From a virus (taxonomy: Duplodnaviria; Caudoviricetes): DNA of 64,000 nucleotides. The stretch lies in IMG/VR virus record IMGVR_UViG_3300042291_001013, one strand, 5' to 3'. This document shows, one piece after another, positions 1-64,000 of this stretch (positions are counted from its first letter, which is position 1; each line of letters begins with the position of its first letter). The translations under genes and the position numbers were made by a program. Under the pieces are notes generated by a model, which saw nothing but the letters and a program-made list of their open reading frames with translations, had not been told where the DNA came from and did not search any database.

Positions 1-453
1 TTCCATGCTTGGCGTGCGGGGTTTCGTGAAGGTGTTAAGATGTGTTTGCAACGTGGACGCCGCCCCAGTATTGACGAGTTCAAAGGACAAGTACTTAGAA
101 ATTTGGACAACATGACCATATGGCACAACGTGGGCGCAGATGTTGAATACGGTGAGTGGGCCATTACCGGGGCTAGACAAGGTACCTACATGACCATGCT
201 CACAAACTGGGATCATATACAGGTGCAGGACTTTGACGCTCTTGCTGATCTGTGGTTAACAGTAAAGGACAGTCAGCCTCGTATACTTGCCAACCAGTTG
301 GGTCCAGAACTGGGCACACAACTAGACCTGCCCATGGCCATATTAGAAGCTGAACAATCAGCGTTTTTCAAACATCACTACAATTCACAGTGGCAAAACC
401 GTGGGGTAATGACTCGTGAAATAGATGTAATTAGACAACAAGAAGGATGGTAA
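1..453 (+). CDS. Partial (5'-truncated) glycosyltransferase-like protein
   Basis: Frame 1 is open from base 1 (FHAWRAGFREGVKM); same motif as WMAWRTAFREALKL in 19067..21286. Confidence 0.6.
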   Translation, partial: FHAWRAGFREGVKMCLQRGRRPSIDEFKGQVLRNLDNMTIWHNVGADVEYGEWAITGARQGTYMTMLTNWDHIQVQDFDALADLWLTVKDSQPRILANQLGPELGTQLDLPMAILEAEQSAFFKHHYNSQWQNRGVMTREIDVIRQQEGW

Positions 454-456
454 TCA

Positions 457-1377
457 ATGAAAAAATTAATAGCAACACTTTTGACTGTATTGGCATTGCA
501 GGCCCATGCACAAGTAATCACACTCAAATCTCCATACAATGCACAGCATGCTGGACATTCGGCCATATACAAGATATTTGAGCATGCTAACTCTAGCCAA
601 AAGAAATACACGTTCATGCTAGAACTCAAACCTGGAGGACAAGGTACTATTGCGTTGAAAGACATGGACAGGACTCCAGCCACAGCACTAGGGCTGATTG
701 CCGCGCCCTATGTACAAAATACCATCGACGGTGTATTAAACGAAGCAGACTACGTGCCTGTTACCAGTTTGGGAGATGCTTGTTGGTTCATTATTAGCAA
801 CGTGGGAGATGAAAAAGAAGGGGTCAAGAGTTTGCTATCTGCTTCTCCTGACTTGGTGGGTAGTGTTGTGGGCATTGGTTCAGCAACACACTTGGCAATG
901 ATAGAAATCAGCGACAAATTAAACAGACCTTACAGATACGTTAATTTTAAAAGTGCGGCTGAGGGCAATGTGTTGTTAGCTGGAAACAATGGTGTCAACT
1001 TTGGTATTGCACCCAATGCAGAGTTTTTGAACTTAAAAAATATTAATCCAAGCATGCAACGTCTTGCCATGCATTGCGAACGTAGACATCCACAAGCACC
1101 GCATGTGGCCACCACACGTCAACAAGGTATTGATGCACCGTATGTGTTTAATACTGTGTTGGCCAGTGTAAACATGCCTGTAGAACGCCGACAAGAAATT
1201 AAAACTATACTAGATAACGCTATACTAGCAATTGGGCAAGATCAAATCTTGGCAATTAGTGACTTTAATCCGCCAGTGTTTAGGCAACTCAATGTGGAAG
1301 AATACCACAAACAGAAAATGGTTGCAATGAAACGTGCATTGACCAAACATCGTTCAAAAATTGAGGCTGCAAAATGA
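457..1377 (+). CDS. Bug/TctC tripartite tricarboxylate transporter substrate-binding protein
   Basis: Signal peptide MKKLIATLLTVLALQAHA; KPGGQGTIA, VGIGSATHLA, PYRYVNFK motifs. Confidence 0.8.
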   Translation: MKKLIATLLTVLALQAHAQVITLKSPYNAQHAGHSAIYKIFEHANSSQKKYTFMLELKPGGQGTIALKDMDRTPATALGLIAAPYVQNTIDGVLNEADYVPVTSLGDACWFIISNVGDEKEGVKSLLSASPDLVGSVVGIGSATHLAMIEISDKLNRPYRYVNFKSAAEGNVLLAGNNGVNFGIAPNAEFLNLKNINPSMQRLAMHCERRHPQAPHVATTRQQGIDAPYVFNTVLASVNMPVERRQEIKTILDNAILAIGQDQILAISDFNPPVFRQLNVEEYHKQKMVAMKRALTKHRSKIEAAK

Positions 1378-2459
1378 AAAGAGTAGTACTGGCTGTTCCT
1401 GACCCTTGGAATTATTTTAATCAATTCCCTGACTACAGCCTAGCCATTATTAATCCAGACAGTGATCCTAGCCGCAAACAATATCTATTAGATAATTTAG
1501 ACTGGAGTTTGTTGGTCACGTGTGATAGCGCACAACATCGCGACGGTGGCGATTACGGCAACGAACAAATGGTAATGTACACTTCGGGCACCACTGGAGA
1601 TTCAAAGTTTTTTAGTTATTCTACTACTCAAGTACAGCATGTTGTTGATAACATAATTGCCAGCTACGAATTAACAGCCAATGATCGATTTTTAAGTGTC
1701 ATGCCCTTGTGGCACGGTCACGGACATATCTTAAACTATGTTGTTGCAAAAGTTGGAATGCAGGTACATCATGCTCGGCTGTCCGACTTGAAAAAACCAA
1801 TAGAATTTAGCCCAACTTGGGTGTCTGCAATTCCTGACATACTTAGAGTAATGTCACGCACCCAAAAATTCCCCAACTTGCGTTTTGCTAGATCAGCTAG
1901 TGTTGCATTGCCTGATCAAGTTTTTAATGATTTAAAAACATCTTTTAACACCCCGGTGATTGAATCTTTTGGCATGACTGAAGCATGTAGTCATTGCTTT
2001 ACCAATCCCTTATATGGTGAACAACGTATAGGAACCATTGGACTTCCTGACGGGATCAACGCAGACATACGCAACGGCAGCCTATGGCTGCGCGGCCCAC
2101 AATGTCACACAGCAGATTGGTTTGACACTGAAGACCTGGCCGAGCAAGATTCTGCAGGATATTACAAAATACTAGGGCGTAGGTTAGACCGATTAACGTT
2201 ACATGGGATCAAACTGGATCCATTAAGCATAGAAAATCAATTGTATAATCTCATACCGCAGTTGACCGAAGTTGCGGTGTTTGGAGAAAACAAAACAATG
2301 TGTGTGTATGTTGGCGATGTGGCCCCCAGTCGGGTGCGACAATCATTAAATGATATTTCTGCATATTGCAATCCTAAATTTCTCAAACAAGTTGAAAGCA
2401 TACCTAAAAACACCGCAGGAAAAATATCACGTTCACTGCTAAAGGAAATTTACAATTGA
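1374..2459 (+). CDS. AMP-binding acyl-CoA synthetase family protein (short form)
   Basis: YTSGTTGDSK, FGMTE, TEDLA, PKNTAGKI motifs. Confidence 0.85.
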   Translation: MKRVVLAVPDPWNYFNQFPDYSLAIINPDSDPSRKQYLLDNLDWSLLVTCDSAQHRDGGDYGNEQMVMYTSGTTGDSKFFSYSTTQVQHVVDNIIASYELTANDRFLSVMPLWHGHGHILNYVVAKVGMQVHHARLSDLKKPIEFSPTWVSAIPDILRVMSRTQKFPNLRFARSASVALPDQVFNDLKTSFNTPVIESFGMTEACSHCFTNPLYGEQRIGTIGLPDGINADIRNGSLWLRGPQCHTADWFDTEDLAEQDSAGYYKILGRRLDRLTLHGIKLDPLSIENQLYNLIPQLTEVAVFGENKTMCVYVGDVAPSRVRQSLNDISAYCNPKFLKQVESIPKNTAGKISRSLLKEIYN

Positions 2460-3166
2460 AAATTCTAGTAAACGGACCCAGTGTGTCACGAGGCCCAGGG
2501 TCGTGGCCTTACTTGTTGCAAGAGCACTACACTGCTGACCTTGTTAATTTGAGTCAAGCAGGTGCTGGAAATACCTACATTCACGAAACTACTGTAGCTG
2601 AACTTGCACAACGATCTTATGACCTAGTGGCAATCATGTGGGCAGATCAACAGCGCCTGGACATCAAAGTAAAAAACATTGATTATTTTCAAGATACCAT
2701 CTACACCAGTAAATTCCAAAAAACCATGAACGACTGGCCAGAGAAGATTGTGGAGCCTGTTAACGACCAAGACTATGTACAAGACAACTGGGTGTTTGGT
2801 TGCGGGTATATCAATACCAAGGATCCTTGTTTGGTAGAACTTTTTGACTCTTATTACCAGCACACTGATGTTGACTCTCGCTACTTTAGCAGTATCATCA
2901 AAATGATCAGTCTGCAGGGTGTGCTTAAAAATCTTGGAATAAAGTATGTGTTCTGTGGTGTACGTACTTTGCCATTGTTGGATCGCTACAAACATCTATA
3001 TCAGTTACTGGATTGGAATTGCATAATCAACGACTTTACTCCCCATCACGTGGCCTACCGGGACAACTGCTGGGAACCTGATCAAATCCACCCTGGTCCA
3101 GCCGCACACCGAGAATTTGCCGACCACATGATTGCTCAATTTCAACAAAGACATACAGTTACATAA
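2456..3166 (+). CDS. SGNH hydrolase-like protein
   Basis: NGPS, NLSQAGAGN, DQIHP blocks; TTG start. Confidence 0.6.
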   Translation: MKILVNGPSVSRGPGSWPYLLQEHYTADLVNLSQAGAGNTYIHETTVAELAQRSYDLVAIMWADQQRLDIKVKNIDYFQDTIYTSKFQKTMNDWPEKIVEPVNDQDYVQDNWVFGCGYINTKDPCLVELFDSYYQHTDVDSRYFSSIIKMISLQGVLKNLGIKYVFCGVRTLPLLDRYKHLYQLLDWNCIINDFTPHHVAYRDNCWEPDQIHPGPAAHREFADHMIAQFQQRHTVT

Positions 3167-4152
3167 TGATTAATATTCCGCACATTGATCTTAAGATTTG
3201 GAATCCTGAATTCAAAACAATTGAAATTGTTTCAGAGTTACAACAGCACAGCAGTGTGTCTATCAGCATTGACGGCGAAGGATCTGATTGTGAAACGCTG
3301 GGCTTGTATAAACTATTGGATGCAGTATGCAGTAACTTAGGTTACACCCCCGACGCCATAAGCATACACACTTGCAATCAATTAGAACATCATCCTTGCT
3401 ATAAAATTATCAAGCATCCACCGTTGTATATTCCCAGCGGGCAACAGTTTGCAACTCAGCACACGCTACCAGGGAAGCGTTGGGACACATTGAAACATTT
3501 TGGTATGTTTATTGGGCGTAGCAGTTGGCAACGACTGTGGATGGCCAGTCACACATGGAGTAACTACAGCGATAAAACTGTTATGACGTATCACTATGAC
3601 AGTAGTGTTGACTATCATCGCACACATTTAAGTTTTGATGAACTAGCACATCAAATAGGATTGCCCAAGGCAGTTGATACAGCTGGTAAGTTTATGCAAC
3701 AATTACCTATCAAAAACGAAGCTGTTGACAGCTATCCTATTCTAACTCCGGCACACTTTGCCATATCCAAACTGTACCCTGATTTTTTTGTGGAAATAGT
3801 ATGTGAAACTTTTTTAAGCGGTAACAGCTTCTACCCCACAGAAAAAACCTGGAGACCTTTTATATGTCGTACACCGTTTTTGACTCTGGGCCCACGTGGC
3901 TTTTTGGCAAACTTACATACGCTGGGGTTTAAAACATTCTCTCAGTGGTGGGACGAAAGCTACGATCAAGACGCAGACCTAGACAACGGACGGGTAGCTA
4001 TCAACTGCATACAGCAAACACAACAACGCTTGAGCAAATTGAGCACAGTAGAACTAGAAGGTATGTATATTGACATGAAAGATACTTTAGATTATAACTA
4101 TCAACACTTCATGCAGTTAAAAGAAAAGGACTTTGCAAAAATATGGCCATGA
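3166..4152 (+). CDS. GT10-like TEK-motif protein
   Basis: EIVCETF..FYPTEKTWRPF..GFKTF..DESYD. Confidence 0.55.
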   Translation: MINIPHIDLKIWNPEFKTIEIVSELQQHSSVSISIDGEGSDCETLGLYKLLDAVCSNLGYTPDAISIHTCNQLEHHPCYKIIKHPPLYIPSGQQFATQHTLPGKRWDTLKHFGMFIGRSSWQRLWMASHTWSNYSDKTVMTYHYDSSVDYHRTHLSFDELAHQIGLPKAVDTAGKFMQQLPIKNEAVDSYPILTPAHFAISKLYPDFFVEIVCETFLSGNSFYPTEKTWRPFICRTPFLTLGPRGFLANLHTLGFKTFSQWWDESYDQDADLDNGRVAINCIQQTQQRLSKLSTVELEGMYIDMKDTLDYNYQHFMQLKEKDFAKIWP

Positions 4153-5552
4153 ACAAAGGCGACGAAACAGTAGACAACAAGAGCCAGTTCCTAAACTCTG
4201 CTGAACAAATGGCAGAGAATCTAGGACCTGCACTGTGCTTGGCCAAGTGGAAGCAAGTAAGTCTGCACTTGCCCACAGGACTCAACAACTCATGCTACCA
4301 TCCTCCCTTGCACTCAATACCCATTGATGCTATTCAACGCAATCCCAGTGCCCTACACAATACTGAACACAAGAAAGCTCAACGACAGCAAATGCTGGCA
4401 GGCAACCGCCCTGCAGAATGCTCCTACTGTTGGAACATGGAAGATCAAGGCAAACTCAGCGACAGACACTATAGATCTGGGGAGCCCTGGGCCGCAGTGG
4501 ACTTTGAAAAGATTAAAAACTCCACTGGAGACGAAGATGATGTTATACCCAGTTATGTTGAGGTTAATTTCAACAACGCTTGTAACCTCAAGTGCAGTTA
4601 TTGCAGTCCCCAGTTTAGCTCTAGCTGGTCAGACGAAGCTAACCGTCTTGGTGCTTTCCCTACTTCTGCACCACATAATGCTCCTGAACACTTTACAGGG
4701 GCTAGACGTGTTATTCCCGCCAGGGAACACAATCCCTATGTTGAAGCATTTTGGCAGTGGTGGCCCACACTATACCCTGAGCTTAAACACTTTAGAATGA
4801 CTGGCGGGGAACCCTTGCTAGATCGAAACACCTACAGAGTATTTGACTATGTACTGGAACATCCCAAGCCTGATCTGCATCTAAACGTTACATCAAATTT
4901 TTCAGTGGACGAAAAGTCATGGCAACGGTACTTGGGCTATGTAAAACGCCTGTGCCAAGAGGGCAACCTAGAGCATTTTATGCAGTACGTGAGCCTGGAT
5001 GCCTGGGGCACACAAGCCGAGTACATACGCAATGGTTTGAATTTTGATCTGCTGTGGGACAGAGTAAATCAATTCTTGACCGAGGTACCCAGCTACAATT
5101 CATTAACGTTTATTGTTACCATGAACAATCTTTCAGTGTGCAGTCTTGAAAATCTTTTTGCCGGCATTTTGGGCCTGCGACAGACCTACTCAAAGACCTA
5201 TCAACGTGTGTGGTTTGATACGCCTGTGCTACGTGAGCCTGTGTGGCAAAGTTTACAAATCTTACCCGAAAGCTATGCTGAAAGACTGGAACACTTGTGG
5301 GCCTGGATGATACGCCAAAGCGAACAACCCAGCGACCCATTTCACGGGTTTAAAGATTATGAACTGGCTAGGTTGGACAGAGACATTGCTTGGATGCGAG
5401 CAGGGCAGGAAAAAGATCATGCCGTTGCCAAAGCAGACTTTTATAGATTCTTTAGTGAACACGATCGTCGACGCGGAACTGATTTTCTAGCAACTTTTCC
5501 TGAAATGCGAGCCTGGTGGGAGGAGTGTGCATATCATGCTAGGCAAACGTAA
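4143..5552 (+). CDS. Radical SAM protein with N-terminal twitch/SPASM-like domain
   Basis: CNLKCSYC, TGGEP; N-terminal C..SCYH..CSYCW. Confidence 0.9.
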   Translation: MAMNKGDETVDNKSQFLNSAEQMAENLGPALCLAKWKQVSLHLPTGLNNSCYHPPLHSIPIDAIQRNPSALHNTEHKKAQRQQMLAGNRPAECSYCWNMEDQGKLSDRHYRSGEPWAAVDFEKIKNSTGDEDDVIPSYVEVNFNNACNLKCSYCSPQFSSSWSDEANRLGAFPTSAPHNAPEHFTGARRVIPAREHNPYVEAFWQWWPTLYPELKHFRMTGGEPLLDRNTYRVFDYVLEHPKPDLHLNVTSNFSVDEKSWQRYLGYVKRLCQEGNLEHFMQYVSLDAWGTQAEYIRNGLNFDLLWDRVNQFLTEVPSYNSLTFIVTMNNLSVCSLENLFAGILGLRQTYSKTYQRVWFDTPVLREPVWQSLQILPESYAERLEHLWAWMIRQSEQPSDPFHGFKDYELARLDRDIAWMRAGQEKDHAVAKADFYRFFSEHDRRRGTDFLATFPEMRAWWEECAYHARQT

Positions 5553-6639
5553 GATCATTGTGGATGAATGGGCCGAAGTATGGGACTTGCTAAAGCCCCA
5601 TGCTGATGCTAGTTTTTGGCAGTGGCCCGACACACCTGATTTAGATGCAGTGTACGTTGTGGGCCGTGTGGTGCTACGTGATCGCTGGGCTGACATCACA
5701 GCCTGGGCAGACCAGCATCCAGGACAGGTTGTTTTTTCAAACCCTGCTGAAGGTTCTGAAACCATACTGCTACAGCTTCGACGACTGCGTATTACCGAGC
5801 ACATAATGGATCGGCGCATGGGATTGTTAACGTCGGGCAACTTAGGCATAGATTTGCCTTACTGCCAAACTGACTGTTACTTTTCAAACATTGTTGAATA
5901 CTTAGAGAATTTACGAGCACATGAAAGTGTGCCGCAGATGCGTCACAAAACACACAAGCCCTATAGCTTTCTCATGCTGAATGGTCGATTAAGACCGCAC
6001 CGCAAGGCCATGATTGATGCCTTGCGTGAGCGTGATTTACTGGATCAAGCACTATGGACCAATCTAAATGCCCAGGTTGAAATGGCCTTTACCAGCCAGC
6101 TGGTGACAGCGCAGACCGAGCCCATTAGACTGTTACCGCCCGAATACGAAATTGAACGTGCTCGACCCAACATGAGCACAGCACCTGAACATGTGTTTGC
6201 CAAGCATCATTTGTTTGGCGACACCTGGGGCGATGCCATTGTGAATCCTGATGCGTACATTGACACTTACTTTAGTGTGGTAACCGAAACCATTTATGAC
6301 TATCCGCACACGTTTAGAACTGAAAAGATCTGGAAGCCCATGATAATGGAGCACCCATTTGTTGTGGCAGCCAATGCTGGCTATTATCGTGACCTGCATC
6401 AGGCCGGATTTCAAACGTTCCACAAGTTAATTGACGAGAGTTTTGACAGTATAGCGGACCCACAGCAACGATTGGATCGCATAGTTGACACTGTGGCGGA
6501 TATCTGCTATAATGGTGCTAGTAGTTTCATGGCAGCAGCCGCAGATGTTTGTAAATACAATTATCTACATCTTCGCGAACACAACCGCCGCGAACGACAA
6601 CAGCTTCCTGAGCAATTGGCAAAATACATCAATGAATGA
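5527..6639 (+). CDS. GT10-like TEK-motif protein
   Basis: FSVVTET..FRTEKIWKP..HPF..GFQTF..DESFD. Confidence 0.55.
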   Translation: MHIMLGKRKIIVDEWAEVWDLLKPHADASFWQWPDTPDLDAVYVVGRVVLRDRWADITAWADQHPGQVVFSNPAEGSETILLQLRRLRITEHIMDRRMGLLTSGNLGIDLPYCQTDCYFSNIVEYLENLRAHESVPQMRHKTHKPYSFLMLNGRLRPHRKAMIDALRERDLLDQALWTNLNAQVEMAFTSQLVTAQTEPIRLLPPEYEIERARPNMSTAPEHVFAKHHLFGDTWGDAIVNPDAYIDTYFSVVTETIYDYPHTFRTEKIWKPMIMEHPFVVAANAGYYRDLHQAGFQTFHKLIDESFDSIADPQQRLDRIVDTVADICYNGASSFMAAAADVCKYNYLHLREHNRRERQQLPEQLAKYINE

Positions 6640-7978
6640 TTTGGAATTTAGACAGCAGGTGCTAGACCCTATTAGTTCTAGTTTTTGTGCGGCCAAGTGG
6701 TACAATGCGACCATTTGGTTGGGGTCAGGCATGACAACAAGTTGTCACCATCCCCCGGCCCATTTGGTGGACAAAGATAAAGTCCGTGCCAACCCTAGGC
6801 TCCTGCACAATACTGATCAAAAGAAAGCAGATCGTGCGCAAATGCTTGCTGGAGAGCGCCCAGCAGGTTGCGAGTACTGCTGGAAAATTGAAGACATGGG
6901 ACGCGATGCTGTGAGCGACCGTGTGTACAAAAGCAAAATATACTCCATCAAGGCACTAGATGACGCTAGAAATACACCCGCCAATAACGACGTTAACCTA
7001 CGCACCCTGGAGATTGCTTTTGATCGTACTTGCCAGTTTGCTTGTAGCTATTGCAACCCTGCATTTAGCACAACATGGGTTAATGATATTCGACGTAACG
7101 GAGCCTATACCAACCTTGTTAGTGATGGGCGCAACCATTTCACTCACACTCATGACAGTAGTCAGAAGTACAAAATTACAGAAGCTAATCCATACATTGA
7201 TTCTTTTTTTGCATGGTGGGACTCGGATCTGCATCACACACTGCAAGAGCTCAGAATCACAGGCGGAGAGCCCCTTATGTCAGCCCACACCTGGAGACTC
7301 ATTGACTGGTTTAAAGAGCATAAGGGCAAGAGTACTACACGCTTGGCTATCAATAGTAACCTGGGAACTGATGTCGATATTGACCGTTTACTCTCGAGTA
7401 CTCAGGGCATGCAAATAGACCTGTACACTTCAAACGAAGCACTAGGATCGCAGGCCGAATACATACGCGATGGCTTGGTTTGGGCGGACTGGGTCAACAA
7501 TGTCAATCGCTTGTTAGACAGCAAACAGTTCCGTGGTATACATGTGATGTGTACCATTAATGCCTTGTGCTTGGACAGTTTAGATAGTCTATTAGATTGC
7601 ATACTAAATTGGAAAACCAAATACGGACGTGAAGCCATTAGTTTCACATTGAACATCTTGCGTTTCCCCAGCTTTCAAAGCCCGCTGATACTGCCCACAG
7701 CATCGAAAACACACTATAAAACAGTGTTGGAAACTTGGTTGTTACAAAACAGTCACAGTGAATTCTTGCACGAACACGAGATCAATCATTTACAAAGATT
7801 AATTGATTACTTGGATGTGGTAAAAACTCCGCACTCAGACACATTTGAAATGCCCAAGCTACTGAATGACTTTAAACAGTTCTTCTCACAGTATGATCAA
7901 CGTCGCGGCAAAGACTTTGGCACTGCGTTTCCCAATTTAAAAGACTGGTATGACTCAATACAAATACAACAGCACTGA
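6632..7978 (+). CDS. Radical SAM protein with N-terminal twitch domain
   Basis: CQFACSYC, TGGEP, SCHH..CEYCW; start moved to ATG 6632, overlapping the upstream stop. Confidence 0.9.
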   Translation: MNDLEFRQQVLDPISSSFCAAKWYNATIWLGSGMTTSCHHPPAHLVDKDKVRANPRLLHNTDQKKADRAQMLAGERPAGCEYCWKIEDMGRDAVSDRVYKSKIYSIKALDDARNTPANNDVNLRTLEIAFDRTCQFACSYCNPAFSTTWVNDIRRNGAYTNLVSDGRNHFTHTHDSSQKYKITEANPYIDSFFAWWDSDLHHTLQELRITGGEPLMSAHTWRLIDWFKEHKGKSTTRLAINSNLGTDVDIDRLLSSTQGMQIDLYTSNEALGSQAEYIRDGLVWADWVNNVNRLLDSKQFRGIHVMCTINALCLDSLDSLLDCILNWKTKYGREAISFTLNILRFPSFQSPLILPTASKTHYKTVLETWLLQNSHSEFLHEHEINHLQRLIDYLDVVKTPHSDTFEMPKLLNDFKQFFSQYDQRRGKDFGTAFPNLKDWYDSIQIQQH

Positions 7979-9212
7979 TCTAGTTCGTGCCACAGAGCTA
8001 ACTGACCGTGAAGAATTCTTGTTAAAAGAATCCAAAACCTTCTGCATGTATCCTTGGATTCATTTGCATGCCTATCCCACCGGCGAAGCATATCCTTGTT
8101 GTCATGCTGAAATGAAGCCAGGCATTGTGGGCAACTGTAGAACCAACACACTAGCGGAAATATGGCAGGACCAGCCCATGCAAAAGCTACGTGCAGACAT
8201 GTTGAGCGAAACTCCCCATGCCGCCTGCACACGCTGTTATGAACAAGAAGAGTCGGGCTTTTTTAGTGGCCGTAAGAGTGCAAACAAGCATCATGGACAT
8301 CACATAAAGAAGCTGGCGGAAAATCCTTTTGAAATGACCTATTGGGATATTCGTTTCAGTAACCTATGCAACCTAAAGTGTCGTAGCTGTGGACATATCT
8401 TTAGCTCACAATGGTATCAGGATCAAGCCAAGCTGGCAGGGCCAGAATGGAAAGCTCGCAACACAGTTCTTAACTATGCTGGCCGTACAGAAACAGACAT
8501 ATGGTCGCAACTGGAGCCCCATTTAGACTATGTGGAACAGATATACTTTGCAGGTGGTGAGCCATTATTAATGGAAGAACACTACAGAATCTTGGAAGAA
8601 CTTGTTAGACGCGGCCGCTTTGATGTGCGTTTAATATACAACACCAACTTCACACACACTGATTTAAAGGGCCGTAGTGTATTTGATTACTGGAAGCAGT
8701 TTCGATCAGTAGCAGTGGGTGCTAGCCTAGACGATTCAGGCACCAGAGGCGAATACATACGCAAAGGCACTGACTGGGCTCAAGTAGAACAGAACCGCAG
8801 AGACATGTTGCGTGTGTGTCCCGAAGTGGACTTCTATATCAGCCCTACCCTGAGCATCTTGAATGCTCTGCACTTGCCGGACTTTCATCGTGACTGGGTG
8901 GAAAAGGGCTTGATTCGCGCTCAGGACTTGAATGTAAATATCCTACAAGACCCTGCATACTATAGAATAGACATAGCGCCTGCCGAATACAAAGGCGTGT
9001 TGCTGGCCCGATACCGCGAACATATTGAATGGCTTCGCAATCAAGACCCCTTGCAACGAGCCACAGTGGGTTTTGAAAGCGCCATTACTTTTATGACAGC
9101 CACAGACAATACTCATTTAATAGACTCTTTCTGGCGTAAAACACATGAGCTTGATGCCATAAGAAATGAATCAATATTGGATACAATTCCAGAATTACGA
9201 GCACTAAAATGA
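7950..9212 (+). CDS. Radical SAM protein with N-terminal SPASM/twitch domain
   Basis: CMYPW..PCC..CTRC; CNLKCRSC; AGGEP. Confidence 0.9.
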   Translation: MTQYKYNSTDLVRATELTDREEFLLKESKTFCMYPWIHLHAYPTGEAYPCCHAEMKPGIVGNCRTNTLAEIWQDQPMQKLRADMLSETPHAACTRCYEQEESGFFSGRKSANKHHGHHIKKLAENPFEMTYWDIRFSNLCNLKCRSCGHIFSSQWYQDQAKLAGPEWKARNTVLNYAGRTETDIWSQLEPHLDYVEQIYFAGGEPLLMEEHYRILEELVRRGRFDVRLIYNTNFTHTDLKGRSVFDYWKQFRSVAVGASLDDSGTRGEYIRKGTDWAQVEQNRRDMLRVCPEVDFYISPTLSILNALHLPDFHRDWVEKGLIRAQDLNVNILQDPAYYRIDIAPAEYKGVLLARYREHIEWLRNQDPLQRATVGFESAITFMTATDNTHLIDSFWRKTHELDAIRNESILDTIPELRALK

Positions 9213-10423
9213 ATATACCACATGACAAATTCTGTGTACTGCCCTGGGTGAGCCTAGAAGCCTCACCCATAGGTACTGTGCGCCCTTGCTGTTTGGCCGA
9301 TGATGAAATTGTGGACAATGCAGGCCGCAAGTTTGAATTGAGCACTGCTGACTTTGCAGACATACAAAACAGTGATCACATGCGTGGGTTGCGAGAAGAA
9401 TTTTTGGCAGGCAACAAGCCACAAACATGTAGAAAATGCTGGAATGAAGAACGTGGTGGTCGTACTTCAAAACGCATGCACACCTTGGACAGACTCAAGC
9501 ACAGTATTGCACACACTGAATGGACAGCAGATGCCAAGCCGCTAATGTTCTTGGATCTCAAGCTGGGCAACATCTGCAATTTAAAATGCCGTATCTGCGG
9601 TTCATGGTCGAGTAGCCAGTTTGCCGCAGAAGAAATTGCACAGTTGCCCCCTGAAGAAAAGAAAAAGTCACACGCTTATACTATGCTACGAGCCGGGGCT
9701 TGGCCCAGAGAGAACACTCAGTTCTGGCAGCAGATTGATTCAGTTGTAAATGACATACGCTATATAGAGTTTACTGGTGGTGAGCCGTTCATGATTGAAG
9801 AACACTTTGCAATGTTGCAGGGCATAGTGGATCGTGGTATTGCGCATCAAGTGGAAATACACTACAACACAAATGGCACACAGTATCCTGAGGCAGCAGA
9901 GGCAATATGGCGGCATTTTAAAACAGTAGAAATAGCATTCAGCTTGGACGACGTGGGTGAGCGCTTTGAATATCAACGCACAAACGCTGTGTGGGCAGAT
10001 GTGTGTGCCAACCTAGATCGTTTCCGTGACTTAAAAGAAATCCACCCCAATATTGAACTGCAAGTATGCACCACAGTGAATGTGTTTAACGTGCGTTACC
10101 TTGGGGACATTGCAGCCTGGTTAGAACGCAATCGCAAAAGTTTTACGTTTGTGTACTGGAATATGATGCACGATGCTTGGTACTTCAGTATCGCTTGCTT
10201 GCCTGACAGGGTCAAACGGGCCATTACTGAATATCTCAATGGTGTTGACACCATTTACAGATCAGAATTTGATCGCATAAGAGACTTTATGAATTCAGGT
10301 GCGTCAACTGATGGGTTCATGACTAGAATGAAAATAGCAGATCTAGACCGCAAACGCAATCAGGATCTACAGGCTGTAGCGCCAGAGTTAGCTGAGCTGA
10401 TTGAGTACAATAAAAATGCCTAA
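9209..10423 (+). CDS. Radical SAM protein with N-terminal SPASM/twitch domain
   Basis: CVLPW..PCC..CRKCW; CNLKCRIC; TGGEP. Confidence 0.9.
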   Translation: MNIPHDKFCVLPWVSLEASPIGTVRPCCLADDEIVDNAGRKFELSTADFADIQNSDHMRGLREEFLAGNKPQTCRKCWNEERGGRTSKRMHTLDRLKHSIAHTEWTADAKPLMFLDLKLGNICNLKCRICGSWSSSQFAAEEIAQLPPEEKKKSHAYTMLRAGAWPRENTQFWQQIDSVVNDIRYIEFTGGEPFMIEEHFAMLQGIVDRGIAHQVEIHYNTNGTQYPEAAEAIWRHFKTVEIAFSLDDVGERFEYQRTNAVWADVCANLDRFRDLKEIHPNIELQVCTTVNVFNVRYLGDIAAWLERNRKSFTFVYWNMMHDAWYFSIACLPDRVKRAITEYLNGVDTIYRSEFDRIRDFMNSGASTDGFMTRMKIADLDRKRNQDLQAVAPELAELIEYNKNA

Positions 10424-11294
10424 GTTAGTTTATGAATCTCCAGGATCGTTAAATTCACAATGGATTCAGCCCATTGTGGAACAATACTTTACGGTAGAGC
10501 CATACCGGGCTGATCAATATTATGATCGTCACACATTGCTAGTGCAAAATCAACCTGCCATAACACCTGCTGGACAACGCATTCAAGATCAGGGCGGCAC
10601 AATAGTATTTGATAATTTATGGGAACAGCCTTGTTCATGGACCGGTGGGTATAGACTGGAACACGCCAATTGGTTCTGGTACAACGAAAGTCTGCACTAT
10701 CAACATCTAGGTTACGATCAGTATGAACCTGTTCGCAGTTATGACTATTTGGCACTGATTCCCATGCGTAAAATACACCCACACAGAGACTGGTTGTTGC
10801 GGGCCCTTGAGCCCTGGCTAGATCAATGCGTTTGGAGTTACTTGGAACGCGGACGCAGTCTGCCCAATGATACAGACACTTCTGATCTAAAAGGACAACG
10901 TTACATGAATCCCGAGTGGTACAACCGCACTTGTTTTAGCATAGTGGCAGAAAGCACTGTGAGTGCCAGGGAAATTTTTATCACTGAAAAGACATTCAAA
11001 CCCATGGCATTTCAACATCCGTTTGTGGTGTGGGCGCAGGCAGGTGTGCTGAAAAGACTACAAGATCTAGGATTTGAAACGTTTAAAAACTTATTTGATC
11101 AAGCATATGATTCTGAGCCAAATGATCGCCGGCGCTTGGCTCTGCTGGTTGATGCAGTAAATGATTTCAAGCCAATAGAGTACAGCAAAGAAACTGTGCA
11201 AAAATTACAGCACAATCACAATCATTTCTTCAGCAACACCGTTGCCCAGCGTGTGCAAAAAGAAATAGTAGAACCATTAACAGCACTGATATGA
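10416..11294 (+). CDS. GT10-like TEK-motif protein
   Basis: FSIVAES..FITEKTFKP..HPF..GFETF..DQAYD; start taken at ATG 10416. Confidence 0.55.
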   Translation: MPKLVYESPGSLNSQWIQPIVEQYFTVEPYRADQYYDRHTLLVQNQPAITPAGQRIQDQGGTIVFDNLWEQPCSWTGGYRLEHANWFWYNESLHYQHLGYDQYEPVRSYDYLALIPMRKIHPHRDWLLRALEPWLDQCVWSYLERGRSLPNDTDTSDLKGQRYMNPEWYNRTCFSIVAESTVSAREIFITEKTFKPMAFQHPFVVWAQAGVLKRLQDLGFETFKNLFDQAYDSEPNDRRRLALLVDAVNDFKPIEYSKETVQKLQHNHNHFFSNTVAQRVQKEIVEPLTALI

Positions 11295-12583
11295 ACAAGC
11301 CAGAAAATCTTTGTCTTGCTCCTTGGGTACACACATATCTAAGCCCGCAAACCGAACGGCGTATGTGCTGTGCCAGTCGTGAACCTGCACAGAACTTTGA
11401 ACAGTATATAGACACAGCCGCGGGAACCGGTCGATATATACCCGTGACTCTTGAGGCGCACTGGAACTCGGAGCACATGCGAAGTGTGCGCCGTAGAATG
11501 ATGAACGGGGAGACTCTCCCAGAATGCGAAGTATGCAATGATAAACTGCTTAACACATCCGTATATCGCGATTATTTTTCACAATTATTCGGAGCAAGAA
11601 CTGCTGAAGTATGGGATAACACTCTCCCAGATGGATCGACTAGTATGCGCCCTGTGTCATGGGATTATAGGTTCAGCAACTTGTGTAATTTTAAGTGCAG
11701 AACCTGTGGAGACATGTTATCAAGTGCATGGGAGTCAGAACAAAAGACCTGGAATATGGTTGATGTTTCAAACAGTAAAAACAATTGGATGGTGCCCGAG
11801 ATTCGCAAAGAAATATCTTTATTTCAAGACACGCAAATTGAAGCCGAATTTAATGATGCTGTGGAGCGTCATTCAGTAGAAGAGATCTACTGGGTAGGCG
11901 GGGAACCGCTGATGTATGAACAGCATTGGCGTTACATGAAAAGAATTATAGAATTAGGGGACGGGGACAAATTATATGCAAGGTACAATACTAATCTTAG
12001 TCGTGTGGATTATCGTGGTGTTAATCTTTTTCGGGATATTCTTGTTCATTGCCGTGACTGGCAAATCTGCGCCAGCCTTGACGGAACAGGAGAAATTGGA
12101 GAATACATACGCACAGGCCTGGACTATGGGATATTTTTAGAAAATTTCAAGCAAGGAGTACAATACGCAACAAACCGCAGACAAATGCGTCTTGATTTTA
12201 CTCTTACCCTGCCAGGCATGTTTGAAATACACAACATGGAACAATTGGCCGAAAGCATGGGTGTAGAGTTGTTGGCCAAGGTTATATTCTCATTTACCTC
12301 GGACATTGCAATGAGTCCATTGTGTTTGCCCCGTGAGTTGTTAATGCCCTGGATTGATGAACTGTACTCCGGTGCTTGCACACAGGTCATTCGAGACCTG
12401 CTACAACAGTTGGCCACAAGACCCACATTTGCAGAACAGTGGCCTGATCAATGGCAACAAGGCCTGCGCCAAGGCAAAGCTCGTGTGTTAAAACTGGAAC
12501 AAATAAGAACACAATCAGTCACAATGACTGACATTCTGGGCTCCCGTCCAGAAGTACTTAAATGGTGGATGCAAATTGCTTGA
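11291..12583 (+). CDS. Radical SAM protein with N-terminal SPASM/twitch domain
   Basis: CLAPW..MCC..CEVC; CNFKCRTC; VGGEP. Confidence 0.9.
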   Translation: MNKPENLCLAPWVHTYLSPQTERRMCCASREPAQNFEQYIDTAAGTGRYIPVTLEAHWNSEHMRSVRRRMMNGETLPECEVCNDKLLNTSVYRDYFSQLFGARTAEVWDNTLPDGSTSMRPVSWDYRFSNLCNFKCRTCGDMLSSAWESEQKTWNMVDVSNSKNNWMVPEIRKEISLFQDTQIEAEFNDAVERHSVEEIYWVGGEPLMYEQHWRYMKRIIELGDGDKLYARYNTNLSRVDYRGVNLFRDILVHCRDWQICASLDGTGEIGEYIRTGLDYGIFLENFKQGVQYATNRRQMRLDFTLTLPGMFEIHNMEQLAESMGVELLAKVIFSFTSDIAMSPLCLPRELLMPWIDELYSGACTQVIRDLLQQLATRPTFAEQWPDQWQQGLRQGKARVLKLEQIRTQSVTMTDILGSRPEVLKWWMQIA

Positions 12584-13619
12584 TCAAATCAAAATGACCC
12601 TACGTGGGAACCACAGTGAACTGGACGTTTACATAGACGTTGCTGACAACAGTCTCAGCCGCAAATGGCTGGTTGCGCTTAACAATCTGATAGCTCAAGA
12701 CTGTCATCTTGAAAAGAACTACTGCTGGATGGGCTGGACTGAAAGTGCAAGAAACGCTGAGTATCTATGCACACAGATCAATCGCAGTATACACGCAATC
12801 AATGCCAGCGACCTGGGCTACAGGATTGTAAACTGGTTCTCACCCGCCAATGTAATACAACCGGACCTTGATGTTGATCACGAGCGTATGAATCAGTTGC
12901 ACAGGTATTTTGAAGACCTACAGGGCTGGAGTGGCGGTATCAGCACGTACTATCAGCAGGCCACACCCGAAACACGCTGGCACATACGGCAGTTAAACTT
13001 GCTGTGCCATGAACTAGAAAATCTTGTGCTGAGCATGCGTAAAGTTGTACAAGCACCTGAATGGCGCCGCCCCAGCCAGCTGATGTGCTGGCTCAATGCA
13101 CCGCGTTTTGCGCTTGAAGAGTCTGATTACGAGTTGTTTGGTATTGATACAATCAACAGAAAGCTGGGCGGAGTCTACGTGGGTGTAAATAAAGCAGTGG
13201 GCAAGCACCACTGGGAGGTATTCAATGATGAAGGAAGAGACAGCAGGATTGCCGAATTGGTTACAACCGGACTTCGAGTCCAGACTGAAGCCGCTGGTGA
13301 CTTTGATATTGAATGGGCCCGTGATCCCGGCGCTTACCATTGGCAACAGCAAAAGCTCACGGAGTTCCGAGATTGGCTCCGAGCAAATGATTTTGATCCT
13401 GAGGAAAAAGCTCTCACTATTGGCCATCCGCAGGTTGCGCAAGTGGATCTTGAGCGAAGTTTTGGCACCCAGGATTATCAAGCAATCTGGCGCCAGCTAG
13501 CTGATCACATGGATGTGTATAAAATTCAAACTGCTGATGCCAAAGCTACATATGAGTATCGCTGGAGTGATCCAGACTATGCAGATCAACAAATAAGGAA
13601 ACTATCATGCACTGGTTAA
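12576..13619 (+). CDS. Hypothetical protein (347 aa) in the radical SAM operon
   Basis: Long ORF overlapping both neighbours; no motif recognised. Confidence 0.7.
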   Translation: MLDQIKMTLRGNHSELDVYIDVADNSLSRKWLVALNNLIAQDCHLEKNYCWMGWTESARNAEYLCTQINRSIHAINASDLGYRIVNWFSPANVIQPDLDVDHERMNQLHRYFEDLQGWSGGISTYYQQATPETRWHIRQLNLLCHELENLVLSMRKVVQAPEWRRPSQLMCWLNAPRFALEESDYELFGIDTINRKLGGVYVGVNKAVGKHHWEVFNDEGRDSRIAELVTTGLRVQTEAAGDFDIEWARDPGAYHWQQQKLTEFRDWLRANDFDPEEKALTIGHPQVAQVDLERSFGTQDYQAIWRQLADHMDVYKIQTADAKATYEYRWSDPDYADQQIRKLSCTG

Positions 13620-13708
13620 GAAAAATTTGGGACAGAATCACACTAGAGATTCGCTATCGTAAAAAACTAAAAGAACTGCGCAAAAGAGATCCGTTTATCT
13701 ACAAATGA
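13607..13708 (+). CDS. 33-aa basic peptide MHWLRKIWDRITLEIRYRKKLKELRKRDPFIYK
   Basis: Below ORF-track cutoff; AAGGAA upstream; ATGA overlap with the carbamoyltransferase start. Confidence 0.65.
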   Translation: MHWLRKIWDRITLEIRYRKKLKELRKRDPFIYK

Positions 13709-15195
13709 AACACATACTTGGAGTCAGTGCTGGCTTTCATGATGCGGCCCTGACCTTAATCAACGATCATGGTGACATTGAGTTTGCTGGACACAGCGAA
13801 CGCTACAGCAAACTCAAAAACGATGAAAATTTATCATTGGGGTTACTGCACGAAGTAACCAAATACAATATACAGCACATAGCCTACTACGAAAGACCCT
13901 GGGCCAAACAGCTACGACAACTGTACGCAGGTCAAGGGATTGAGTGGAACAAACTGACTGCAAAGCAGATACTAACCCAGCAGATTGGTCAAGAGTTTGG
14001 TGCATTTCCCAGTGACAGAATCAGCACACACAATCATCATTTATCGCATGCGGCGGCTGGATTTCAGACCAGCACATTTGATCGTGCCACTGTGGTGGTA
14101 ATTGACGCTATAGGTGAATGGGACACAATATCAATCTGGGGAGCAGAATATGATTCAAAAGGTCAAGCAGTTTATAAGCGATTGTGGAAACAAACTTACC
14201 CACATTCCATCGGACTCTTTTATAGTGCAATCACTAGCCGCGTTGGCCTACGCCCACTAGACGAAGAATACATTACCATGGGCATGGCAGCCTGGGGCAA
14301 ACCCGCCTGGTACGAAAGCATGAGCATGGCCGTGGTCAAAGACTTAAAGTCAGTGACCATGCACAACAACCATCACACTGGTTTCCCAGACACGTTCCTT
14401 GAAGCCGCCACCAATGAAGACATTGCTTGTGCCGCGCAAATAGTTGCTGAAGATCTAATTGGGCAGGTAATGCAACGTGCTCGTGACTTCAAGTGGAGCA
14501 GTAACCTTGTGTACATGGGCGGTGTGGCGCTGAACTGTTTGGCCAATAGAAACCTGGGCAAATGGTTTGATAGTATTTGGATTATGCCTTGTCCCGGCGA
14601 TGCTGGATCAAGTCTTGGTGCCGCGGCTCTGGTGCATGGCGGACAGATCAACTGGGTCAATGCTTATCTTGGACACAATATACCTGGTAAGTATCCGGTA
14701 CAAGCATTGTTAGACGAATTGGTAACCAATCGCATTGCTGGAGTGGCATCAGGTAGAGCTGAGTTTGGGCCACGTGCTCTGGGCAATAGAAGCTTGCTGG
14801 CCGACCCCAGAGGCAGTAGAATCAAGGATCAAGTAAATGGAATTAAACGCAGACAACAATTCAGACCCTTTGCGCCTGTTATTCTGGAGGAGCTGGTTGA
14901 CATGTACTTTGATATGCCTAGTGGTTTCAGTAACAGTAGGTACATGCAGTCAATCGCTCGTTGCAGGCATCCTGACTTATTTCCTGCTATCATTCACGTT
15001 GACGGCACTAGTCGTGTACAAACAGTACCGCGTGATGGGTCAGGCATACGAAAACTGCTAGAAGCATGGTATGACTTGACTGGGTGCCCAATGCTGTTGA
15101 ACACTAGTTTGAACATACGTGGTGAGCCCATGGTTAATGATCGTGCAGATGCTGACCGCTTTGAACAATTATACGGGGTGCGAGTGTTTTCATGA
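13705..15195 (+). CDS. O-carbamoyltransferase (NodU/CmcH/TobZ family)
   Basis: FHDAA, HHLSHAA, DAIGE, EFGPRALGNRS, FRPFAP, LLNTSLN. Confidence 0.92.
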   Translation: MKHILGVSAGFHDAALTLINDHGDIEFAGHSERYSKLKNDENLSLGLLHEVTKYNIQHIAYYERPWAKQLRQLYAGQGIEWNKLTAKQILTQQIGQEFGAFPSDRISTHNHHLSHAAAGFQTSTFDRATVVVIDAIGEWDTISIWGAEYDSKGQAVYKRLWKQTYPHSIGLFYSAITSRVGLRPLDEEYITMGMAAWGKPAWYESMSMAVVKDLKSVTMHNNHHTGFPDTFLEAATNEDIACAAQIVAEDLIGQVMQRARDFKWSSNLVYMGGVALNCLANRNLGKWFDSIWIMPCPGDAGSSLGAAALVHGGQINWVNAYLGHNIPGKYPVQALLDELVTNRIAGVASGRAEFGPRALGNRSLLADPRGSRIKDQVNGIKRRQQFRPFAPVILEELVDMYFDMPSGFSNSRYMQSIARCRHPDLFPAIIHVDGTSRVQTVPRDGSGIRKLLEAWYDLTGCPMLLNTSLNIRGEPMVNDRADADRFEQLYGVRVFS

Positions 15196-15761
15196 ACGTA
15201 ACCAGAGTATCACTGCCAACCAAGAGCCAGGTGTTGATTCTTGAAGACTTTTTCCCACAACATACTTTGCAACACTTGCACGACTTGTGCAGGGAATGGC
15301 ATCCAACACTGAATACTGATTGGGTGCAACCTTATGAGTTTGCCGGGCGTCCTAGATGGAACTATCAAGGCAATCATCATGGGTGGCAAGAAGCCAAATT
15401 ATTCATGAGCAGTGAACATGTGCTGAGCAGACTGCAAGGCGAAATACAAAGCGACCGCTTGGCTTTTGACAGTGCAGTGATGTGGATGGATCAAGCGGGC
15501 TTTGGTACCTTAGGCCCGCATCAAGAAAACAGCGGCACGTATCTTGCACAGATTTACCTAGCTGAAACAGAGCATCCTTACACAGGCACAACCATACACA
15601 ACAGCAACAAACAGATCTTGTTTCAGTTGCCCTATCGTGACAACATGGGCTGGTTCTTTGACACTGGACGTACAGTAATGCATGGTAGAGAACACGATGT
15701 TCCCGAAGGTATCAACAGATTTACCTTGATGGCTTGGTTCAAGCCGTTAGTTGAGGGTTAA
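15192..15761 (+). CDS. Putative 2OG-Fe(II) oxygenase
   Basis: PHQE..MHG..RFTL resembles the HxD/E..H..R facial triad pattern. Confidence 0.55.
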   Translation: MNVTRVSLPTKSQVLILEDFFPQHTLQHLHDLCREWHPTLNTDWVQPYEFAGRPRWNYQGNHHGWQEAKLFMSSEHVLSRLQGEIQSDRLAFDSAVMWMDQAGFGTLGPHQENSGTYLAQIYLAETEHPYTGTTIHNSNKQILFQLPYRDNMGWFFDTGRTVMHGREHDVPEGINRFTLMAWFKPLVEG

Positions 15762-16798
15762 AGATAAGACTCTAGTCCGCCACGACGTCGGATATCTTGT
15801 GTACAGCAACTAATACCACCATCCCAGAAATAGCTGTGACGCAGTTCTGAAATAATGGGATTGATACGATGTTTTTTACAGTAGTCAAACACTTCTTTGT
15901 TGTAGGCTGAGAAGATAACATTTTCTTCGTCTAGAACCAAGCAGTTCACATCAAACACAGTTTCAGCAACAAAGCCAGTCCACTTGGTTAGATAAGTGTC
16001 CACAAACTGTGTGAACTCAGGAGTGGGTGTTTGTCCTTGCACATACCAAGCACCGGGTGATTGTTCATACTTGAACTTGCCCACTTCCATTGCGGCCCAG
16101 ATTGAGCTATCCCAAATCTTGCACACATCCCAGCCCGGGAAGTCACGGGCTAGATCCAAGTTAACATCGTGCTTTGAACTCAGCAACACTCCGGGCTTGA
16201 GAATAGCAAACACAGCGTCGCCATGGCCATCAGTGATAGCTTCATGGATCCGATATTCAGGACCTAGCACATTGTCCACAATCCAACGAGTCTGTTCAGG
16301 CTTTAGGAAGTCTGAGTTATCAAAGAATACATCACGGCCAACACGAACAATACAGCTGGCACTTGCACCGTTGAGTATGCAATTTTCATCCCAGCCTGTG
16401 GGGCCGTGTGGGTTGATGACTGATCCCGGTTGCGCAGTTTCGTATTCATTGCATATACCATCCAGTTCTTGCATGGCCAACACACGCAACAGTTTGTCAC
16501 CAAGCGTGATTTGCCAGTCTCTGGGAGTAAGTGGTGGAAGTGCTACCCCACTTCCACTAACTTGATTTTCTTGAAACCAGTCTTTATTGGGTAGGTCTGG
16601 TCGTCGAACTCGAGCACCCGACTTTTCTATTGTTTTCTGCAAGTTGGTAAGGTCTTCCGCAGTCTCAGCAAGGATTTGCTGAAGTTGGTTGCGCACTTGT
16701 GCGTTTTCTATGAAGTCAAAGTAATCAGGTGTGTACGCACGGCCTACAATGACTTCTTCAAGTGGCTGCCAACTGGTGTAAGAGTTAATAGGATTCAT
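15758..16798 (-). CDS. Amidinotransferase (GATM/StrB1 family)
   Basis: NSYTSWQPLEEVIVG, PRD, GHGD, GGISCCTQD. Confidence 0.85.
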   Translation of the reverse strand: MNPINSYTSWQPLEEVIVGRAYTPDYFDFIENAQVRNQLQQILAETAEDLTNLQKTIEKSGARVRRPDLPNKDWFQENQVSGSGVALPPLTPRDWQITLGDKLLRVLAMQELDGICNEYETAQPGSVINPHGPTGWDENCILNGASASCIVRVGRDVFFDNSDFLKPEQTRWIVDNVLGPEYRIHEAITDGHGDAVFAILKPGVLLSSKHDVNLDLARDFPGWDVCKIWDSSIWAAMEVGKFKYEQSPGAWYVQGQTPTPEFTQFVDTYLTKWTGFVAETVFDVNCLVLDEENVIFSAYNKEVFDYCKKHRINPIISELRHSYFWDGGISCCTQDIRRRGGLESYL

Positions 16799-17966
16799 TT
16801 AGTTGCTCGAGTAGAATATTTAAGCGTTGTGTCTTGTGTTGTAAAAATAACTGCTGGTTGTGTTCTATGTCTGCTCTAGAAACTTCAAAGCGATCCTTTA
16901 ACCGGTATTGTGATTGTTCAATGGCACCGCACAATTTTTTCCAGCGTTCGGTGTGATCGGGAATACGATCATATGAGTTATCAAGTATAGTATCAAACAC
17001 CCGATAGCCCATATCCCGTAGCAGTTGCAAGCTACCCGCAGGACCAGCAATAAAGAATAACTGCCCATGCTTGATGGGCTTGAACGTTTTTTCTGTTAGG
17101 AATATACCTGCACAACCATCTGCATCAAAGTGTGTTTCCATCACAATGTTACAGTATGCATTGGCAAAGTACTTGGGCTCTTGTATGCTGTGGTTGTTGC
17201 GTTGCTCCATACTGAGCTCATCGCTGATATACGGTGCCCCTGCAAGAAACTGATCAGTATCCGCACGTAAGTTTTTGAATGCATCTATTTGTATGGGATT
17301 GTCTGCATCTACTATACTGCCAGTTTCGCAATAACTCCAGTAGGAGTTTGATAGTAGTCCTTGACGATGCATGTCTGCCATTGCAGTAGCACGCCAGCTC
17401 TTGTGCAATCGGTTCAGCACCGTGAAGTCACGCTCACGTGGCTCAGCATGTATCTTCATTGCAGGCACGTGCTCGTTGCGTTGCCAGTACCATAACTCAA
17501 AGTCATTGAAATAAACAAAATCAGGAATATCACGTGCGGCTGTATTGGCACCGACAAACACATAACATCTCTTGGGCAATTGATGTTGTTCAGCTAGAGC
17601 ATCCAGTCTTTGTTTTATACGTTTAGGATTGTCTCCTTCGTGGTAATAAAACAATATGCGAATATGACTATGCCATAACTCAGTAAACACACGCTCAGGC
17701 AACAGATCAAAATAGTCTATGCCAAAATCAAAGAATCCCAGACCTATTGGATAAAACGCATCAGCTGGCCAAGCACTTGACAAGTCCACAATGTTTAGTT
17801 TAACGTTGTGGTGATCGCAATATTCTTGCAATCGCAAAGGAATGGTGTAAGGCCAGTGTGAGCCAAACTCACGCCAGCTGTGTGTATATGGTCTGCCTTC
17901 GTGTTGAGCAAACGCAGGGTATATTTTACCCTTGACTATTCGGTCCGCTATCAGTGTCAATGCCAT
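16785..17966 (-). CDS. GT10-like TEK-motif protein
   Basis: CNIVMET..FLTEKTFKP..GYRVFD..DNSYD. Confidence 0.55.
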   Translation of the reverse strand: MALTLIADRIVKGKIYPAFAQHEGRPYTHSWREFGSHWPYTIPLRLQEYCDHHNVKLNIVDLSSAWPADAFYPIGLGFFDFGIDYFDLLPERVFTELWHSHIRILFYYHEGDNPKRIKQRLDALAEQHQLPKRCYVFVGANTAARDIPDFVYFNDFELWYWQRNEHVPAMKIHAEPRERDFTVLNRLHKSWRATAMADMHRQGLLSNSYWSYCETGSIVDADNPIQIDAFKNLRADTDQFLAGAPYISDELSMEQRNNHSIQEPKYFANAYCNIVMETHFDADGCAGIFLTEKTFKPIKHGQLFFIAGPAGSLQLLRDMGYRVFDTILDNSYDRIPDHTERWKKLCGAIEQSQYRLKDRFEVSRADIEHNQQLFLQHKTQRLNILLEQLNESY

Positions 17967-19068
17967 TCAACATCTCCTTTAGTTCGTCCCACAAAACAGC
18001 TTCAAACCCGCCACCATAAAAGTGATTCCAGTTGTGCTCTATAACTTCTTGTGCGGCTTCAAACAAGTCTTGTTTGCCTTCTGGGGGCAACTCGTCCAAG
18101 CTACGCAACAAACTGGCAATGCGCTCAATCCGAACATCATCTTTAGCGTTATCATAGCTTTCGTCCCAGATGCCTTCAAACGTGCGGAATCCATAACTGC
18201 GCAAGTACGCAAGACTGCCTTGAGTGCCCACAATCACAAACGGCATGCCCAGGGCAATTGGCTTGAAAGTCTTTTCAGTGATGTGATGTCTACGTCCTGT
18301 GGCCACAGTTTCTGTCACAAGATACAATAGACTTTCAGCCGACTGATCAAACAAACTTAACCAGCATGAATGCATGGGATGATCTGTTTCGTCCTTGAAG
18401 TTCATGGGCAATGGTGCATTGGCAAACACAGTTTCAATATCAGGATATTTTGCAACCAAGGGCCGGACTGCATCCAGAATGCTGATGTTTTCTGCCGGAC
18501 AAGTTTCTGGACAACTAATATGATTGTCTAGCATGCCGTTACGGAATATGTGATACAACACTTCTAGTCTGTGCTGGCGTTCACCTGCAATGATACGATT
18601 GGGTGCAATGAACGTTTTGGTTATGATTCTTTTGTGCCATGGCTGGATCAAAAACGTTTTGTCGTAGCCACGATACCAATCCAATGCGGCCCAGCCATGA
18701 AAGAAATAGTACATTGGTTTCCACCGATATTGGGCACAAAGCGTGTCTACATTGTCACTGTCACGTTCGCTGGTCAGTAAGTATCCGCCCGGATCAGTTT
18801 GTGGGTTAGTTGGGCCATTTTTGTGAGTGATATCTTTGTTCCTACGTTGCACTTCATCAAAAGTGGGCATGTGTATGTTCAAATGAATAGGCTCTTGGTC
18901 AAAAAAGAATATATAATTGTGTTCGTGTACATCATCTCTACCATAATTAACAACACTGTCAGGGTCACTACGACCAAAAGGGTCACACACAAACGCTCTA
19001 ACTCCAGGACGATTATCTCGGATCCAAGGCCAAAAAGTGTTGTTGTAAATTTCATCTATTCTAAGCAT
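17926..19068 (-). CDS. GT10-like TEK-motif protein
   Basis: YLVTET..ITEKTFKP..GFRTF..DESYD. Confidence 0.55.
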   Translation of the reverse strand: MLRIDEIYNNTFWPWIRDNRPGVRAFVCDPFGRSDPDSVVNYGRDDVHEHNYIFFFDQEPIHLNIHMPTFDEVQRRNKDITHKNGPTNPQTDPGGYLLTSERDSDNVDTLCAQYRWKPMYYFFHGWAALDWYRGYDKTFLIQPWHKRIITKTFIAPNRIIAGERQHRLEVLYHIFRNGMLDNHISCPETCPAENISILDAVRPLVAKYPDIETVFANAPLPMNFKDETDHPMHSCWLSLFDQSAESLLYLVTETVATGRRHHITEKTFKPIALGMPFVIVGTQGSLAYLRSYGFRTFEGIWDESYDNAKDDVRIERIASLLRSLDELPPEGKQDLFEAAQEVIEHNWNHFYGGGFEAVLWDELKEMLNGIDTDSGPNSQG

Positions 19069-21286
19069 GTTTGACGTTTTCTATTCAGGGAAGAAGCCTA
19101 ATTGTTTTGCGCATGAGCGTGAAGCAAAAAGCCTTGAGCATGCACAACAGTTGAGTCGCACTAGATACTTCTGGTGGATCTCATACTTATGTGATTATAG
19201 CACATTCAACTGGGATTTTCAACCACCACCTTGGCAAGCAGAGTACACACACGCATGGCCCAGTAACTTCTATGATTTTTCTGGCACGTATCTTGTGCCT
19301 CGGTCAGGTGCCATTGACTATCACTTCCATACCAAAACAATACCCAATCAAGACAGACCCATGGAGTTTACGGACCTGGTACAGTCCTGTGTGTTTGACA
19401 CAGCATGGTCGCCACACCCCATGGATCCGCCTTATATCTATGTGTTTGGTAATCAGTGGTATCCTGCAGAAAAAATGCCCACTGTGGAATATCATGTGCC
19501 GGGTGCAACACAACGCAAGTACATGAGTCAGCCCAAGGCTAAACTACTGGAACGGCATGACAATCACTGGCATACTCGAATAGACTGTGAGTGGGATTAC
19601 TCCTGGCGCCCTGATCCTGGTGACCCGCCCTTGATCTATGTGTTTGGCAATCAGTGGTGGCCAGCTGAAAAGATGCCTACTGTGGAGTACACCGTACCGG
19701 GTGCAACTGATCGCAAGTACATGAGCTGGCCACGTGCGCAGTTGTTGCCCGATCACACAAACTGGACCATCCCTGATAACATTGCCTGGACTGATGTAGA
19801 TACTTCATGGGCACCAGATCCTGGTGATCCACCTTACCGCTATCAATTTGCCACTCAGCATCAAAAAACAGGCGGGCCAGTGTACACAGTACCGGGTGCA
19901 ACAGAAACAAAATATCTAGCTGAACTAAAGATACGCACAGTGGGCAAAACCACAGCAGTTGTTGAAATAGATCACTTGGATGGTGCCGCAGGTGCTATTC
20001 CCAACACCGCCAAGCGAGTGCGGTACTTTGACAACTATCGCGACACCCTGGTACGTATTGCAAAGAGCTTGGCCAATGAACATGAATATATCTGGGTGTG
20101 CAGTAGCATTTGTGACTACACAGACTTTGACTTCTCCTGGCACCCTGAACAATGGCAAGCCACAATGCTTCATGTGTTTGCTAGCGACGGCGAGAAGTTT
20201 GGGGACACATTCTTCATGCACGTTCCCACCTTTGCTGAGTACGGAGACCGCAAAGCCTTGCTGGAATGGTATGATGTGAACTTTGTCACAACCAGCGTAC
20301 CACGTAGACCCATGCCAGTAATTGTGCATGATTACGATAGCCAAGCCGAAGCAGTTCAAACATTACCATTTGATGGTCCGCTAGCATTGTATACCACAAC
20401 AGATTTTGTGTCGGGCAACTTGGCCACAGTCCCGTTATGGCGAACAGAAACCAAAACTATTGTGCCACTCAGTGCAGGTGCAACATCAGTAATTGTGCCC
20501 AAAACAGCAGTAGGTGATATCCGTACACAGTTGTATGATTACCCTTTCATAGACCGAACACATCGTATATTAAAGGAACAGCCCTTGGACATTGTGTTTA
20601 TATCCAATGGTGAACCCAATGCCAAGTCTAATTATTTGCAGATGACAATGTATCTGGCCAACGAGTCAAGGTACACAAACCGCGTTCATGTGGTAGAAGG
20701 AGTAAATGGACGGGTGGCAGCATATCATGCTGCCGCTAGAGCCAGCACTACGCCTTGGTTCTTTGCTGTGTTTGCCAAGCTAGAAGTGACTCAAATGTTT
20801 GATTGGACCTGGCAACCTGATCGTATGCAACAAGCCAAGCACTATATCTTTCATGCTGGTAATCCTGTGAATGGATTAGTGTACGGTCACCAGGCCATGA
20901 TTGCGTACAATAAAAAACTGGCATTAGAGAACACAGGTGTTGGGTTAGATTTTACACTGGATCAAGCACACGAAGTTGTGCCTATTCTTAGTGGCACGGC
21001 CAACTATGCTGAAACACCTTGGATGGCTTGGCGTACAGCTTTCCGTGAAGCACTCAAACTACGTGCAAGTTTGCCCGACGTGGAAAATGAATATAGACTA
21101 AAGGTCTGGTTAAAAGAAGATTCTGGCACCATTGCCCATGGACACTGGAGTCATAAAGGTGCACAGGATGCGGTGGAGTTTTATGAAGAAGTCAACGGTG
21201 ATCCCACTGAACTCCGCAAGAGCTACGAGTGGGCGTGGCTAGCAAGCTATGCGTTCTTCAAACGCAGTCTAGCACCTGATCAATGA
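19067..21286 (+). CDS. Large glycosyltransferase-like protein with internal repeats
   Basis: C-terminal DIVFIS..VNGRVAAYHAAA..AWRTAFRE domain; three Pro/aromatic repeats. Confidence 0.6.
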   Translation: MFDVFYSGKKPNCFAHEREAKSLEHAQQLSRTRYFWWISYLCDYSTFNWDFQPPPWQAEYTHAWPSNFYDFSGTYLVPRSGAIDYHFHTKTIPNQDRPMEFTDLVQSCVFDTAWSPHPMDPPYIYVFGNQWYPAEKMPTVEYHVPGATQRKYMSQPKAKLLERHDNHWHTRIDCEWDYSWRPDPGDPPLIYVFGNQWWPAEKMPTVEYTVPGATDRKYMSWPRAQLLPDHTNWTIPDNIAWTDVDTSWAPDPGDPPYRYQFATQHQKTGGPVYTVPGATETKYLAELKIRTVGKTTAVVEIDHLDGAAGAIPNTAKRVRYFDNYRDTLVRIAKSLANEHEYIWVCSSICDYTDFDFSWHPEQWQATMLHVFASDGEKFGDTFFMHVPTFAEYGDRKALLEWYDVNFVTTSVPRRPMPVIVHDYDSQAEAVQTLPFDGPLALYTTTDFVSGNLATVPLWRTETKTIVPLSAGATSVIVPKTAVGDIRTQLYDYPFIDRTHRILKEQPLDIVFISNGEPNAKSNYLQMTMYLANESRYTNRVHVVEGVNGRVAAYHAAARASTTPWFFAVFAKLEVTQMFDWTWQPDRMQQAKHYIFHAGNPVNGLVYGHQAMIAYNKKLALENTGVGLDFTLDQAHEVVPILSGTANYAETPWMAWRTAFREALKLRASLPDVENEYRLKVWLKEDSGTIAHGHWSHKGAQDAVEFYEEVNGDPTELRKSYEWAWLASYAFFKRSLAPDQ
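19406..19920 (+). repeat. Three coding repeats W.P.P.DPP...PAEKMPTVEY.VPGAT..KY
   Basis: Units start at 19406, 19604 and 19808 (periods 66 and 68 codons); the third is more diverged. Confidence 0.9.
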
Positions 21287-22334
21287 TGTATTCTACTTCT
21301 AGGTCAGTAAGCTCAGGATATATGGGCAAGCTCAAACAGCGACGGCTTAGAGCATAACTGGCCGCCAACATGTCTGGACCTTGATAATGCTGGAATGCCG
21401 GTAGTTCTTGCACGGGCTCTGCATAGTGTATTTTGGTTTCAATCTTGCGCAAGTTAAGATTTTGTTGCAGAATATCCCGGTTGTTGACTTCAATCACAAA
21501 CTTGTGATAGCAATGCTTATCAACATTGTTGTCATCAATTAACGTTCTAATTGCAGTGTTTTTCAAACGTTCAATCCAGTGACGAGCAACGGTTCCACGA
21601 CGATGTTGCCAAGCATCTAGGTGTCGTGTTTTGACTATCATTTGCGCACAGTCAACTTCGCTCATGCGACTATTTGTACCAATATCAGAATGCCGTGTAT
21701 GTTTGCCGTTGGCCACAAAGTCACGTGCAAATTCGTTGAGTTCAAATCGATCAGTCACCACTGCACCGCCATTGCCGTAGTTGGCAAAATTCTTTGTGGG
21801 ATCAAAACTGATTGCGGCAGCCACACTGTGTCGACGACATCGATCTGCTAGCCAGTGTTGTGCGGCATCTTCGATTACTATATCACCATGATTTTTCCAC
21901 TGTCGATCCACACTGTGTCCATACAAACCTACCAAACATACTGCTTGGTAACTTACGTCTTTTGACAGTTTTTTGTAGTCCATCTGACCATTATGGTCAG
22001 TGTCCAAGATGTGAATATTCCAGCCAGCTCGAATCCAAGCATTGGCAGTGGCCGGATAGGTCAGCGCAGGTATGATCACAGTGGGTGGTGTGATGCCAAT
22101 TTTACTTCTAAAATATTCGGCAATGATTTCCAAGGCCTGTGTGCCAGAGTGACACAGTGTAGCATGCTTTACACCGTTCTTACGAGACAACCAATGAGCA
22201 AACTCTGCGGTGTAGTTGCCATCCATAAGCCGGCCGCTACGCAAAACCTCATCAGTTACTTCTAAGATTTCACTTCTTAGATTGTTGTACTGTTTTTTTA
22301 GACCAGTAAATGGAATTGTAAGACCGGTAGTCAT
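21258..22334 (-). CDS. DegT/DnrJ/EryC1/StrS sugar aminotransferase
   Basis: SGTQAL, EDAAQ, SFDPTKN (PLP Lys), SLPIYP. Confidence 0.92.
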   Translation of the reverse strand: MTTGLTIPFTGLKKQYNNLRSEILEVTDEVLRSGRLMDGNYTAEFAHWLSRKNGVKHATLCHSGTQALEIIAEYFRSKIGITPPTVIIPALTYPATANAWIRAGWNIHILDTDHNGQMDYKKLSKDVSYQAVCLVGLYGHSVDRQWKNHGDIVIEDAAQHWLADRCRRHSVAAAISFDPTKNFANYGNGGAVVTDRFELNEFARDFVANGKHTRHSDIGTNSRMSEVDCAQMIVKTRHLDAWQHRRGTVARHWIERLKNTAIRTLIDDNNVDKHCYHKFVIEVNNRDILQQNLNLRKIETKIHYAEPVQELPAFQHYQGPDMLAASYALSRRCLSLPIYPELTDLEVEYIIDQVLDCV

Positions 22335-22510
22335 CCATTCTTTGCCCAGGCAACATACCCACCATTGGTATCACTCCATGGACAGTATTGTTCCCACAGT
22401 GCTTTACATGTGTCGGGATTGTCTTTCATGAGTTTATCCAGTGTGGGTCTAGTTAGATATCCAGCATGACTCCAGTCATGATTTTTTATTGCAGTTTCTA
22501 AATCAGTCAT
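22331..22510 (-). CDS. 59-aa hypothetical protein MTDLETAIKNHDWSH...
   Basis: Hand translation; fills the gap and has an ATGA overlap with the aminotransferase. Confidence 0.65.
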   Translation of the reverse strand: MTDLETAIKNHDWSHAGYLTRPTLDKLMKDNPDTCKALWEQYCPWSDTNGGYVAWAKNG

Positions 22511-22522
22511 TTTGTTTATCTT

Positions 22523-23491
22523 TTAAAGAGTTTTTTTCCAATAAGATGACTCACTTAACCACTTGAAGTAATTCTGAAATCCCTCTTCTACATCTACTTT
22601 AGGGTCATACCCTAAGATAGTTCTTGCACGATCAATATTTAATGCACCACGGCTGGGAAAGTCTGCATCTTTGTCTCGAACTTCAATGGTGCCGTTGCCC
22701 ACAATTTTAACAATCATTTCGGCAGCTTCTAATAGGCTTACTGAATGACTCTTGGTAATGTTGTAAGTGCTGTTCCTAGACATGATACGAGTTGCGGCAG
22801 CTACAATCCCATCCGCGGCATCGTCCACATAGGTAAAGTCTAAGGTTTCGCCTGCGCCGTTTACCTTGAGAGTTTCTCCGCGCATAGCGGCGAGCATAAA
22901 TTTTGCAACAACTCGGTCCTCAACGTCAAGCGGTCCATAAACAGCACTGGGACGTAAAATAGCATAATCAAAAGCGCCACGACGATGATAATCTTTAACA
23001 ATATCTTCTCCACATAATTTCATAATACCGTACTGCCCAATGGGATGACAGTCATCATCTTCTAGTACTTGATCTTCAAAGTCACCGTACACCATTGAGC
23101 TTGAAATGTAAACCACACGCTCTACTCGGTGTTTTTTGGCACTCTCGCAAACATTGATCAAGCCTTCCATCATGACTCTAGCACCGTTAGCAGGGTTTGC
23201 ATTAACAACCTTTTGTCTAGGAAAGCTAGCCATGTGAATGATAACTTCGGGCAGTGTTTTCTCCACAGCCTTGTCCATGGCTTCTGCGTCTGCAATGTTT
23301 TCCATGAACACCAAGGTGTCTGGAGCCAGCTTCTTTTGACGCTCAGTCATCAAGTAGTGCAATTCCTCTTCGGGAATGATACCGTAGTTGGTGCAGTTGT
23401 CAACAATGCTGACATCGTGTCTCATGCCTTGCAATTTATTTACTACATTGTGTCCAATGAGGCCCATGCCTCCAGTTACTAAAATTTTCAT
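22523..23491 (-). CDS. NAD-dependent nucleotide-sugar epimerase/dehydratase
   Basis: TGGMGLIG, SSSMVYG, YGIMK, DFTYVDD. Confidence 0.92.
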   Translation of the reverse strand: MKILVTGGMGLIGHNVVNKLQGMRHDVSIVDNCTNYGIIPEEELHYLMTERQKKLAPDTLVFMENIADAEAMDKAVEKTLPEVIIHMASFPRQKVVNANPANGARVMMEGLINVCESAKKHRVERVVYISSSMVYGDFEDQVLEDDDCHPIGQYGIMKLCGEDIVKDYHRRGAFDYAILRPSAVYGPLDVEDRVVAKFMLAAMRGETLKVNGAGETLDFTYVDDAADGIVAAATRIMSRNSTYNITKSHSVSLLEAAEMIVKIVGNGTIEVRDKDADFPSRGALNIDRARTILGYDPKVDVEEGFQNYFKWLSESSYWKKTL

Positions 23492-24201
23492 ATGTATTGC
23501 TTTTCTTTCAAAAATGGTAGAATAACTTGATCTGTAAATAATTTGTGTTGCTCAGAACTGGGATGACGATCTCCGTTGATAGGAAACTCTAGTCCCGAAC
23601 TATCACGGCACCATTCGTACTCTCCATCCACTGGCAGAAATTGATCAAAATCAATCTGCTCATACAAATATTTTATGTCAGGGTATATACGCTGTTGGAA
23701 CACGTTGTTAGTATACGTAGTCATGAAGTATTTGATATTATGGAGTTTTAAAAACCATTGAGTTCTAAGTATATGCTCGTTGCTGTATATATATTGTCCT
23801 ATCATGTCATGATAATGCTGGTAATAATTTTGTGACAACTCAGTTTGCCAATTGTGACTCATTATAGTCCAACTACCATTGCTTTCGGGAACAAATTTAG
23901 TAGGATTTTCCATGTAGCCGTCTTCTTTAACCAACGGCGGAGTTTTTTGAAAGTATACGTCGTGCCTATCTGGCCCTGACCACATAATACCAACTAAAAG
24001 GTCGTTAGAATTGTATTCTTTAAGTGACTGAATAACCTGATAAATTACACGTCTACTGATCAAACCGTTGCCTTGACTGCCCATTCCGGTACTCTCATGA
24101 GTATATTCAGTCAATGATCTTGCAAGATGTTTTGGCCACGTGTCAATCCAGGGAGATAAACATTCGCTAAAACTACACCCACCGGTGATCAGTTGCTTCA
24201 T
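23488..24201 (-). CDS. SGNH hydrolase-like protein
   Basis: GGCSFS, GSQGN, DRHP. Confidence 0.6.
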   Translation of the reverse strand: MKQLITGGCSFSECLSPWIDTWPKHLARSLTEYTHESTGMGSQGNGLISRRVIYQVIQSLKEYNSNDLLVGIMWSGPDRHDVYFQKTPPLVKEDGYMENPTKFVPESNGSWTIMSHNWQTELSQNYYQHYHDMIGQYIYSNEHILRTQWFLKLHNIKYFMTTYTNNVFQQRIYPDIKYLYEQIDFDQFLPVDGEYEWCRDSSGLEFPINGDRHPSSEQHKLFTDQVILPFLKEKQYI

Positions 24202-24530
24202 TTAATGTTTCCCCATTTAAGTGTCCAAAAAGTTTCGTTTTGTTCGCTGAGTCTTGCTATGATACGATACAGATGTCCGTATGTGGTGGGGTCTGCATGT
24301 CTAGTCCAATAAGGCGGGTCTTCAGCATGTTCCATTACAAACTTGCCAGAGTCACTATTTTGCCAGTCCCAAATTGGACTTGCCACACACAAGTCTGGGT
24401 CCTCCACATCGCCCATGCGAATTTCATGCACACATACATCACGAAACCGCACTGGCTTCTCGTCAATGATCTTTGTCATTTCAGGTTGCCAGTGCCGGTA
24501 TTCAGCTAGTTCGTTGTGCGTTATTGCCAT
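24198..24530 (-). CDS. Hypothetical protein
   Basis: Operon-packed ORF; TATAAT 5 nt upstream of ATG. Confidence 0.7.
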   Translation of the reverse strand: MAITHNELAEYRHWQPEMTKIIDEKPVRFRDVCVHEIRMGDVEDPDLCVASPIWDWQNSDSGKFVMEHAEDPPYWTRHADPTTYGHLYRIIARLSEQNETFWTLKWGNIK

Positions 24531-24546
24531 AACACATTATAGCAGA

Positions 24547-25233
24547 TTAAGCTACTAGAGTCGAGGTCATTGGAAAAATTGCTGTAATGGCCTGAGCACA
24601 AGCACGAGCAATATCCATGTGTTCCTTTTGGGTGCCATTGCTGGCACGAAGTTCAATGTAGTGAATCCAGCTACGCAGGGTACCGTTCATGTACATGCGG
24701 CTTACAGTAAGTCCTTCAGGTAACACAGCACGAGCTTGTTCTTTGGCAATACCATTGTCAATAGCCCACTTGTACTCTTTCTTCACAGCATACAACACAC
24801 GCTTCTGAGCACGTTCCCATTCATAAGCAAGAAGCTTTTGTGCCTCATCTGTCATGTCCAAGTCTACGCTATTCTGTCTATTCTGGGTGTCTTGGAATCG
24901 TGCCTCACGTAGCACAAACGCCTCATCGAGTTCAGCTGTAGGATCAGCATATCGCTGGGAGAACTCTTGAAAGCTGAAACTTCTGTGACGTAGAATCTGT
25001 CGGGCAATATCACGGGTGGTTGTGATTTCGAGACAGGCTGAGACCATTTCGAGTGGGCTCCAGTGCTGGTGCTTGATAAGGTATCTGATAAGTTTTTCGC
25101 TTGTGTCTGTGTTGAATTGATTGGCAGGGTTGGACACACGGGCGCAATAGGCAATGAGTTCCTGAGCGTCATCAACACCCTGGGATCTAAATGACTCAGT
25201 TGGTTGACTGTGGGATAAAAGGGTAACATTCAT
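24547..25233 (-). CDS. thyX: FAD-dependent thymidylate synthase
   Basis: HWSPLE, RHRSFSFQEFSQRY, TQKEH. Confidence 0.95.
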   Translation of the reverse strand: MNVTLLSHSQPTESFRSQGVDDAQELIAYCARVSNPANQFNTDTSEKLIRYLIKHQHWSPLEMVSACLEITTTRDIARQILRHRSFSFQEFSQRYADPTAELDEAFVLREARFQDTQNRQNSVDLDMTDEAQKLLAYEWERAQKRVLYAVKKEYKWAIDNGIAKEQARAVLPEGLTVSRMYMNGTLRSWIHYIELRASNGTQKEHMDIARACAQAITAIFPMTSTLVA

Positions 25234-25535
25234 TTAAGATTGCTTAAAAGTTTATCAGTTTCGGGTTGAACAATCTCAGCAACAGCCGCCGCATCAACAA
25301 TAAAGTCAATGTCACGAACCTCGTCGCCAAACTCGGTCAGAGTACGGGTCAAGACAATTTCTAATTCCACAATGTCAAGTCCCTGTCGTTTTAATGTGTT
25401 CAGATTGATGGTTTTTTGACGTTTACCATGCAATCTAATCACCACTTTTTTAATGCATTCAAGCGGGACTTCGGTCTTGTTTACTTCATCAATGATGTGT
25501 TCCCACTTGGCAAGGAACTCATCACTGAACTGCAT
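25230..25535 (-). CDS. Hypothetical protein
   Basis: Overlap-packed ORF. Confidence 0.7.
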   Translation of the reverse strand: MQFSDEFLAKWEHIIDEVNKTEVPLECIKKVVIRLHGKRQKTINLNTLKRQGLDIVELEIVLTRTLTEFGDEVRDIDFIVDAAAVAEIVQPETDKLLSNLK

Positions 25536-26262
25536 TGGCAGGCACCGCCACTTTCTTGGGACGACCGCGCTTGGGAGCCTCGGTAGTGGGTTGTGCCTGT
25601 TTTGGAGTCACAAAGCCATCTAGTTTTACACTGGGATGAAGACCTTGTGCTTGCTTTTTCATTCTGGCTGCTTCGGCAATCATGCCTTTGGCTTCAATTT
25701 CCATGCGTTTGGCCTGAGCCAACATGTTAACAGCCAAGGACTTGTCATCCAAGGCGCCGTCAACTGATTGCAATGGTGGAACATAAGGGGTTCTTGTGTC
25801 TTGTGCCTTGCGCTCTTGTTCGCGTTTGTATTCTGCTTCGGCCTTGCGTTTTTGTGCAGGATCAACAAACCCAGTTGAGTTATCAATTTCTTGCAATCGC
25901 TTGACAGCATCAGCACCTTGCTCCATCTCTTTAACAATCCTGTTGAGCTCATCCAGTTTGACCGAGCTAGAAGGAGTGGGAGTAACAATCACTTGGTTGG
26001 TAGGAATTTTCTTGATCATGCCTTCTCGGTGCAGAGCTTCCAACTGAGGACGACCATCGGGCAACAGTCTACGATGCAACGCATCGGCCAATTGTGTAGC
26101 AGCCTGACCTTCAGTGCTTTCTACTGACTGCATGATTGAATCATGAATGTGTGTGGGCATGACTTCTGGGTACACCACAAGGCACATATGGTCCTCGTTA
26201 GGAACTTCTCTCCATAAAATAGCAACCTTGCGGTCACCGTGTCGTCCAATATGTTTAAGCAT
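25522..26262 (-). CDS. Hypothetical protein with coiled-coil, basic C-terminus
   Basis: 246-aa ORF overlapping neighbours. Confidence 0.75.
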   Translation of the reverse strand: MLKHIGRHGDRKVAILWREVPNEDHMCLVVYPEVMPTHIHDSIMQSVESTEGQAATQLADALHRRLLPDGRPQLEALHREGMIKKIPTNQVIVTPTPSSSVKLDELNRIVKEMEQGADAVKRLQEIDNSTGFVDPAQKRKAEAEYKREQERKAQDTRTPYVPPLQSVDGALDDKSLAVNMLAQAKRMEIEAKGMIAEAARMKKQAQGLHPSVKLDGFVTPKQAQPTTEAPKRGRPKKVAVPANAVQ

Positions 26263-26473
26263 TTTCTTCTCCTTGTGGTAGTTGTGCTTCTGACTGCTGA
26301 GCTTGTTCCTGCTGTTCAGCCTGCTGTTTTACAGCCTCGAGAAACCGGGTAAGTTTGTCGTATGTTTCGCCAACAGCTCGCATTTCTGACGCTTTGAAAG
26401 CACCGCGTGTGCAAGCCGCGTCAATGAGTTGATGTATTGATGCCAAGTCGGCAATTGTAAGTTGTGTGTCCAT
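26255..26473 (-). CDS. Small hypothetical protein
   Basis: TAAATA 5 nt upstream of ATG. Confidence 0.75.
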   Translation of the reverse strand: MDTQLTIADLASIHQLIDAACTRGAFKASEMRAVGETYDKLTRFLEAVKQQAEQQEQAQQSEAQLPQGEENA

Positions 26474-26535
26474 ATAGATATTTAATGTCTAAATACCTAC
26501 AGAAATAATTTTAAATGCGATTTTGGGCAAATTGA

Positions 26536-26847
26536 TCACAGCCAAGCATGGGCTGTGCGTGTGTTAAGATAGCGCATACTGGCCTGGCCCGCACTAGCAA
26601 AATATCGCTTTTCAAACAGTTGATAGGCACTCCTCCAACGAAGCCGTACAGGTTCGGGTGCATGGCAAGCCCGATAGTGCAAGCACTGAAACGTGCGAAT
26701 AATAAATTGGCGGTTGATCCCGTCCTTGGCTCGGTTCCAACGCACTCTGCTCTGCCAATTGTAGTTGATCGTGCGCCCGTGTTTTAGACGGTGTTTCAGT
26801 TGGTATAATTTGCCTATGTCTCGTGGCCTAAATTTGCTCAGTTCCAT
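26536..26847 (-). CDS. Hypothetical basic protein (uncertain)
   Basis: Fills gap in operon orientation; atypical composition. Confidence 0.4.
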   Translation of the reverse strand: MELSKFRPRDIGKLYQLKHRLKHGRTINYNWQSRVRWNRAKDGINRQFIIRTFQCLHYRACHAPEPVRLRWRSAYQLFEKRYFASAGQASMRYLNTRTAHAWL

Positions 26848-27122
26848 GCTTTTAAATCCTTGGGACCAACAAAAATTATCTGCGTTACAATACCATTGTG
26901 CTTGATCGGCAAATCCAAGTGTACACTAACCCTGGGACCTTGCCGTTCATTGATCAAGGTATCGTTGCCCACAGTGCCCACAAAAGGAATTTTGTTCCAC
27001 TTGCCATGCACACGATCTCCAATGTCCCAAGTGGCCTTGTATCGGTTCTGTGCAAAGTATTCGGCAAGATTACCCACGTGGTTGTCTCCACTGCTCACGT
27101 GCCAATTTGGTTTCTTCTGCAA
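26838..27122 (-). CDS. Hypothetical protein, possible SH3-like fold
   Basis: WDIGDRVHGKW..FVGTVG; start uncertain. Confidence 0.55.
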   Translation of the reverse strand: MQKKPNWHVSSGDNHVGNLAEYFAQNRYKATWDIGDRVHGKWNKIPFVGTVGNDTLINERQGPRVSVHLDLPIKHNGIVTQIIFVGPKDLKAWN

Positions 27123-27215
27123 TTCTTTTGCTCAAAGACCAAAGTGGTTGCCAGAAATAACCAATTACAAATCCACCGACCAAGCAAGTCAGAGCAATCT
27201 TTATTTCTTCCCAGT

Positions 27216-27431
27216 TCATACAATTTTTCCTATGCCCAAATAGATTAGTTCATCTAGCTCACGCTGGTAGTCTTGACTCAATCGACGTTTTAGATAGATT
27301 GCTGTAAGCAGTTCAGTTCCAGACTGGCTAGCCATGCCCTTGCCACGACTTTCTAATTCTTCAACAAGATCTTCAGTGTCAAAATCGTGCAACCCTACGT
27401 CAACTTCAACTTCTGTGTATACTGTTGGCAT
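27216..27431 (-). CDS. Hypothetical protein
   Basis: Start MPTVY at a TAATG overlap with the upstream stop. Confidence 0.65.
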   Translation of the reverse strand: MPTVYTEVEVDVGLHDFDTEDLVEELESRGKGMASQSGTELLTAIYLKRRLSQDYQRELDELIYLGIGKIV

Positions 27432-27778
27432 TATGCCACCTCCGTTAGTTTTTTCCAAACAGCCTTCTTTTCTAGCTCGGTGCGATATGTAGTACGACAG
27501 CCGCCTAAATCATCACGCCACATTTCGATTGCCTTGTAACTGCCACGTGATTGAGTAGGCATACTCTCGTTGATCCACATGGCAATGGCCCAGAACATTT
27601 GACGGTTGGCAGTATCAGCTGAGTATAAGGCACGTTCGTAATCCTTGGCAATCATTGACTCAACAAAGCCACCTGGGGCCCAGCCCCGTAGCAGGTAGTT
27701 ACTGATTGTGTCACGAGTATGACCAGGCACTTCCATGCCCATGTGCTTGGGATCGAGATTATCAAAGTCAATCATCAC
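27431..27778 (-). CDS. Hypothetical protein
   Basis: Overlap-packed ORF. Confidence 0.7.
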   Translation of the reverse strand: MMIDFDNLDPKHMGMEVPGHTRDTISNYLLRGWAPGGFVESMIAKDYERALYSADTANRQMFWAIAMWINESMPTQSRGSYKAIEMWRDDLGGCRTTYRTELEKKAVWKKLTEVA

Positions 27779-29073
27779 TCAGCCTCGTCGTAGTAGGCGT
27801 GTTGACCCCAAGGTGGCTCAATAGTTGTGGTACCATGCAGTATCCAAACAGTATCTGCATAATTCTCATCGCCCCAAGAACCAAACGGATATCCGTCTGT
27901 AAACACAACCAGGCGCTTGGGTTCAATCTCGTTTTCTTTGAGATAGGTAAAGATACAATCAAAGTCTGTGCCACCACCACCTTTGACTTCGTAGTCGCAA
28001 ATGTCATCCAGGTTGTCTGAGTCATATTGTGCAGGATTATATGCTTCAGTATCAAACGTAATAACATGAATCTTGTAAGCAGGGAACGAGTCCATGATGC
28101 CTTGTATCTCGCCCAAGAAGTCCTTGAGCATGCTTTCGCTAATTGACCCAGAAGCGTCCAGGGCCACAGCAATATCGATCATGGGATCTTGTTTCATGCC
28201 CGGCATTACTGCATCCATGTGCCAGCCACGTCGGCTTGCTCGCATCCAAGTGTAGTCACTCTTGATAGTGCTTTCTAACTGCATGCGGAGCAGTTCGCGC
28301 CAGTTCATCTTGGGCTCAGTAAGCTCTTGAATCAGACGCTTGACACCTGCAGGCAAGTTACCTGCACCGTCCACAGTAGCGGCAGCCGCCAGCATGGCTT
28401 CCTTGATCTCATCGCGGATCTGTTGCTTTTCAGCATCGCTAAGTTTGGGACGACCCTTGCCTTCGCCTTCTTCTCCGTCACCGTCACCTTCGCCATCCAA
28501 GTGCTCGTCCAACATCTTGTCAATAAGATCACCCAAATTGATTTTCTGCACGTTCTTCATCAAGTCGTCGTAGACTTCTTCAGAGCTAAACCCATCATAC
28601 TTGCGGTCGTACAAACAAGGCACTGTGGTAATCTTTTCACCTACATTGTGTTTGACAAGGTCGCCGTTGACACAGAAGTCGTTAGCAATGTTCCAGATCT
28701 GCGGATCTCGATCACCACGACGTCCAAAGTGATCATAAACACAATGCAACACCTCGTGCCCAAACAAGAACTCAATTTCTTTGGGCTTGAGCATTTTAAT
28801 AAAGCGACTATTGTAATAGAAGTGGCGTCCGTCCGTTGCGGCAGTACCACACCATTCGTCAGCGTTTACTAACTTGAGTCGAGTAGCAAGGTTGCCAAAG
28901 AAACTGGCCTTGAGCAACAAGCCCACACGGGCAGTAATCAACATTTCGCGTACTTCGCGATCCAGTTTGGGTTCCATGGGACCAATTAGATTGGCAAATT
29001 TTTGTTTGTCTTCTTTAGTAGCAGTGGTACCGCTAGCTTTTGCATATAGCACGTCGGGAGTAAAATAGTGCAT
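27775..29073 (-). CDS. Metallopeptidase + VWA-like domain protein (DUF2201 type)
   Basis: HEVLH (HExxH), DASGS MIDAS, GGGGTDF, VFTDG. Confidence 0.88.
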   Translation of the reverse strand: MHYFTPDVLYAKASGTTATKEDKQKFANLIGPMEPKLDREVREMLITARVGLLLKASFFGNLATRLKLVNADEWCGTAATDGRHFYYNSRFIKMLKPKEIEFLFGHEVLHCVYDHFGRRGDRDPQIWNIANDFCVNGDLVKHNVGEKITTVPCLYDRKYDGFSSEEVYDDLMKNVQKINLGDLIDKMLDEHLDGEGDGDGEEGEGKGRPKLSDAEKQQIRDEIKEAMLAAAATVDGAGNLPAGVKRLIQELTEPKMNWRELLRMQLESTIKSDYTWMRASRRGWHMDAVMPGMKQDPMIDIAVALDASGSISESMLKDFLGEIQGIMDSFPAYKIHVITFDTEAYNPAQYDSDNLDDICDYEVKGGGGTDFDCIFTYLKENEIEPKRLVVFTDGYPFGSWGDENYADTVWILHGTTTIEPPWGQHAYYDEAE

Positions 29074-29100
29074 GTGGGTCCTTTGTTGCGTTATGTGTAT

Positions 29101-29129
29101 ATTATAGCAGAATGCAATTTATTGGTCAA
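29101..29129 (-). promoter_or_regulatory. Promoter TTGACC-17-TATAAT
   Basis: Direct match upstream of the VWA gene. Confidence 0.85.
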
Positions 29130-29152
29130 GTTGTAAGTGTAGCACTTGAGTA

Positions 29153-29437
29153 CTACAAATTCAAGTACTTTAGTTGAAACCATGACTGTGCCTGCTCACT
29201 GTAAAAGTCCAAACAAACTTGGTCTTGGTAGTGCATTTTTGGTCCATTTGGGGTTGGGTGGTCAATTGGCACAAGTCCTTGGTGGTAGCGATACATAAAC
29301 CCTAGCTCACGCTTTAGTTTTGGTCTAATGGCCATGCTCATGCCGTACTGTTGCAAAATTTTAGCATAGATATCTGCCCACTCACCAGGGTTGTGAAAGA
29401 TGATCAGGTTCTTTTTTATTGTGATGCGGGATGACAT
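29153..29437 (-). CDS. Hypothetical protein
   Basis: Start taken at MSSRITIKK. Confidence 0.6.
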   Translation of the reverse strand: MSSRITIKKNLIIFHNPGEWADIYAKILQQYGMSMAIRPKLKRELGFMYRYHQGLVPIDHPTPNGPKMHYQDQVCLDFYSEQAQSWFQLKYLNL

Positions 29438-29745
29438 AACACAAACCAACTCAGTGTTTTATCTTCGTCTACATAGATGCGATAGTCGCCGTACTTGACA
29501 GCATAGGCCCAGACAGGATTGATGTCGTTGTCTTGATATACTTCACGGTGGTTGCGTTTATTTTGCATCATTTGACTGCGAGTCTCAACATCCTGACTCC
29601 AACCAAAATGTTCGTTGAACCAGCGTCGGCATCGATCAAAATCTAGCACGCCAGTGCCACGGCCAACATCTTTTTTGAACTCAATAAGGTATCGGTATCC
29701 ATGTCTGGAATACCTGCCATCCATCTTGATAATTTTGTAATGCAT
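29416..29745 (-). CDS. Hypothetical protein
   Basis: Start taken at MHYKIIK (29745). Confidence 0.6.
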   Translation of the reverse strand: MHYKIIKMDGRYSRHGYRYLIEFKKDVGRGTGVLDFDRCRRWFNEHFGWSQDVETRSQMMQNKRNHREVYQDNDINPVWAYAVKYGDYRIYVDEDKTLSWFVLCHPASQ

Positions 29746-29812
29746 AGTTATAAAAAGAAAAGGAGCCGTGTGCCACACAGCCCGTGTATTTAATACACAC
29801 GGCCCCTTTAAC

Positions 29813-30898
29813 TTAGGCTGAAGCCTGCAAGATGTACTTGCCAAATCGCGAGTGGAACTCGTCAAAGTGCTTGAGCTTGGTGGGCAGGAAGGGCAAGTCG
29901 TATGTGGTAAGAGCAATACGAGCACCCATCACAGTGAGCTCAGTCTCAAAGTTCTTCATCATGTATGCCAGGAAGTTGTCTGCCATGTTATGGAACTCCT
30001 TGCTGTCAACTTTCTTCTCAACAGCATCCTTGAGCTCGTAGCACATGGAGATCACCAGACTGTACATGGCACTCACTTCTTTTACGTTCAAGTCCTTGAC
30101 CTTGCCATCCAAGATGTCCTTGGGGTTGGGCATACGTCCAGCAACCTTGCGGTGGCTCATGAACTTAACTGCAAGGCCTTCGCCCACAGTACCTGCAATC
30201 AGATTAGTTAGAGTCTCGTCGTCAGTGGACTCGTCGTTTAACAGCTGGCTCACAAAAGTCCATGAACGCGGAGTAGCAAATGCACGTGAGCTAGACTTGG
30301 CGTCAAAGTCGTACAAGTCCTGCTTGGCAAAACTCAAGTAACCCACAACGTCTTTGTGGATCTTGTTCATCACAGCCCACTCTTGGTAGCTGGCAAAGTC
30401 CACCTTCATCTCTTGGTGAATAAAGCGGTTTGCCAGCGGTGTTGGCATGCGATATGTAACACCCTTGTCCGACTCACGGTTACCTGCGGCAACCATCACA
30501 ACATTGTCGGGTAACTTATACTTGCCAATACGTCGATTCAAGATCAGCTGATACGCCGCGGCCTGTACACTAGCCGGAGCCGAGTTCAGTTCGTCCAAGA
30601 ACAGCACCACAATGGGATACTGGCTGGCAAGTTCGTCGTCGGGCAGTTCCACAGGAGGTGCCCAATCCATCTTGCCAAGGTCCTTGTTGTAATACGGAAT
30701 ACCGCGAATGTCTGTGGGTTCCATCTGACCCAGGCGCAAGTCAATCATAAGACCATTAAGGTCATTAGTGATGCCTTCAACAAGTTCACTCTTGCCAATG
30801 CCGGGAGGACCCCACAAGAACAAAGGACGTTTGACTTGGAATGCCTTGAGCAGACTTTTGCGAGCTTGCAGGGCGGTAACGGTGCGTGATTCTGACAT
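29813..30898 (-). CDS. MoxR-like AAA+ ATPase
   Basis: GPPGIGKS, LFLDE, AAGNR, LANRF, TPRSW. Confidence 0.9.
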   Translation of the reverse strand: MSESRTVTALQARKSLLKAFQVKRPLFLWGPPGIGKSELVEGITNDLNGLMIDLRLGQMEPTDIRGIPYYNKDLGKMDWAPPVELPDDELASQYPIVVLFLDELNSAPASVQAAAYQLILNRRIGKYKLPDNVVMVAAGNRESDKGVTYRMPTPLANRFIHQEMKVDFASYQEWAVMNKIHKDVVGYLSFAKQDLYDFDAKSSSRAFATPRSWTFVSQLLNDESTDDETLTNLIAGTVGEGLAVKFMSHRKVAGRMPNPKDILDGKVKDLNVKEVSAMYSLVISMCYELKDAVEKKVDSKEFHNMADNFLAYMMKNFETELTVMGARIALTTYDLPFLPTKLKHFDEFHSRFGKYILQASA

Positions 30899-30934
30899 GG
30901 GCTGTGCCTTTTAAAAAATTGTTGCTAAGTCGTT

Positions 30935-30963
30935 ATTGTAGTTGATCTTGATTTAATGGTCAA
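30935..30963 (-). promoter_or_regulatory. Promoter TTGACC-17-TACAAT
   Basis: Direct match upstream of the AAA ATPase. Confidence 0.8.
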
Positions 30964-31142
30964 CTGTTCATTGTTGCAAAAGGGCTAAGAACTTCTTCAG
31001 TTTCTCCATCCATCTCCTGCGCCTCGTAGACCCAGTTCACTGGAATCTCCAGCTCACGGGCCACGTCCATGGGAGTATTGCCTGCTTTCAGCAAGTACTC
31101 GATGTCTAGTACTAGTTCGCTCATCTTACTCATGTTATTCAC
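30960..31142 (-). CDS. Small hypothetical protein
   Basis: Acidic 60-aa ORF in an early block. Confidence 0.6.
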   Translation of the reverse strand: MNNMSKMSELVLDIEYLLKAGNTPMDVARELEIPVNWVYEAQEMDGETEEVLSPFATMNS

Positions 31143-31148
31143 CTTAAA

Positions 31149-31376
31149 TTAAGCCGGAACTCGAGCATCCATCATTTCTGACAGGATAAATTTGGCAATG
31201 TTGATTTGCTTGCGAGCAGTTTCAGTCTGGCCCATGGCCATTAGTTCTTGTGCATCACTCAGCACACCCATAGCAACCATTTCAAGTCCAGTGAACTTTG
31301 CTGTGATGCTTTCCATGTACTGCTCACGGATATCAGCTTCAGACATACCGTAGCACTTGTTTTCAAATTCTGTCAT
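31149..31376 (-). CDS. Hypothetical early protein
   Basis: Directly downstream of a consensus promoter; AAGGAA RBS. Confidence 0.7.
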   Translation of the reverse strand: MTEFENKCYGMSEADIREQYMESITAKFTGLEMVAMGVLSDAQELMAMGQTETARKQINIAKFILSEMMDARVPA

Positions 31377-31407
31377 TTCAAGTTCCTTTGTGTTTCAATA
31401 TGTGTAT

Positions 31408-31436
31408 ATTATAGCAAATTGGGCGTTTTTGGTCAA
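31408..31436 (-). promoter_or_regulatory. Promoter TTGACC-17-TATAAT
   Basis: Direct match. Confidence 0.85.
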
Positions 31437-31663
31437 ATCAGAGCTTTGAATAACCCTACAATGCCAATGGTCAAAGAAATCAGGTTGACCATTAATTGGG
31501 GACGATTTTTAACCCGTGCCGCCCAGATCAAAAACAATACAGTGCCCAGGGCAAATGTCACAATGTTGTAAGGGTAAACTGAGGGTCCGATTGCGTTGAG
31601 AGTATGGCCAGCCACAATTGCTATGGCCCCTGCCCACTGTATTGCTTCATTTGTTTTGTTCAT
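31433..31663 (-). CDS. Small membrane protein, leaderless
   Basis: Hydrophobic segments; ATG 6 nt after TATAAT. Confidence 0.7.
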   Translation of the reverse strand: MNKTNEAIQWAGAIAIVAGHTLNAIGPSVYPYNIVTFALGTVLFLIWAARVKNRPQLMVNLISLTIGIVGLFKALI

Positions 31664-31669
31664 GCCACA

Positions 31670-31698
31670 ATTATAGCATTTTGGGAATAATTGGTCAA
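31670..31698 (-). promoter_or_regulatory. Promoter TTGACC-17-TATAAT
   Basis: Direct match; leaderless ATG follows. Confidence 0.85.
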
Positions 31699-31753
31699 CC
31701 AAAGAAAAGGCCTGCATAGGGCAGGGTTTTTGTAGTACTTGAGTATTAGTTTT

Positions 31754-32701
31754 TTATTTGACTTTTTCGGTAAGTTTGACCCACGTTTTTCCATCGCTAA
31801 TAGCTTGCTGAGCAAAGTTCTTAGGGGTAGGGGCGTTTGGGTCAACTAACCCACGTTGCACTAGCTCATCCACAGACTGTTCGTATGCAAGTGCAACATC
31901 TTCTCTAAGAGTTTTAAGAATTGCAGGCGGGGTTTTTGCTGGTGCAAAAATAGCATAGTTGGTGTGAATATTTGGGAACTGTCTCAGACCCAGTCCAACC
32001 ATGGTTGGGGTATCAGGCAGACTTGGTACCCTACGATCACCTACCACTGCAATTGGTATTAACGTTCCGGCCTTGATGTGTTGTATAACCTGTGCTGGTG
32101 GTGCAAAAATCATGTCAAGATTACCGGCCACTACGTCCAACACAGCAGGCGGAGCAGCCTTGTAAGGTACATGTACGCCCTTGACTCCCAACACATGTAC
32201 AAACCACTCACCATAGATATGGAACGGGCCACCAGTACCAGCACTGCCGTAAGTGAGTCCTTTGTTCTGAGCATATGCCTTGAGCTCCGGCACAGTTTTA
32301 ACATTGAGCTTGGCACTTACTGCCAGTACAAAAGGTGGCGCCGACCCAATGTATGCAACTGGTACCAAGTCAGTTTCCCAATCATAGGGTACCTGATCCA
32401 GTAACACAGATGACGACGCTAAAATATTGGGCTGAGCCGACAATAGCGTGTAGCCATCTGCGTCACTTTTGGCTACAAAATTTGCACCAATGGTTGTTTG
32501 CCCACCAGCTTTGTTTTCAACAATAACCGGTTGCTTCCAGTTAGCTGAAAGCCGTTGGGCTACAATCCTGGCAATAACATCGTTGCCACCTCCGGGTGAT
32601 AGGGGCACAACAATTTTGACTGTTCGATCAGGAAACGCAGTCTGCGCCTGTGCCAATGACACCCCTAGCAGAGCTAGCACAAATAAAATTTTTCTAAACA
32701 T
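31754..32701 (-). CDS. Bug/TctC substrate-binding protein
   Basis: Signal peptide; FPDRTVKIVVPLSPGGGND, ENKAGG, YGSAGTG, HVPYK. Confidence 0.93.
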   Translation of the reverse strand: MFRKILFVLALLGVSLAQAQTAFPDRTVKIVVPLSPGGGNDVIARIVAQRLSANWKQPVIVENKAGGQTTIGANFVAKSDADGYTLLSAQPNILASSSVLLDQVPYDWETDLVPVAYIGSAPPFVLAVSAKLNVKTVPELKAYAQNKGLTYGSAGTGGPFHIYGEWFVHVLGVKGVHVPYKAAPPAVLDVVAGNLDMIFAPPAQVIQHIKAGTLIPIAVVGDRRVPSLPDTPTMVGLGLRQFPNIHTNYAIFAPAKTPPAILKTLREDVALAYEQSVDELVQRGLVDPNAPTPKNFAQQAISDGKTWVKLTEKVK

Positions 32702-32719
32702 GATAAGTTCCTTGTAATA

Positions 32720-33325
32720 TTACATTGTAGGACCGTTGCCGTTCCTAAATCCAATCTCACCACCTTCTGCTGTGATACGCTTATAAACGTCTTCCAACAA
32801 GATAGGTGCAAAATCTGTTTGCTCCACGCATACGCAATGGTAACGCACATCAATTTCGTTACTGTACAATACTGTACCAGTTTTGGCATCAACCCCACGT
32901 GCTCTCTTAACACGGCTGGCATGCAAGTGTCCGTGAATGTTCACACCAAAGCGACCAATGCTGGCCTCATGCACAGGAATGTGACTCAAGATCATGCCGT
33001 TCAACACATGATACGCTCGCAACTCACGAAAGTACTCACGGTACTCGTCATCACGAAAAATGTCATGGTTGCCGCGGATCAATACTTTGTCGCCGTTCAA
33101 GCGAGCCAATGTTTTCAAGGCCTTGCGGTTGATAACAACATCACCCAAGTGGTAAATCTTGTCGCCGGGACGAACAGTATCGTTCCATCGACGGATCATT
33201 TCCTCATCCATCTCATCAGGATCATCCCATGGACGCAACTTCACGGTGTCGTCATCAGGATGTGTAAACTTACACACCCCAGCATGACCAAAGTGCGTGT
33301 CACTGACTAAAAATACTGCTGGCAT
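32720..33325 (-). CDS. Calcineurin-like metallophosphoesterase
   Basis: SDTHFGH, HLGD, GNHD, HGHLH. Confidence 0.9.
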   Translation of the reverse strand: MPAVFLVSDTHFGHAGVCKFTHPDDDTVKLRPWDDPDEMDEEMIRRWNDTVRPGDKIYHLGDVVINRKALKTLARLNGDKVLIRGNHDIFRDDEYREYFRELRAYHVLNGMILSHIPVHEASIGRFGVNIHGHLHASRVKRARGVDAKTGTVLYSNEIDVRYHCVCVEQTDFAPILLEDVYKRITAEGGEIGFRNGNGPTM

Positions 33326-33326
33326 A

Positions 33327-33800
33327 TTATTCTCCTACTATCCAAATTTCTTTAAAACCTTCATCTAACGATGGGGGTTCAAAACCTGTAATCATCTTTT
33401 CCATCACATCTGCTGGAATGTTCTTACCAGGGCGATTTGCCAATCTACGTACCAACTCTTGTGGCCCAGGCACTTTGAATACCACAGCAATGTGTTCGTA
33501 TTGTGAAGGCAACAGTGTGTTAAACTTCTTTTTACGACTTGCTACTGTAGTGCTTGTTTGGTCCCAGATAAAGTCCAAGTTGTTAGCTTGACAAGTCAAC
33601 GCATGGTTCACCATCAAACGAACTGCAATAGGCATGTATTCGTCAAACACTTCACTATATGTTTTACCCTGGCGGTGTGCCTCTATTTCAACATACATAT
33701 CAGTACCAACCACTGGCATACCTAAAGCCCAGATTTGATTTTTAATCCAAGTACTTTTACCCGAGCCCGGGACCCCGATTAATTGATAACACTTGTTCAT
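33327..33800 (-). CDS. P-loop polynucleotide kinase-like protein
   Basis: GVPGSGKST, DQT, RLANR lid; start at 33800 after AAGGAG. Confidence 0.8.
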   Translation of the reverse strand: MNKCYQLIGVPGSGKSTWIKNQIWALGMPVVGTDMYVEIEAHRQGKTYSEVFDEYMPIAVRLMVNHALTCQANNLDFIWDQTSTTVASRKKKFNTLLPSQYEHIAVVFKVPGPQELVRRLANRPGKNIPADVMEKMITGFEPPSLDEGFKEIWIVGE

Positions 33801-34288
33801 ATATCTCCTTCGCGGGCTTTTGGGATCACAAAGCCCCAATCTGTTGTTTCACCATTGATGGTGTGTTTTTCGTCTTCGTCGTAAGTCCAACCCAACACCT
33901 TCATCATCCGGTGCTTGACCAACAAGTTGGGGCTACGGAACGATTCAGTATCCTTGAATCCTAACATCACACCAATCTCACAAACTGCACCTGAACGACA
34001 CACACCTGCATGACAATGCACGATGACATTCATGCGTTGCTCTTGTGCATGTTGCAATAGTCGAACCAGTTCTTGTGCCTGTTCATCTGTGCATTTGCAC
34101 TCGTCAGGGAAAAATTTATCGTCCTGTTCGGCATCCAAGAATTCAAACTGGTGAACTTCGCGGAACTGATACTTGGGTACAGGGAATTCGTATGCAGGAT
34201 CCACAATCTGAATCAGCATGGAATTAACGCCAGGGTCAATATGAAACCCCTGCCGAATGTCACTCATGCTAACGTTTTGAATCCACAT
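33797..34288 (-). CDS. Cysteine (PTP/DSP-like) phosphatase
   Basis: HCHAGVCRS (CX5R). Confidence 0.8.
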   Translation of the reverse strand: MWIQNVSMSDIRQGFHIDPGVNSMLIQIVDPAYEFPVPKYQFREVHQFEFLDAEQDDKFFPDECKCTDEQAQELVRLLQHAQEQRMNVIVHCHAGVCRSGAVCEIGVMLGFKDTESFRSPNLLVKHRMMKVLGWTYDEDEKHTINGETTDWGFVIPKAREGDI

Positions 34289-34310
34289 ACGAAATCTCCA
34301 TTAATGCGTT

Positions 34311-34339
34311 ATTATAGCACTAATGGAGAATTTGGTCAA
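34311..34339 (-). promoter_or_regulatory. Promoter TTGACC-17-TATAAT
   Basis: Direct match upstream of the phosphatase/kinase/phosphoesterase block. Confidence 0.85.
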
Positions 34340-34343
34340 CCGC

Positions 34344-35630
34344 TTAGTATCTATAGGTGTCGGGTTTGTACGGGCCGTCAACTGTGACACCAATATACGC
34401 GGCCTGCTTGAGTGTCATTGCAGTGAGCTCCGCACCAATCTGCTCCAGATGTAGTCGTGCAACTTTTTCATCCAGGTGCTTGGGCAACAGGTACAGTCGA
34501 CCTGTTTCGTATCGACTGGTGTTGGTGTAAAGATCAATTTGTGCCATGACTTGGTTGGTAAAACTGTTACTCATCACAAAGCTGGGATGGCCAGTGCCAC
34601 AACCCAAGTTAACCAGTCTGCCTTCTGCTAGCAAAATAATACGTTTGCCACTGGGGAAAATAACATGGTCCACTTGTGGCTTGATGTTTTCCCACTCACA
34701 GTCCTTGATACCTGCAACATCAATTTCAGTATCAAAGTGACCAATGTTACACACAATAGCATTGTTCTTCATGGCGTCCATGTGTGCGCGAGTGATAACA
34801 TCTACGTTGCCAGTGGCAGTTACAAAGATGTCACACTTGTCTGCCGCGTATTCCATTGTGACCACACGATAACCTTCCATTGCCGCTTGCAGGGCACAGA
34901 TAGGATCTGCTTCTGTAACCCAAACTTGTGCAGAGAGTGCTCGCAGAGCTTGTGCAGAGCCCTTGCCCACGTCTCCATAGCCGGCTACCACTGCAACCTT
35001 ACCGGCAATCATGACGTCAGTGGCACGTTTGATAGCGTCTACAAGACTTTCTCTGCAACCATACAAGTTGTCAAACTTGGTCTTGGTTACAGAATCGTTT
35101 ACATTGATAGCAGGCATCCGCAGTGTGCCAGCCGCAATGCGCTCTAGTAACTTGTGAATACCTGTTGTGGTTTCTTCTGTGACACCTCGGATACCAGGAA
35201 CTAGATCAGGGTGTTTGTCATGGATGTACCCAGTTAAGTCATGTCCATCATCAAGGATCATGTTGGGAGTCCAACCATCTGCACCACGCACAGTCTGCTC
35301 AATGCACCACCAGTATTCCGCTTCTGTTTCGCCCTTCCAAGCAAAAACAGGAATACCTTTTGCAGCCAAAGCAGCCGCGGCTTGGTCTTGTGTGGAGAAG
35401 ATGTTGCAACTACTCCAACGCACACTAGCACCAAGTTCAATTAGTGTTTCGACCAGCACAGCCGTTTGAATGGTCATGTGCAAACTGCCCACAATACGTG
35501 CGCCTGCCAAGGGCTTTGAGCCAGCATACTCACGACGGATTGCCATCAAGCCAGGCATTTCGTGCTCGGCGATAGCAATCTCTTTGCGGCCCCAATCTGC
35601 AAGGCCAATATCTCTAATTTTGTAATCCAT
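34344..35630 (-). CDS. ahcY: Adenosylhomocysteinase (SAH hydrolase)
   Basis: [40 protein letters not shown]; start MDYKI at 35630. Confidence 0.97.
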
Positions 35631-35631
35631 G

Positions 35632-35895
35632 TTACCTCGATTCTTTGTATCTACGTCGCGGTTCGATATCAATTTCTTTGTACAGATAATCTCTAGTGAC
35701 GTGTCCAGCTTCAATTTCCAGCAGTGCTGTTACTGCATGATTGTGCTTGATAGCACTGGCAATTTTTGGCATATCGCCTCGACCCAATTCTCGCATGCGA
35801 CGAGCGCCTACTAGTACCAAATCGTATCTATTTCCAATTGCTTCCACAGCGAGTTCGCTTGTGAGCCCAGCAGTTTCAGGTGTGGTCATATTCAT
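35632..35895 (-). CDS. rpoZ: RNA polymerase omega subunit homolog
   Basis: [30 protein letters not shown]. Confidence 0.75.
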
Positions 35896-36197
35896 GTTAG
35901 ATCCTTAGGGTTGATTAATCCATTACTGTGCTTGTCTTTGATCTTGTCAAGATCTTGGAACAAACGTTTTTCTTGTTGCGTCAATTTATCCTTGTGCGTT
36001 TTGCGAGGATTTCCACACAAATAACATTTTGGATTACCACAATCCATAGCATGGTGTTTGGCCAAGCGATGTGTTTGTTTGATATTGAGCTCATTGAATG
36101 AACTATGACTCTTGGCAATTTTAACTTGCCTTGAAATCGCAACATCAGTTTTGTGGCGTCTACGTGAATTAATAAATTTTGCTAGATCGTTACTCAT
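35892..36197 (-). CDS. Basic hypothetical protein with Cys/His cluster
   Basis: HHAMDCGNPKCYLC; TAAATA 5 nt before ATG 36197. Confidence 0.7.
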   Translation of the reverse strand: MSNDLAKFINSRRRHKTDVAISRQVKIAKSHSSFNELNIKQTHRLAKHHAMDCGNPKCYLCGNPRKTHKDKLTQQEKRLFQDLDKIKDKHSNGLINPKDLT

Positions 36198-36222
36198 ACA
36201 GTTATTTAATTGTGTAGAACTT

Positions 36223-36251
36223 ATTATAGCAAGTTCTACACAAAAGGTCAA
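36223..36251 (-). promoter_or_regulatory. Promoter TTGACC-17-TATAAT
   Basis: Direct match upstream of the rpoZ-ahcY block; TAAATA at 36203-36208. Confidence 0.85.
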
Positions 36252-36754
36252 TTGTTTAGAACACGAGCAACACTAGTAATTACCGCCGCAATTCGCCCAA
36301 TATCGCGAAGTTGTTCTACGGTGTAGCCTTCTGTCTTGAGTGTTTCGTAGTGTGCCTTGACACAGAAATGGCACTTGCCCACAATTGACGCTGCCAAACT
36401 AAATGCTTCAAAATTTGCTTTAGTTGTGCCACCATGACTTGCAATAGCATTCATACGCAACTGCGCTGGCAATCCTTTAAGGGCAGGATCATCTGCCATT
36501 TCAACGTAGGGATACCATACGTTGTTCTGTGCCATGATGCTGGCCGCTGTCATTGCTGACTCTGCGTGAACAGGAGCATCTGCCAACAACACCGCAAGTA
36601 CCTTGCCGTTGCCAGTTGCAGCCAGCGCGGCCACAGCACAACCCATGGCCACATCTGCATCTAGTGTACTACGAAGTAGCACAGCGTCAAGATTTAACTT
36701 GGTGTCTTTTGCGTAGTCTGGCAACGCACCTTTTACTGATTCAATAAAACTCAT
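36248..36754 (-). CDS. ahpD: Alkyl hydroperoxide reductase AhpD (CMD family)
   Basis: LPDYAKDTKLNL, MAQNNVWY, CHFCVKAH. Confidence 0.9.
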   Translation of the reverse strand: MSFIESVKGALPDYAKDTKLNLDAVLLRSTLDADVAMGCAVAALAATGNGKVLAVLLADAPVHAESAMTAASIMAQNNVWYPYVEMADDPALKGLPAQLRMNAIASHGGTTKANFEAFSLAASIVGKCHFCVKAHYETLKTEGYTVEQLRDIGRIAAVITSVARVLNN

Positions 36755-36755
36755 T

Positions 36756-37406
36756 TTAATATTTTCCTGATGCTAATACGATTTGACAAATGTGTTCCAA
36801 TCGTTCAATATGTTCAAATGCTCGCCACGGGCTGGTGTCAATAGCAACAACACCGTGTCCTTTGATGCCCACAATGTCATACTCAATATTACCAGCATCG
36901 TCCAACTGCAAGTTCCTGTGGCACTCATCGCCCAGTTCTTGACTAATTGGGGCCACATCACCAACATTAGGTGCCACCCGAGTATAACGACTGAGTTCTG
37001 GAAAGTCGTTAGCAAGACTACTTAACTCAATGCCACGATGCATGGCAGCAACACAGTAGGTAGGATGTAAGTGAACTACCACCCTAACATCTGTACTGTG
37101 CTGACCCATTGCTCGTTGTAGTCCAAAGTGTAAGGGAATCTCTCCACTAGGCTTTAGATTAGTACTGATGTCTGTGTAGAATTCTTCTTCCCAAGATTTA
37201 GATAGGAAAGGTGGAATGGCACTAATCTTGTCAATCAATTTAATTTTCTTGAACTGATCCGGTTGCATTGTTTGCTTGCGAACGCCACTGGGTGTGATAT
37301 AAAAGTGATCACGGTCGTGATGACGAATACTAACATTGCCATCACGACTGGTAATCCAGTTGCGTCTATATGCTTCGACTAATGTGTCGCATATAGTTTC
37401 TAACAT
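36756..37406 (-). CDS. Class II aldolase/adducin family protein
   Basis: GNVSIR, ITPSG, KPSGE..H, HLHP, GHG. Confidence 0.85.
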   Translation of the reverse strand: MLETICDTLVEAYRRNWITSRDGNVSIRHHDRDHFYITPSGVRKQTMQPDQFKKIKLIDKISAIPPFLSKSWEEEFYTDISTNLKPSGEIPLHFGLQRAMGQHSTDVRVVVHLHPTYCVAAMHRGIELSSLANDFPELSRYTRVAPNVGDVAPISQELGDECHRNLQLDDAGNIEYDIVGIKGHGVVAIDTSPWRAFEHIERLEHICQIVLASGKY

Positions 37407-37963
37407 TACAGAGTCTCGCCACCAACTGTGCGGTTACAAGCACATAGTTCGCCAGTTTGTAACGCATCTAATACACGAAGTGTTTCTTCTGGGCTACGAC
37501 CCACGTTCAAGTTGTTGACAGTAACGTGTTGGATAACGTTGTCTGGGTCAACGATGAATGTAGCACGTAATGCCGCCCCTGCTGGAGCATAGAACACGCC
37601 TAGCTGTGCAATCAAACTCAAGTTGTCGCCAGTTTCTGGATTGTAACGCTGTGTGTCAGCAAACTGGTTGTGTGTGATCTTGATCAAGTCACTGTGGCTC
37701 TTTTGCCATGCTACTTTACAAAACTCATTGTCTGTGCTTCCTGTGAGCAATACTGCATCACGGTCAGCAAAGTCACTTGCTAGTTTGTCATAGGCTACAA
37801 TCTCTGTAGGACAAACGAATGTAAAGTCCTTTGGGTAGTAAACAATTATTTTCCACTTGCCTTCAAATGACTTTTCTGTAATGTCAAAGAAAGCATCTTC
37901 TGGCTGTCCTGGCTTGACACCTGTAACCACAAACGGTTCTAACTTATCACCAACTGTTTTCAT
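37406..37963 (-). CDS. ahpC: Peroxiredoxin
   Basis: YPKDFTFVCPTE, GRSPEE, GELCAC. Confidence 0.95.
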   Translation of the reverse strand: MKTVGDKLEPFVVTGVKPGQPEDAFFDITEKSFEGKWKIIVYYPKDFTFVCPTEIVAYDKLASDFADRDAVLLTGSTDNEFCKVAWQKSHSDLIKITHNQFADTQRYNPETGDNLSLIAQLGVFYAPAGAALRATFIVDPDNVIQHVTVNNLNVGRSPEETLRVLDALQTGELCACNRTVGGETL

Positions 37964-38010
37964 TTATATCTCCTATTAAAAAATGATCATAGTGTTTCTA
38001 CTATGTGTAT

Positions 38011-38039
38011 ATTGTAATAGTATATAGCAATGAAGTCAA
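38011..38039 (-). promoter_or_regulatory. Promoter TTGACT-17-TACAAT
   Basis: Direct match upstream of ahpC. Confidence 0.8.
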
Positions 38040-38092
38040 GCAAAAATCAAGTTTTTCCTATTGATTGTTTCTATGCTGGAGTTTAATAAAAT

Positions 38093-38245
38093 TTATGATG
38101 GTATTAGTTTTGGCAAATACGGAACTGCTCTAGGCCCGTAGCGTGTTTGTAGCAGTAAGCGAGCTTCTTGGGCGGTTTGAGCCCCAACTCGATCTTTAAA
38201 TTCCTTGCCGTCTGATGTGCGTATAGTTGCTTCAAAAAGTTTCAT
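38093..38245 (-). CDS. 50-aa hypothetical protein MKLFEATIRT...
   Basis: TAAATA 5 nt before ATG; the longer track ORF runs into tRNAs. Confidence 0.7.
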   Translation of the reverse strand: MKLFEATIRTSDGKEFKDRVGAQTAQEARLLLQTRYGPRAVPYLPKLIPS

Positions 38246-38257
38246 GCAACTATTTAG

Positions 38258-38332
38258 TGGTAGGCCTTGAGAGGATCGAACTCCCACCGCTTGTTTCGAA
38301 GACAAGCATGATATCCATTTCACCAAAGGCCT
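38258..38332 (-). tRNA. tRNA-Arg(UCG)
   Basis: Cloverleaf; loop CTTCGAA; CCA encoded. Confidence 0.92.
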
Positions 38333-38335
38333 ATG

Positions 38336-38409
38336 TGGTGCTCTCAACAAGAATTGAACTTGTGTTTCATCCTTACCAAGGATGTGTAATGCCATTATAC
38401 TATGAGAGC
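38336..38409 (-). tRNA. tRNA-Thr(GGU)
   Basis: Loop TTGGTAA; CCA. Confidence 0.92.
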
Positions 38410-38413
38410 TAAG

Positions 38414-38487
38414 TGGAGCAGGATACCAGAATCGAACTGGTGACTGGACCTTGGCAAGGTTCTATTTTACCCCTAAACTAATCCTGC
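38414..38487 (-). tRNA. tRNA-Gly(GCC)
   Basis: Loop TTGCCAA; U73-CCA. Confidence 0.9.
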
Positions 38488-38500
38488 AATTTTTTACTTA

Positions 38501-38974
38501 TTAGGCTGCTCGTAGACTTTTGAATCTATCTGCCGCGTATGATGCCGCAAATGCTTCTGGCTTCACAAACGGGATCACATTGCATGTTCCTTTAATGTAG
38601 CCTACAGCTTGTGAAATCACACAGCTTGATCCGTGCATTTCGTTTGGGTTGATGTCCAAGTGAACTTCAACTTCACGGCCTTCTAGCACATCGGCCAGCT
38701 TCAAATACAATTCGCTAACCTTGTATACTTCTGTCATGAGTCGCATGGCCGGCTTGCTTGGTTTTTGATCGTAAACACGTTCTCGGTGTACTTCGCCAAA
38801 CAGTTTGCAACCGTTGTTGCCGTTGATGTGTACCACAATGGCCAGCACATAGTCAGCATACCAAGCACCGTCAATTTTGATTCGTTCCGAGTCGCAGCCA
38901 AGATAGATTCGAGTTTCGGGTGTTTGGGCCCGGATAAACTCTGCTACTTGATTGATGTCTAGTTTTTTCATCAT
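38501..38974 (-). CDS. RNase H-like YkuK (DUF458) family protein
   Basis: IYLGCDS, EVHLDIN, FAASYAAD; start MMKKL at 38974. Confidence 0.8.
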   Translation of the reverse strand: MMKKLDINQVAEFIRAQTPETRIYLGCDSERIKIDGAWYADYVLAIVVHINGNNGCKLFGEVHRERVYDQKPSKPAMRLMTEVYKVSELYLKLADVLEGREVEVHLDINPNEMHGSSCVISQAVGYIKGTCNVIPFVKPEAFAASYAADRFKSLRAA

Positions 38975-39014
38975 TGTCTTTCTATTTAACTCGGGAACCG
39001 TTACAGTTTTATTA

Positions 39015-39094
39015 TGGTACCCCTGCTCAGATTCGAACTGAGAACATATACTCCCTTTTGAGGAGAGTGACTTTACCAATTTGTCCACAGGGGC
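39015..39094 (-). tRNA. tRNA-Leu(CAA), short variable region
   Basis: Loop CTCAAAA; 8-nt variable region. Confidence 0.85.
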
Positions 39095-39109
39095 ACAGCG
39101 TTTGAAATT

Positions 39110-39186
39110 TGGTGCCCCAGGGGAGACTCGAACTCCCAAAATTTGGCTTCTAAGACCAACACGTATACCAATTCCGTCACCGGGGC
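39110..39186 (-). tRNA. tRNA-Leu(UAG), short variable loop
   Basis: Loop CTTAGAA; 5-nt variable loop. Confidence 0.88.
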
Positions 39187-39197
39187 TTAAATACAAT

Positions 39198-39413
39198 ATG
39201 CACGAAAAGGAAAAAATCTATGTTAAAGATCTCTACAGATTGTTCTGTACAGAACTTTACACAACTACCGCAAGTTGGGTAACCGCAAAACACTTTGTGG
39301 CCGACCCTTTGCTGGATCTGAAAAAAGAATTTATTCCTGATGCTACATTGGTACCAGGAGACGGGATCGAACCGCCCACACCTTGTGCTTCAAACAAGTG
39401 CTCTACCAACTGA
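39198..39413 (+). CDS. Possible antisense micro-ORF MHEKEKIY...
   Basis: TAAATA 4 nt before ATG; 3' part overlaps tRNA-Phe in antisense. Confidence 0.35.
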   Translation: MHEKEKIYVKDLYRLFCTELYTTTASWVTAKHFVADPLLDLKKEFIPDATLVPGDGIEPPTPCASNKCSTN

Positions 39414-39424
39414 GCTATCCTGGC
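39349..39424 (-). tRNA. tRNA-Phe(GAA)
   Basis: Loop TTGAAGC. Confidence 0.93.
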
Positions 39425-39430
39425 AATATT

Positions 39431-39505
39431 TGGTACCTGGTCACGGTTTCGAACCGCGGACCCTCTCCGTGTAAAGGAGACGCTCTACCCCTGAGCTAAC
39501 CAGGC
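39431..39505 (-). tRNA. tRNA-Val(UAC)
   Basis: Loop TTTACAC. Confidence 0.93.
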
Positions 39506-39514
39506 AAACTATTT

Positions 39515-39606
39515 TGGCGGAAGACGGAGGAGTCGAACCCCATCCCTGTTAAGAGAACCTGGTTTTCAAGGCCAGTCGCGGGACCAACCCCACTGCATCA
39601 TCTTCC
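39515..39606 (-). tRNA. tRNA-Ser(UGA), probable 8/4 fold
   Basis: Loop CTTGAAA; GGAAGATG/CGTCTTCC acceptor; 4-bp T-stem; long variable arm; G73. Confidence 0.85.
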
Positions 39607-39611
39607 ATATA

Positions 39612-39688
39612 TGGTCGGAATGACACGGTTCGAACGTGCGACCACTGCGTCCCAAACGCAGAGCTCTACCAGGCTGAGCTACATTCCG
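39612..39688 (-). tRNA. tRNA-Pro(UGG)
   Basis: Loop TTTGGGA; C1-G72. Confidence 0.93.
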
Positions 39689-39696
39689 AATTAAAC

Positions 39697-39915
39697 TTAC
39701 TTTAACTTGGGATCAATTGACTTATCAACTTCGTGCGGTTCTGCAAACCTAGGAGTTGGCTGATCCCAATACGCTGGAAAGATCTTCCAGCCAAAACTTT
39801 TCCAGTAACGATGAATGATGTTGTTTATCACAACAACCCCAGCCACGATTACAATTACACCTGTCATTGTTAAAACACTGCCGGCTAAAAATACTGCCGC
39901 TTGATCCATATCCAT
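39697..39915 (-). CDS. Small single-pass membrane protein
   Basis: Hydrophobic N-terminal helix. Confidence 0.65.
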   Translation of the reverse strand: MDMDQAAVFLAGSVLTMTGVIVIVAGVVVINNIIHRYWKSFGWKIFPAYWDQPTPRFAEPHEVDKSIDPKLK

Positions 39916-39939
39916 ATTTGTAAATCCTTTGGAGTTGTG

Positions 39940-40557
39940 TTATTTCAGCATCAATTCCACAGGATCAATAATGGGCATGGTTGCCAGCATGATCCTGGGA
40001 TATTTTGCATCAGGCCCCGGCATAACCCTGTGAGGGATATAACTGTTGAAAACAATAGGATGCTCATGCATGTTATACCTCAGCAAACAAGGATACTGAT
40101 CTTGTACAGTGTGATGTAACACAGAAAAATTATACTGTTCTGTGCCTGTGTATGGGTTTGTCATAACCGGGAGCCGATTCATGGCTTCCTTGGGAATATC
40201 ATACCACTCTGTATAAACATCCTCAGTGTTGTAGATTGGAAAGTTTATTTTGAAGTTCATGGGCGGTGCATCGTTGTGCAACACAACCCCATCGGTCATA
40301 CCTTCTGTCAGCAATCCCACTGTGATTTCTTTGATAGGCAGGTTGACTCGAAACATAAATCGCAACAAATTTGGACACACCTTGGCCATTTGTTTGTAAT
40401 CTATCAGATGCCAGAACTTTTTTTCTTGTTTTTCGTTTAGAAAATCAGTGTTATCTACAACCCAGTTCATTATCTCTTCTTTGATTTGATCAAGGTTGTC
40501 ACACTCAAGTTCGTGTATACATTTGAAACGACTTTGGTCTGGGATATAATCAATCAT
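39940..40557 (-). CDS. Putative 2OG-Fe(II)/cupin oxygenase within the tRNA array
   Basis: LHND..PHRV..RIML; TAAATA 4 nt before ATG. Confidence 0.55.
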   Translation of the reverse strand: MIDYIPDQSRFKCIHELECDNLDQIKEEIMNWVVDNTDFLNEKQEKKFWHLIDYKQMAKVCPNLLRFMFRVNLPIKEITVGLLTEGMTDGVVLHNDAPPMNFKINFPIYNTEDVYTEWYDIPKEAMNRLPVMTNPYTGTEQYNFSVLHHTVQDQYPCLLRYNMHEHPIVFNSYIPHRVMPGPDAKYPRIMLATMPIIDPVELMLK

Positions 40558-40582
40558 GATATATTTACTACCTACAATTATT

Positions 40583-40656
40583 TGGAGCAGGGTAGGGGAA
40601 TCGAACCCCTCGCTTTAGCTTGGAAGGCTAAGGTATTACCACTATACGAACCCTGC
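40583..40656 (-). tRNA. tRNA-Gly(UCC)
   Basis: Loop CTTCCAA. Confidence 0.94.
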
Positions 40657-40668
40657 GTTGAATTACTT

Positions 40669-40697
40669 ATTATACAGCATCTTAGCAATACTGTAAA
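40669..40697 (-). promoter_or_regulatory. Promoter TTTACA-17-TATAAT
   Basis: Direct match upstream of tRNA-Gly(UCC). Confidence 0.75.
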
Positions 40698-40704
40698 GCA
40701 ATTT

Positions 40705-40779
40705 TGGTAGCCATGGACAATTTCGAAATGTCGACCTAACGCTTATCAAGCGTTTGCTCTTCCTCTGAGCTACACGGCT
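40705..40779 (-). tRNA. tRNA-Ile(GAU)
   Basis: Loop TTGATAA. Confidence 0.88.
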
Positions 40780-40788
40780 AAATATTGA

Positions 40789-40962
40789 ATGCACATTGAC
40801 GTCTATCTACAAAAACAGTTGTACTGCACCATTGAACTAAGTCAGCCCGGTTACAATGTGCCTGCTATCTTGGATCAAATCCAAAGTGATCGCGAAGCTG
40901 GCAACTTGACCTGGGTACAGTGGGATCAGCCGCTTGACTTTGAAGTCAAATACTTTGAATAA
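40789..40962 (+). CDS. 57-aa antisense-oriented protein MHIDVYLQKQ...
   Basis: Fills an inter-tRNA spacer exactly; TAAATA 4 nt before ATG. Confidence 0.6.
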   Translation: MHIDVYLQKQLYCTIELSQPGYNVPAILDQIQSDREAGNLTWVQWDQPLDFEVKYFE

Positions 40963-40964
40963 CT

Positions 40965-41038
40965 TGGCACGGGAACTAGGGCTCGAACCTAGAATGACAG
41001 AGTCAAAGTCTGTAGTGTTACCATTACACTATTCCCGA
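40965..41038 (-). tRNA. tRNA-Gln(UUG)
   Basis: Loop CTTTGAC; 1-72 mismatch; G73. Confidence 0.92.
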
Positions 41039-41046
41039 ACAAAACT

Positions 41047-41121
41047 TGGTGGATGTAAGTAGATTCGAACTACTGACCTGCCGCGTATGAAGCGAATGCA
41101 CTACCGCTGTGCTATACATCC
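41047..41121 (-). tRNA. tRNA-Met(CAU), probably elongator
   Basis: Loop TTCATAC; G1-C72; Met versus Ile2 is an inference. Confidence 0.75.
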
Positions 41122-41124
41122 GAT

Positions 41125-41199
41125 TGGGGTATCCAATGAGAATTGAACTCATGATAGCGGAATCACAATCCGCGGTTTTACCACTAAACTATGGACACC
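41125..41199 (-). tRNA. tRNA-His(GUG)
   Basis: Loop TTGTGAT; G-1 opposite C73. Confidence 0.93.
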
Positions 41200-41200
41200 A

Positions 41201-41314
41201 TATAGGAGCACTCTCAACAGCAGGCCTAGGAGGCAATCTGGTTGCTGAAACTTTTGCATCTGCAGATACTAGGCTTCTTCTCCCGCGTTGACTTACGCCA
41301 AGAATGCTTTTATA
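41201..41314 (-). ncRNA. Stem-enclosed structured spacer RNA
   Basis: 12/14-bp closing stem; GNRA (GUAA) hairpin; GCCTAG/CTAGGC helix. Confidence 0.5.
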
Positions 41315-41388
41315 TGGTAGGGGTGTTCGGGAACGATCCGAATTTTACTGGTTAAAAGCCAGTTACTTCACCTTAAAGTTTCACCCCC
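41315..41388 (-). tRNA. tRNA-Lys(UUU), non-canonical core
   Basis: Loop CTTTTAA; A8/U14 and A54/U58. Confidence 0.85.
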
Positions 41389-41417
41389 ATAGGTTTATCA
41401 CTCTTGTCACTAGTCAT
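41373..41417 (-). CDS. 14-aa mini-ORF MTSDKSDKPMGVKL overlapping the tRNA-Lys 5' end
   Basis: AAGGAG 7 nt upstream of ATG. Confidence 0.4.
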   Translation of the reverse strand: MTSDKSDKPMGVKL

Positions 41418-41439
41418 GACAGATCTCCTTTTAAAAAAT

Positions 41440-41516
41440 TGGTACCACCTGAGAGATTCAAACTCCCGACCCCTAAGTTCGTAGCCTAGTGCTCTGTTCA
41501 GCTGAGCTAAGGTGGT
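41440..41516 (-). tRNA. tRNA-Arg(ACG)
   Basis: Loop CTACGAA; T-loop TTTGAAT. Confidence 0.88.
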
Positions 41517-41520
41517 GTGT

Positions 41521-41596
41521 TGGTGCCCCTTGTCCGACTCGAACAGACCACCTACTGCTTACAAAACAGTTGCTCTACCGGATGAGCTAAAGGGGC
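41521..41596 (-). tRNA. tRNA-Thr(UGU)
   Basis: Loop TTTGTAA. Confidence 0.92.
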
Positions 41597-41603
41597 AAAT
41601 TGT

Positions 41604-41693
41604 TGGCGGTGCGAAAGAGACTCGAACTCTTAAAGCGGCTTTCACCACTCGACGGATTAGCAATCCGCTCCAATACCATTATGGGACCGCACC
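41604..41693 (-). tRNA. tRNA-Ser(GCU)
   Basis: Loop TTGCTAA; long variable arm; 7/5 fold. Confidence 0.92.
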
Positions 41694-41700
41694 TCAAATT

Positions 41701-41776
41701 TGGCTCCCCAGCGTGGGATCGAACCACGGACACCTTGATTAACAGTCAAGTGCAACTACCGCTGTGCTACTAGGGA
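41701..41776 (-). tRNA. tRNA-Asn(GUU)
   Basis: Loop CTGTTAA. Confidence 0.93.
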
Positions 41777-41786
41777 ATAATCTACT

Positions 41787-41808
41787 TAGTAGGCACTCAT
41801 GCCTACTA
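41787..41808. other. Perfect 9-bp spacer hairpin
   Basis: TAGTAGGCA-CTCA-TGCCTACTA. Confidence 0.7.
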
Positions 41809-41817
41809 TCAAAAACT

Positions 41818-41894
41818 TGGCGACCCGGGAAGGATTTGAACCTCCGACATTTGGTTTTGGAGACCAACGTTCTGCCAGACTGAACTACCGAGCC
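41818..41894 (-). tRNA. tRNA-Trp(CCA)
   Basis: Loop CTCCAAA; G73. Confidence 0.92.
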
Positions 41895-41899
41895 ATATT

Positions 41900-41974
41900 T
41901 GGTGGAGGATAAGAGAATTGAACTCTTTTGACCTACGTGCAAGGCAGGCATAATACCCAGTATATGAATCCCCC
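41900..41974 (-). tRNA. tRNA-Ala(UGC)
   Basis: Loop CTTGCAC; G3-U70. Confidence 0.9.
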
Positions 41975-42004
41975 AAATTTTCAAACACACTGTTTCCAAT
42001 GTGT

Positions 42005-42060
42005 GTATTAAAGCACTCTAAAATACTTAGGCTGCCTGTTCGTAAAGAATGCTTTAATAC
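42005..42060 (-). ncRNA. 15-bp processing-type stem in spacer
   Basis: GTATTAAAGCATTCT pairs with AGAGTGCTTTAATAC. Confidence 0.6.
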
Positions 42061-42156
42061 GCTGTAATTTTTTATCTCACAAAAGAGACTCTATCCTACA
42101 GGCCGCCCATTTGTAGTTTAGAGTGATACCGGCTCTCGTTGCCATTGCACTAAATG

Positions 42157-42185
42157 AAAAACCCTGGAGTGTTTAGTTCCAGGGT
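42157..42185 (-). terminator. Intrinsic terminator of attenuator B
   Basis: ACCCTGGA-9nt-TCCAGGGT followed by TTTT. Confidence 0.85.
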
Positions 42186-42208
42186 CTTGTTGAATTTGTC
42201 AGTTACTT

Positions 42209-42343
42209 TTATGCGTAACCTGCACCTTCAATAGACCCCGACATCCCTAGAATACTATTCACGCGACCAGAGGCGTGTGACCAGGTAAATGTTGCCTGGA
42301 GCATCGCGGGTTTTGTCGACAGTGAACGGAATGTTGTTTTCAT
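42209..42343 (-). CDS. 44-aa leader peptide B (MKTTFRSLST...GAGYA)
   Basis: Promoter and AGGA RBS upstream; stop sits in the loop of the putative antiterminator. Confidence 0.65.
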   Translation of the reverse strand: MKTTFRSLSTKPAMLQATFTWSHASGRVNSILGMSGSIEGAGYA

Positions 42344-42353
42344 CTTAAGTCCT

Positions 42354-42382
42354 ATTGTAGTTTATTTATGATTGTTTGTCAA
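42354..42382 (-). promoter_or_regulatory. Sigma70 promoter TTGACA-17-TACAAT with embedded TAAATA
   Basis: Direct sequence match. Confidence 0.85.
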
Positions 42383-42398
42383 TCACAAATGGTAAAAT

Positions 42399-42473
42399 TG
42401 GTTGCGGGTGAAGGATTCGAACCTCCGTCTTCTAGGTTATGAGCCTAGTAGTCTACCACTGACGTAACCCGCG
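42399..42473 (-). tRNA. tRNA-fMet(CAU)-like
   Basis: C1-A72 mismatch; loop CTCATAA; only two G-C pairs next to the loop. Confidence 0.85.
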
Positions 42474-42491
42474 TTAACTTTTATTTATATC

Positions 42492-42567
42492 TGGAGTAGG
42501 TGACAGGACTCGAACCTGCATTTTACGGATTTGCAATCCGGCGCCTAACCATTCGGCACACACCTAC
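42492..42567 (-). tRNA. tRNA-Cys(GCA)
   Basis: Loop TTGCAAA; U73. Confidence 0.88.
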
Positions 42568-42577
42568 ACTAATTGAA

Positions 42578-42790
42578 TTTGCAAGTAGTTGCTCCATCGT
42601 TATAGCAACCATTCACCCGTGTAATAAACTCGAGCGGGACTCGGTACGTCACTTGGGATACTAGTCCAGTTTGTCTCCGTTACAGACACCACCCTTGCGA
42701 GTGGTTGGGAGTTGAACCCATCACCTTCTACTGTTTTGGTCCTTCGAAGAAACCTAGACAGCATGACATTCTCTTGCTGACACTTACAAA
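42578..42790 (-). ncRNA. Unassigned ~210-nt structured RNA with a T-arm-like hairpin
   Basis: 10-bp terminal stem TTTGTAAGTG/TACTTGCAAA; TGGG-TTCAACT-CCCA; several internal hairpins. Confidence 0.65.
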
Positions 42791-42793
42791 ACT

Positions 42794-42868
42794 TGGCGAT
42801 GCATGGGAGAATCGAACTCCCGTCTCCGGATAGACAATCCGGGATAATGACCATTATATGAATGCACC
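42794..42868 (-). tRNA. tRNA-Asp(GUC), canonical core
   Basis: Loop TTGTCTA; G73. Confidence 0.9.
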
Positions 42869-42875
42869 TTAAACT

Positions 42876-42950
42876 TGGCGGTCCCAGGGGGTAACGATCC
42901 CCCTCTTCAGCAGTGACAGTGCTGTGTGCGTCCATGAACACCTTGAGACC
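42876..42950 (-). tRNA. tRNA-Asp(GUC), non-canonical core
   Basis: Loop CTGTCAC; A8/U14 and A54/U58. Confidence 0.82.
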
Positions 42951-42957
42951 AATTTTT

Positions 42958-43100
42958 ATAGTTAAGCACCGAGAATGCCAATTTAGGAGTCCGGTGCTTC
43001 TGTTCCAAAGCCGATGCAGTTATATCAGGATCAGTCGCCGGCCGCTGTGACCCGAATAGTGTAAGCGTCCTTACACGATACCTTATCGGTGCTTAACTAT
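42958..43100 (-). ncRNA. Stem-enclosed structured RNA
   Basis: Perfect 15-bp inverted repeat ATAGTTAAGCACCGA; inner GTGTAAG/CTTACAC hairpin. Confidence 0.6.
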
Positions 43101-43110
43101 AAAAACAAAA

Positions 43111-43310
43111 ATGCTCTGCATCCCCCGGCGGTAATTGTAGTACATCAAGATACGACGCTATCGTACCCATCACACGTACCTTCCACCCGCTTCCCGACAG
43201 GGACCGTTATCGCATTGCTAGCGGCCTTTGGGTTCAAAGACTACCACCCGTAGCTGTCACGCTACTTCTCATCGTGTGGGTCACACTATCCGGAGACACC
43301 CGGAACGTTC
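43111..43310 (-). ncRNA. Candidate GC-rich structured RNA directly after tRNA-Tyr
   Basis: Hairpins TCCGG/CCGGA, GTAGC/GCTAC, CTTTG/CAAAG, TACGA/TCGTA; no plausible ORF. Confidence 0.5.
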
Positions 43311-43311
43311 T

Positions 43312-43397
43312 TGGTGGAGATGGATGGATTTGAACCACCGCGCTTTTTACAGAACAGATTTACAGTCTGCCGCCTTCAACCACTCGGCCACATCTCC
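43312..43397 (-). tRNA. tRNA-Tyr(GUA)
   Basis: Loop CTGTAAA; long variable arm. Confidence 0.93.
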
Positions 43398-43405
43398 AAA
43401 AAAGG

Positions 43406-43468
43406 GAGAGCTACGGTTGCAGGACCTAGTGCCTCTTGCGAGGGAAGTATCCAGGCGATGTAGCTCTC
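43406..43468 (-). ncRNA. 63-nt rod-like spacer RNA
   Basis: GAGAGCTAC/GTAGCTCTC, CCTGG/CTAGG, CCTC-GCAA-GAGG. Confidence 0.5.
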
Positions 43469-43472
43469 AAAC

Positions 43473-43547
43473 TGGTAGAGCGTAGGAGAGTCGAACTCCT
43501 CTTATGCGGATGAAAACCGCATGTCCTAACCGATAGACGAACGCTCC
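43473..43547 (-). tRNA. tRNA-Glu(UUC)
   Basis: Loop TTTTCAT. Confidence 0.92.
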
Positions 43548-43553
43548 ATAGTT

Positions 43554-43813
43554 CACTATATGAAAACACATTAGGATGTTTGATAGAAGTAACAGTTTTG
43601 AACCTGCCCTACTGTGTCGTCCACAGATTTGTCTATCAACCACATTACGGGCCAACTAGATCCGGCGCGCTTCGCTCTTTCGAGTCTGCTTTCGTGTAGT
43701 CCAAGTAGAGCCTAGCCGTCACTAGGATTTAGTTCTCTACTTGGGTACCTACCGGAGTTGGTAACCCAATGCGTTTACATATAGTGCCCAGAACTGAATC
43801 TGGGTACACTATA
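43554..43813 (-). ncRNA. Unassigned ~230-260-nt multi-helix RNA
   Basis: 18/19-bp closing stem; 10-bp CCAAGTAGAG helix; GAAA tetraloop; T-loop-like GTTCAAAA. Confidence 0.7.
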
Positions 43814-43881
43814 CAAAATTAAATTTTTAACGAACTCCAAAGTAGCTTCGATCAACTGTCTTTGTTTTCTAACTTGTATCT

Positions 43882-43910
43882 AGTATAACATCTTGTGCTA
43901 TTCTGGTCAA
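43882..43910 (-). promoter_or_regulatory. Sigma70 promoter TTGACC-17-TATACT
   Basis: Direct match upstream of the ncRNA/tRNA block. Confidence 0.8.
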
Positions 43911-43920
43911 CTTGTTTTGT

Positions 43921-43945
43921 AAAAGCCCCGCCTTGTTGCAGGGTC
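43921..43945 (-). terminator. Second terminator-like hairpin below attenuator A
   Basis: CCCTGC/GCGGGG followed by CTTTT; also preceded by AAAGAC. Confidence 0.55.
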
Positions 43946-44021
43946 TTTACAAACTTTGCTGTGTTACTTCCTAACTAGTCTCTAGTATAACATGATTCCA
44001 ATTCTTTGCCTAACACATAAA

Positions 44022-44045
44022 GAAAAACCCTGCTCGGTGCAGGGT
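44022..44045 (-). terminator. Intrinsic terminator of attenuator A
   Basis: ACCCTGC-ACCGA-GCAGGGT followed by TTTT. Confidence 0.85.
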
Positions 44046-44069
44046 CTTTGTAGATGTAGTACGAAATAC

Positions 44070-44156
44070 TTACACACAAAGACCCCGAGATGGATCATAC
44101 TCACGCTCGCATGTGAATGCCATTGAATTGAGGATGATTGCGAAAGTTTGTTTCAT
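44070..44156 (-). CDS. 28-aa leaderless leader peptide A (MKQTFAIILNSMAFTCEREYDPSRGLCV)
   Basis: ATG 6 nt after TATAAT; last codons carry the anti-terminator strand. Confidence 0.65.
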   Translation of the reverse strand: MKQTFAIILNSMAFTCEREYDPSRGLCV

Positions 44157-44162
44157 AAGTGT

Positions 44163-44191
44163 ATTATATATGACAGCAGACAAAAAGTCTA
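44163..44191 (-). promoter_or_regulatory. Sigma70 promoter TAGACT-17-TATAAT
   Basis: Direct match; predicted +1 at the A of the leader ATG. Confidence 0.75.
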
Positions 44192-44204
44192 CTGTTTTGG
44201 TAAA

Positions 44205-44545
44205 ATTGGATAGGTTTATTCTGTTACGAGGAAAACCTATCAAAACCCTAGGCAGTGTTTAGGCTGCCAATGCGAACTGTTCGTCGTTTGCGTTTACGTT
44301 TTTTGCTTCTACGACCGGGAAACCCCAACCCTACGGCTTTCACATTGCCGAGCTGTCCACTCTGTTACTCTTTGCCCTGTCGAAACCATGGCAGGCCCAT
44401 TATAAAACATACTCAAACGGGTCTTTTCGCCTATCCCCGTGCCGTGGCTTGCAAGGATAGGGCTGAATATGCTTTATGGTGGACCTGGCGGGAGTCGAAC
44501 CCGCGTCCAGAACACTTTTCTCTTTGCTTCATACAGCAATAACCT
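44205..44545 (-). ncRNA. ssrA: Circularly permuted (two-piece) tmRNA, tag ANDEQFALAA
   Basis: Acceptor piece ending GGTTCGACTCCCGCCAGGTCCACCA (44477) precedes the 5' piece GGGCCTG (44398); G3-U70; tag at 44259-44291. Confidence 0.95.
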
Positions 44546-44547
44546 AT

Positions 44548-44576
44548 ATTATATTAGGCTTTCTGAATTTTGTCAA
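44548..44576 (-). promoter_or_regulatory. Consensus promoter TTGACA-17-TATAAT for tmRNA
   Basis: Perfect consensus. Confidence 0.9.
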
Positions 44577-45498
44577 CCAAACCGGCACTGAATGTGTTGG
44601 CAAATTGATCATATACTTTGGCAGTTACCTTGCGAAAAGTTTGCTCATCAGCATCGCTAAATTTAATAACACGAATGCCATCTTGCTCACAACGTGCCTT
44701 GGTAGGCTCAACTTCGGCCACAGCCACAGCACGCTCAAAACGTCCAGCTTCTAATGCCGCATCTTTCATGACCTGTTGCAGGTCTGCAGACAAGCCAGCC
44801 AAGAAGTTCTTGTTCACAATGATGTTAGTCAACAACAAGCGATGGTTGGGTTCCAAGATAGATTCAGCAACTTCGTTTTGTTGGCAAGCATAGATACGTG
44901 GCCATGAGCTTTCGCCGCCATCAATAGCACCATCTCGGATGCCTTCGGCCACACGTTCAACGTCCATCACAACTGGATCAGCGCCCAGGGCAGTCCATGT
45001 AGCGGCTGCAACTGGTGAATTTGACACACGCACTTTAACGCCGGCCATTTCACTTAGACTTGCAACGTCACGATTCATGGGCATGTTCATAAAGCCACCT
45101 GAGTAGGTAAATGCCATGCCTTTGATGTTGCTGTTCTTGGCGTAACCATCCAGCAAACTCTCGCCAATTTCACTTTCAAACACACGTGCCGCGTGATCGT
45201 GATCACGGAACAAGAAAGGCAAATCAAGTGCGTCAAGATCATTGTTGTACTTGCTGAGTACATAAGTGTACATCTGGCTCATTTCAATAGCGCCAGTGTC
45301 CATAACATCCAACAGGTTATGTTTGGTGATTGGTTCACCATGATTGTACTTGCTGGTATACTCGCTTAGAGTCAGCACTTCAATCTCAAACTGTCCTGGT
45401 GCACGGGCTTCTACTACTTCAGTAAATTTTTCAGCGGCACGAATAAAAATGTCAATAGGTTCATGGGCTAATACCCATTTGATGTGGATAGGTTTCAT
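44554..45498 (-). CDS. TRAP transporter substrate-binding protein (DctP family), no visible signal peptide
   Basis: LDLPFLFRD, GVKVRV, LGADPV, IDGGE; start may be 45528. Confidence 0.85.
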   Translation of the reverse strand: MKPIHIKWVLAHEPIDIFIRAAEKFTEVVEARAPGQFEIEVLTLSEYTSKYNHGEPITKHNLLDVMDTGAIEMSQMYTYVLSKYNNDLDALDLPFLFRDHDHAARVFESEIGESLLDGYAKNSNIKGMAFTYSGGFMNMPMNRDVASLSEMAGVKVRVSNSPVAAATWTALGADPVVMDVERVAEGIRDGAIDGGESSWPRIYACQQNEVAESILEPNHRLLLTNIIVNKNFLAGLSADLQQVMKDAALEAGRFERAVAVAEVEPTKARCEQDGIRVIKFSDADEQTFRKVTAKVYDQFANTFSAGLVDKIQKA

Positions 45499-45683
45499 AA
45501 TATTTTTTCCTTGAGTAATAGCTTGCATGTGTATGCTACGGTGGGCGTTCTAGGTATTGTGCTAGTAAAGGGCATTGCCCAAGCGTCCATTATTTCCGAC
45601 GTCAGCCCCTGCTGGCGTTGCTAGAATTATTTAGCTTTTGCAAGCGTCTTGTATAGCATTTTTAAGGCATTAGTGCGCAATTG

Positions 45684-46868
45684 TTAAAATTTAAAATGAT
45701 TGTTGATACCTGAGCTTTCAAAGTCAGCTTCGCCCAGGTAATAAAAGGGTGATAAAAACCCCACAAAGCCAACTGCTTGCCCCATTTCTCTGTTGAAGTA
45801 CTTGCTGTCAATAGTTTTTACTAGATGTGCAAGACCCGCTTGCCATTTGGCATACTGTGCAGTTTCTTTAAAGTTGGTATAAAACCAATGATCCATCTCG
45901 TTGTAAAAACTGTTGGTTGGTTTACTGGTCTGGAATGTTTCTTGATTGTACTGTGGGTAGATTAACGGCTTGATCAAGTGCTCGTATGTTGTTCGATGGG
46001 TGTAGCTGTAGTTTGGCCAACGGCACACATACTGCATGTGTTTGTTGTGCTCTAGCATAAACCAGTTCTTGACCATGTGGCATTGTTTGATAAACATCTC
46101 TGGCAAGTCAGGCGTCCAATAAAAATATTCGTTGGTCATGTTGGTATAATCACCAAAATCACCCATGCTATGATTGGCCATAACATCAATAAAGTAAGCG
46201 TACCACTTTTTGTCCTTGATGCATAGCTTGGGCTTGTCTACCCCGTACAAGATGCAAATGCGTTGACCAGTGTCTGCTAGCTTTTTGTGACCTACATAGC
46301 CTGTAGCTGAGTGCTTGAACGCATGTCCAGGTTGGAAATAATCTTTAGTTTTCATAACCCAAGATTCATCATACACTTGAGTTAACATGTTTTCACTGTA
46401 GTCGTGCATGGTAATTTTTGTGCGAGGTGAAGCAGTGGTCAACCAGTTCAGCACAGGATATGCCGCATAACGTGCTTCGCTTAGAGTGTTCTCAGGTTTG
46501 CAGTTAAACGGATCGTCGCTAACATCTTTCTCACCAGTCTTGGGATATCGAAAAACAACCTCATCAAGGTGTATTCCGTTGTTGATAAAGCTATACAATG
46601 CTGTAGTCGAATCTCCCCCACCAGAAAATTCTAAACGAATGTAATCGTACTTGTCCCGTAATTGTTGCGCACGAATTCGATACAGGTCTAGGATATTGAT
46701 ATTGGGTTCAACTAGCCAATTTTCGGCACCAAATATTTCGTTGCTGAAATTCCATTCGGGAAACTGATTGGTTTCTGTTGCCTTGGTCAGTGCCATGGGC
46801 TTGCTAAAAAACTTTTCAGTTCCTACAGTGTAGTACCCCAACTTGGGGTTTTGTTCAATCTTGATCAT
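45684..46868 (-). CDS. PP-loop (adenine nucleotide alpha hydrolase-like) protein
   Basis: DKYDYIRLEFSGGGDS. Confidence 0.6.
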   Translation of the reverse strand: MIKIEQNPKLGYYTVGTEKFFSKPMALTKATETNQFPEWNFSNEIFGAENWLVEPNINILDLYRIRAQQLRDKYDYIRLEFSGGGDSTTALYSFINNGIHLDEVVFRYPKTGEKDVSDDPFNCKPENTLSEARYAAYPVLNWLTTASPRTKITMHDYSENMLTQVYDESWVMKTKDYFQPGHAFKHSATGYVGHKKLADTGQRICILYGVDKPKLCIKDKKWYAYFIDVMANHSMGDFGDYTNMTNEYFYWTPDLPEMFIKQCHMVKNWFMLEHNKHMQYVCRWPNYSYTHRTTYEHLIKPLIYPQYNQETFQTSKPTNSFYNEMDHWFYTNFKETAQYAKWQAGLAHLVKTIDSKYFNREMGQAVGFVGFLSPFYYLGEADFESSGINNHFKF

Positions 46869-48478
46869 TGTGAGGTTCCAAAAAAGTTGTTGTACCAGTT
46901 GTTGGCTGACTGTGCATGCTTGGCTTGTATTTTATTTTTGCTGTTAAAGTAGTCAAAAAAGTTTATGGCCAGTTGTTCAGTTTCGTTGTCAATGTCTATT
47001 TGCCAGGGCAGATCTATGCCATAGTACATGGCCATGTTTGCTAAAGGACCTTGATACCAAAAGTGCTGAAGTTTATCATTATAGTGTCGTCTTGATTCAG
47101 ACACAACAGTGTCCTGCAGCCATTCCTTGATGCAAAGCTCTTGACCAACAGAATTCATCAATTGCCAGTATGGAGTATCGTTTTTTGGCGCTAGATACAT
47201 ACCAACTTGAATACGTTTCAGCACGTCATTATTGATGTTGTTAACAAACTGATTGTACGAATCTTTCCAGTCAAACGTTCGATCATGATCCTGCTTGATG
47301 TAATCAACCAATTGATTAATAAAAGCCAACTGAGTTGAAAATCCATTGGCGTCATATACGTCAGTAAACCCGCTGGAGATACCCAGCGTCACACAATTAG
47401 CCACAAATGTTTGTTCAAAGAATCCGGCCTGCCAAGATATTTTTCTTTTGATTGCACCCTTCATCCACGGGAACCGCTGATCAAACTCGTCAATCAACTG
47501 CTGTTCATCAGTAGTAAAGTTTTTGTTGTACACATAACCATTGCCACTGCGCCCTGGTTGTGGCAGACCAAACACCCATCCTTGACTCATGGCATAATGT
47601 CTGGACACACAATCTGATGGATTTTCTAGATCATGACGATTTGGTCCCTGCCCAACTATTGCGGCATTGTTAATAGTATCTTCAACCGGACGCCAACGAA
47701 ACGGTACAAACTGCGAAAACAATCTCTTGAACCCGGTACAGTCAACAAACAGATCTGCATGCACCTGTGAATCGTCTTCACCTACTAGGTGAGTAACTCT
47801 GGTCCCATCAAACACCACATTCTTAATTCGCAGAGCTTGAACTTTGACTCCGCAAGGAATGCCCACGCTTTCGTGAATTACGTCTTTGACATAATCAGCA
47901 TTGAAATGAAAACTTGAAACCAATCGCTTCTGTGGCAGATGCTGTTTGTTCATGATTGTTTTGTAATAGCTATACCAATAGCTTTCGCTTAGGTCGCCAG
48001 CCCTGTTTTCATTTTTACGCAGTCCTTTGTTGTATAGGTGTAACCATACGTCCCACAATGTGTATTTGTCATCTTCGGCACCCGATGCTGGACCCAGAGG
48101 TTTTGTTCTATGCCCATAGGTGTCTGTTATAGATTGTGTAATTATCTTGGCACTAGGATTCCACTGGAATCCAGAGACCATGGGTGTCTCGGTGCCATCA
48201 AATCCAAAAAATGCCACACCATACTTGTAGCTAGAATTTGATTTTTTCATCCAGTCATAAGAGCTCTCGTCATCAATGCCAAACAGTTTGCGCATAACAT
48301 CACGACAGTTAAACGCAATGCTTTCTCCGACACCGATGTAAGGAGTGTTGGGATCATGTACAATAGTCACATCAGTTCCTGGACAATTTCTTTTTATGGC
48401 GGCGGCTGCAAAATATCCAGCGGCTCCGGCGCCCACAATCACAACTTTGAGTGGCTTGGCTTCAGCATTTTTTATCAT
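46865..48478 (-). CDS. Flavin-dependent tryptophan-halogenase family protein
   Basis: VGAGAAG, IGVGES, FVDCTGF, GWVFGLP (WxWxIP-like). Confidence 0.8.
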   Translation of the reverse strand: MIKNAEAKPLKVVIVGAGAAGYFAAAAIKRNCPGTDVTIVHDPNTPYIGVGESIAFNCRDVMRKLFGIDDESSYDWMKKSNSSYKYGVAFFGFDGTETPMVSGFQWNPSAKIITQSITDTYGHRTKPLGPASGAEDDKYTLWDVWLHLYNKGLRKNENRAGDLSESYWYSYYKTIMNKQHLPQKRLVSSFHFNADYVKDVIHESVGIPCGVKVQALRIKNVVFDGTRVTHLVGEDDSQVHADLFVDCTGFKRLFSQFVPFRWRPVEDTINNAAIVGQGPNRHDLENPSDCVSRHYAMSQGWVFGLPQPGRSGNGYVYNKNFTTDEQQLIDEFDQRFPWMKGAIKRKISWQAGFFEQTFVANCVTLGISSGFTDVYDANGFSTQLAFINQLVDYIKQDHDRTFDWKDSYNQFVNNINNDVLKRIQVGMYLAPKNDTPYWQLMNSVGQELCIKEWLQDTVVSESRRHYNDKLQHFWYQGPLANMAMYYGIDLPWQIDIDNETEQLAINFFDYFNSKNKIQAKHAQSANNWYNNFFGTSQ

Positions 48479-49701
48479 GTTATCCTATAAGTGTTTTTTA
48501 AATTAACGTAACAGCCGTTGAGTGACTTGGTACCGGCAATTTCGTCCCAGTGCTTGGGTGCAATGGTTTTTACATGATTCCTAAGCCACGCAAACCCTCG
48601 TGCATAATAATTTTGTCCTAGATCAGGAGACAAACTATTCCATAACCATTCGTCACGTTGTGGCCAACTGGTGCATAATGGTTTTTTAGCCACAACAGCA
48701 TCGGGCATCCAATCTTGGTAAATTAACCTGTGCATTCCGCCCATGGTCAAGGTATAAGGTTTGTTGTTGTGGGTAAAATACACCGCTGCCAATCCTGCTG
48801 TGTCGTTAAACGAAAGGTGCAGAGATCTTGAAATTTTGCCTTCAACTACATGTTTACCATCACAGTGGCCTGGGTCAAATTTTTCACAGTAGTTTTTGAT
48901 CACATGCGCTTGTTTGCAAGGCAACATTGGAAAATCAGCACCCCAATAAAAGTACTCGTCGTATTCGCCAGGTCGATTCAGCATCTGAGCATAGCCACTA
49001 ACGCCGTGATCAAGTCCATCTCTAAAATTAACAAACCAATCTGTGCCTTGCTGTGTTATCATGGGCTTTTCAATTCCCCAAATAAAACACAGGCGTTTAC
49101 CTTGATTGATGATATTGGCGTAGTCGGGTATGTCCTGTCTAAATTGATGTCTTGACAAAGTAACTGGAGAGAAGTAATTGTTGACTCTGTAAAAGTGATC
49201 CCAGCGAGTGTTGTAATCCTTTAACAGTTTGATTTCCATGTCAGTAATATCAACCAGTCGATGTTTAGTGTTGCGATACACAGGATTGTTAGCCAGCAAC
49301 TGCTGGGTGATTGGTATACTAGTCTGTGCTAGCTCTTCATGAAAAAAAGTGGTCTTGTCATCGTGTGCGGCTTTCATGTTGGTGTACTGCGCAATCTCAT
49401 CTATAAAGATATTGTTGCGTACAAAGGTCTGCAGGATATTGTGACTGTCAGCACCGCCACTAAACCACAGCACAATGTAATCATACTGATCTCTAATTTG
49501 CCTAGCACGTTGCTCGTACCAAAAATCTAAACTGCCCGGAGGTTCCTGGGACCAGTCAACGGATTGATAGGTGTCTTGATTGTAGTGCCATTCTACTGGC
49601 AGTTTTGATTGTGCGCTGTGCTCAATTGCTTCTAGTTTGCTGTAGGTTTTACGTGGACCCACAGTGTAGAATCCATATCGATCGCGATTGTCTAGAGACA
49701 T
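48475..49701 (-). CDS. PP-loop protein, paralog of 45684..46868
   Basis: DQYDYIVLWFSGGADS; shared GFYTVG..EYFYW; start MSLDN. Confidence 0.6.
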   Translation of the reverse strand: MSLDNRDRYGFYTVGPRKTYSKLEAIEHSAQSKLPVEWHYNQDTYQSVDWSQEPPGSLDFWYEQRARQIRDQYDYIVLWFSGGADSHNILQTFVRNNIFIDEIAQYTNMKAAHDDKTTFFHEELAQTSIPITQQLLANNPVYRNTKHRLVDITDMEIKLLKDYNTRWDHFYRVNNYFSPVTLSRHQFRQDIPDYANIINQGKRLCFIWGIEKPMITQQGTDWFVNFRDGLDHGVSGYAQMLNRPGEYDEYFYWGADFPMLPCKQAHVIKNYCEKFDPGHCDGKHVVEGKISRSLHLSFNDTAGLAAVYFTHNNKPYTLTMGGMHRLIYQDWMPDAVVAKKPLCTSWPQRDEWLWNSLSPDLGQNYYARGFAWLRNHVKTIAPKHWDEIAGTKSLNGCYVNLKNTYRIT

Positions 49702-49702
49702 A

Positions 49703-50605
49703 TCAACGTCGAACGCCTTGGGCGGCTTGTTGCCAGTGCCTATTTTCCTGGGCAAAACGTTTTTCCACTTCGGCAAGACTGAGAACAGGGGTTGACAAAT
49801 ATGCATTGGCCTGACGTTGTTGTATGCCTGAGTCTGTGGCCAGCACCTCTAGGTCTCGACGATATTGAGCAATATCTGCCTCTGGAGTAGCGGCAGGCAC
49901 CAGTAACCAAAGATTGAGCACAAAATTTTCTAGTCCACGCATGCCAAGGCTGGCAAATGTGGGAATGCCTCGATGACTGCGAGTGCCTGTAATAGCGATT
50001 GGAAACAGTTGTCCACCATCAATCCAGCCTTCGCTATCAGCCAAGAATTCACTGGTTAGATCAATGTGTCCGCCTATAGCATCACGTGTGGCTTCGATGC
50101 CTCCAGGATAAAACGCCAACACCAGTTCAGTGTTGGGAAGATGTTGTTGCATGGCAATGGCCATAAGATGCGATATACTGCCCGGAACAACCCCAATGGT
50201 CAATGTGCGTTGTTGGCGTAGTTCAGCCCAGCTACGATATTTTTTGCTCATTAATACCGGCGCTTGGTCGCCAGCAAACATCATGATAGGACGGAACTGT
50301 TCAACTCGATGCGCTTCAGTTTCTTTAAACAGCAAAGGCCTGATCATAAAACTGCTGGATGCGGCCAGCACTTCTGGACGCTGTGCATTGGCCACAGAGT
50401 TTGCGGCAATACTACCACCAGCACCTGGCCGGGTTGCAAACACATAGGTGCGTTGTGTCTGTGTTTTGTTGGCCAGTGCAGTGCCTTGTCGCAACACATT
50501 GGCTGTATTGCTACCGGGACTGAATCCCCATACCACTGAAACAGTTTCAGCACTGGCGGTCACTGCCATCACACTCAAAATCAAAGTTAATAAAAATTTA
50601 TTCAT
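49703..50605 (-). CDS. Bug/TctC substrate-binding protein
   Basis: Signal peptide MNKFLLTLIL..; WGFSPGS, RPGAGGSIAA. Confidence 0.8.
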   Translation of the reverse strand: MNKFLLTLILSVMAVTASAETVSVVWGFSPGSNTANVLRQGTALANKTQTQRTYVFATRPGAGGSIAANSVANAQRPEVLAASSSFMIRPLLFKETEAHRVEQFRPIMMFAGDQAPVLMSKKYRSWAELRQQRTLTIGVVPGSISHLMAIAMQQHLPNTELVLAFYPGGIEATRDAIGGHIDLTSEFLADSEGWIDGGQLFPIAITGTRSHRGIPTFASLGMRGLENFVLNLWLLVPAATPEADIAQYRRDLEVLATDSGIQQRQANAYLSTPVLSLAEVEKRFAQENRHWQQAAQGVRR

Positions 50606-51152
50606 TGTCATTATTCTCCACAGGGATCCACCCCAATTTAAAAAAATCCTCTTGGATCTCGTCAGTGACATGACCTTCGCCCACAAAGTGTTTGTCATAC
50701 CACTCAATTCTTGCTCGTTGCTCACTAGTCAACTCCGCATCATCTGTTGCGGCACCACCACGTATGCCCGAACAATACCAGTCCATGTAGTCGCCTTGTT
50801 CACGCATGTCGGCCACAATACCCCCGGCGTAGCGCCACGAGCACGACCAAGTTTGGCCCTTCAACAATGGCCACACTGCGTTGCGTTGCCAGTCTTGATT
50901 GCACAAGGCCGCGTAGATGTTTTGTGCATACTCTTCTCGTGCTTTGGCCTTGGCACAGATCCACTCGGTACTGCGTAGATCGTATTCAAGATTGTTTTTC
51001 TTCCACTCCTCGTCAGCGTCGCGGGCAAGATCATGTGCCTTGGCATCTTCGTACATGTTCAAGTAATCCTGATTGGGCTCCTCGCCAGTTTCTTCACAGC
51101 GTTTGATATAGTTTTCTGCTTGAAAGGTATGACGTTCTTTGCTACGATTCAT
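50598..51152 (-). CDS. Hypothetical protein
   Basis: 184-aa ORF overlapping the next start. Confidence 0.75.
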   Translation of the reverse strand: MNRSKERHTFQAENYIKRCEETGEEPNQDYLNMYEDAKAHDLARDADEEWKKNNLEYDLRSTEWICAKAKAREEYAQNIYAALCNQDWQRNAVWPLLKGQTWSCSWRYAGGIVADMREQGDYMDWYCSGIRGGAATDDAELTSEQRARIEWYDKHFVGEGHVTDEIQEDFFKLGWIPVENNDNE

Positions 51153-51165
51153 GTGTGTTTTTGTT

Positions 51166-51251
51166 TGGTACCAGAGACGGGACTCGAACCCGTATGCCCT
51201 TGCGAGCGGCAGATTTTAAGTCTGCTGTGTATACCATTCCACCACTCTGGC
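51166..51251 (-). tRNA. tRNA-Leu(UAA)
   Basis: Loop CTTAAAA; long variable arm. Confidence 0.94.
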
Positions 51252-51260
51252 GAGTGTTTG

Positions 51261-51437
51261 TTAACCGCCTCGGCCGGCTGCTTTGCGAACTGGTTTACCT
51301 GCGGGTGCTAGCGGAGCAGAACGTTTGGCGGCCTTTTGCTGAGTCTTTGATAACTTTGCATCAGGATGCGCAGAGGCATTCTTTCGATCTAGTGCTTGTT
51401 TCACTGCTGTGATAAAAGGTACTGGCGTTTTTGACAT
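51261..51437 (-). CDS. 58-aa Lys/Ala-rich basic protein
   Basis: Hand translation MSKTPVPF..RKAAGRGG; GGAG RBS; TAAATA upstream. Confidence 0.65.
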   Translation of the reverse strand: MSKTPVPFITAVKQALDRKNASAHPDAKLSKTQQKAAKRSAPLAPAGKPVRKAAGRGG

Positions 51438-51450
51438 TGTTGCTCCAAGT

Positions 51451-51684
51451 TTATTTAGCGGTCAGTTGTGCCCAGGCCAACCATTGCTTAAATGCATTAT
51501 ACACTGTTTCTGCTTCTTTGTCATCCACTGGCACTCGAACTCCACGTACATAGAATCCTTCTGGAGTGACCTTTATCATTTCATCTCCATCATTTAATGT
51601 CCATGAAATTGTATTGTTATGATACAAGCCTTCGGTACTGCCGCCCATGTCTACCTGTAGTGTCTGCGGTTTGATAGGTGTCAT
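51451..51684 (-). CDS. Hypothetical protein
   Basis: Start MTPIK; an upstream extension would overlap a tRNA. Confidence 0.6.
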   Translation of the reverse strand: MTPIKPQTLQVDMGGSTEGLYHNNTISWTLNDGDEMIKVTPEGFYVRGVRVPVDDKEAETVYNAFKQWLAWAQLTAK

Positions 51685-51693
51685 GCTAGTCCT

Positions 51694-51768
51694 TGGTCCG
51701 GCGTGCAAGAATCGAACTCACATTCAAGAGGTAGAAGCTCTTTGTATTATCCATTATACTAACGCCAG
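51694..51768 (-). tRNA. tRNA-Arg(UCU)
   Basis: Loop CTTCTAC. Confidence 0.9.
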
Positions 51769-51770
51769 GT

Positions 51771-51845
51771 TGGTGGGACCACTTGGAATTGAACCAAGAC
51801 TCAATCGATTATGAGTCGACTGCTTTACCATTAAGCTATGATCCC
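51771..51845 (-). tRNA. tRNA-Ile2(CAU) (lysidine type, inferred)
   Basis: GTCGA-CTCATAA-TCGAT arm resembles the E. coli ileX arm. Confidence 0.75.
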
Positions 51846-51854
51846 AATGATTGT

Positions 51855-51883
51855 ATTATAGCAGGAAAATTATTTAGTGTCAA
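51855..51883 (-). promoter_or_regulatory. Promoter TTGACA-17-TATAAT with embedded TAAATA
   Basis: Direct match upstream of tRNA-Ile2. Confidence 0.88.
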
Positions 51884-52250
51884 CAGTGCCGTCAGCCAGG
51901 TGGTCTTGCTTGATTTCAGTCACAGGGTGTCCCAGGATACGTGCAATTGAGTTTTTGTATGTGATTCGCTTGTTGTTGTGATCACGTATGGCAATTGCCC
52001 TGCGCCCAATTTCTGCCAAACTAAGCATTTGTTCAACGCCGGATTTGAGTTGCCATTCTAAATCCCAGATGGCATGGTGGATGTCGGTCATGGCCTGGAT
52101 GTCTGCATCCAGCTCAGGACTTTGTGGTAGCTGACGGTATTTGTCTTCATACCAATCAAGTTCTACTTGGTTTGCACCATTGGTGCGTATGTGCTTTACT
52201 CTGGCAATGCAGAGTCGGTCTATTAGTTCAAGTGCGGGTAAAAATTCCAT
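51870..52250 (-). CDS. Hypothetical helical protein
   Basis: 126-aa ORF downstream of a consensus promoter. Confidence 0.7.
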   Translation of the reverse strand: MEFLPALELIDRLCIARVKHIRTNGANQVELDWYEDKYRQLPQSPELDADIQAMTDIHHAIWDLEWQLKSGVEQMLSLAEIGRRAIAIRDHNNKRITYKNSIARILGHPVTEIKQDHLADGTVDTK

Positions 52251-52269
52251 AGTTCACCTTTAAAAATTT

Positions 52270-52298
52270 ATTATAACACGTATGTCAACCAGTGTCAA
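52270..52298 (-). promoter_or_regulatory. Promoter TTGACA-17-TATAAT
   Basis: Direct match. Confidence 0.85.
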
Positions 52299-52603
52299 GC
52301 CTGTATCCAATTTACGCTGTCACGTTTTTCAATGCTTTCGTTGCCATCGTATTCGTTTACTTGAAACTGTGTTCCTTCAGGGATCCACTCAATTTGTAAA
52401 TCATGCATACCACCATTGTAGATATCTGGGTACTTGAGCACAAGAAACGCTCGTAACTCGTCCCATTTTTCCTGTTCTACTAACTCAACTATGGCAGGAT
52501 CAAACAAGATTTCTGGCCGGCTGGTATTCCAAGAGAACCATCCTGCACCATAGCCGGGCGAGTATAACACTGCTACCTTGCCATCACGTATAACCTTGTC
52601 CAT
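52295..52603 (-). CDS. Hypothetical protein
   Basis: YSPGYGAGW motif; operon-packed. Confidence 0.7.
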   Translation of the reverse strand: MDKVIRDGKVAVLYSPGYGAGWFSWNTSRPEILFDPAIVELVEQEKWDELRAFLVLKYPDIYNGGMHDLQIEWIPEGTQFQVNEYDGNESIEKRDSVNWIQA

Positions 52604-52605
52604 TT

Positions 52606-52719
52606 TTATTTTGTCACAATTCTATATCTTGAATGAGGGTATTTTGCTTGCAACCACTCTAGCAATCCAGGCTCGTACGGTAACTCAATGGTGTTGTTGT
52701 AGTTGGCAATGTATGTCAT
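52606..52719 (-). CDS. 37-aa hypothetical protein MTYIANYNN...
   Basis: GGAG RBS plus ATGA coupling. Confidence 0.6.
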   Translation of the reverse strand: MTYIANYNNTIELPYEPGLLEWLQAKYPHSRYRIVTK

Positions 52720-53093
52720 TCTTCAACTCCTTCAACTTCCTCTACGGGTTGATTGGGAATGTTTTCTGTATCACCATCTTGTGCAACAACAAAGCCCATG
52801 CCTAACATTATTTCAGTTTCAAAAGGCGTGCAGTGAGGGCGAAACACAAACAGTCTACAAGTGAGATTATCTTGGCTGTAGTAAATCCTGTATCTAACCG
52901 ATTCTATGCCCAAAGTGTCAGCCAGTTCCTGCGATGAGAATGTTTCAGGCCAAGACTCGTTCACACTGGCCCGGGTCTTTTCAAAGTAGAAGTCCTGCAT
53001 ACGTTGTACACCAGAACCCCTGCCCCAAAATGCATTTTGCTTGCACCATGCAATCTTGCGGTCTAGCATTTCTGTTGTGATTTCATTGATCAT
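52716..53093 (-). CDS. Hypothetical protein
   Basis: ATGA coupling at both ends. Confidence 0.7.
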   Translation of the reverse strand: MINEITTEMLDRKIAWCKQNAFWGRGSGVQRMQDFYFEKTRASVNESWPETFSSQELADTLGIESVRYRIYYSQDNLTCRLFVFRPHCTPFETEIMLGMGFVVAQDGDTENIPNQPVEEVEGVEE

Positions 53094-53254
53094 TCTTCAA
53101 CTCCGAAATGTTCTTTGATCCTACGGTTAATCTCCGCTAATACCTCTTCGGTAACATCTTTGACCTCGCCTGTTGGAACACAAGGTTCACATTCCCAAGT
53201 GCAGATTGTTTTACTTTTTCCATCTTGCTCAACCACAACCGATAGTTTCATCAT
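53090..53254 (-). CDS. 54-aa hypothetical protein ending IKEHFGVEE
   Basis: Hand translation; ATGA coupling. Confidence 0.65.
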   Translation of the reverse strand: MMKLSVVVEQDGKSKTICTWECEPCVPTGEVKDVTEEVLAEINRRIKEHFGVEE

Positions 53255-53451
53255 TCAACTCCGAAATATTTTTTGATAGCATTCATATGATAATCTTCGT
53301 TGTAGCCACCGACATTTTTTACGGCCTGGATACATTCCCGCACAATCAACTCGGCAAACTTTGGTACGTCAAAACTTTGATTGCGGTCATATATATCGGG
53401 ATCGCTTCTAAAGCCGCATTGTTCAGCAAGTAGTTTGATTTGTTCATTCAT
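53251..53451 (-). CDS. MNE..LA..KFAELIV..FGVE family protein
   Basis: Paralog of 53645..53881. Confidence 0.75.
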   Translation of the reverse strand: MNEQIKLLAEQCGFRSDPDIYDRNQSFDVPKFAELIVRECIQAVKNVGGYNEDYHMNAIKKYFGVE

Positions 53452-53648
53452 TTTGTAAACCTCGGCATGTTAGCAGTACCGCCAGCGTATTCAAAACTTG
53501 TCAACATGGGCAACAAACCCGCTAGATCCTCTGCAGGATGACGTTCAATCACAGTCATAGCATCACCGTCTTTGAGCATAAAGTACAATTTCTCAGTACC
53601 TTCTTCAATTTGATTTTGAAATATATGTTCTAAATCTTCAATGGTCAT
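53448..53648 (-). CDS. Hypothetical protein
   Basis: ATGA coupling. Confidence 0.65.
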   Translation of the reverse strand: MTIEDLEHIFQNQIEEGTEKLYFMLKDGDAMTVIERHPAEDLAGLLPMLTSFEYAGGTANMPRFTK

Positions 53649-53881
53649 TCTTTAACTCCGAAATGTTCTTTAACAAACAATTTAATTTCCTGAATTGGTA
53701 ACTCGTCATCGTCACCATATCGTTTTATCATACTATGAATTAAATCTTGCACAATCAACTCGGCGAACTTTTTGTATGCTACTTCACATTCCTCGGCACT
53801 CATCCATTTAGGCCAAGGGTTACCATTAAGGTCCACATACATTCCTGCTTCTTGAGCAAGTTGTTGAATTCGTTCGTTCAT
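53645..53881 (-). CDS. MNE..LA..KFAELIV..FGVKE family protein
   Basis: Paralog of 53251..53451. Confidence 0.75.
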   Translation of the reverse strand: MNERIQQLAQEAGMYVDLNGNPWPKWMSAEECEVAYKKFAELIVQDLIHSMIKRYGDDDELPIQEIKLFVKEHFGVKE

Positions 53882-54147
53882 TACAAATCACCTTTGAGGG
53901 TGTGCCATACCTTGGGGTCACAACCCAAGTAGATGTGATACTTGACGTGATTGCGCCAGCGACTGAATCTATTTACTCGACCTTCAACCCAGTTGAACAT
54001 ACTGTCCCTGAACCATAGTGGGTTTACAATAGCAACTATCAGCAACACAGCCAAAAAGGGCATGCACACAATTACTGTAACCCAGTGAAAGGTCATGGCC
54101 CGATAAAAGCGGCCGCCTTCGGGTGTGAGTGTAATTTCTTTGTTCAT
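53881..54147 (-). CDS. Small membrane protein
   Basis: One hydrophobic helix; GAGG RBS. Confidence 0.65.
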   Translation of the reverse strand: MNKEITLTPEGGRFYRAMTFHWVTVIVCMPFLAVLLIVAIVNPLWFRDSMFNWVEGRVNRFSRWRNHVKYHIYLGCDPKVWHTLKGDL

Positions 54148-54148
54148 G

Positions 54149-54586
54149 TTATTCCTCTTCAAAACAGTCGTATTCTTCTTCCTCTTCCTCGTCACCAGTT
54201 TCAATTTGAACATGCCCAAACATCAGCAGGCCTTGATCTGATGACACTTCAAAAGGTTCTGTAAATTCAACAAACGCACCGAGTCCTTGCAAAAATTCTT
54301 TGGTGTATTCTGTGTCACGGATATCTTCAACACGGATGCAACCAATTGATCCAGAGTCCACATCGTGCATGGTGCCAACATTGGACCTGTAAGTACCGTC
54401 ACCGTATGCAGTACCAAAGCTGGCAAAACAACGACCGTCCCGGAGTGTGAACTCGCCGTCAACCCCACGTCCAGGAGCACCCGGAGGGAAAAACAATTCG
54501 CAACATTCTTGCCATTCGGGGTGCATAACATAGCACAAGTCACCAATGTAGTATCGTCCTGCGGGCATAGTCATGTTTATCACCAT
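54149..54586 (-). CDS. Hypothetical protein
   Basis: YYIGDLCYV..VDSGSIG; acidic tail. Confidence 0.7.
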   Translation of the reverse strand: MVINMTMPAGRYYIGDLCYVMHPEWQECCELFFPPGAPGRGVDGEFTLRDGRCFASFGTAYGDGTYRSNVGTMHDVDSGSIGCIRVEDIRDTEYTKEFLQGLGAFVEFTEPFEVSSDQGLLMFGHVQIETGDEEEEEEYDCFEEE

Positions 54587-54813
54587 TCTTTCTTGTTGCC
54601 ATTGGCTTCGTTGTCACGATAACCTGCGGTGTAGGCTACGATTTCATGTGCAGTCATCTGTGCCAACTCAATCTTTGGTGAGTTGTAACTGTCACCTACA
54701 AAGTAGTGAGGATTGTACTCACGACCGTAGTAGCTGTCTGCTTGTCCGCGATCATAGGGACCTCCATGGCGTTCAGTGTAGTAACCAGTTTGTGTGTGTT
54801 CTAACAACATCAT
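54580..54813 (-). CDS. Hypothetical early protein
   Basis: AAGGAG RBS; start 54813. Confidence 0.7.
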   Translation of the reverse strand: MMLLEHTQTGYYTERHGGPYDRGQADSYYGREYNPHYFVGDSYNSPKIELAQMTAHEIVAYTAGYRDNEANGNKKEW

Positions 54814-54821
54814 TGAACTCC

Positions 54822-55193
54822 TTAAGCCGCTTTGCGGAAGTAACCATAGGGCAAGCCCTGGGTGAAACAAAAATATTCATGGTCGCCATTGGCGCCTTCG
54901 GCGTCTATGAGCCATGCAATCACACGCTCACGGTTGGTACCGGTGTGCATGAGACTGGTAACACGATCTTCAAACTTCACAATGGCGTCAGCTTCAGCTA
55001 CCTGACGATTGGCGTGTTCACGCTCGATCACAGAGCCCAGACTTGCAAACTCCATCTCAAATTCTGCAAGAGTCCAGGTGCTGGTATCAACACCGCGGGG
55101 ACGAACGCCATAGGCATCCTTGTACATGTCCCAGTACTGGCAAGCATACTGCTCGAGAGTGCTCATTTCTTCCCAGCTTTTGAACTCTTCCAT
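54822..55193 (-). CDS. Hypothetical early protein
   Basis: AAGGAG RBS; downstream of a consensus promoter. Confidence 0.75.
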   Translation of the reverse strand: MEEFKSWEEMSTLEQYACQYWDMYKDAYGVRPRGVDTSTWTLAEFEMEFASLGSVIEREHANRQVAEADAIVKFEDRVTSLMHTGTNRERVIAWLIDAEGANGDHEYFCFTQGLPYGYFRKAA

Positions 55194-55220
55194 CTTTGGC
55201 TCCTTTGTGTCTATGTGTGT

Positions 55221-55249
55221 ATTATAGCAGATTGGGATTAATTGGTCAA
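55221..55249 (-). promoter_or_regulatory. Promoter TTGACC-17-TATAAT
   Basis: Direct match. Confidence 0.85.
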
Positions 55250-55581
55250 ACACCGCGAACATCTGTGTTCAAGTTGGGTCGGTGTGTGCGGATCAAGTCA
55301 CGTTCAAATGTGTGTGCTTCAGTTTTACCGCGCATCACAGCCAAAACGTTCACAGTAAAACCGCCAGTGCCACGCTCACGCATGCACTCATACAGTGCCC
55401 AAGATTTGTCTTCGCTACGTGAGCGATACAAGTGCTTCATGCAACGAGTCATCACGCTCTTTTTCACAGTGCTTGCAGTCTTGGCAGTTACGCCAATGTA
55501 AAAATCGCTACCGCTTGTGAGCATGTAAACAATGTGAGTACGATCTGTACGTTTTTTACGGGCTACTGTTTTTGTGTTCAT
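55246..55581 (-). CDS. GIY-YIG nuclease-domain protein, leaderless
   Basis: HIVY..FYIGVT..R..H..E..LN; ATG 6 nt after TATAAT. Confidence 0.65.
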   Translation of the reverse strand: MNTKTVARKKRTDRTHIVYMLTSGSDFYIGVTAKTASTVKKSVMTRCMKHLYRSRSEDKSWALYECMRERGTGGFTVNVLAVMRGKTEAHTFERDLIRTHRPNLNTDVRGV

Positions 55582-55587
55582 GTGTAT

Positions 55588-55616
55588 ATTATAACCGATC
55601 TTGCGTTTTTGGTCAA
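55588..55616 (-). promoter_or_regulatory. Promoter TTGACC-17-TATAAT
   Basis: Direct match; leaderless GIY-YIG ORF follows. Confidence 0.85.
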
Positions 55617-55630
55617 CCAGTTTTCACATG

Positions 55631-55658
55631 AAAAGTAGTACTAAAAAGTACTACTTTT
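55631..55658. terminator. 11-bp hairpin, possible bidirectional terminator or operator
   Basis: AAAAGTAGTAC-TAAAAA-GTACTACTTTT. Confidence 0.6.
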
Positions 55659-55688
55659 TGGGGCTAAAAAGTGTTGTTTTTATGCTAC

Positions 55689-55717
55689 AGTATAAACGAT
55701 CGGGGTATTTTGGTCAA
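55689..55717 (-). promoter_or_regulatory. Promoter TTGACC-17-TATACT
   Basis: Direct match; no ORF immediately downstream. Confidence 0.65.
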
Positions 55718-55729
55718 GTAAATACCCCT

Positions 55730-56683
55730 ATGGATTACTCGGTTTTTATTGATCAAACATTGACCAAATATAACATTCCCTTTCATGCAGAGTTCAGTGC
55801 ATATTACACAAACTTTCATCCTGACCGTGGTTGGCCCGTAAAAATGCCCGACATTGAGCCAGGCAAATTTTTGGTCTTGCACTTGCCCGACTACATTACT
55901 TGGAAAGGTCGTCGCATACTTGAGCTGGAACAAATTGAACAACGTTATGGTGCTGACGCCAACCGAGTGATTGTACACTATTGGAATCATGGCCTGAGCC
56001 GATACTACGCAGGGCCACTCAACATTATTGAGTTTAGCAATCACAATCATGGTACTGCAAACAGCCTGCGAGACATTTATCCCGAGTGGAAAGATATTCT
56101 AAATCCTCGACGCACAAGATGGCAATGTTTGAACGGTCGCTATTGTCAACATCGCAGACGTGCGGTGGATGTTCTACAGCACTGGCCTCATGGTGTTCTA
56201 AGTTATGGTACAGAAATACCACTACCGGACTGGGGGTATGATCACTACATGGGTTGTAACAATCAAGAAAACTTTTTAAAATTAAAGTGGGTTTATGAGT
56301 CAGCGGCAATCAACATTGTGACTGAAACCATGTATGATGATGCTCCGGGTATTGTGACTGAAAAAACACAAATGGCTTTTGCCGCAGAACAAATACCCAT
56401 TGTGATTGGCCACCAAGGTATTGTACAAGACTGTCGTGAACTGGGCTTTGATATGTTTGATGATTTGGTAGATACCAGTTACGATATGTTGCCCAATGAT
56501 ATACGAGTAGAAGAAGCCCTGCGCAGAAATCAAGACCTTATCTTGGGTCGCGTTGACCTTGAACCTTATCGTGCTAGACTACAGCGTAATAGAGTATTCT
56601 TGCTTGACGAGTTTCCTGAACGTTGCCGATACAATTATGACCGTCAAGTTGCGGCCCTGGCCATGCGTCTAGGTACGATTTAA
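55730..56683 (+). CDS. GT10-like TEK-motif protein
   Basis: NIVTET..VTEKT..GFDMFDD..DTSYD; TAAATA 5 nt before ATG 55730. Confidence 0.55.
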   Translation: MDYSVFIDQTLTKYNIPFHAEFSAYYTNFHPDRGWPVKMPDIEPGKFLVLHLPDYITWKGRRILELEQIEQRYGADANRVIVHYWNHGLSRYYAGPLNIIEFSNHNHGTANSLRDIYPEWKDILNPRRTRWQCLNGRYCQHRRRAVDVLQHWPHGVLSYGTEIPLPDWGYDHYMGCNNQENFLKLKWVYESAAINIVTETMYDDAPGIVTEKTQMAFAAEQIPIVIGHQGIVQDCRELGFDMFDDLVDTSYDMLPNDIRVEEALRRNQDLILGRVDLEPYRARLQRNRVFLLDEFPERCRYNYDRQVAALAMRLGTI

Positions 56684-57034
56684 ATATCTCAAAAACTTTT
56701 CAAGATCGCCGTACAAGGAATACGTTGTGGCTTCCTTGCTACCAAACAATAATAGTTTGGGCTTCTTGCCAAGAAAGATGTAGTAAGGACAGGTGAGCTT
56801 GCGATCAAATGTTAGCAGTTGGCCTGGCAATGCAGGCATACTAGCAGGAATATCAAACTCGTAGTGTGCAATTTCTAACTGACTAAAAACAAAAAAGCCC
56901 TCGGCAGTTAAGCGTAAGCCTGCATGTTCGTCGGGATTTTTCCACCACTCTTGTAGTGCTTGATCTAATGTGGGATTGATCTCCCACTTGAGCTGATCTA
57001 ATATCTGTTGAGTTAGAGAGATCTTATTGAACAT
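56669..57034 (-). CDS. Hypothetical protein
   Basis: Operon-packed ORF. Confidence 0.7.
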   Translation of the reverse strand: MFNKISLTQQILDQLKWEINPTLDQALQEWWKNPDEHAGLRLTAEGFFVFSQLEIAHYEFDIPASMPALPGQLLTFDRKLTCPYYIFLGKKPKLLLFGSKEATTYSLYGDLEKFLRYLNRT

Positions 57035-57320
57035 TGGGGTACACTTGCGCCCCTTGCGTCAAGAGCACAACTGTGAATTTGTCGGTCTTGAACTGTGTGT
57101 TGAGTTTCTTGGCCAGGTTCTTGGCATGCCCTGGATTTGAAAAGCTGACCTTTTTGTACTTGGGGCCAGGATATTGAGTCAGTAGATTTGACGTCTTGAG
57201 GTTGATGGGTTTGGAATCGTAGAACACCGCCCACACACCTTCTGAAGCCAGTACTTGCTCAGTCTTGTATGTTTGTTTGTCAGTGTGCTCAACCAGCACT
57301 AATGGCTTGGGTCTACTCAT
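57024..57320 (-). CDS. Hypothetical protein
   Basis: TAAATA plus GGAG RBS. Confidence 0.75.
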   Translation of the reverse strand: MSRPKPLVLVEHTDKQTYKTEQVLASEGVWAVFYDSKPINLKTSNLLTQYPGPKYKKVSFSNPGHAKNLAKKLNTQFKTDKFTVVLLTQGAQVYPNVQ

Positions 57321-57351
57321 CGTTATCTCCGTAGTTTATTTATCTCAAAAA

Positions 57352-57564
57352 CTACGTGCTTTTGAAACTCCCACCCACAAGTTCAATCTCAACAACTTCT
57401 TCTTTGGCGGCTGGAATTCCACGCAAGATTTCCAAGGTCAGCAACAATTTGGTAATGTCACTGTGTAAATCCTTGGCATCTCGCAAGGTCATTGTTAAAT
57501 CGCGTTGATTGCGACTCTCTGCGGCTTTGATAGCGTCAACAAATCGATTTATATGCAAGCTCAT
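57352..57564 (-). CDS. Hypothetical protein
   Basis: ATGA coupling. Confidence 0.7.
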   Translation of the reverse strand: MSLHINRFVDAIKAAESRNQRDLTMTLRDAKDLHSDITKLLLTLEILRGIPAAKEEVVEIELVGGSFKST

Positions 57565-57953
57565 TTTGTTTGCAAGTATGGATCATTTTTGTGAAGATGT
57601 GGTTTCAAGTCCGGTGCTGTCCAGCCCACAGGCTTGAGTACCTTGCCATCTTCGCGCTTGCGAACTTTGCCAGTTTCTCGATCAATCTTGGCAAAGTTAG
57701 TGCGCATGACTTCTTTCCAGCCACCTTCAGCGTCCATGCCTGCTGAGTGGATGGCACCAATTGTCACAACAAGAATATCCAGCAAGGCATCTAAGATTTC
57801 TTCATCGTTGTTGTCAACTAGAGCTTGTTTGAGTTCTTTGTGTTCTTCTTCAATCAAGGAACAGTACATGTCAAACTGTGTGCCATTGAACTTTTCAACC
57901 GACTGGTCGCAGGCCCGCATGAATTTTTCTTGATCACGAAACGGATTGGTCAT
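57561..57953 (-). CDS. MazG/PRA-PH-like NTP pyrophosphohydrolase
   Basis: EEHKEL..DALLDILVV..RTNFAK..GKVLKP. Confidence 0.85.
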   Translation of the reverse strand: MTNPFRDQEKFMRACDQSVEKFNGTQFDMYCSLIEEEHKELKQALVDNNDEEILDALLDILVVTIGAIHSAGMDAEGGWKEVMRTNFAKIDRETGKVRKREDGKVLKPVGWTAPDLKPHLHKNDPYLQTK

Positions 57954-58386
57954 TTGCTTCTTCTTTGGTATGGAAAGGACCTGCATACTTGTAGCGTTGC
58001 AAGGTAATGAGCTTGGGGTGCTGTATAGTCTTCCAAGTTCGATGTTGTTTAACACTATACCAACCTGCCGCATACCAGCTCTTGCTTTTGTTGTCACGAG
58101 TGAACAATGGTAACTTTAACTGTACATTCCACAAGGGATTGTACACTTGTCCAGTAACTTCAAAGCCATGAACAATGTTGGCCGGTACTGGGTGAGATTC
58201 TACTAAAGGTTCAAACTCAATATTGGCCGCTTGACGGGCCATTTTGATAGTTTTGTATTGTGCTACGCTATCGTTAATTCGTATGGTGCAGTTACCATTC
58301 TCGGCTACTTCAAGTTGACCAACCTTGCGGTTATCCTGCTTGAGTATCCAAAACTGGTTCTCTACTACGGGTTTGGCTAATATCAT
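57934..58386 (-). CDS. Hypothetical protein
   Basis: 150-aa ORF in operon orientation. Confidence 0.7.
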   Translation of the reverse strand: MILAKPVVENQFWILKQDNRKVGQLEVAENGNCTIRINDSVAQYKTIKMARQAANIEFEPLVESHPVPANIVHGFEVTGQVYNPLWNVQLKLPLFTRDNKSKSWYAAGWYSVKQHRTWKTIQHPKLITLQRYKYAGPFHTKEEANDQSVS

Positions 58387-59380
58387 CTAGTACTCCTTTA
58401 TATGTTTCGTTGAGCCAACGACTAACTTGATCTGCATTGTCACTAAGTTTGGTCAGCTCGTATTTGCCACAGAACTTTAGAAAGTGTGCGCCTACCATGC
58501 CTACATCCTTGTGTGAAATTTGTTCATGGATGCAAGAATCCACTGTGGCTTTGATATCTGCAGGTTGTGCTGTAAGATCAACCAAGGTACAATTACGCTC
58601 GTAGTCATCCAACACACGATGTTCTTCACCATTGTGGTCAGTCCAACGTTGCAACATTAGATTGTTCCACGAGTAGCCTTTTTTGTCTCGATCCCCATAG
58701 GCTTCCTCGAGACCAACTTTATTCTTTGTGCCTTTAGTACGTACTCCCGGATATGCAGAAAAGACATTGTCGGATGTGTCTCCACGCATACACTTCTCAA
58801 ATAACAGCCAGGATGGATCCGGAATCGTTTTTGGCTGTTTAGTTTTCTTATCATTGACACGGTTACCTTTAGCATCAAATATGCCCTCCAGAGTAAGTAG
58901 TTCATCTGAGATACCATTGTACTGCGTGACATTGGCGGCCAATAACTGTACAAAGTCAGTGTCTGAGCTTACGATTGTGTGTTCATCTTGGGGGTGTAAT
59001 GCAATCCAACGTGCTATGATATCATCTGCTTCAGCAGTGGCACAACGGATAACGCTACAATTTGTTTTTGCAGACAAGTATTTAGTCAGCTCATCATACG
59101 TTTCCCAGAACAGCTTGTCCTCTTCTGCTTCTGTTTCAGTCATTGCACCACGTGCTACTGCTCGGTTTGCTTTGTAAGGCTTGTAAAAATCCTTGCGCCA
59201 GCTACGACCTTCCAGTGCGAATACAACATGGTCTGCTTGAAAACGCTTGGCCACTTTGTTGGCAGCCATGATTGTGACATGCAGGGCAAAGCCCAGTTTG
59301 GTCCATGTGTCGCTGGCACGATGTGCGCTGTGGCGAGCACGAAAAAACATGTTGGCAGTGTCAATCAGTAGGTATTTCAT
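58331..59380 (-). CDS. 5'-3' exonuclease / flap endonuclease (T4 RNase H-like)
   Basis: LIDTAN, YKANR, EADD, SSDTDF, GDTSDN. Confidence 0.92.
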   Translation of the reverse strand: MKYLLIDTANMFFRARHSAHRASDTWTKLGFALHVTIMAANKVAKRFQADHVVFALEGRSWRKDFYKPYKANRAVARGAMTETEAEEDKLFWETYDELTKYLSAKTNCSVIRCATAEADDIIARWIALHPQDEHTIVSSDTDFVQLLAANVTQYNGISDELLTLEGIFDAKGNRVNDKKTKQPKTIPDPSWLLFEKCMRGDTSDNVFSAYPGVRTKGTKNKVGLEEAYGDRDKKGYSWNNLMLQRWTDHNGEEHRVLDDYERNCTLVDLTAQPADIKATVDSCIHEQISHKDVGMVGAHFLKFCGKYELTKLSDNADQVSRWLNETYKGVLDDISQTRSREPVLDTQAG

Positions 59381-60089
59381 TTGTGGAAATCAAGTTGTTA
59401 TCGTTGATGTATTGTAACACATAATCAGCCCAAAGTCTATGACTTTTGGCATCAAAGTGATAACTTGCGGCATTTGCGTATGTGCCACCGTTGTTTATTA
59501 GCCAATTATGGTAGGATTCTTCCCGAATATATGGGTGCATATAATTCTTACCCCAATTATAGTGATTTTGGATATCACTGAATGTACTATGCCCGTTAAA
59601 GAACAAGTGGCGTATACCTTGTTCTTTAAGATATTGGTGCATGGTCCAAATCTTGTTGTGTGCCTCGGGAGTCTTGATATTCCAATCTACACTAATCACA
59701 AAGTGTTTATAACGTTCTTGTAACTCATCTGGTACAGTATCTATGCCCGATGCATTGACCTGATACCACTTTCCATTGTGAAGCCATTCTTCACGTTCCC
59801 ATGTAGTCCACTGCAACACCATAAAGGTGTCTTGAAGTTTATCAGGGTTGTTTTCTATCCAGTTTAGTGTAGTTCGGATTGTGCGGTCATTACTACCACC
59901 CGAGCTGGCTTCACAAACTAATTCAGCACTTAACTTGTCAGCAACACGCTTACCATAACTGACTGCTAGATTAGCAGGATGTGGTTCGGTGCCCATCTTC
60001 CATAGTTGTCCATCATCGCAAGCCCATGCATGAGGAACAGCGGCTTCGGCCCCCGCAGAGTGACTGCAACCATTCACATACAGTATCAT
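59361..60089 (-). CDS. SGNH hydrolase-like protein
   Basis: NGCSH, GGSN, C-terminal His. Confidence 0.6.
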   Translation of the reverse strand: MILYVNGCSHSAGAEAAVPHAWACDDGQLWKMGTEPHPANLAVSYGKRVADKLSAELVCEASSGGSNDRTIRTTLNWIENNPDKLQDTFMVLQWTTWEREEWLHNGKWYQVNASGIDTVPDELQERYKHFVISVDWNIKTPEAHNKIWTMHQYLKEQGIRHLFFNGHSTFSDIQNHYNWGKNYMHPYIREESYHNWLINNGGTYANAASYHFDAKSHRLWADYVLQYINDNNLISTNEIPTD

Positions 60090-60562
60090 TTTTGTGGTGA
60101 TACTTTTTCAGACTCTGCGGCAACCACACGTTTGCGCAGGCTTGAGCTTGAAAAACTATGATCACGCTTGTTGTAAACGTGTTCAATTTGACGTCCGTGT
60201 CCTTCGCTACGACCAGTAAAGTTGGTATCTTCGTATTCTTCTCCAAGGATCCGCACATCAAGTGGCAGTGTAAGGATCAAGTCGATCAAATCTTGTTCTG
60301 TGGTGTACACAACAATTTCATCTACAAAACGGCAAGCACTCAATTGAATCTGACGCTCGATGATACTTTGCACCGGGGGATTTTTAACACCCGGGCGATC
60401 AATTGATGCATCAGTTTGCAGGCCTGCAATCAAGTAATCACAATGATTCTTGGCTTCTGCTAACATAGCAATATGCCCTGCATGTAGCATGTCAAATTGA
60501 CTGAATGTGATGCCGATTTTTTTACCCTCGGCTTTGAGTTCTTTGATGTGATTGAATATCAT
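60086..60562 (-). CDS. Cytidylyltransferase (TagD-like)
   Basis: FDMLHAGH, LQTD, SSSSLR. Confidence 0.85.
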   Translation of the reverse strand: MIFNHIKELKAEGKKIGITFSQFDMLHAGHIAMLAEAKNHCDYLIAGLQTDASIDRPGVKNPPVQSIIERQIQLSACRFVDEIVVYTTEQDLIDLILTLPLDVRILGEEYEDTNFTGRSEGHGRQIEHVYNKRDHSFSSSSLRKRVVAAESEKVSPQK

Positions 60563-60951
60563 GATACTTCACTCCGTCCGTTACCAATATCTGTAGTCTT
60601 AACATATATGCCCGATTGTCGCATGGCTTGCTCTTGTTCCCAAGTTTCCATTACAACGTGTCTACACACATTTTGGAACCAACGATCTACAATCTCTCCG
60701 TCGGTGTCTGTAGGCTTCATCATGTAGCCGGCTTTGACCAAGCGAGCCACAAAGATTTCATTCCAGTCTAGTTCAAATGCACCTTGATGCAAGTTGTTTG
60801 GATCCACATCCATACTCAGCACAGCTACATAAGGTTCACCTTTTTCGGTAGCAATCTGCTTGGCAGACTTTTCAGTTGCCTTAGTTACTCGTGGTGTTTT
60901 TTCTGTACGCACTGGCGGCGGTGCAACTTTTTTCTTTAACCAATCAAACAT
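60559..60951 (-). CDS. Hypothetical protein
   Basis: Start MFDWLKKK. Confidence 0.7.
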   Translation of the reverse strand: MFDWLKKKVAPPPVRTEKTPRVTKATEKSAKQIATEKGEPYVAVLSMDVDPNNLHQGAFELDWNEIFVARLVKAGYMMKPTDTDGEIVDRWFQNVCRHVVMETWEQEQAMRQSGIYVKTTDIGNGRSEVS

Positions 60952-60983
60952 TTCAAATGCTCCATCCAAATACATTATTCAAT

Positions 60984-61700
60984 TTACCCATTTAATGGGT
61001 GTATCCAATCTTTCAACATTACAGCAAAATTTTTATGCCCTTGCTCACTTAAATGTCCAGTAACTGGATGACTGGCTGCATCGTTTTGTTGAGCCCATTG
61101 TAACATACAAAAATCATGTAACTGATGAATATTTTTGTTTTCAGAACACCACTTGACTTGGTGCAATGATTCAATATAAGGAAAACTCTGTATAGGTATT
61201 TCGATATTTTTAGCTGCCGAAAAACAAAAAAACTCACAACCCAATGACTTGATAGTGTGTGCCAGCATGTACAAATCTGTATAAAAATCTGTCAGTTGCT
61301 TGTGAACAAACAGATCTTCAGATATCAAACACTTTTGTTCTATAGTAGCTTCTCCTAACGAAGTAAGAACATCTAACGTTACTAACTTTGGCTGAAGATG
61401 ATCCGGAGCAGAAGTACGATCTGGAATTCGTCCTATAACTCGTGGATTATTACCGTAATACCATACTTCGATCCGTCTAATAAAACTCCATCCTATAATA
61501 ACTAGTGGATTTGAAAAAGTTTTTTTTAATTCTAATAAATTTTCAAGAGTGCTTCTTACAATCCGTTTGTTATTACTACCGGCTTTTGCAATATTAATAA
61601 TTGGTATAGCTAAACTCTCAGCTAAAAATTCACTGTACACTCTGTGTTCAGGAGTTAATTGACTGTAACTATCACCGTTTACTAACACGCAATCAAACAT
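60984..61700 (-). CDS. SGNH hydrolase-like protein
   Basis: NGDSY, AGSNN, TGHL; TGATG overlap with queE. Confidence 0.65.
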   Translation of the reverse strand: MFDCVLVNGDSYSQLTPEHRVYSEFLAESLAIPIINIAKAGSNNKRIVRSTLENLLELKKTFSNPLVIIGWSFIRRIEVWYYGNNPRVIGRIPDRTSAPDHLQPKLVTLDVLTSLGEATIEQKCLISEDLFVHKQLTDFYTDLYMLAHTIKSLGCEFFCFSAAKNIEIPIQSFPYIESLHQVKWCSENKNIHQLHDFCMLQWAQQNDAASHPVTGHLSEQGHKNFAVMLKDWIHPLNG

Positions 61701-62545
61701 CACTTGCCCCAGCCGTTGCCCCAAAGATCAACGTGCAGTCGGGGACTGTACCAGTAACCACGTTTGAGTGCTTCGTCAGCAACGTTGATACGATTACCAT
61801 CATACACTGACACCACACCGCCCACAGGCATCACAAACACAGGACCAGCAAAGTCACGCAAGCGATATTCATCCACGGCACGATCCAACTCGTCAAAGTC
61901 TTCCATCTTTTCAACCACAAATTTAAGATATGTGACACCTGAGGTTTCGTAGTCCCACACAATCTCGGGCTTGATAGCATCTTCCCAGGTCTCACCACTG
62001 ACACTGAGCTTGGGGCTAACTGAAAATGTAATTTCACCATGCCAGCCACGCAGATACTCTTTGAAGTCTCTATGAAGTTCTTGGGTGCCGTTGGTTTCAA
62101 AAGTGATGTGTCGCAGTCCATTACGATGCAACACATCCAACAACTCTGGATAGGCTTTTTGCCAGCCCAACAGCGGCTCACCGCCAGTGATCACAAGATG
62201 CACAGGATTGCCATTGGGTTGCAACCAATGCTGGTGCGGCAACAATGCTGTGATTTTTTCAACTAGTTCTTCAACTTTGTAGGTGGGGCTTAGATGTTTG
62301 AATGCTGGATGCCATGAAGCATAGCTGTCACAGCCAGTGTTTACCAGCGGAAGTTCTTCAAACGTCTTGTACAGACTCACAGTCTTTGCAACTTCGTCCG
62401 CTTCGGGACTCTTCTTACCGGGCTTGCAGCCAAACCCCGAGCAGGTAAAGTTGCATCCAAACATACGCAAGAACACGCTGGGAACACCAACATAGCGTCC
62501 TTCGCCTTGTGCTGAATAAAATAATTCGCTTACTTTAAATTTCAT
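61700..62545 (-). CDS. queE: 7-carboxy-7-deazaguanine synthase (radical SAM)
   Basis: SELFYSAQGEG, GCNFTC..GCDS, ITGGEP, ETNGT, VSPK, PRLH. Confidence 0.88.
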   Translation of the reverse strand: MKFKVSELFYSAQGEGRYVGVPSVFLRMFGCNFTCSGFGCKPGKKSPEADEVAKTVSLYKTFEELPLVNTGCDSYASWHPAFKHLSPTYKVEELVEKITALLPHQHWLQPNGNPVHLVITGGEPLLGWQKAYPELLDVLHRNGLRHITFETNGTQELHRDFKEYLRGWHGEITFSVSPKLSVSGETWEDAIKPEIVWDYETSGVTYLKFVVEKMEDFDELDRAVDEYRLRDFAGPVFVMPVGGVVSVYDGNRINVADEALKRGYWYSPRLHVDLWGNGWGK

Positions 62546-63201
62546 AGTCTTGTTACCTTTGTCATTCCCGACTTGCGGGGATCTTTATTTAGATTGATAC
62601 TCTCTTCATGCATTATAACACGAGTAGATTGTTTTGTCACCCAGCCAGGCAATACTGCATCCAAATAGGCCAAATGCTCCGCAGGGCTGGGATGTGGATC
62701 ACCGTTTCTGTTGGGCCAACTGTTTTGAAACATCACGTTTTGATAGCTAGGCAAAATGCAATCTACAACATCTTGATAGATATTTAGAGAATTGAAATGA
62801 TCCATGGATAAAAATTTCCATTGCACTTGCCGGGTTTCTAACAATGTTTTTACTGCTTTGATATAAGCTAGGGTTTTTATTAACAGGCCTCTCTCATCAA
62901 CGTGTGACGCAAGGTAGTCTTTGTTGTATATCGGGCAACTAAACATATTGCCTAATGTGTGCCAGCGGTCGTTAACATATCTATCTTCTCGTGTGGCAGT
63001 AGTCCAACATACTATCACAGTATCTTGCGGGCCAAATTGCTGACGCTGATCGGCTTCCATCACGCTGTTGAATATAAATTCGTTGCCTGCCCCGCTCTGT
63101 CCCCAGTTTTCAAAATAATCAAATTCTGGGGCAAGGCAGTCGGCCCAGGTGCTCCAACGATAGTTAGTAAAACTGCAACCAAATGCAAACAGTCTTTGCA
63201 T
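62542..63201 (-). CDS. SGNH hydrolase-like protein
   Basis: FGCSF, GAGN, DPHP. Confidence 0.65.
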   Translation of the reverse strand: MQRLFAFGCSFTNYRWSTWADCLAPEFDYFENWGQSGAGNEFIFNSVMEADQRQQFGPQDTVIVCWTTATREDRYVNDRWHTLGNMFSCPIYNKDYLASHVDERGLLIKTLAYIKAVKTLLETRQVQWKFLSMDHFNSLNIYQDVVDCILPSYQNVMFQNSWPNRNGDPHPSPAEHLAYLDAVLPGWVTKQSTRVIMHEESINLNKDPRKSGMTKVTRL

Positions 63202-63204
63202 GTA

Positions 63205-63732
63205 TCAATTGTTCCACCAGTTTTCCCAGGGAAACACTATCCACTCATCACGTTCACGTTTGTTGATCTGTTTGGCATGGTAGTTGACTCTGGTCATAGA
63301 GTTGCTGGCAGCGTTGTTGTATAAACAAGCAACTCGAACATTGTGACCCCAGATACTGTTCCAGTCTGGGTCATTTGGCATGCAACCACTGGGCCAATCC
63401 TCGCGGATCCAGTTTAGGGTTGCCCCACTGTCATTGATGTCATCTACAATTAAAATATTTTTTCTAAGCTCGGGCACACTCTTGCCATCTTGGTAGCCAA
63501 ATGCATCCTCGGCCATCCAAAGATTACTTTCACACTCGCCGCCATCACGCAGGCTAATTTTGAGTGTTTCCATTCTGCAATGTAGATAGTGCGCTATCAT
63601 AGTAGCGGGCACTAGGCCGCCTTTGGTTATCCCAACAATATAATCAGGATACCACTGATCCGAGTGCAGTTCCCTGCACAAGGTTTGTACCTGTTGTTCC
63701 ACGTCTTGCCATGTTAGATGCGTTTGTATCAT
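63205..63732 (-). CDS. Purine phosphoribosyltransferase
   Basis: GITKGG, LIVDDINDSGAT, WIVFPWE. Confidence 0.88.
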   Translation of the reverse strand: MIQTHLTWQDVEQQVQTLCRELHSDQWYPDYIVGITKGGLVPATMIAHYLHCRMETLKISLRDGGECESNLWMAEDAFGYQDGKSVPELRKNILIVDDINDSGATLNWIREDWPSGCMPNDPDWNSIWGHNVRVACLYNNAASNSMTRVNYHAKQINKRERDEWIVFPWENWWNN

Positions 63733-64000
63733 TGCCCATTCTTTCTACAGTTGATTTACCAAAATTTCTTCGTCTAGCAAAGTAAAACAGTTCCAGGAAC
63801 TTGGGAAAGCTCATGGCCTTGTCCTCGGGAAAGTCCAGTTCGTATGTCACTTGATTTTTTTCCAAGGGACGATCAAATGTCAAGTACTCCCAGATGTTGT
63901 AGTCTAGCTCTAACTTCTGTGGATACTCAGCAACAGCATCATACGCAATCAAATACTTGCGCTGAAACTTCATGGCGCTTTCCAACAAGTCTTCAGGCAG
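63644..64000 (-). CDS. 3' end of a gene running off the window
   Basis: Frame stays open to base 64000; product not identifiable. Confidence 0.5.
   Translation of the reverse strand: MPEDLLESAMKFQRKYLIAYDAVAEYPQKLELDYNIWEYLTFDRPLEKNQVTYELDFPEDKAMSFPKFLELFYFARRRNFGKSTVERMGNDTNASNMARRGTTGTNLVQGTALGSVVS

Follow-up and report, generated by a model that had tools for sequence, protein, structure and literature searches.

The RNAs GOLLD, ROOL and OLE form homo-oligomers (PMC12286853), and the palindrome-switching loops of OLE and GOLLD were shown to form intermolecular bridges (PMC12286853). manA (RF01745), an RNA of about 200 nt found in phages, self-assembles by way of kissing loops (bioRxiv 10.64898/2026.07.01.735769). 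The RNA YrlA carries a permuted tRNA-like region in which the T-arm is followed by a closed acceptor stem and then by the D-arm (PMC4201824). Here we report a structured RNA of a phage that combines these two known kinds and represents an undescribed family. It lies in 64,000 nt of phage DNA (IMG/VR record IMGVR_UViG_3300042291_001013), the whole of which is called the window below. Rfam matched nothing over the element in the window (at the gathering threshold and then down to E 10) or at 17 homolog loci (down to E 1), and the GOLLD, ROOL, OLE and manA covariance models gave no match over it. No description of the family was found in the literature; it may be listed among the 10,000 viral candidate RNAs of PMC10690425.

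The window carries 29 tRNA genes (detected by ARAGORN) and a permuted tmRNA of betaproteobacterial type (44171-44590), all on the minus strand, and because of the tmRNA type we take the phage host to be a freshwater betaproteobacterium. Phages as large as 364 kb are among the closest relatives of the window, chosen by a neighboring protein. The structured RNA occupies the gap between tRNA-Asp and tRNA-Cys of this array (Table 1). Its minus strand folds modestly better than shuffles (z -2.06), whereas the plus strand is on a par with them (z 0.03). The motifs quoted by the first-pass annotation, which gave no strand, are all present, on the minus strand. A sigma-70-like site could drive the part of the array that contains the structured RNA. 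The adjoining tRNA-Asp(GUC) has U at position 37, an unusual base 3' of the anticodon, and a second tRNA-Asp lies after it at 42876-42950.

Table 1 Coordinates of the structured RNA, its parts and its neighbors (positions in the window unless a locus is named)
Feature	Position	Strand	Remarks
Structured RNA, whole gene	42578-42790	minus	213 nt; homologs and covariation
tRNA-Asp(GUC)	42794-42868	minus	Upstream; CCA end 3 nt before the structured RNA
tRNA-Cys	42492-42567	minus	Downstream; starts 10 nt past the structured RNA
Sigma-70-like promoter candidate	43882-43910	minus	10/12 match plus TG extension; consensus match only
P1 closing stem, 5' strand	42782-42790	minus	96.9% paired at the inner four pairs; two-sided changes at two of them
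P1 closing stem, 3' strand	42578-42586	minus	Pair counts in 48 homologs
P2 5' strand, conserved GCAA internal-loop strand and loop-E-like GAA	42768-42781	minus	
P3 5' strand, bulged A	42763-42767	minus	GUC/GAC, GAC/GUC, AUC/GAU and AAC/GUU variants
P4 long hairpin	42731-42761	minus	Two-sided changes at 8/8 counted pairs
Palindrome 1 (CUUCGAAG), P4 tip	42742-42749	minus	Candidate intermolecular bridge
P5 5' strand, anticodon-stem place	42723-42725	minus	Partner 42668-42670; 91.7% paired, one pair covaries
T-arm, 4 bp and UUCAACU loop	42706-42720	minus	Mutual information and pair counts
Acceptor-like 7-bp helix, GNRA cap, no CCA	42688-42705	minus	Absent in short variants
D-like arm	42673-42687	minus	Loop GG at 42677-42678
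3' strands of P5, P3, loop E (AGUA), CCAAG internal loop and P2	42648-42670	minus	
Pseudoknot strand CC	42643-42644	minus	Pairs with GG at 42594-42595; 100% paired (48 homologs)
Palindrome 2 (CUCGAG), P7 loop	42629-42634	minus	Candidate kissing-loop bridge
P7 hairpin, large loop	42616-42638	minus	97.9% paired, two pairs covary
P8 hairpin (GTTGCT/AGCAAC)	42588-42609	minus	99.6% paired, 4/5 pairs covary
Paralogous RNAs with different 5' arm	L478:975-1163, L458:2950-3124, L418:3225-3401		

Pattern scans, the metagenome part of which covered contigs >1 kb, returned at least 285 loci and at least 227 distinct sequences, and hence the element is conserved in related phages. Among the matches listed, a tRNA lay within 1.5 kb in 226 of the 227 distinct homologs and 186 sat flush against a tRNA. 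Scored with the family's own model the window copy gave 244.7 bits and was the single copy within 36-54 kb; near-complete carriers likewise have one copy each. The carriers are jumbo phages of ~350 kb, T4-like phages of ~160 kb and one 124-kb phage without gp23, and the capsid proteins of the ~350-kb and ~160-kb T4-like carrier lineages are 30-35% identical. Presence is patchy in that 15 of 47 arrays picked by a neighboring gene have the structured RNA within the DNA fetched. T4-type RNA ligase is unlinked to carriage (0/14 near-complete carriers). Two variants searched by BLAST against 50,697 phage records gave no real match in cultured phages. A pattern scan of 185,579 prokaryote genomes (GTDB) gave four true matches, all on MAG contigs with tRNA genes that are probably misbinned phage DNA; two further matches were due to chance.

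The fold was derived from mutual information (122 sequences) together with pair counts (48 diverse sequences) and is close to certain. In the 48 homologs 97.8% of the cells are paired, with two-sided (compensatory) changes at 27 of the 48 pairs of the comparative fold. This level of pairing was reached by none of 500 shuffles, and slid controls gave 31-45%. From the 5' end the RNA proceeds through P1, P2, a GCAA/CCAAG internal loop, a GAA/AGUA element that we read as a putative loop-E-like motif, P3 with a bulged A, P4 and P5, which are followed by the T-arm, the acceptor-like helix, the D-like arm and a 3' domain composed of P7, P8 and a CC/GG pseudoknot. A P2 pair occurs as C-G (146), U-A (59) and U-G (21) among the 227 listed homologs, and the pseudoknot as CC/GG (176), UC/GA (20) and CG/CG (2). 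Conservation of AGCAAG was partly built into the search patterns.

The closing stem of the first-pass annotation was borne out as nine pairs plus a G-U, with G13 more likely belonging to the next helix, as was its GTTGCT/AGCAAC hairpin. The TGTCT/AGACA hairpin is real but was misplaced, being the D-like arm in the middle of the RNA rather than part of the 3' half. Its CAGCA/TGCTG hairpin and GGT/ACC extension of the T-arm must be discarded, as they are 69.5% paired in the 48 homologs and 496 of 500 shuffles did as well, although the single-sequence MFE structure draws that hairpin. The TAACG common to two loops is a coincidence of the window copy, being found in 9 of 92 D-like loops. The capped acceptor-like helix, the two palindromic loops, the loop-E-like motif and the pseudoknot had gone unremarked.

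Judged from sequence, the T-arm, the tetraloop-capped acceptor-like helix and the GG-bearing D-like arm are a circularly permuted tRNA-like module. The T-arm suggested earlier is a 4-bp stem with a 7-nt loop, the outer pair being C-G in 25 and U-A in 20 of the 48 sequences, and the stem is 4 bp in 195 of 219 homologs. Counts for the acceptor-like and D-like helices were made sequence by sequence, outside the 48-sequence alignment: the acceptor-like helix is of 6-8 bp in 89 of 92 homologs and has a GNRA cap in 67 of 92 and a CCA in 0 of 92. The GG of the D-like loop accompanies UUC T-loops in 146 of 146 long variants. When T-loop position 55 is U, GG is kept in the D-like region of 134/134 distinct domains, and when it is G, in 7/17, although in these counts the cases are related by descent and are not phylogenetically independent. 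As T-loop and GG change in this coupled fashion, we infer that the T-loop docks on the GG of the D-like loop. A C56-G19 to U56-A19 compensatory change in the short variants is not claimed, as the alignment there is ambiguous.

The module departs from tRNA in several ways. The U8-A9 connector is 0 nt in 62 of 92 homologs, up to a third of members (the short variants) lack the acceptor-like helix and about 15% have non-tRNA T-loop sequences. Given the 4-bp T-stem and the missing connector, the tRNA mimicry is therefore loose. P5 takes the position of the anticodon stem but leads into the main part of the structure, and thus there is no anticodon loop; the other hallmarks of tRNA and tmRNA, a free acceptor end with CCA and a tag frame, were also not found in the structured RNA. 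The first-pass annotation was right that anticodon loop and CCA are both absent, and its tRNA-like elbow is better supported than it had argued, owing to the YrlA arm order and the GG/UUC coupling, but the mimic is a loose one. The permuted (two-piece) tmRNA precursor also has its T-arm before a closed acceptor stem and D-loop; the structured RNA differs from it in lacking CCA and a tag reading frame.

The resemblance to YrlA (RF02553; PMC4201824) lies in the permuted order of T, closed acceptor and D on a long stem and in the lack of both an anticodon loop and an encoded CCA. However, YrlA is about 110 nt and the present RNA 213 nt, with a 4-bp rather than 5-bp T-stem, no U8/A9 connector and a loose D-arm, and with the P4 hairpin, the pseudoknotted 3' domain and the two palindromic loops as extra parts. 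Of the conserved tRNA core nucleotides in the D-arm of YrlA (U8 and the A14 region) only the GG is kept. The first-pass annotation had called the RNA Y-RNA-like and proposed a covariance-model comparison with YrlA and a search for Ro60. The YrlA model did not match the element in the window (E 10), at 17 homolog loci (E 1) or in five genomes that contained other scoring RNAs. The Ro-binding motif GNCGAAN0-1G occurs in 0 of 227 listed homologs and no TROVE gene was found in 28 carrier records. Hence, the RNA is not a YrlA member and is Y-RNA-like in topology only.

A TROVE search alone is misleading, and DUF2828 (PF11443) needed a separate search plus folding. The DUF2828 structure model matches Ro60 structures in its top 13 hits, and the protein is thus predicted to fold as a Ro60 ring. 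The gene is present in 6 of 28 carrier records, 2-13 kb downstream on the same strand, and thus most carriers lack a linked Ro60, unlike YrlA, for which a Ro60 gene is expected on the same strand at a distance of up to about 4 kb. The link is not obligatory because DUF2828 is present in only 4 of 14 near-complete carriers, was not found in the window and occurs without the structured RNA in two genomes (G030 and G041). Moreover, DUF2828 loci have RNAs of their own with an AGGAT..ACAGCAA..ATCCTG handle (60/80 loci versus 3/77 control loci), none of which was found in the window. These Y-like RNAs (L539:1480-1590, L540:1480-1620 and L541:1480-1620; handle loci L379-L458) include some with classical T, acceptor and D modules that score 29-33 bits on YrlA, under the Rfam cut-off. 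They occur in the same phage groups and arrays as the structured RNA, share the T-acceptor-D order in some cases and have the letters CAGCAA on the 5' strand in common with it, but they carry the AGGAT/ATCCTG handle and a canonical D-arm and track the DUF2828 gene, which the structured RNA does not. Given the common letters, there is a small chance that a Ro-type ring also binds the structured RNA.

A distant Y RNA, in which a DUF2828 or host Rsr ring would bind the YAGCAAG strand and the tRNA-like domain would recruit an effector such as PNPase, is therefore a reading to be weighed, and we consider it unlikely. The arm order of YrlA, the location of the conserved 5' strand at the place of the YrlA Ro site, the six letters that this strand shares with ACAGCAA and the position and Ro60-type fold of DUF2828 where present all agree with it. 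Against it stand the missing Ro motif and TROVE genes, the loose association with DUF2828 and the separate handle RNAs, some of classical YrlA form; in addition, the first bases of the YAGCAAG motif are paired in P2 and covary. What the family offers instead is the permuted tRNA module of Y RNAs used without Ro60.

Neither palindrome belonged to any search pattern. Of the 202 sequences parsed, 200 have a 6-nt palindrome at the start of the P7 loop, with ten hexamers represented, whereas shuffled P7 loops gave palindromes in 24.5 on average and 40 at most. The mutual information values of this palindrome are 1.10, 0.88 and 0.93, and its center switches between CG, GC and UA, always complementary. 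As adjacent central bases cannot pair within one chain, the P7 palindrome points to intermolecular pairing; the same palindrome-switch argument supported the bridges later seen in OLE and GOLLD (PMC12286853). A covarying Y-U-N-R follows directly (42625-42628). A palindrome also sits at the P4 tip in 225 of 227 listed homologs, but through four hexamers of which one is dominant (UUCGAA 217, UGGCCA 6, UGCGCA 1, UCUAGA 1), with an outer pair that is C-G in 37 and G-C in 11 of the 48 aligned sequences. It is thus the weaker case for self-pairing, and the near-invariant hexamer could alternatively cap the hairpin, either as an ordinary loop or as one of T-loop type. Duplexes of the P7 hexamers have predicted energies of -7 to -12 kcal/mol and those of the P4 octamers about -9 kcal/mol; trees, built on short alignments, give roughly 44-86 palindrome switches. 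Because the loops stay palindromic while their sequence changes, RNA-RNA self-assembly is suggested, and copies of the RNA probably pair with each other through these loops. Two self-complementary loops would allow a dimer with two bridges, a ring or a filament.

In these respects the RNA resembles GOLLD (RF02032) and ROOL as a phage RNA of tRNA arrays and resembles GOLLD and OLE in loops that covary between palindromes. It differs from all three in being far shorter and unrelated in sequence and fold, and its assembly is predicted. GOLLD is a separate gene within about 0.1-1.2 kb in 5 of 14 near-complete carriers (G001, G002, G003, G010 and G032); DUF2828 is absent from all five, although the numbers are small. 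With manA it shares a length of about 200 nt, a phage setting and kissing loops, known in manA and predicted here. However, manA bridges join different loops, whereas each loop of the structured RNA is self-complementary, and manA was described as a putative 5' leader element, whereas the structured RNA sits between tRNAs.

The RNA also appears to be built of exchangeable parts. In 17 members the same 5' arm is joined to one of two other 3' domains, both of which also contain palindromes, and three loci have paralogs in which the same P1 and palindromic, pseudoknotted 3' domain are combined with a different 5' arm. The comparison indicates that the pseudoknotted 3' domain is swappable.

A working model follows from these features. 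Its position suggests that the RNA would be transcribed together with the tRNA array and cut free as the flanking tRNAs mature. P1 and the pseudoknotted 3' domain form the base, and the long arm ends in the permuted tRNA corner, in which the T-loop would dock on the D-like loop GG. Conservation of the palindromes suggests that each self-complementary loop would pair with the same loop of another copy, to give a homodimer or, via two separate two-fold bridges, a ring or cage. The most likely role of such a product would be to present tRNA-like corners in a stable, multivalent form and thereby to bind or sequester host readers of T-loops or elbows during infection. For this explanation as a whole, an array-borne, self-pairing RNA that displays tRNA corners to host factors, the case for and the case against seem to us evenly balanced, and the decoy role taken alone could equally be right or wrong. 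Doubtful is a bolder version in which a modular RNA, through its two independent palindromic bridges, would form a closed ring or cage of RNA alone that bears many tRNA corners. This would serve as a multivalent sponge for host enzymes that cleave or sense T-loops, with arm and assembly modules exchanged among members and paralogs. Defense nucleases that cut the T-loop exist (Cash; PMC13462974), and T-loop cutters of this type or other elbow readers fit better as targets than do anticodon nucleases. As the RNA is only 213 nt long, occurs in hundreds of natural variants and combines a recognizable tRNA module with two predicted symmetric bridges, assembly and mimicry should be separately breakable and restorable, and thus the tRNA-decoy idea for RNAs of the GOLLD/ROOL type becomes directly testable. 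The RNA is also a compact natural building block for RNA nanostructures.

The main rival of the display model is an assembly of the GOLLD, ROOL or manA kind in which the T-loop/D-loop contact is an internal clamp that is not read as tRNA and the RNA stores, shields or scaffolds something else. This is possible, if clearly the less probable reading, as the acceptor-like helix is dispensable, the T-loop can be replaced by other sequences of T-loop fold, the paralogs have another 5' arm but retain P1 together with the palindromic 3' domain, and GOLLD lies nearby in a third or so of the near-complete carriers as given above. However, most members keep the UUCRA loop and the GG, along with a helix of 6-8 bp that stacks in the manner of tRNA, which exceeds the needs of a clamp. 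The decoy proposed in the first-pass annotation would instead titrate anticodon nucleases. PrrC and colicin tRNases act at the anticodon arm. AriB also acts there and requires the anticodon loop to be positioned above the cut site (PMC12409363). As this arm is absent, the equivalent helix P5 running into the RNA body, titration of PrrC, AriB or colicin-type tRNases is highly improbable despite the location in a tRNA array and a model of AriB in which the D-loop is contacted too (PMC12409363).

A ribozyme or processing element that matures the tRNA array, such as a minimal RNase P-like or self-cleaving RNA, would account for a compact pseudoknotted domain with conserved internal loops lying flush with tRNAs, and by eye short motifs loosely resemble RNase P conserved regions and loop A of the hairpin ribozyme. 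This seems very unlikely, since no Rfam ribozyme matched in the window or at 17 homolog loci, the CR-I-like stretch forms covarying local pairs in P3 rather than P4 (CR-I/CR-V), the NGUC of the hairpin ribozyme is missing and the 3' domain is replaceable; moreover, the neighboring tRNAs vary between phages and many related arrays lack the structured RNA. Likenesses to RNase P, group I introns, twister and the hairpin ribozyme were dropped because the matching stretches pair otherwise. Least credible is a DNA-level element whose palindromes would be protein or methylase sites, with an incidental RNA fold. The hexamers are typical of restriction-type sites, yet that of P7 varies and stays palindromic, and the G-U pairs, the pseudoknot, the strand bias and the T-loop features are characteristic of RNA.

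Other parts of the array and its surroundings merit mention. Five more unannotated minus-strand spacers (43110-43305, 42955-43112, 43555-43800, 43400-43470 and 41980-42165) are conserved in 10-43 fetched loci with apparent stem variation, and Rfam matches none of them. On the same strand 42150-42395, conserved in 26 loci, has a promoter match (42382-42354), a short open frame and a U-run hairpin before the next tRNA block, and resembles an attenuator-type leader. Just downstream of the array (32720-34288, minus strand) metallophosphoesterase, AAA_33 kinase and dual-specificity phosphatase genes lie in a row reminiscent of RNA end-healing functions. Host-like metabolic genes are found around the array (34344-35714, 31754-32701, 44554-45528 and 46865-48478); they encode S-adenosylhomocysteine hydrolase, a TctC receptor, a probable TRAP-type binding protein (by eye) and a member of the tryptophan-halogenase family.

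Follow-up and report, generated by a model that had tools for sequence, protein, structure and literature searches.

Phage T4 carries two non-coding RNAs without an assigned function inside its tRNA cluster, rnaC (species 1) and rnaD (species 2), and both are annotated as stable and as co-transcribed and processed with the tRNAs. Bacterial Y RNAs of the YrlA type, some of which are phage-encoded, are ∼100–200 nt in length and combine a long stem of paired ends with a tRNA-like module containing a T-loop. Giant phages with their own tRNA sets and a tmRNA are abundant in lakes, and to our knowledge nearly all attention to them has so far been directed at their proteins. Two further classes of structured RNA found in metagenomes, GOLLD and ROOL, occur in phages and prophages, in many cases close to tRNA islands, and their function is unknown (PMC12286853).

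We examined a 64,000-nucleotide stretch of DNA from an uncultured phage (IMG/VR record IMGVR_UViG_3300042291_001013; ‘the window’) that contains 28 tRNA genes, of which a minus-strand block (38258–43547) holds 26, together with a permuted (two-piece) tmRNA (44171–44590) and proteins of phage families. An initial annotation, made from the sequence, had proposed a multi-helix RNA of 230–260 nt at positions 43554–43813.

Location and transcription of the RNA gene

The RNA gene is located on the minus strand, with the tmRNA on one side and tRNA-Glu(UUC) (43473–43547, minus strand) on the other. This tRNA is probably co-transcribed with the RNA and begins 6 nt past its closing stem. The promoter to which the RNA had been assigned (43882–43910, minus strand) is a good sigma-70-type site, with the sequence TTGACC, a 17 nt spacer and TG-n-TATACT (10 of 12 matches, with the TG upstream of the −10 hexamer), and transcription is predicted to start from it near position 43875.

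The same RNA is found at other loci (see below) in two kinds of setting, being transcribed either from a sigma-70-type promoter of its own or by virtue of its place within a tRNA/tmRNA operon. Promoters of the former kind (TTGACA-17-TACAAT or TATAAT) are located ∼20–30 nt upstream of the RNA, and many such members are remote from tRNA genes, with a further promoter on their downstream side (loci L015, L016, L026, L034 and L038). In the inspected tRNA arrays that carry the RNA (types A and B, defined below) tRNA-Glu adjoins it. At L017 the RNA comes after tRNA-Glu rather than before. No protein neighbor is constant: the best cluster is present in 34 of 123 loci, which fits an RNA that acts in trans. 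Scans of 20 large ORFs of the window against Pfam and PHROG identified no RNA-processing enzyme.

Homologs and distribution

A similarly built RNA located between a tmRNA and tRNA-Glu at a second locus (L003), recognized by eye, has short motifs in common with that of the window. A search pattern built from these common motifs (GGTTACC-4-CC-2-TAG-8-GTAGAG) retrieved 15 viral and ∼65 metagenome loci, corresponding to 54 unique cores that fall into four subtypes (A–D). A second pattern, centered on the 3′ motif (GCGRCGG ... GGCAGTAATGA), added ∼55 further viral loci, many of which are without GUAGAG. Homologous loci now number about 140–148 in lake and viral metagenomes, and 87 unique full-length sequences were analyzed. 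They make up the homolog collection that the initial annotation had named as a check, with covariation visible both within type A and between subtypes. In the 12 loci fetched via the neighboring protein (window 44554–45528), the RNA was not detected by blastn or nhmmer, and the diverged copy at L003 was apparent only by eye.

Five near-complete phage records (280–347 kb; CheckV completeness 79–100%, at least 92% in four of them) each carry exactly one copy, so that all near-complete genomes of the lineage that were testable here have the gene once; one of the IMG/VR records of 280–347 kb that carry the RNA has terminal repeats. There are no paralogs inside the window, and the exact 21-mer of the T-loop hairpin described below gave no matches.

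Searches beyond these metagenomes were negative. Using blastn, the window RNA and a type-C member returned only tRNA-Glu or chance matches among 50,697 phage records, and by the same comparison no cultured phage carries the RNA. Among 185,579 prokaryote species, each represented by one genome, the first pattern retrieved no true copy; its 17 matches there correspond to coding sequence or to the acceptor/D-arm of ordinary tRNAs, the latter stemming from the pattern rather than reflecting homology. Another chance match was to a marine tandem repeat of 78 bp (L097). The window RNA matched none of the 4227 models of Rfam 15, either at the gathering threshold or at E-values up to 10, and no family was matched at gathering or permissive thresholds by homologs of types A–D or by those of the 345-kb genomes; single chance matches were to ohsC (E = 1.5, in the leader) and mir-558 (E = 1.7). 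The earlier statement that the RNA matches no recognized class is supported with respect to Rfam, for the window and for every subtype. The literature that we searched contains no description of such an RNA, and as far as Rfam 15, the phage records and this full-text literature extend, the family is undescribed.

Secondary structure of the type-A RNA

The segment 43548–43830 (minus strand) folds at −96.5 kcal/mol, compared to −67.9 ± 4.6 kcal/mol for 200 shuffled sequences, none of which folded as well (z = −6.17). This value, together with the covariation described below, identifies a genuine non-coding RNA of about the size first proposed. All of the elements listed in the initial annotation are present on the minus strand where it had placed them. 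In a model of 32 type-A sequences, 94.4% of cells are paired and 20 pairs have changed on both sides; none of 500 shuffled controls reached the observed values, and slid controls were 30–40% paired.

The RNA is closed by a 22-bp stem. Its inner part, P1, is formed by 43765–43777 (TAAACGCATTGGG) and 43563–43575, and seven of ten P1 pairs have changed on both sides; the 3′ strand of the complete stem, from folding, extends over 43554–43575 (CCTAATGTGTTTT inner, CATATAGTG outer), and the stem contains one mismatch, U43777 against U43563. Past an invariant GG-UUA, the 5′ strand of helix P2 (43752–43761) consists of P2a (CCAAC, 43757–43761) and P2b (TCCGG, 43752–43756); it pairs with a 3′ strand (43652–43665) in which CCGGA (43661–43665) and GTTGG (43652–43656) are separated by a TCTA bulge.

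This long-range helix takes the place of two local hairpins in the 5′ domain. The initial annotation had paired GGGT..TACC with GGTA..ACCC, but the same nucleotides covary at long range across subtypes. The TACC/GGTA pairing is broken in two sequences by a G-to-A change in CCGG that the long-range partner compensates with a C-to-U change, and a third type-A sequence displays a G·U intermediate at the same position of P2; GGGT/ACCC is unpaired in 7 of 32 type-A sequences. A local GCCGG/TTGGC hairpin, which also appears in the energy minimum, is likewise unsupported, covariation favoring P2.

The remaining helices of the earlier structure are retained. P3 (43701–43744) comprises a 10-bp stem (43735–43744/43701–43710; CCAAGTAGAG/CTCTACTTGG) and an inner 5-bp stem (CCTAG/CTAGG; 43722–43726/43711–43715) capped by a UGACGG loop, and is 100% paired with compensatory changes: AU to UA in nine and CG to UA in one of the 32 sequences in the former, and three pairs changed on both sides in six sequences in the latter. 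It is followed by a joining strand that carries a conserved CAYGAA motif (43685–43700; ACTACACGAAAGCAGA in the window) and by P4 (CTC-GAAA-GAG, 43675–43684), the variable hairpin of the family, which is replaced by CCC/GGG and by longer hairpins among type-A members. On the 3′ side of P2, a second joining strand (CCC-GUAAUG-UGG, 43640–43651), in which GUAAUG (43643–43648) is invariant in one alignment of the family (A3), leads into the type-A 3′ domain (43580–43639). The 8-bp stem of this domain (43632–43639/43580–43587; TTGATAGA/TCTATCAA) has double changes at two pairs, and it encloses a CTGTG-GACGA-CACAG hairpin (43612–43626), with CG replaced by UA in 10 of the 32 sequences, and a T-loop-like hairpin (GCAG-GUUCAAAA-CUGU, 43592–43607). 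The latter, annotated earlier as CAG-GTTCAAAA-CTG, is indeed present in the window but belongs to one subtype rather than to the family; since it is invariant in all 32 type-A sequences, covariation is silent about it.

A conserved core with two nested junctions

A global MAFFT alignment of 89 sequences was too gappy for RNAalifold to return a structure, and family-wide pairing was therefore counted from anchors. RNAalifold applied to each subtype recovers the same long-range P2 helix. P2 varies by compensation between subtypes (CCAAC(U)/(A)GUUGG, CCAGAC/GUCUGG, CCUACA/UGUAGG and CCGAAU/AUUCGG, with CCUAGA/UCUAGG in place of the third in one member), and across the 87 unique sequences positions 2–5 of P2a each display two to three Watson–Crick pair types and are paired in 84–94% of cases. 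P2b (GC/AU and UG/GC/UA/CG) and P1 covary as well.

By these comparisons, the core of the family is a pair of nested three-way junctions with near-invariant joining strands (GG-UUA-CC, UAGG, YAUGAA, GCGRCGG, GGCAGUAAUGA and GUUCC). P1, with an invariant innermost GG/CC and a variable extension, ranges from 4 to 22 bp, and in many members is only 4 bp long. J1/2 (UUA) connects it to P2, a helix of ∼10 bp with a 3′ bulge, which encloses the first three-way junction (P3, P4 and the strands UAGG, YAUGAA and GCGRCGG). On the 3′ side of P2 follow the strand GGCAGUAAUGA, a variable 3′ domain on the second three-way junction, (G)UUCC and the return strand of P1. Within CAYGAA, which reads YAUGAA in the wider family, the positions C, A, G, A and A are invariant across subtypes in alignment A3.

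The peripheral elements differ. The GRCGG motif of the P3 loop recurs in the first 54 unique members, and both P3 and its loop vary in the wider family. P4 may be CCC/GGG, carry a GCAA loop, be expanded to a 22-nt hairpin or (elsewhere) to as much as ∼80 nt, or be absent (L028), and the 3′ domains of types B, C and D are unlike that of type A, which alone has the T-loop-like hairpin.

Our working definition of the family is GG-UUA-CC, P2a, CCR, UAGG ... YAUGAA ... GCGRCGG, a bulge, P2a′ and GGCAGUAAUG ... (G)UUCC or CAUCC, all closed by P1. Every element is present in the window RNA, with CCGG for GCGRCGG, GGCCCGUAAUG and ACAUCC as type-A variants. The core is kept to the nucleotide across subtypes whose helices have fully drifted, and lake metatranscriptomes contain the RNA. 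Comparable conservation has previously marked ribozymes, riboswitches and the RNAs of central ribonucleoproteins.

Probable mature ends and the leader of the precursor

Fourteen DNA runs labelled as lake water metagenome contain 63–90% of the sampled words of a 1-kb stretch around the RNA, and six RNA runs contain small shares. The core (43569–43777) is represented by contigs in four RNA libraries of lake or marine origin, and in several studies contigs stop near 43569–43577 and near 43767–43777; with the joints described next, the former range becomes 43563–43577. Two of the libraries contain same-strand, head-to-tail joints: in library X19 position 43776 is joined to 43569 with six letters between them, and in X20 position 43777 is joined to 43563 with one letter between them. 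Read in the sense of the RNA, both joints link the 3′ end to the 5′ end within the 22-bp closing stem, at its single U·U mismatch. No permuted or tandem copy is present in ∼250 DNA loci (∼148 of which carry the family RNA), so the joints arise at the level of RNA or cDNA. They correspond either to a circular RNA or to template switching by reverse transcriptase between ends held together by P1; on either reading they define a mature species of ∼209–215 nt (43563–43777, minus strand).

Word depth in X20 is ∼900–11,000 on the contigs over 43572–43775, compared to ∼100 on the leader (43776–43843). Contig depth is a poor measure and no proof of abundance, and we take this contrast only as a hint suggestive of a stable species. 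Two stretches without RNA-library cover (44014–44149 in all four runs and 43844–43945 in X19 and X20) are compatible with an RNA origin of the contigs, a hole being no proof. A contig of another library, X17, joins 43746 to 43667 in the RNA sense and lacks precisely the 78 nt that comprise P3, P4 and the joining strand between them; it represents either a jump of reverse transcriptase across P2 or a natural minimal variant.

These joints raise the possibility that the functional form is a covalently closed circle, excised by cuts in the closing stem and ligated at its ends, such that P1 becomes a capped hairpin and the molecule resists exonucleases. Two independent libraries contain the 3′-to-5′ joint in the same orientation, the only contig of X19 on the RNA is the permuted one (record 18, 234 nt), the joint is absent from DNA, and four of the five near-complete genomes encode a protein of the RNA_ligase family (PF09414). 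That ligase, however, seals nicks in duplexes rather than the ends of a stem; none of the five genomes encodes RtcB, nor did any match a T4 Rnl1-type ligase in a search run without a positive control. The contigs are moreover assemblies, and a handful of chimeric reads is enough for an assembler to bridge two dead ends of a de Bruijn graph. Both joints hold an extra untemplated letter, as is seen when reverse transcriptase switches templates, the depth of the X20 joint is only ∼1–4% of that of the core, and the X17 joint is a typical reverse-transcriptase jump across a stem, which indicates that such artifacts occur in this data set. For these last three reasons we regard a true circle as doubtful. 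An extended version, that a protein-free circle is cut from the tRNA/tmRNA operon, is very stable and abundant, and has a core that either is catalytic or sequesters a signaling molecule or host factor, is in our estimate unlikely. If true, this extended version would be a new class of RNA in bacterial viruses and a new bacterial route to circular RNA, one without introns and without RtcB.

Upstream of the probable mature 5′ end (43776/43777), the outer 5′ strand of the closing stem (CACTATATG, 43778–43786) pairs with 43554–43562. It is preceded in the precursor by a leader (43787–43814, minus strand) that is predicted by folding to contain a 5′ arm (GTATAGTG, 43807–43814) and a CCCAGA/TCTGGG hairpin (43799–43804/43787–43792), and CACTATAT is contested by this arm and the 3′ flank. 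The initial annotation had described a mutually exclusive switch, in which CACTATA pairs with either the 5′ arm or the outer 3′ strand of the closing stem (43554–43562). The complementarity is real, but with ends near 43777 and 43563 the ‘alternative 5′ fold’ falls within the trimmed leader and bears at most on processing rather than on the mature RNA. A leader hairpin that abuts or overlaps the outer closing stem is also present at L020 and in a 345-kb genome (L249), and because it recurs in these other subfamilies it may serve folding or processing of the precursor.

Other elements near the family RNA

Several additional elements were observed at these loci. Between the family RNA and tRNA-Glu at L110 (525–612, minus strand) is an ∼85-nt element with the same closing-stem bracket (TTATATGTAAACA ... 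GTGTGTTTTCATATAGTG), and the bracket here looks like a reusable excision module. At several type-C loci a conserved short motif (GGCAUUCA, a variable hairpin and CUGAUGUAAG), which has no Rfam match, is found 0–90 nt past the RNA (for example at ∼11440–11480 of L029, and at L088, L092, L093, L101 and L080). Upstream of type-A members that have their own promoter is a conserved non-coding stretch (..AAAAAGGGTYG.AGCCAAGGGAYACGAAG.GAGTTTGKAGACTC.GCC..; L022, L026:1326–1430, L033, L034 and L038), which may be another small RNA or the end of an upstream transcript.

In the window itself, a second promoter-like site (44012–43984, minus strand, in the region 43915–44012; 9 of 12 matches with a TG) is followed after ∼40 nt by a G+C-rich hairpin and a U-run (gtaaagaccctgcaacaaggcggggctttt), giving a possible transcript of ∼60 nt on the upstream side of the promoter of the family RNA. 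A stem-closed element of ∼210 nt with a canonical T-arm (42578–42790, minus strand) is unrelated to the family RNA; it has a recognizable relative at L004 (10715–10960) and is thus a second conserved non-coding RNA family of these phages. Finally, ARAGORN reports a tRNA-Ile(UAU) of 92 nt in three related phages (L003:10306–10397, L004:11310–11401 and L017:4932–5023); this unusual length suggests an insertion or a long extra arm.

Proposed processing and possible functions

The reading that we prefer, and to which we give about even odds, is that the RNA is a stable, processed, trans-acting structured RNA and the founder of an uncatalogued family of giant freshwater phages. In this model host RNA polymerase would transcribe the RNA early, on one transcript with tRNA-Glu and the tRNAs that follow. 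A nuclease specific for double strands, for which host RNase III is the obvious candidate, would cut in the 22-bp closing stem near the U·U mismatch, and RNase P would free tRNA-Glu. The 12–13 bp of stem left after cutting would protect the ends. The invariant double-junction core might then provide a folded binding surface, its target being either a small molecule or a component (protein or RNA) of the tRNA or translation machinery of the host, with the variable arms serving only to stabilize or tune it. An RNase III domain is encoded in none of the five phage genomes, and the nuclease, if it is RNase III, must therefore be that of the host. A cut by RNase III leaves a 2-nt 3′ overhang, and the ends that we infer are unlike this in being blunt or staggered by one nucleotide. 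No co-varying gene points to a partner. The trans-acting model is further weakened because joining strands are conserved just as strongly in typical ribozymes and riboswitch aptamers, and because a circular active form could explain the head-to-tail joints.

The pattern of invariant joining strands and variable peripheral helices is the usual one for a catalytic core, and the RNA could accordingly be a ribozyme that excises itself from the tRNA precursor or acts in trans on the phage tRNA and tmRNA precursors. Its link to tRNA arrays and to a two-piece tmRNA, whose intervening segment itself needs excision, its ends at a defined place in P1 and the lack of a phage-encoded RNase III all agree with such an activity. 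However, the RNA is unlike any ribozyme family of Rfam 15 (including RNase P, group I and II introns and the small self-cleavers) and its flanks rebuild neither a tRNA nor a reading frame. The cleavage sites are located 12–13 bp from the core in plain, unconserved duplex, which a protein nuclease specific for double-stranded RNA fits better, and in the many members with a 4-bp P1 and their own promoter there is nothing to excise. We consider a ribozyme to be improbable.

The large tRNA sets of giant phages are commonly regarded as a countermeasure to host defenses that target tRNAs. The RNA might in that context be a tRNA-like decoy, either resembling a Y RNA or acting as bait for anticodon nucleases and other tRNA-directed defenses, with the type-A 3′ domain mimicking a tRNA elbow. 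It sits inside tRNA arrays, both of its ends form the closing stem as in Y RNAs, and the T-loop-like GUUCAAAA loop is found beside a GACGR loop. Against this, that domain is limited to type A, the loop has 8 rather than 7 nt on a stem of 3–4 bp, and the RNA lacks both an acceptor end and CCA. A YrlA RNA is expected to share its genome with a gene for a Ro60/Rsr (TROVE) protein, as a rule next to it; a search that matched control genomes found no TROVE domain (PF05731) in the five phage records (completeness 92% or more in four), although a Ro protein may be encoded by the host. Nor was there an Rfam match at E-values up to 10, Y-RNA-like RNAs included if they are in Rfam 15. A decoy is in our view improbable, slightly more so than a ribozyme.

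The RNA could also act in cis on the tRNA operon, as a module for processing or insulation or by controlling read-through into tRNA-Glu and the subsequent tRNAs in the manner of a riboswitch or attenuator. Such a role would agree with the position of the RNA in the window and in the inspected type-A and type-B arrays, first after the promoter and directly before tRNA-Glu, and with the alternative pairing in its leader. We reject it as very improbable because numerous members are located away from tRNAs under a promoter of their own, and what comes next there is a further promoter and not a controlled gene; it is further disfavored by the reversed gene order at L017, by the lack of a terminator after the RNA in the window and by RNA-library contigs that cover the RNA itself.

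The locus offers a concrete case for how phages excise cargo other than tRNAs from tRNA operons, and for a possible circular form. With ∼90 distinct sequences, a structure supported by covariation and defined ends, the family is ready to be modeled by covariance, synthesized and tested directly.

Comparison with known RNA classes

Several classes could be set aside by their hallmarks. RNase P RNA is recognized by a P4 pseudoknot flanked by CR-I (GAGGAAAGUCC) and CR-V (ACAGAA..GGCUUA); on reading, neither motif was seen in the window RNA or its homologs, and there was no match at E-values up to 10 in Rfam, which should include the RNase P models. The family RNA is not a group I or II intron, since joining its flanks would yield a loop-less palindrome instead of a tRNA or reading frame, and many members have their own promoter and no Rfam intron model was matched. 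For a retron msr/msd, the required reverse transcriptase (PF00078) is absent from the five records, and tRNA genes or small unrelated ORFs are found downstream of the RNA. 6S RNA imitates an open promoter by means of a large bubble at the center of a long, irregular duplex; the family RNA has two nested three-way junctions rather than a rod, and no Rfam match. Three resemblances were dropped as untestable or at the level of chance: complementarity of GACGR loops to U8–C12 of tRNA-Glu, similarity of the P2 strands to helix 45 of 16S rRNA, and similarity of GGCAGUAAUGAC to a stretch of 4.5S RNA.

Relative to Y RNAs, the tRNA-like module is not conserved in the family, being represented by the T-loop-like hairpin of type A, and Y RNAs have no counterpart to the conserved core (P2 and the two junctions). 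The closing stem resembles the brackets at which RNase III processes rRNA and phage early transcripts, in that the ends of the product lie inside a near-perfect 22-bp duplex, and differs from them in the inferred blunt or one-nucleotide-staggered ends and in the many members whose P1 is 4 bp long.

GOLLD and ROOL RNAs are characterized by lengths of more than 500 nt and a multi-pseudoknot architecture, and no Rfam model, theirs included, was matched at permissive thresholds. ROOL is larger than the family RNA, and many GOLLD RNAs exceed 800 nt (PMC12286853). The link to phages and to tRNA islands is held in common with these classes, whereas size (∼200–215 nt here) and architecture differ.

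With T4 rnaC and rnaD the family RNA has in common that it is a phage non-coding RNA placed inside a tRNA cluster. No likeness in sequence was seen on reading, and the blastn comparison with phage records returned only tRNA-Glu. The T4 RNAs are shorter (139 and 119 nt, compared to ∼215 nt), and rnaC ends in a tRNA-like T-arm and acceptor that the family RNA does not have.

Follow-up and report, generated by a model that had tools for sequence, protein, structure and literature searches.

In the enterobacterial trpL, hisL, pheL, thrL and ilv leaders, a promoter-proximal short open reading frame (ORF) is combined with an intrinsic terminator and with an alternative hairpin that shares bases with the 5' arm of that terminator. 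Once a ribosome has reached the stop codon, the antiterminator's 5' arm is occluded and the terminator forms. Leader peptides can also control genes of the decoding machinery, as we propose here; an example is the Escherichia coli pheST attenuator, in which the Phe-rich leader pheM regulates a synthetase operon. Leaderless expression is known for the full-size regulator cI of phage lambda, where transcription from PRM starts at the A of the AUG and the 70S ribosome initiates directly. The tRNA arrays of phages are usually treated as constitutive cargo, and a full-text literature search returned no description of attenuators before phage tRNA arrays, or of leaderless-leader attenuation of tRNA genes. 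In the case of Sinorhizobium meliloti trpL, the released RNA (rnTrpL) and the peptide (peTrpL) act in trans (PMC6614838, PMC7298713), hence an attenuator and a functional small gene need not exclude each other.

Here, we investigated a unit of ~250 nt, hereafter unit A, on the minus strand of a large uncultured phage genome; the whole stretch of DNA that was analysed, referred to as the window, is 64 kb long. An earlier note on this DNA had read unit A as an attenuator. The sequence features named in that note are all present on the minus strand, and its interpretation as an attenuator is, overall, partly supported. Unit A resembles the trpL/hisL-type leaders in its promoter-proximal short ORF and intrinsic terminator, in its candidate alternative hairpin sharing bases with the 5' arm of the terminator, and in the predicted effect of a ribosome at the stop codon. 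As in S. meliloti trpL, the leader transcript is predicted to be short and terminated and to code for a small peptide that is conserved. Unlike the trpL/hisL-type leaders, however, the predicted mRNA of unit A has neither a 5' untranslated leader nor a Shine-Dalgarno sequence, and it comprises three segments instead of four. No 'protector' 1:2 pairing is present in unit A, hence read-through, and not termination, is predicted for its RNA when it is not translated. Furthermore, unit A has no run of regulatory codons, in which the trpL/hisL-type leaders are heavily enriched, its hairpins overlap by only 2–5 nt, and its putative targets are tRNAs and non-coding RNAs that possess their own conserved promoter after the terminator. 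By contrast with unit A, S. meliloti trpL senses Trp and has a normal ribosome-binding site; pheM is Phe-rich and acts on a synthetase operon, whereas unit A would act on phage tRNA genes and shows no codon bias; and lambda cI is a full-size regulator, whereas unit A has a mini-ORF coupled to a terminator.

On the minus strand, from 5' to 3', the locus consists of a DctP-like ORF (45528–44554, Pfam DctP), a promoter, a tmRNA gene, unit A, a structured RNA, and 26 tRNA genes. The promoter of the tmRNA gene (TTGACA-17 nt-TATAAT, 44548–44576, 12/12 matches) lies within the 3' end of the DctP-like ORF. The tmRNA is of the two-piece (circularly permuted) kind with the tag ANDEQFALAA (44259–44538; RF04321, 123 bits; RF01850, 112 bits). 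From a reading of the sequence and the ends of RNA contigs, the last hairpin of the tmRNA unit is GATAGGTTT / AAACCTATC, then CAATTTTA (44199–44241), and the hairpin at 44241–44209 together with CAATTTTA is likely the tmRNA 3' end or a terminator. The array begins with tRNA-Glu(UUC) (43473–43547), which is followed by the genes for Tyr, Asp, Asp, Cys and Met. The position of unit A tracks the tRNA array and not the nearby halogenase and PP-loop genes.

We considered whether unit A is a part of the tmRNA, and rejected this assignment. The beta-proteobacterial tmRNA model of Rfam spans 44171–44590, but its last hairpin aligns poorly where the model reaches 44171. The RNA contigs of relatives stop at 44209–44220, and the unit lies 0.6–2 kb away from the tmRNA in four of the homologous loci (L144, L146, L161 and L137). 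Contig ends at 44209–44220 fit the tmRNA 3' hairpin plus CAATTTTA, suggesting that P1, the promoter of unit A, opens a separate transcription unit. Runs that match the window stretch are lake-water metagenomes, and blastn found no close relative among cultured phages (only tRNA/tmRNA pieces or noise). In four metatranscriptomes, assembled contigs of relatives cover tmRNA pieces, tRNAs and the structured RNA, with almost nothing over 44052–44192 and a depth of ~0 at 44146–44192; since these are relatives' contigs, they neither support nor refute transcription of the unit.

The earlier note had suggested searching phage genomes for such units before tRNA arrays. We found at least 22 distinct A-type units in uncultured-phage contigs, several of which are 200–340 kb long, and the parts of the unit occur in the same order. 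A protein search with the neighbouring DctP gene yielded 12 IMG/VR loci, two of which contain the unit (L003, the same as L142, and L004, the same as L144). Searching with a pattern of the base of H1, the long hairpin described below, gave 20 loci, most with a complete unit. A pattern of promoter and start that is blind to H1 gave ten known loci again and, in addition, L152, L154, L157, L158, L160 and L161, as well as four B-type units (see below). Lastly, a pattern of the 3' arm and terminator, applied to metagenomes, gave L171, L209 and L241 as new among the matches listed. A 14-nt promoter pattern in IMG/VR gave almost all noise among the matches listed. The A unit is always co-oriented with the tRNA array and lies 200–600 nt upstream of the array head, which is Glu/Tyr/Asp in varying order or has tRNA-Leu genes first (Leu-Leu-Glu); a two-piece tmRNA is often found just upstream of the unit. 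A single 10-bp inverted repeat is expected ~1–2 times in a 64-kb window and is therefore not significant alone. Nevertheless, we regard the architecture as real because the whole arrangement recurs in 22 distinct contigs. Moreover, none of 200 shuffled sequences folded as well as the unit (z = –3.7).

The promoter P1 is predicted to be of the sigma-70 type (TAGACT-17 nt-TATAAT, 44163–44191, 10/12 matches), with hexamers at 44191–44186 and 44168–44163, and homologs have TTGACT and TATAAT or TATACT. The A of the ATG (44156–44154) is the 7th base past the –10 hexamer, and the distance from this hexamer to the ATG is 5–7 nt in every homolog. The promoter and leaderless start first read from the window are therefore kept throughout the homologs, and no Shine-Dalgarno sequence was seen upstream of their ATG. 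Leaderless expression looks normal for this phage, judging from its sequence, since three longer ORFs of the window (76–111 aa) lie behind the same promoter geometry and start with ATG AA(A/C) (A/C)AA AC. Weak Pfam matches (GIY-YIG and DUF6552) were found in two of these three ORFs. Leaderless genes of the window besides A and B begin with MNTKT and MNKTN behind the same geometry, suggesting that an A-rich start is general to the leaderless genes of the window.

From P1, the 28-codon ORF (MKQTFAIILNSMAFTCEREYDPSRGLCV, 44070–44156) runs to a TAA stop codon at 44072–44070. Frame 0 is open for 25–32 codons in 22 of 22 units, whereas frame 1 is closed immediately in every unit and frame 2, usually, within 7–19 codons. 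Differences in ORF length between homologs are whole codons, and pairwise pN/pS values are mostly 0.3–0.6. The ORF is thus conserved as a reading frame. Its C-terminal half carries the conserved motif (A)YE(R/H/S)(E/D)D..GLC, and the N-terminal half is variable and loosely hydrophobic. We noted that GLC is kept by synonymous changes that break a pair of H1 (GGT to GGG in L160; TGT to TGC in L157, L158 and L161). Conversely, GGTCTTTGT is retained in L142 despite a different reading frame over it, which argues that the 5' arm of H1 is also selected as RNA; L134 likewise reads GGTCTTTGT in another frame, but it was retrieved by a pattern requiring that motif. On these sequence comparisons, the H1 5' arm appears to be constrained both as codons and as RNA. 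The peptides had no match in NCBIfam (operon leader peptides, RiPP precursors such as PqqA or MftA), and Pfam gave nothing meaningful for three A and two B peptides at E-values up to 10. A type I toxin and a RiPP precursor had been considered as identities of the peptide, and these family scans gave no match to either. Folding also predicted a hairpin in the middle of the ORF (H0, ATCAT.. / ..ATGAT, 44094–44138). Homologs have a 4–7-bp hairpin of different sequence at the matching place, with weak fold z-scores (–3.3 to +0.8), and H0 may, with low confidence, be a pause hairpin.

The end of the ORF lies within H1, a long hairpin and candidate antiterminator (44040–44087; basal 5' arm CGGGGTCTTTGT, 3' arm ACAAAGACCCTG). 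The 5' arm sequence GGGTCTTTGT given in the earlier note is correct, but it is located at 44076–44085 and not at 44086–44095, a slip of 10 nt; the 3' arm sequence ACAAAGACCC lies at 44042–44051 and overlaps the terminator, as claimed. The two had been described as a perfect 10-bp antiterminator. This pairing stands, but the hairpin is longer than claimed, with a base of 12 pairs in the window (44087–44076 with 44051–44040) and ~9 further upper pairs. The stop codon is always inside H1; in the 21 units with a 5' arm, it lies 9–18 nt past the point where this arm starts. The 5' arm is absent in L152, and L160 has a mismatch. Nine pairs at the base of H1 form in 18 of 19 sequences; they do not vary, and no covariation was detected in the basal stem across the 19 sequences. 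The upper stem varies in sequence and length among clades, and each sequence still folds into one long hairpin. A consensus fold of the whole unit with RNAalifold recovered the terminator T1 alone, since the inner H1 part differs in length among the sequences and its alignment is poor; H1 was assessed by per-sequence folds. The AAAGACCC sequence of the H1 3' arm is a common terminator flank in this phage, and AAGACCC occurs 12 times in the window versus 5.4 expected.

T1 (44023–44049) is predicted to be an intrinsic terminator with the arms AAAGACCCTGC and GCAGGGTTTTT and the loop ACCGA. Its 6–7-bp G+C-rich stem (ACCCTGC / GCAGGGT) is followed by the U-run TTTTTCTTT, and three stem pairs show compensatory changes among 19 sequences. 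The 5' arm of T1 overlaps the 3' arm of H1 and starts more than 20 nt past the stop codon, beyond the ribosome footprint. The GG:CC overlap between H1 and T1 is kept in 18 of 19 homologs, including L142. Directly past T1 lies P2, a candidate extended –10 promoter (TAGGCA-17 nt-TGtTATACT, 43984–44012). P2 is kept ~10–12 nt downstream of T1 in every homolog examined, with the pattern (T/A)GAC..., 17 nt with TGn, then TA(T/C)A(A/C)T.

A second hairpin had been reported ~100 nt further on, in tandem with T1. This hairpin, T2 (GTAAAGACCCTGC...GCGGGGCTTTTAC, 43919–43950), does begin with AAAGACCC, 101 nt past T1, and is a diverged duplicate of T1. It is, however, weaker than T1: one of its pairs is G-U, and its U-run is just four long and pairs back into the stem. 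On this folding, T2 looks like a weak terminator. T2 is present in the window and in about five other lineages (L131, L136 and L141 among them). T1 with P2 and T2 with P3 form a 101-nt tandem duplicate (repeat families D11 and D12). P3, the duplicate of P2 (TTGACC-17 nt-TATACT with TG, 43882–43910), is predicted from sequence to drive the structured RNA and the tRNA array. The earlier note had cautioned that a promoter at 43910–43882 could drive the downstream RNAs independently, in which case unit A may only boost output. This promoter was confirmed, and the downstream promoters, with P2 in every homolog examined, leave room for a boost only.

Next, we compared the folds that compete for the overlap. 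With the U-run included, the energy difference between full H1 and a three-pair-shortened H1 plus complete T1 is –0.6 to +2.8 kcal/mol in homologs with the 5' arm; the gap in the window, +3.9 kcal/mol, is the strongest case. On the folding model, the competition between H1 and T1 is therefore thermodynamically marginal in most homologs. For the termination decision, the RNA was cut at the end of the T1 3' arm, and the probability of a complete T1, P(T1 complete), was taken over its bottom three pairs. Naked RNA of this length had a P(T1 complete) of 0.00–0.27 in 17 of 19 homologs. The two exceptions, L160 with its H1 mismatch and L152 without the 5' arm, are predicted to terminate without a ribosome. 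By contrast, when the RNA was masked to stop+13, as by a ribosome at the stop codon, P(T1 complete) rose to 0.97–0.98 in 19 of 19, a value that reflects geometry and model only. These predictions fit a scheme in which the position of the ribosome decides between the H1 and the T1 fold. T1 displaces only 2–3 terminal pairs of H1, hence H1 may lower termination only modestly. The earlier proposal that a ribosome at the stop codon permits termination thus holds in that masking flips the predicted fold from H1 to T1, but it is weakened by the marginal energy gap in most homologs.

The window contains a second unit of this kind, module B (42155–42382), with a promoter (TTGACA-17 nt-TACAAT), a near-leaderless 44-aa ORF, a hairpin around the stop codon, and a terminator, ~180 nt upstream of tRNA-Ala. 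As had been claimed of a switch common to A and B, module B of the window has an H1-like hairpin, with the stop codon in its apical loop and its base overlapping the terminator. The naked RNA of module B gave a P(terminator) of 0.15–0.38; L155 behaved alike, and L150, L156 and L165 did not. When the whole window and six long loci were scanned generically for a promoter followed by a leaderless mini-ORF and a terminator, A and B units alone were returned, each directly before a tRNA block; B precedes differently composed tRNA blocks in different phages. The earlier note had assigned A and B to one element family from a shared MKxTF start. This argument falls away, such a start being common to leaderless genes, but the kinship itself is borne out by the 3' untranslated parts, with the common post-stop motif AAGTA..TAC..CAA..AGACCC, and by the architecture. 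Their sequences thus indicate that A and B are paralogous units tied to tRNA blocks.

We postulate that unit A is a ribosome-operated terminator switch, i.e. a leader-peptide attenuator on a leaderless mini-gene that boosts read-through, and from sequence and folding we give this explanation an even chance of being right. Host sigma-70 RNA polymerase would start at, or a few bases from, the A of the ATG, and a 70S ribosome would load on the 5'-terminal AUG and translate the 28 codons. The last codons, GGT CTT TGT, would at the same time be the 5' arm of the ~20-bp H1 that holds the stop codon, and the H1 3' arm ACAAAGACCC would supply the bottom C residues of T1. If a ribosome is at the end of the ORF while the polymerase is on the U-run, H1 would be melted, T1 would be complete, and a transcript of ~135 nt would be released. 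If no ribosome has arrived, owing to slow initiation or elongation, H1 would keep the CCC, T1 would be left without its bottom G-C pairs, and part of the polymerases would continue. The polymerases that read through would then cross P2, T2 and P3 and go on to transcribe the structured RNA and the head of the array, tRNA-Glu/Tyr/Asp. Since P2 and P3 lie downstream of T1, the switch would only add P1 transcripts to a basal level and would not be an on/off gate; transcription of the tRNAs is, as far as the sequence indicates, independent of read-through.

The alternative that survives best is a stand-alone small gene. P1, the ORF and T1 would then make a trans-acting peptide of 25–32 aa or a dual-function RNA, H1 would be a structure for 3'-end stability or processing that overlaps T1 incidentally, and the tRNAs would be transcribed from P2/P3 alone. 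We consider this unlikely, albeit a serious contender. In the homologs examined, a terminator precedes P1 and a promoter follows T1, consistent with a chain of short units, and the same promoter geometry is found at other leaderless protein genes. Conservation of the motif AYE(R/H/S)(E/D)D..GLC, a pN/pS below 1 and the synonymous substitutions within GLC speak for such a gene; on the other hand, the N-terminal half of the peptide is poorly conserved and no protein-family match was found in the searches above. The near-isoenergetic folds of H1 and T1, and L152 with no 5' arm at all, would also suit a gene without a switch, and trans-acting attenuator products are known in peTrpL and rnTrpL (PMC7298713, PMC6614838). 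However, a protective 3' hairpin normally lies past the stop codon, whereas here the ORF runs 9–18 nt into H1 in 21 of 21 units, so that every ribosome would melt it. That 18 of 19 homologs preserve the GG:CC overlap with T1, L142 with its different frame included, argues against an incidental overlap, and both paralog types are found only before tRNA blocks.

Another possibility is that the attenuator is codon-specific, like trpL/hisL, and that the leader senses the supply of the tRNAs encoded downstream (Glu, Tyr, Asp, and Leu where present). The core Y-E-x-(E/D)-D lies 4–10 codons before H1, and a ribosome stalled there would leave the 5' arm free. Moreover, every array has Glu, Tyr and Asp genes at its head, in an order that varies and in some cases after Leu-Leu, but this constant neighbourhood is explained by synteny through descent. 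E+Y+D account for 0.11–0.20 of the leader against 0.17 in the long ORFs of the window, i.e. there is no enrichment, and a 'codon mirror' of the downstream tRNAs was rejected for module A on this ground. Leu is more suggestive. Leaders with 4–7 Leu codons accompany a tRNA-Leu among the first five genes; TTR Leu codons are present in every leader with tRNA-Leu(UAA) downstream and absent from most leaders without it; and the L148 clade, in which Leu(UAG) is the sole downstream tRNA-Leu, has exclusively CTN Leu codons. Nevertheless, the p value of the Leu association is 7/126 over nine clade representatives, and L134 is a counter-example. The peptide is also Cys-rich, yet tRNA-Cys is far away in L131 and L160. 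Altogether, we find a codon-specific attenuator improbable. Least probable is a non-coding element, in which the P1 transcript would act as a small RNA or be a substrate for processing (H1 could, for example, be an RNase III site or a cis antitermination RNA) and an unused ORF would be tolerated. H1 and the post-stop motif AAGTA..GTACTAC..CAAAGACCC are conserved at the nucleotide level, in module B too, and several terminators of this phage have a AAAGACCC flank to which the 5' arm could pair, but frame 0 is open in 22 of 22 units with length changes of whole codons, and the ATG is fixed at the predicted transcription start.

Returning to the ribosome-operated terminator switch, we tentatively suggest, at somewhat less than even confidence, that the tRNA arrays of giant freshwater phages are headed by a sensor of translational capacity. 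Such a sensor would ask whether a 70S ribosome loads and runs to the stop codon in time, and if not, it would permit read-through from a strong promoter; with module B, the supply of decoding RNAs would follow the speed of the ribosome. If the peptide is the product, unit A would encode a small early protein that is conserved in a widespread lineage of lake phages and is made from an mRNA of unusual design. If the sensor is real, it would be the first attenuator on a leaderless mRNA, one that reports 70S loading rather than 30S/Shine-Dalgarno initiation. The phage would then measure translation performance and top up its own tRNAs accordingly, which would open a direct route to the question of why large phages have tRNAs and a tmRNA.

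Next, we considered natural variation in unit A, the minus-strand module in which a promoter and a leaderless 28-codon ORF are followed by H1, a hairpin that carries the stop codon and is a candidate antiterminator, and by terminator T1. In L152, one of the homologous uncultured-phage loci, unit A (L152:1010-1164, minus strand) has lost the GGGTCTTTGT arm, and its stop codon sits in a different 9-bp hairpin, GGTGTTACA / TGTAACACC, that does not overlap T1. This natural variant is predicted, from modeling, to terminate without a ribosome. Within the ORF itself, a small hairpin occupies nucleotides 19-63 (44094-44138 in the window, minus strand) and recurs at the matching place in homologs with differing sequences (GTCATTG/CAATGAC, GTCAC/GTGAC, CCAGC/GCTGG, and CCTGC/GCAGG). 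A conserved TATGAG lies approximately 8-14 nt past it. This mid-ORF element could be a pause hairpin, with the caveat that the statistics are weak.

The promoters that follow the terminators, P2 (43984-44012) and P3 (43882-43910), both on the minus strand, and their corresponding sites in homologs are a distinct class, with a weak -35 element (TAGACC or TAGGCA) and an extended -10 element with TGn. Transcripts from these promoters share a conserved start, AGA..C.AGTTAG, in the window and in homologs. Between P3 and tRNA-Glu lies a structured RNA of ~208 nt (43569-43776, minus strand), enclosed by an inverted repeat (43554-43575 / 43765-43786, minus strand) and covered at high depth by metatranscriptome contigs; it had no match in Rfam at E up to 1. 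In one RNA contig, position 43569 was connected back to 43776, with six additional letters, suggesting a circular or permuted form of this RNA. Another contig skipped 43571-43772 exactly, hence the element is absent from that contig. Between tRNA-Val and tRNA-Pro, we noted a tRNA-Sec Rfam match at 39519-39606 (minus strand) that fell below threshold (36.9 bits vs a gathering score of 47) and was absent from the ARAGORN calls.

A two-piece tmRNA with the tag ANDEQFALAA lies within 44171-44590 (minus strand). Its promoter, a perfect TTGACA-17-TATAAT (44548-44576, minus strand), lies within the last codons of a DctP-like ORF, and RNA contigs skip the intervening segment (~44391-44472). Tags in homologous phages include ANDSQFALAA, ANDSVYALAA, and ANDDAFLMAA.

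Three longer minus-strand ORFs, of 111 aa (ATG at 55581), 76 aa (ATG at 31663), and 110 aa (ATG at 24530), also look leaderless in sequence, since each ATG lies 5-6 nt past a TATAAT element that is paired with a good -35 hexamer. Two of the three gave weak matches to GIY-YIG and DUF6552. The ORFs at 55581 and 31663 share the opening ATG AA(A/C) (A/C)AA AC with unit A and with module B, its paralog. Leaderless mini-ORFs of the B type encode 42-44 aa and fall into two sequence groups, one with SWLAGY (L150, L155, L156, and L165) and one with KP.ML...WS..F..NSI (the window, L141 with its ATG at 8132, L146 at 8168, and L157 at 9893). After each comes a terminator and then, ~200 nt on, a tRNA block whose first genes vary by phage: Gln-Ser-Ile-Cys, Ala-Trp, Ile-Trp-Gln, or Trp-Arg-Ala.
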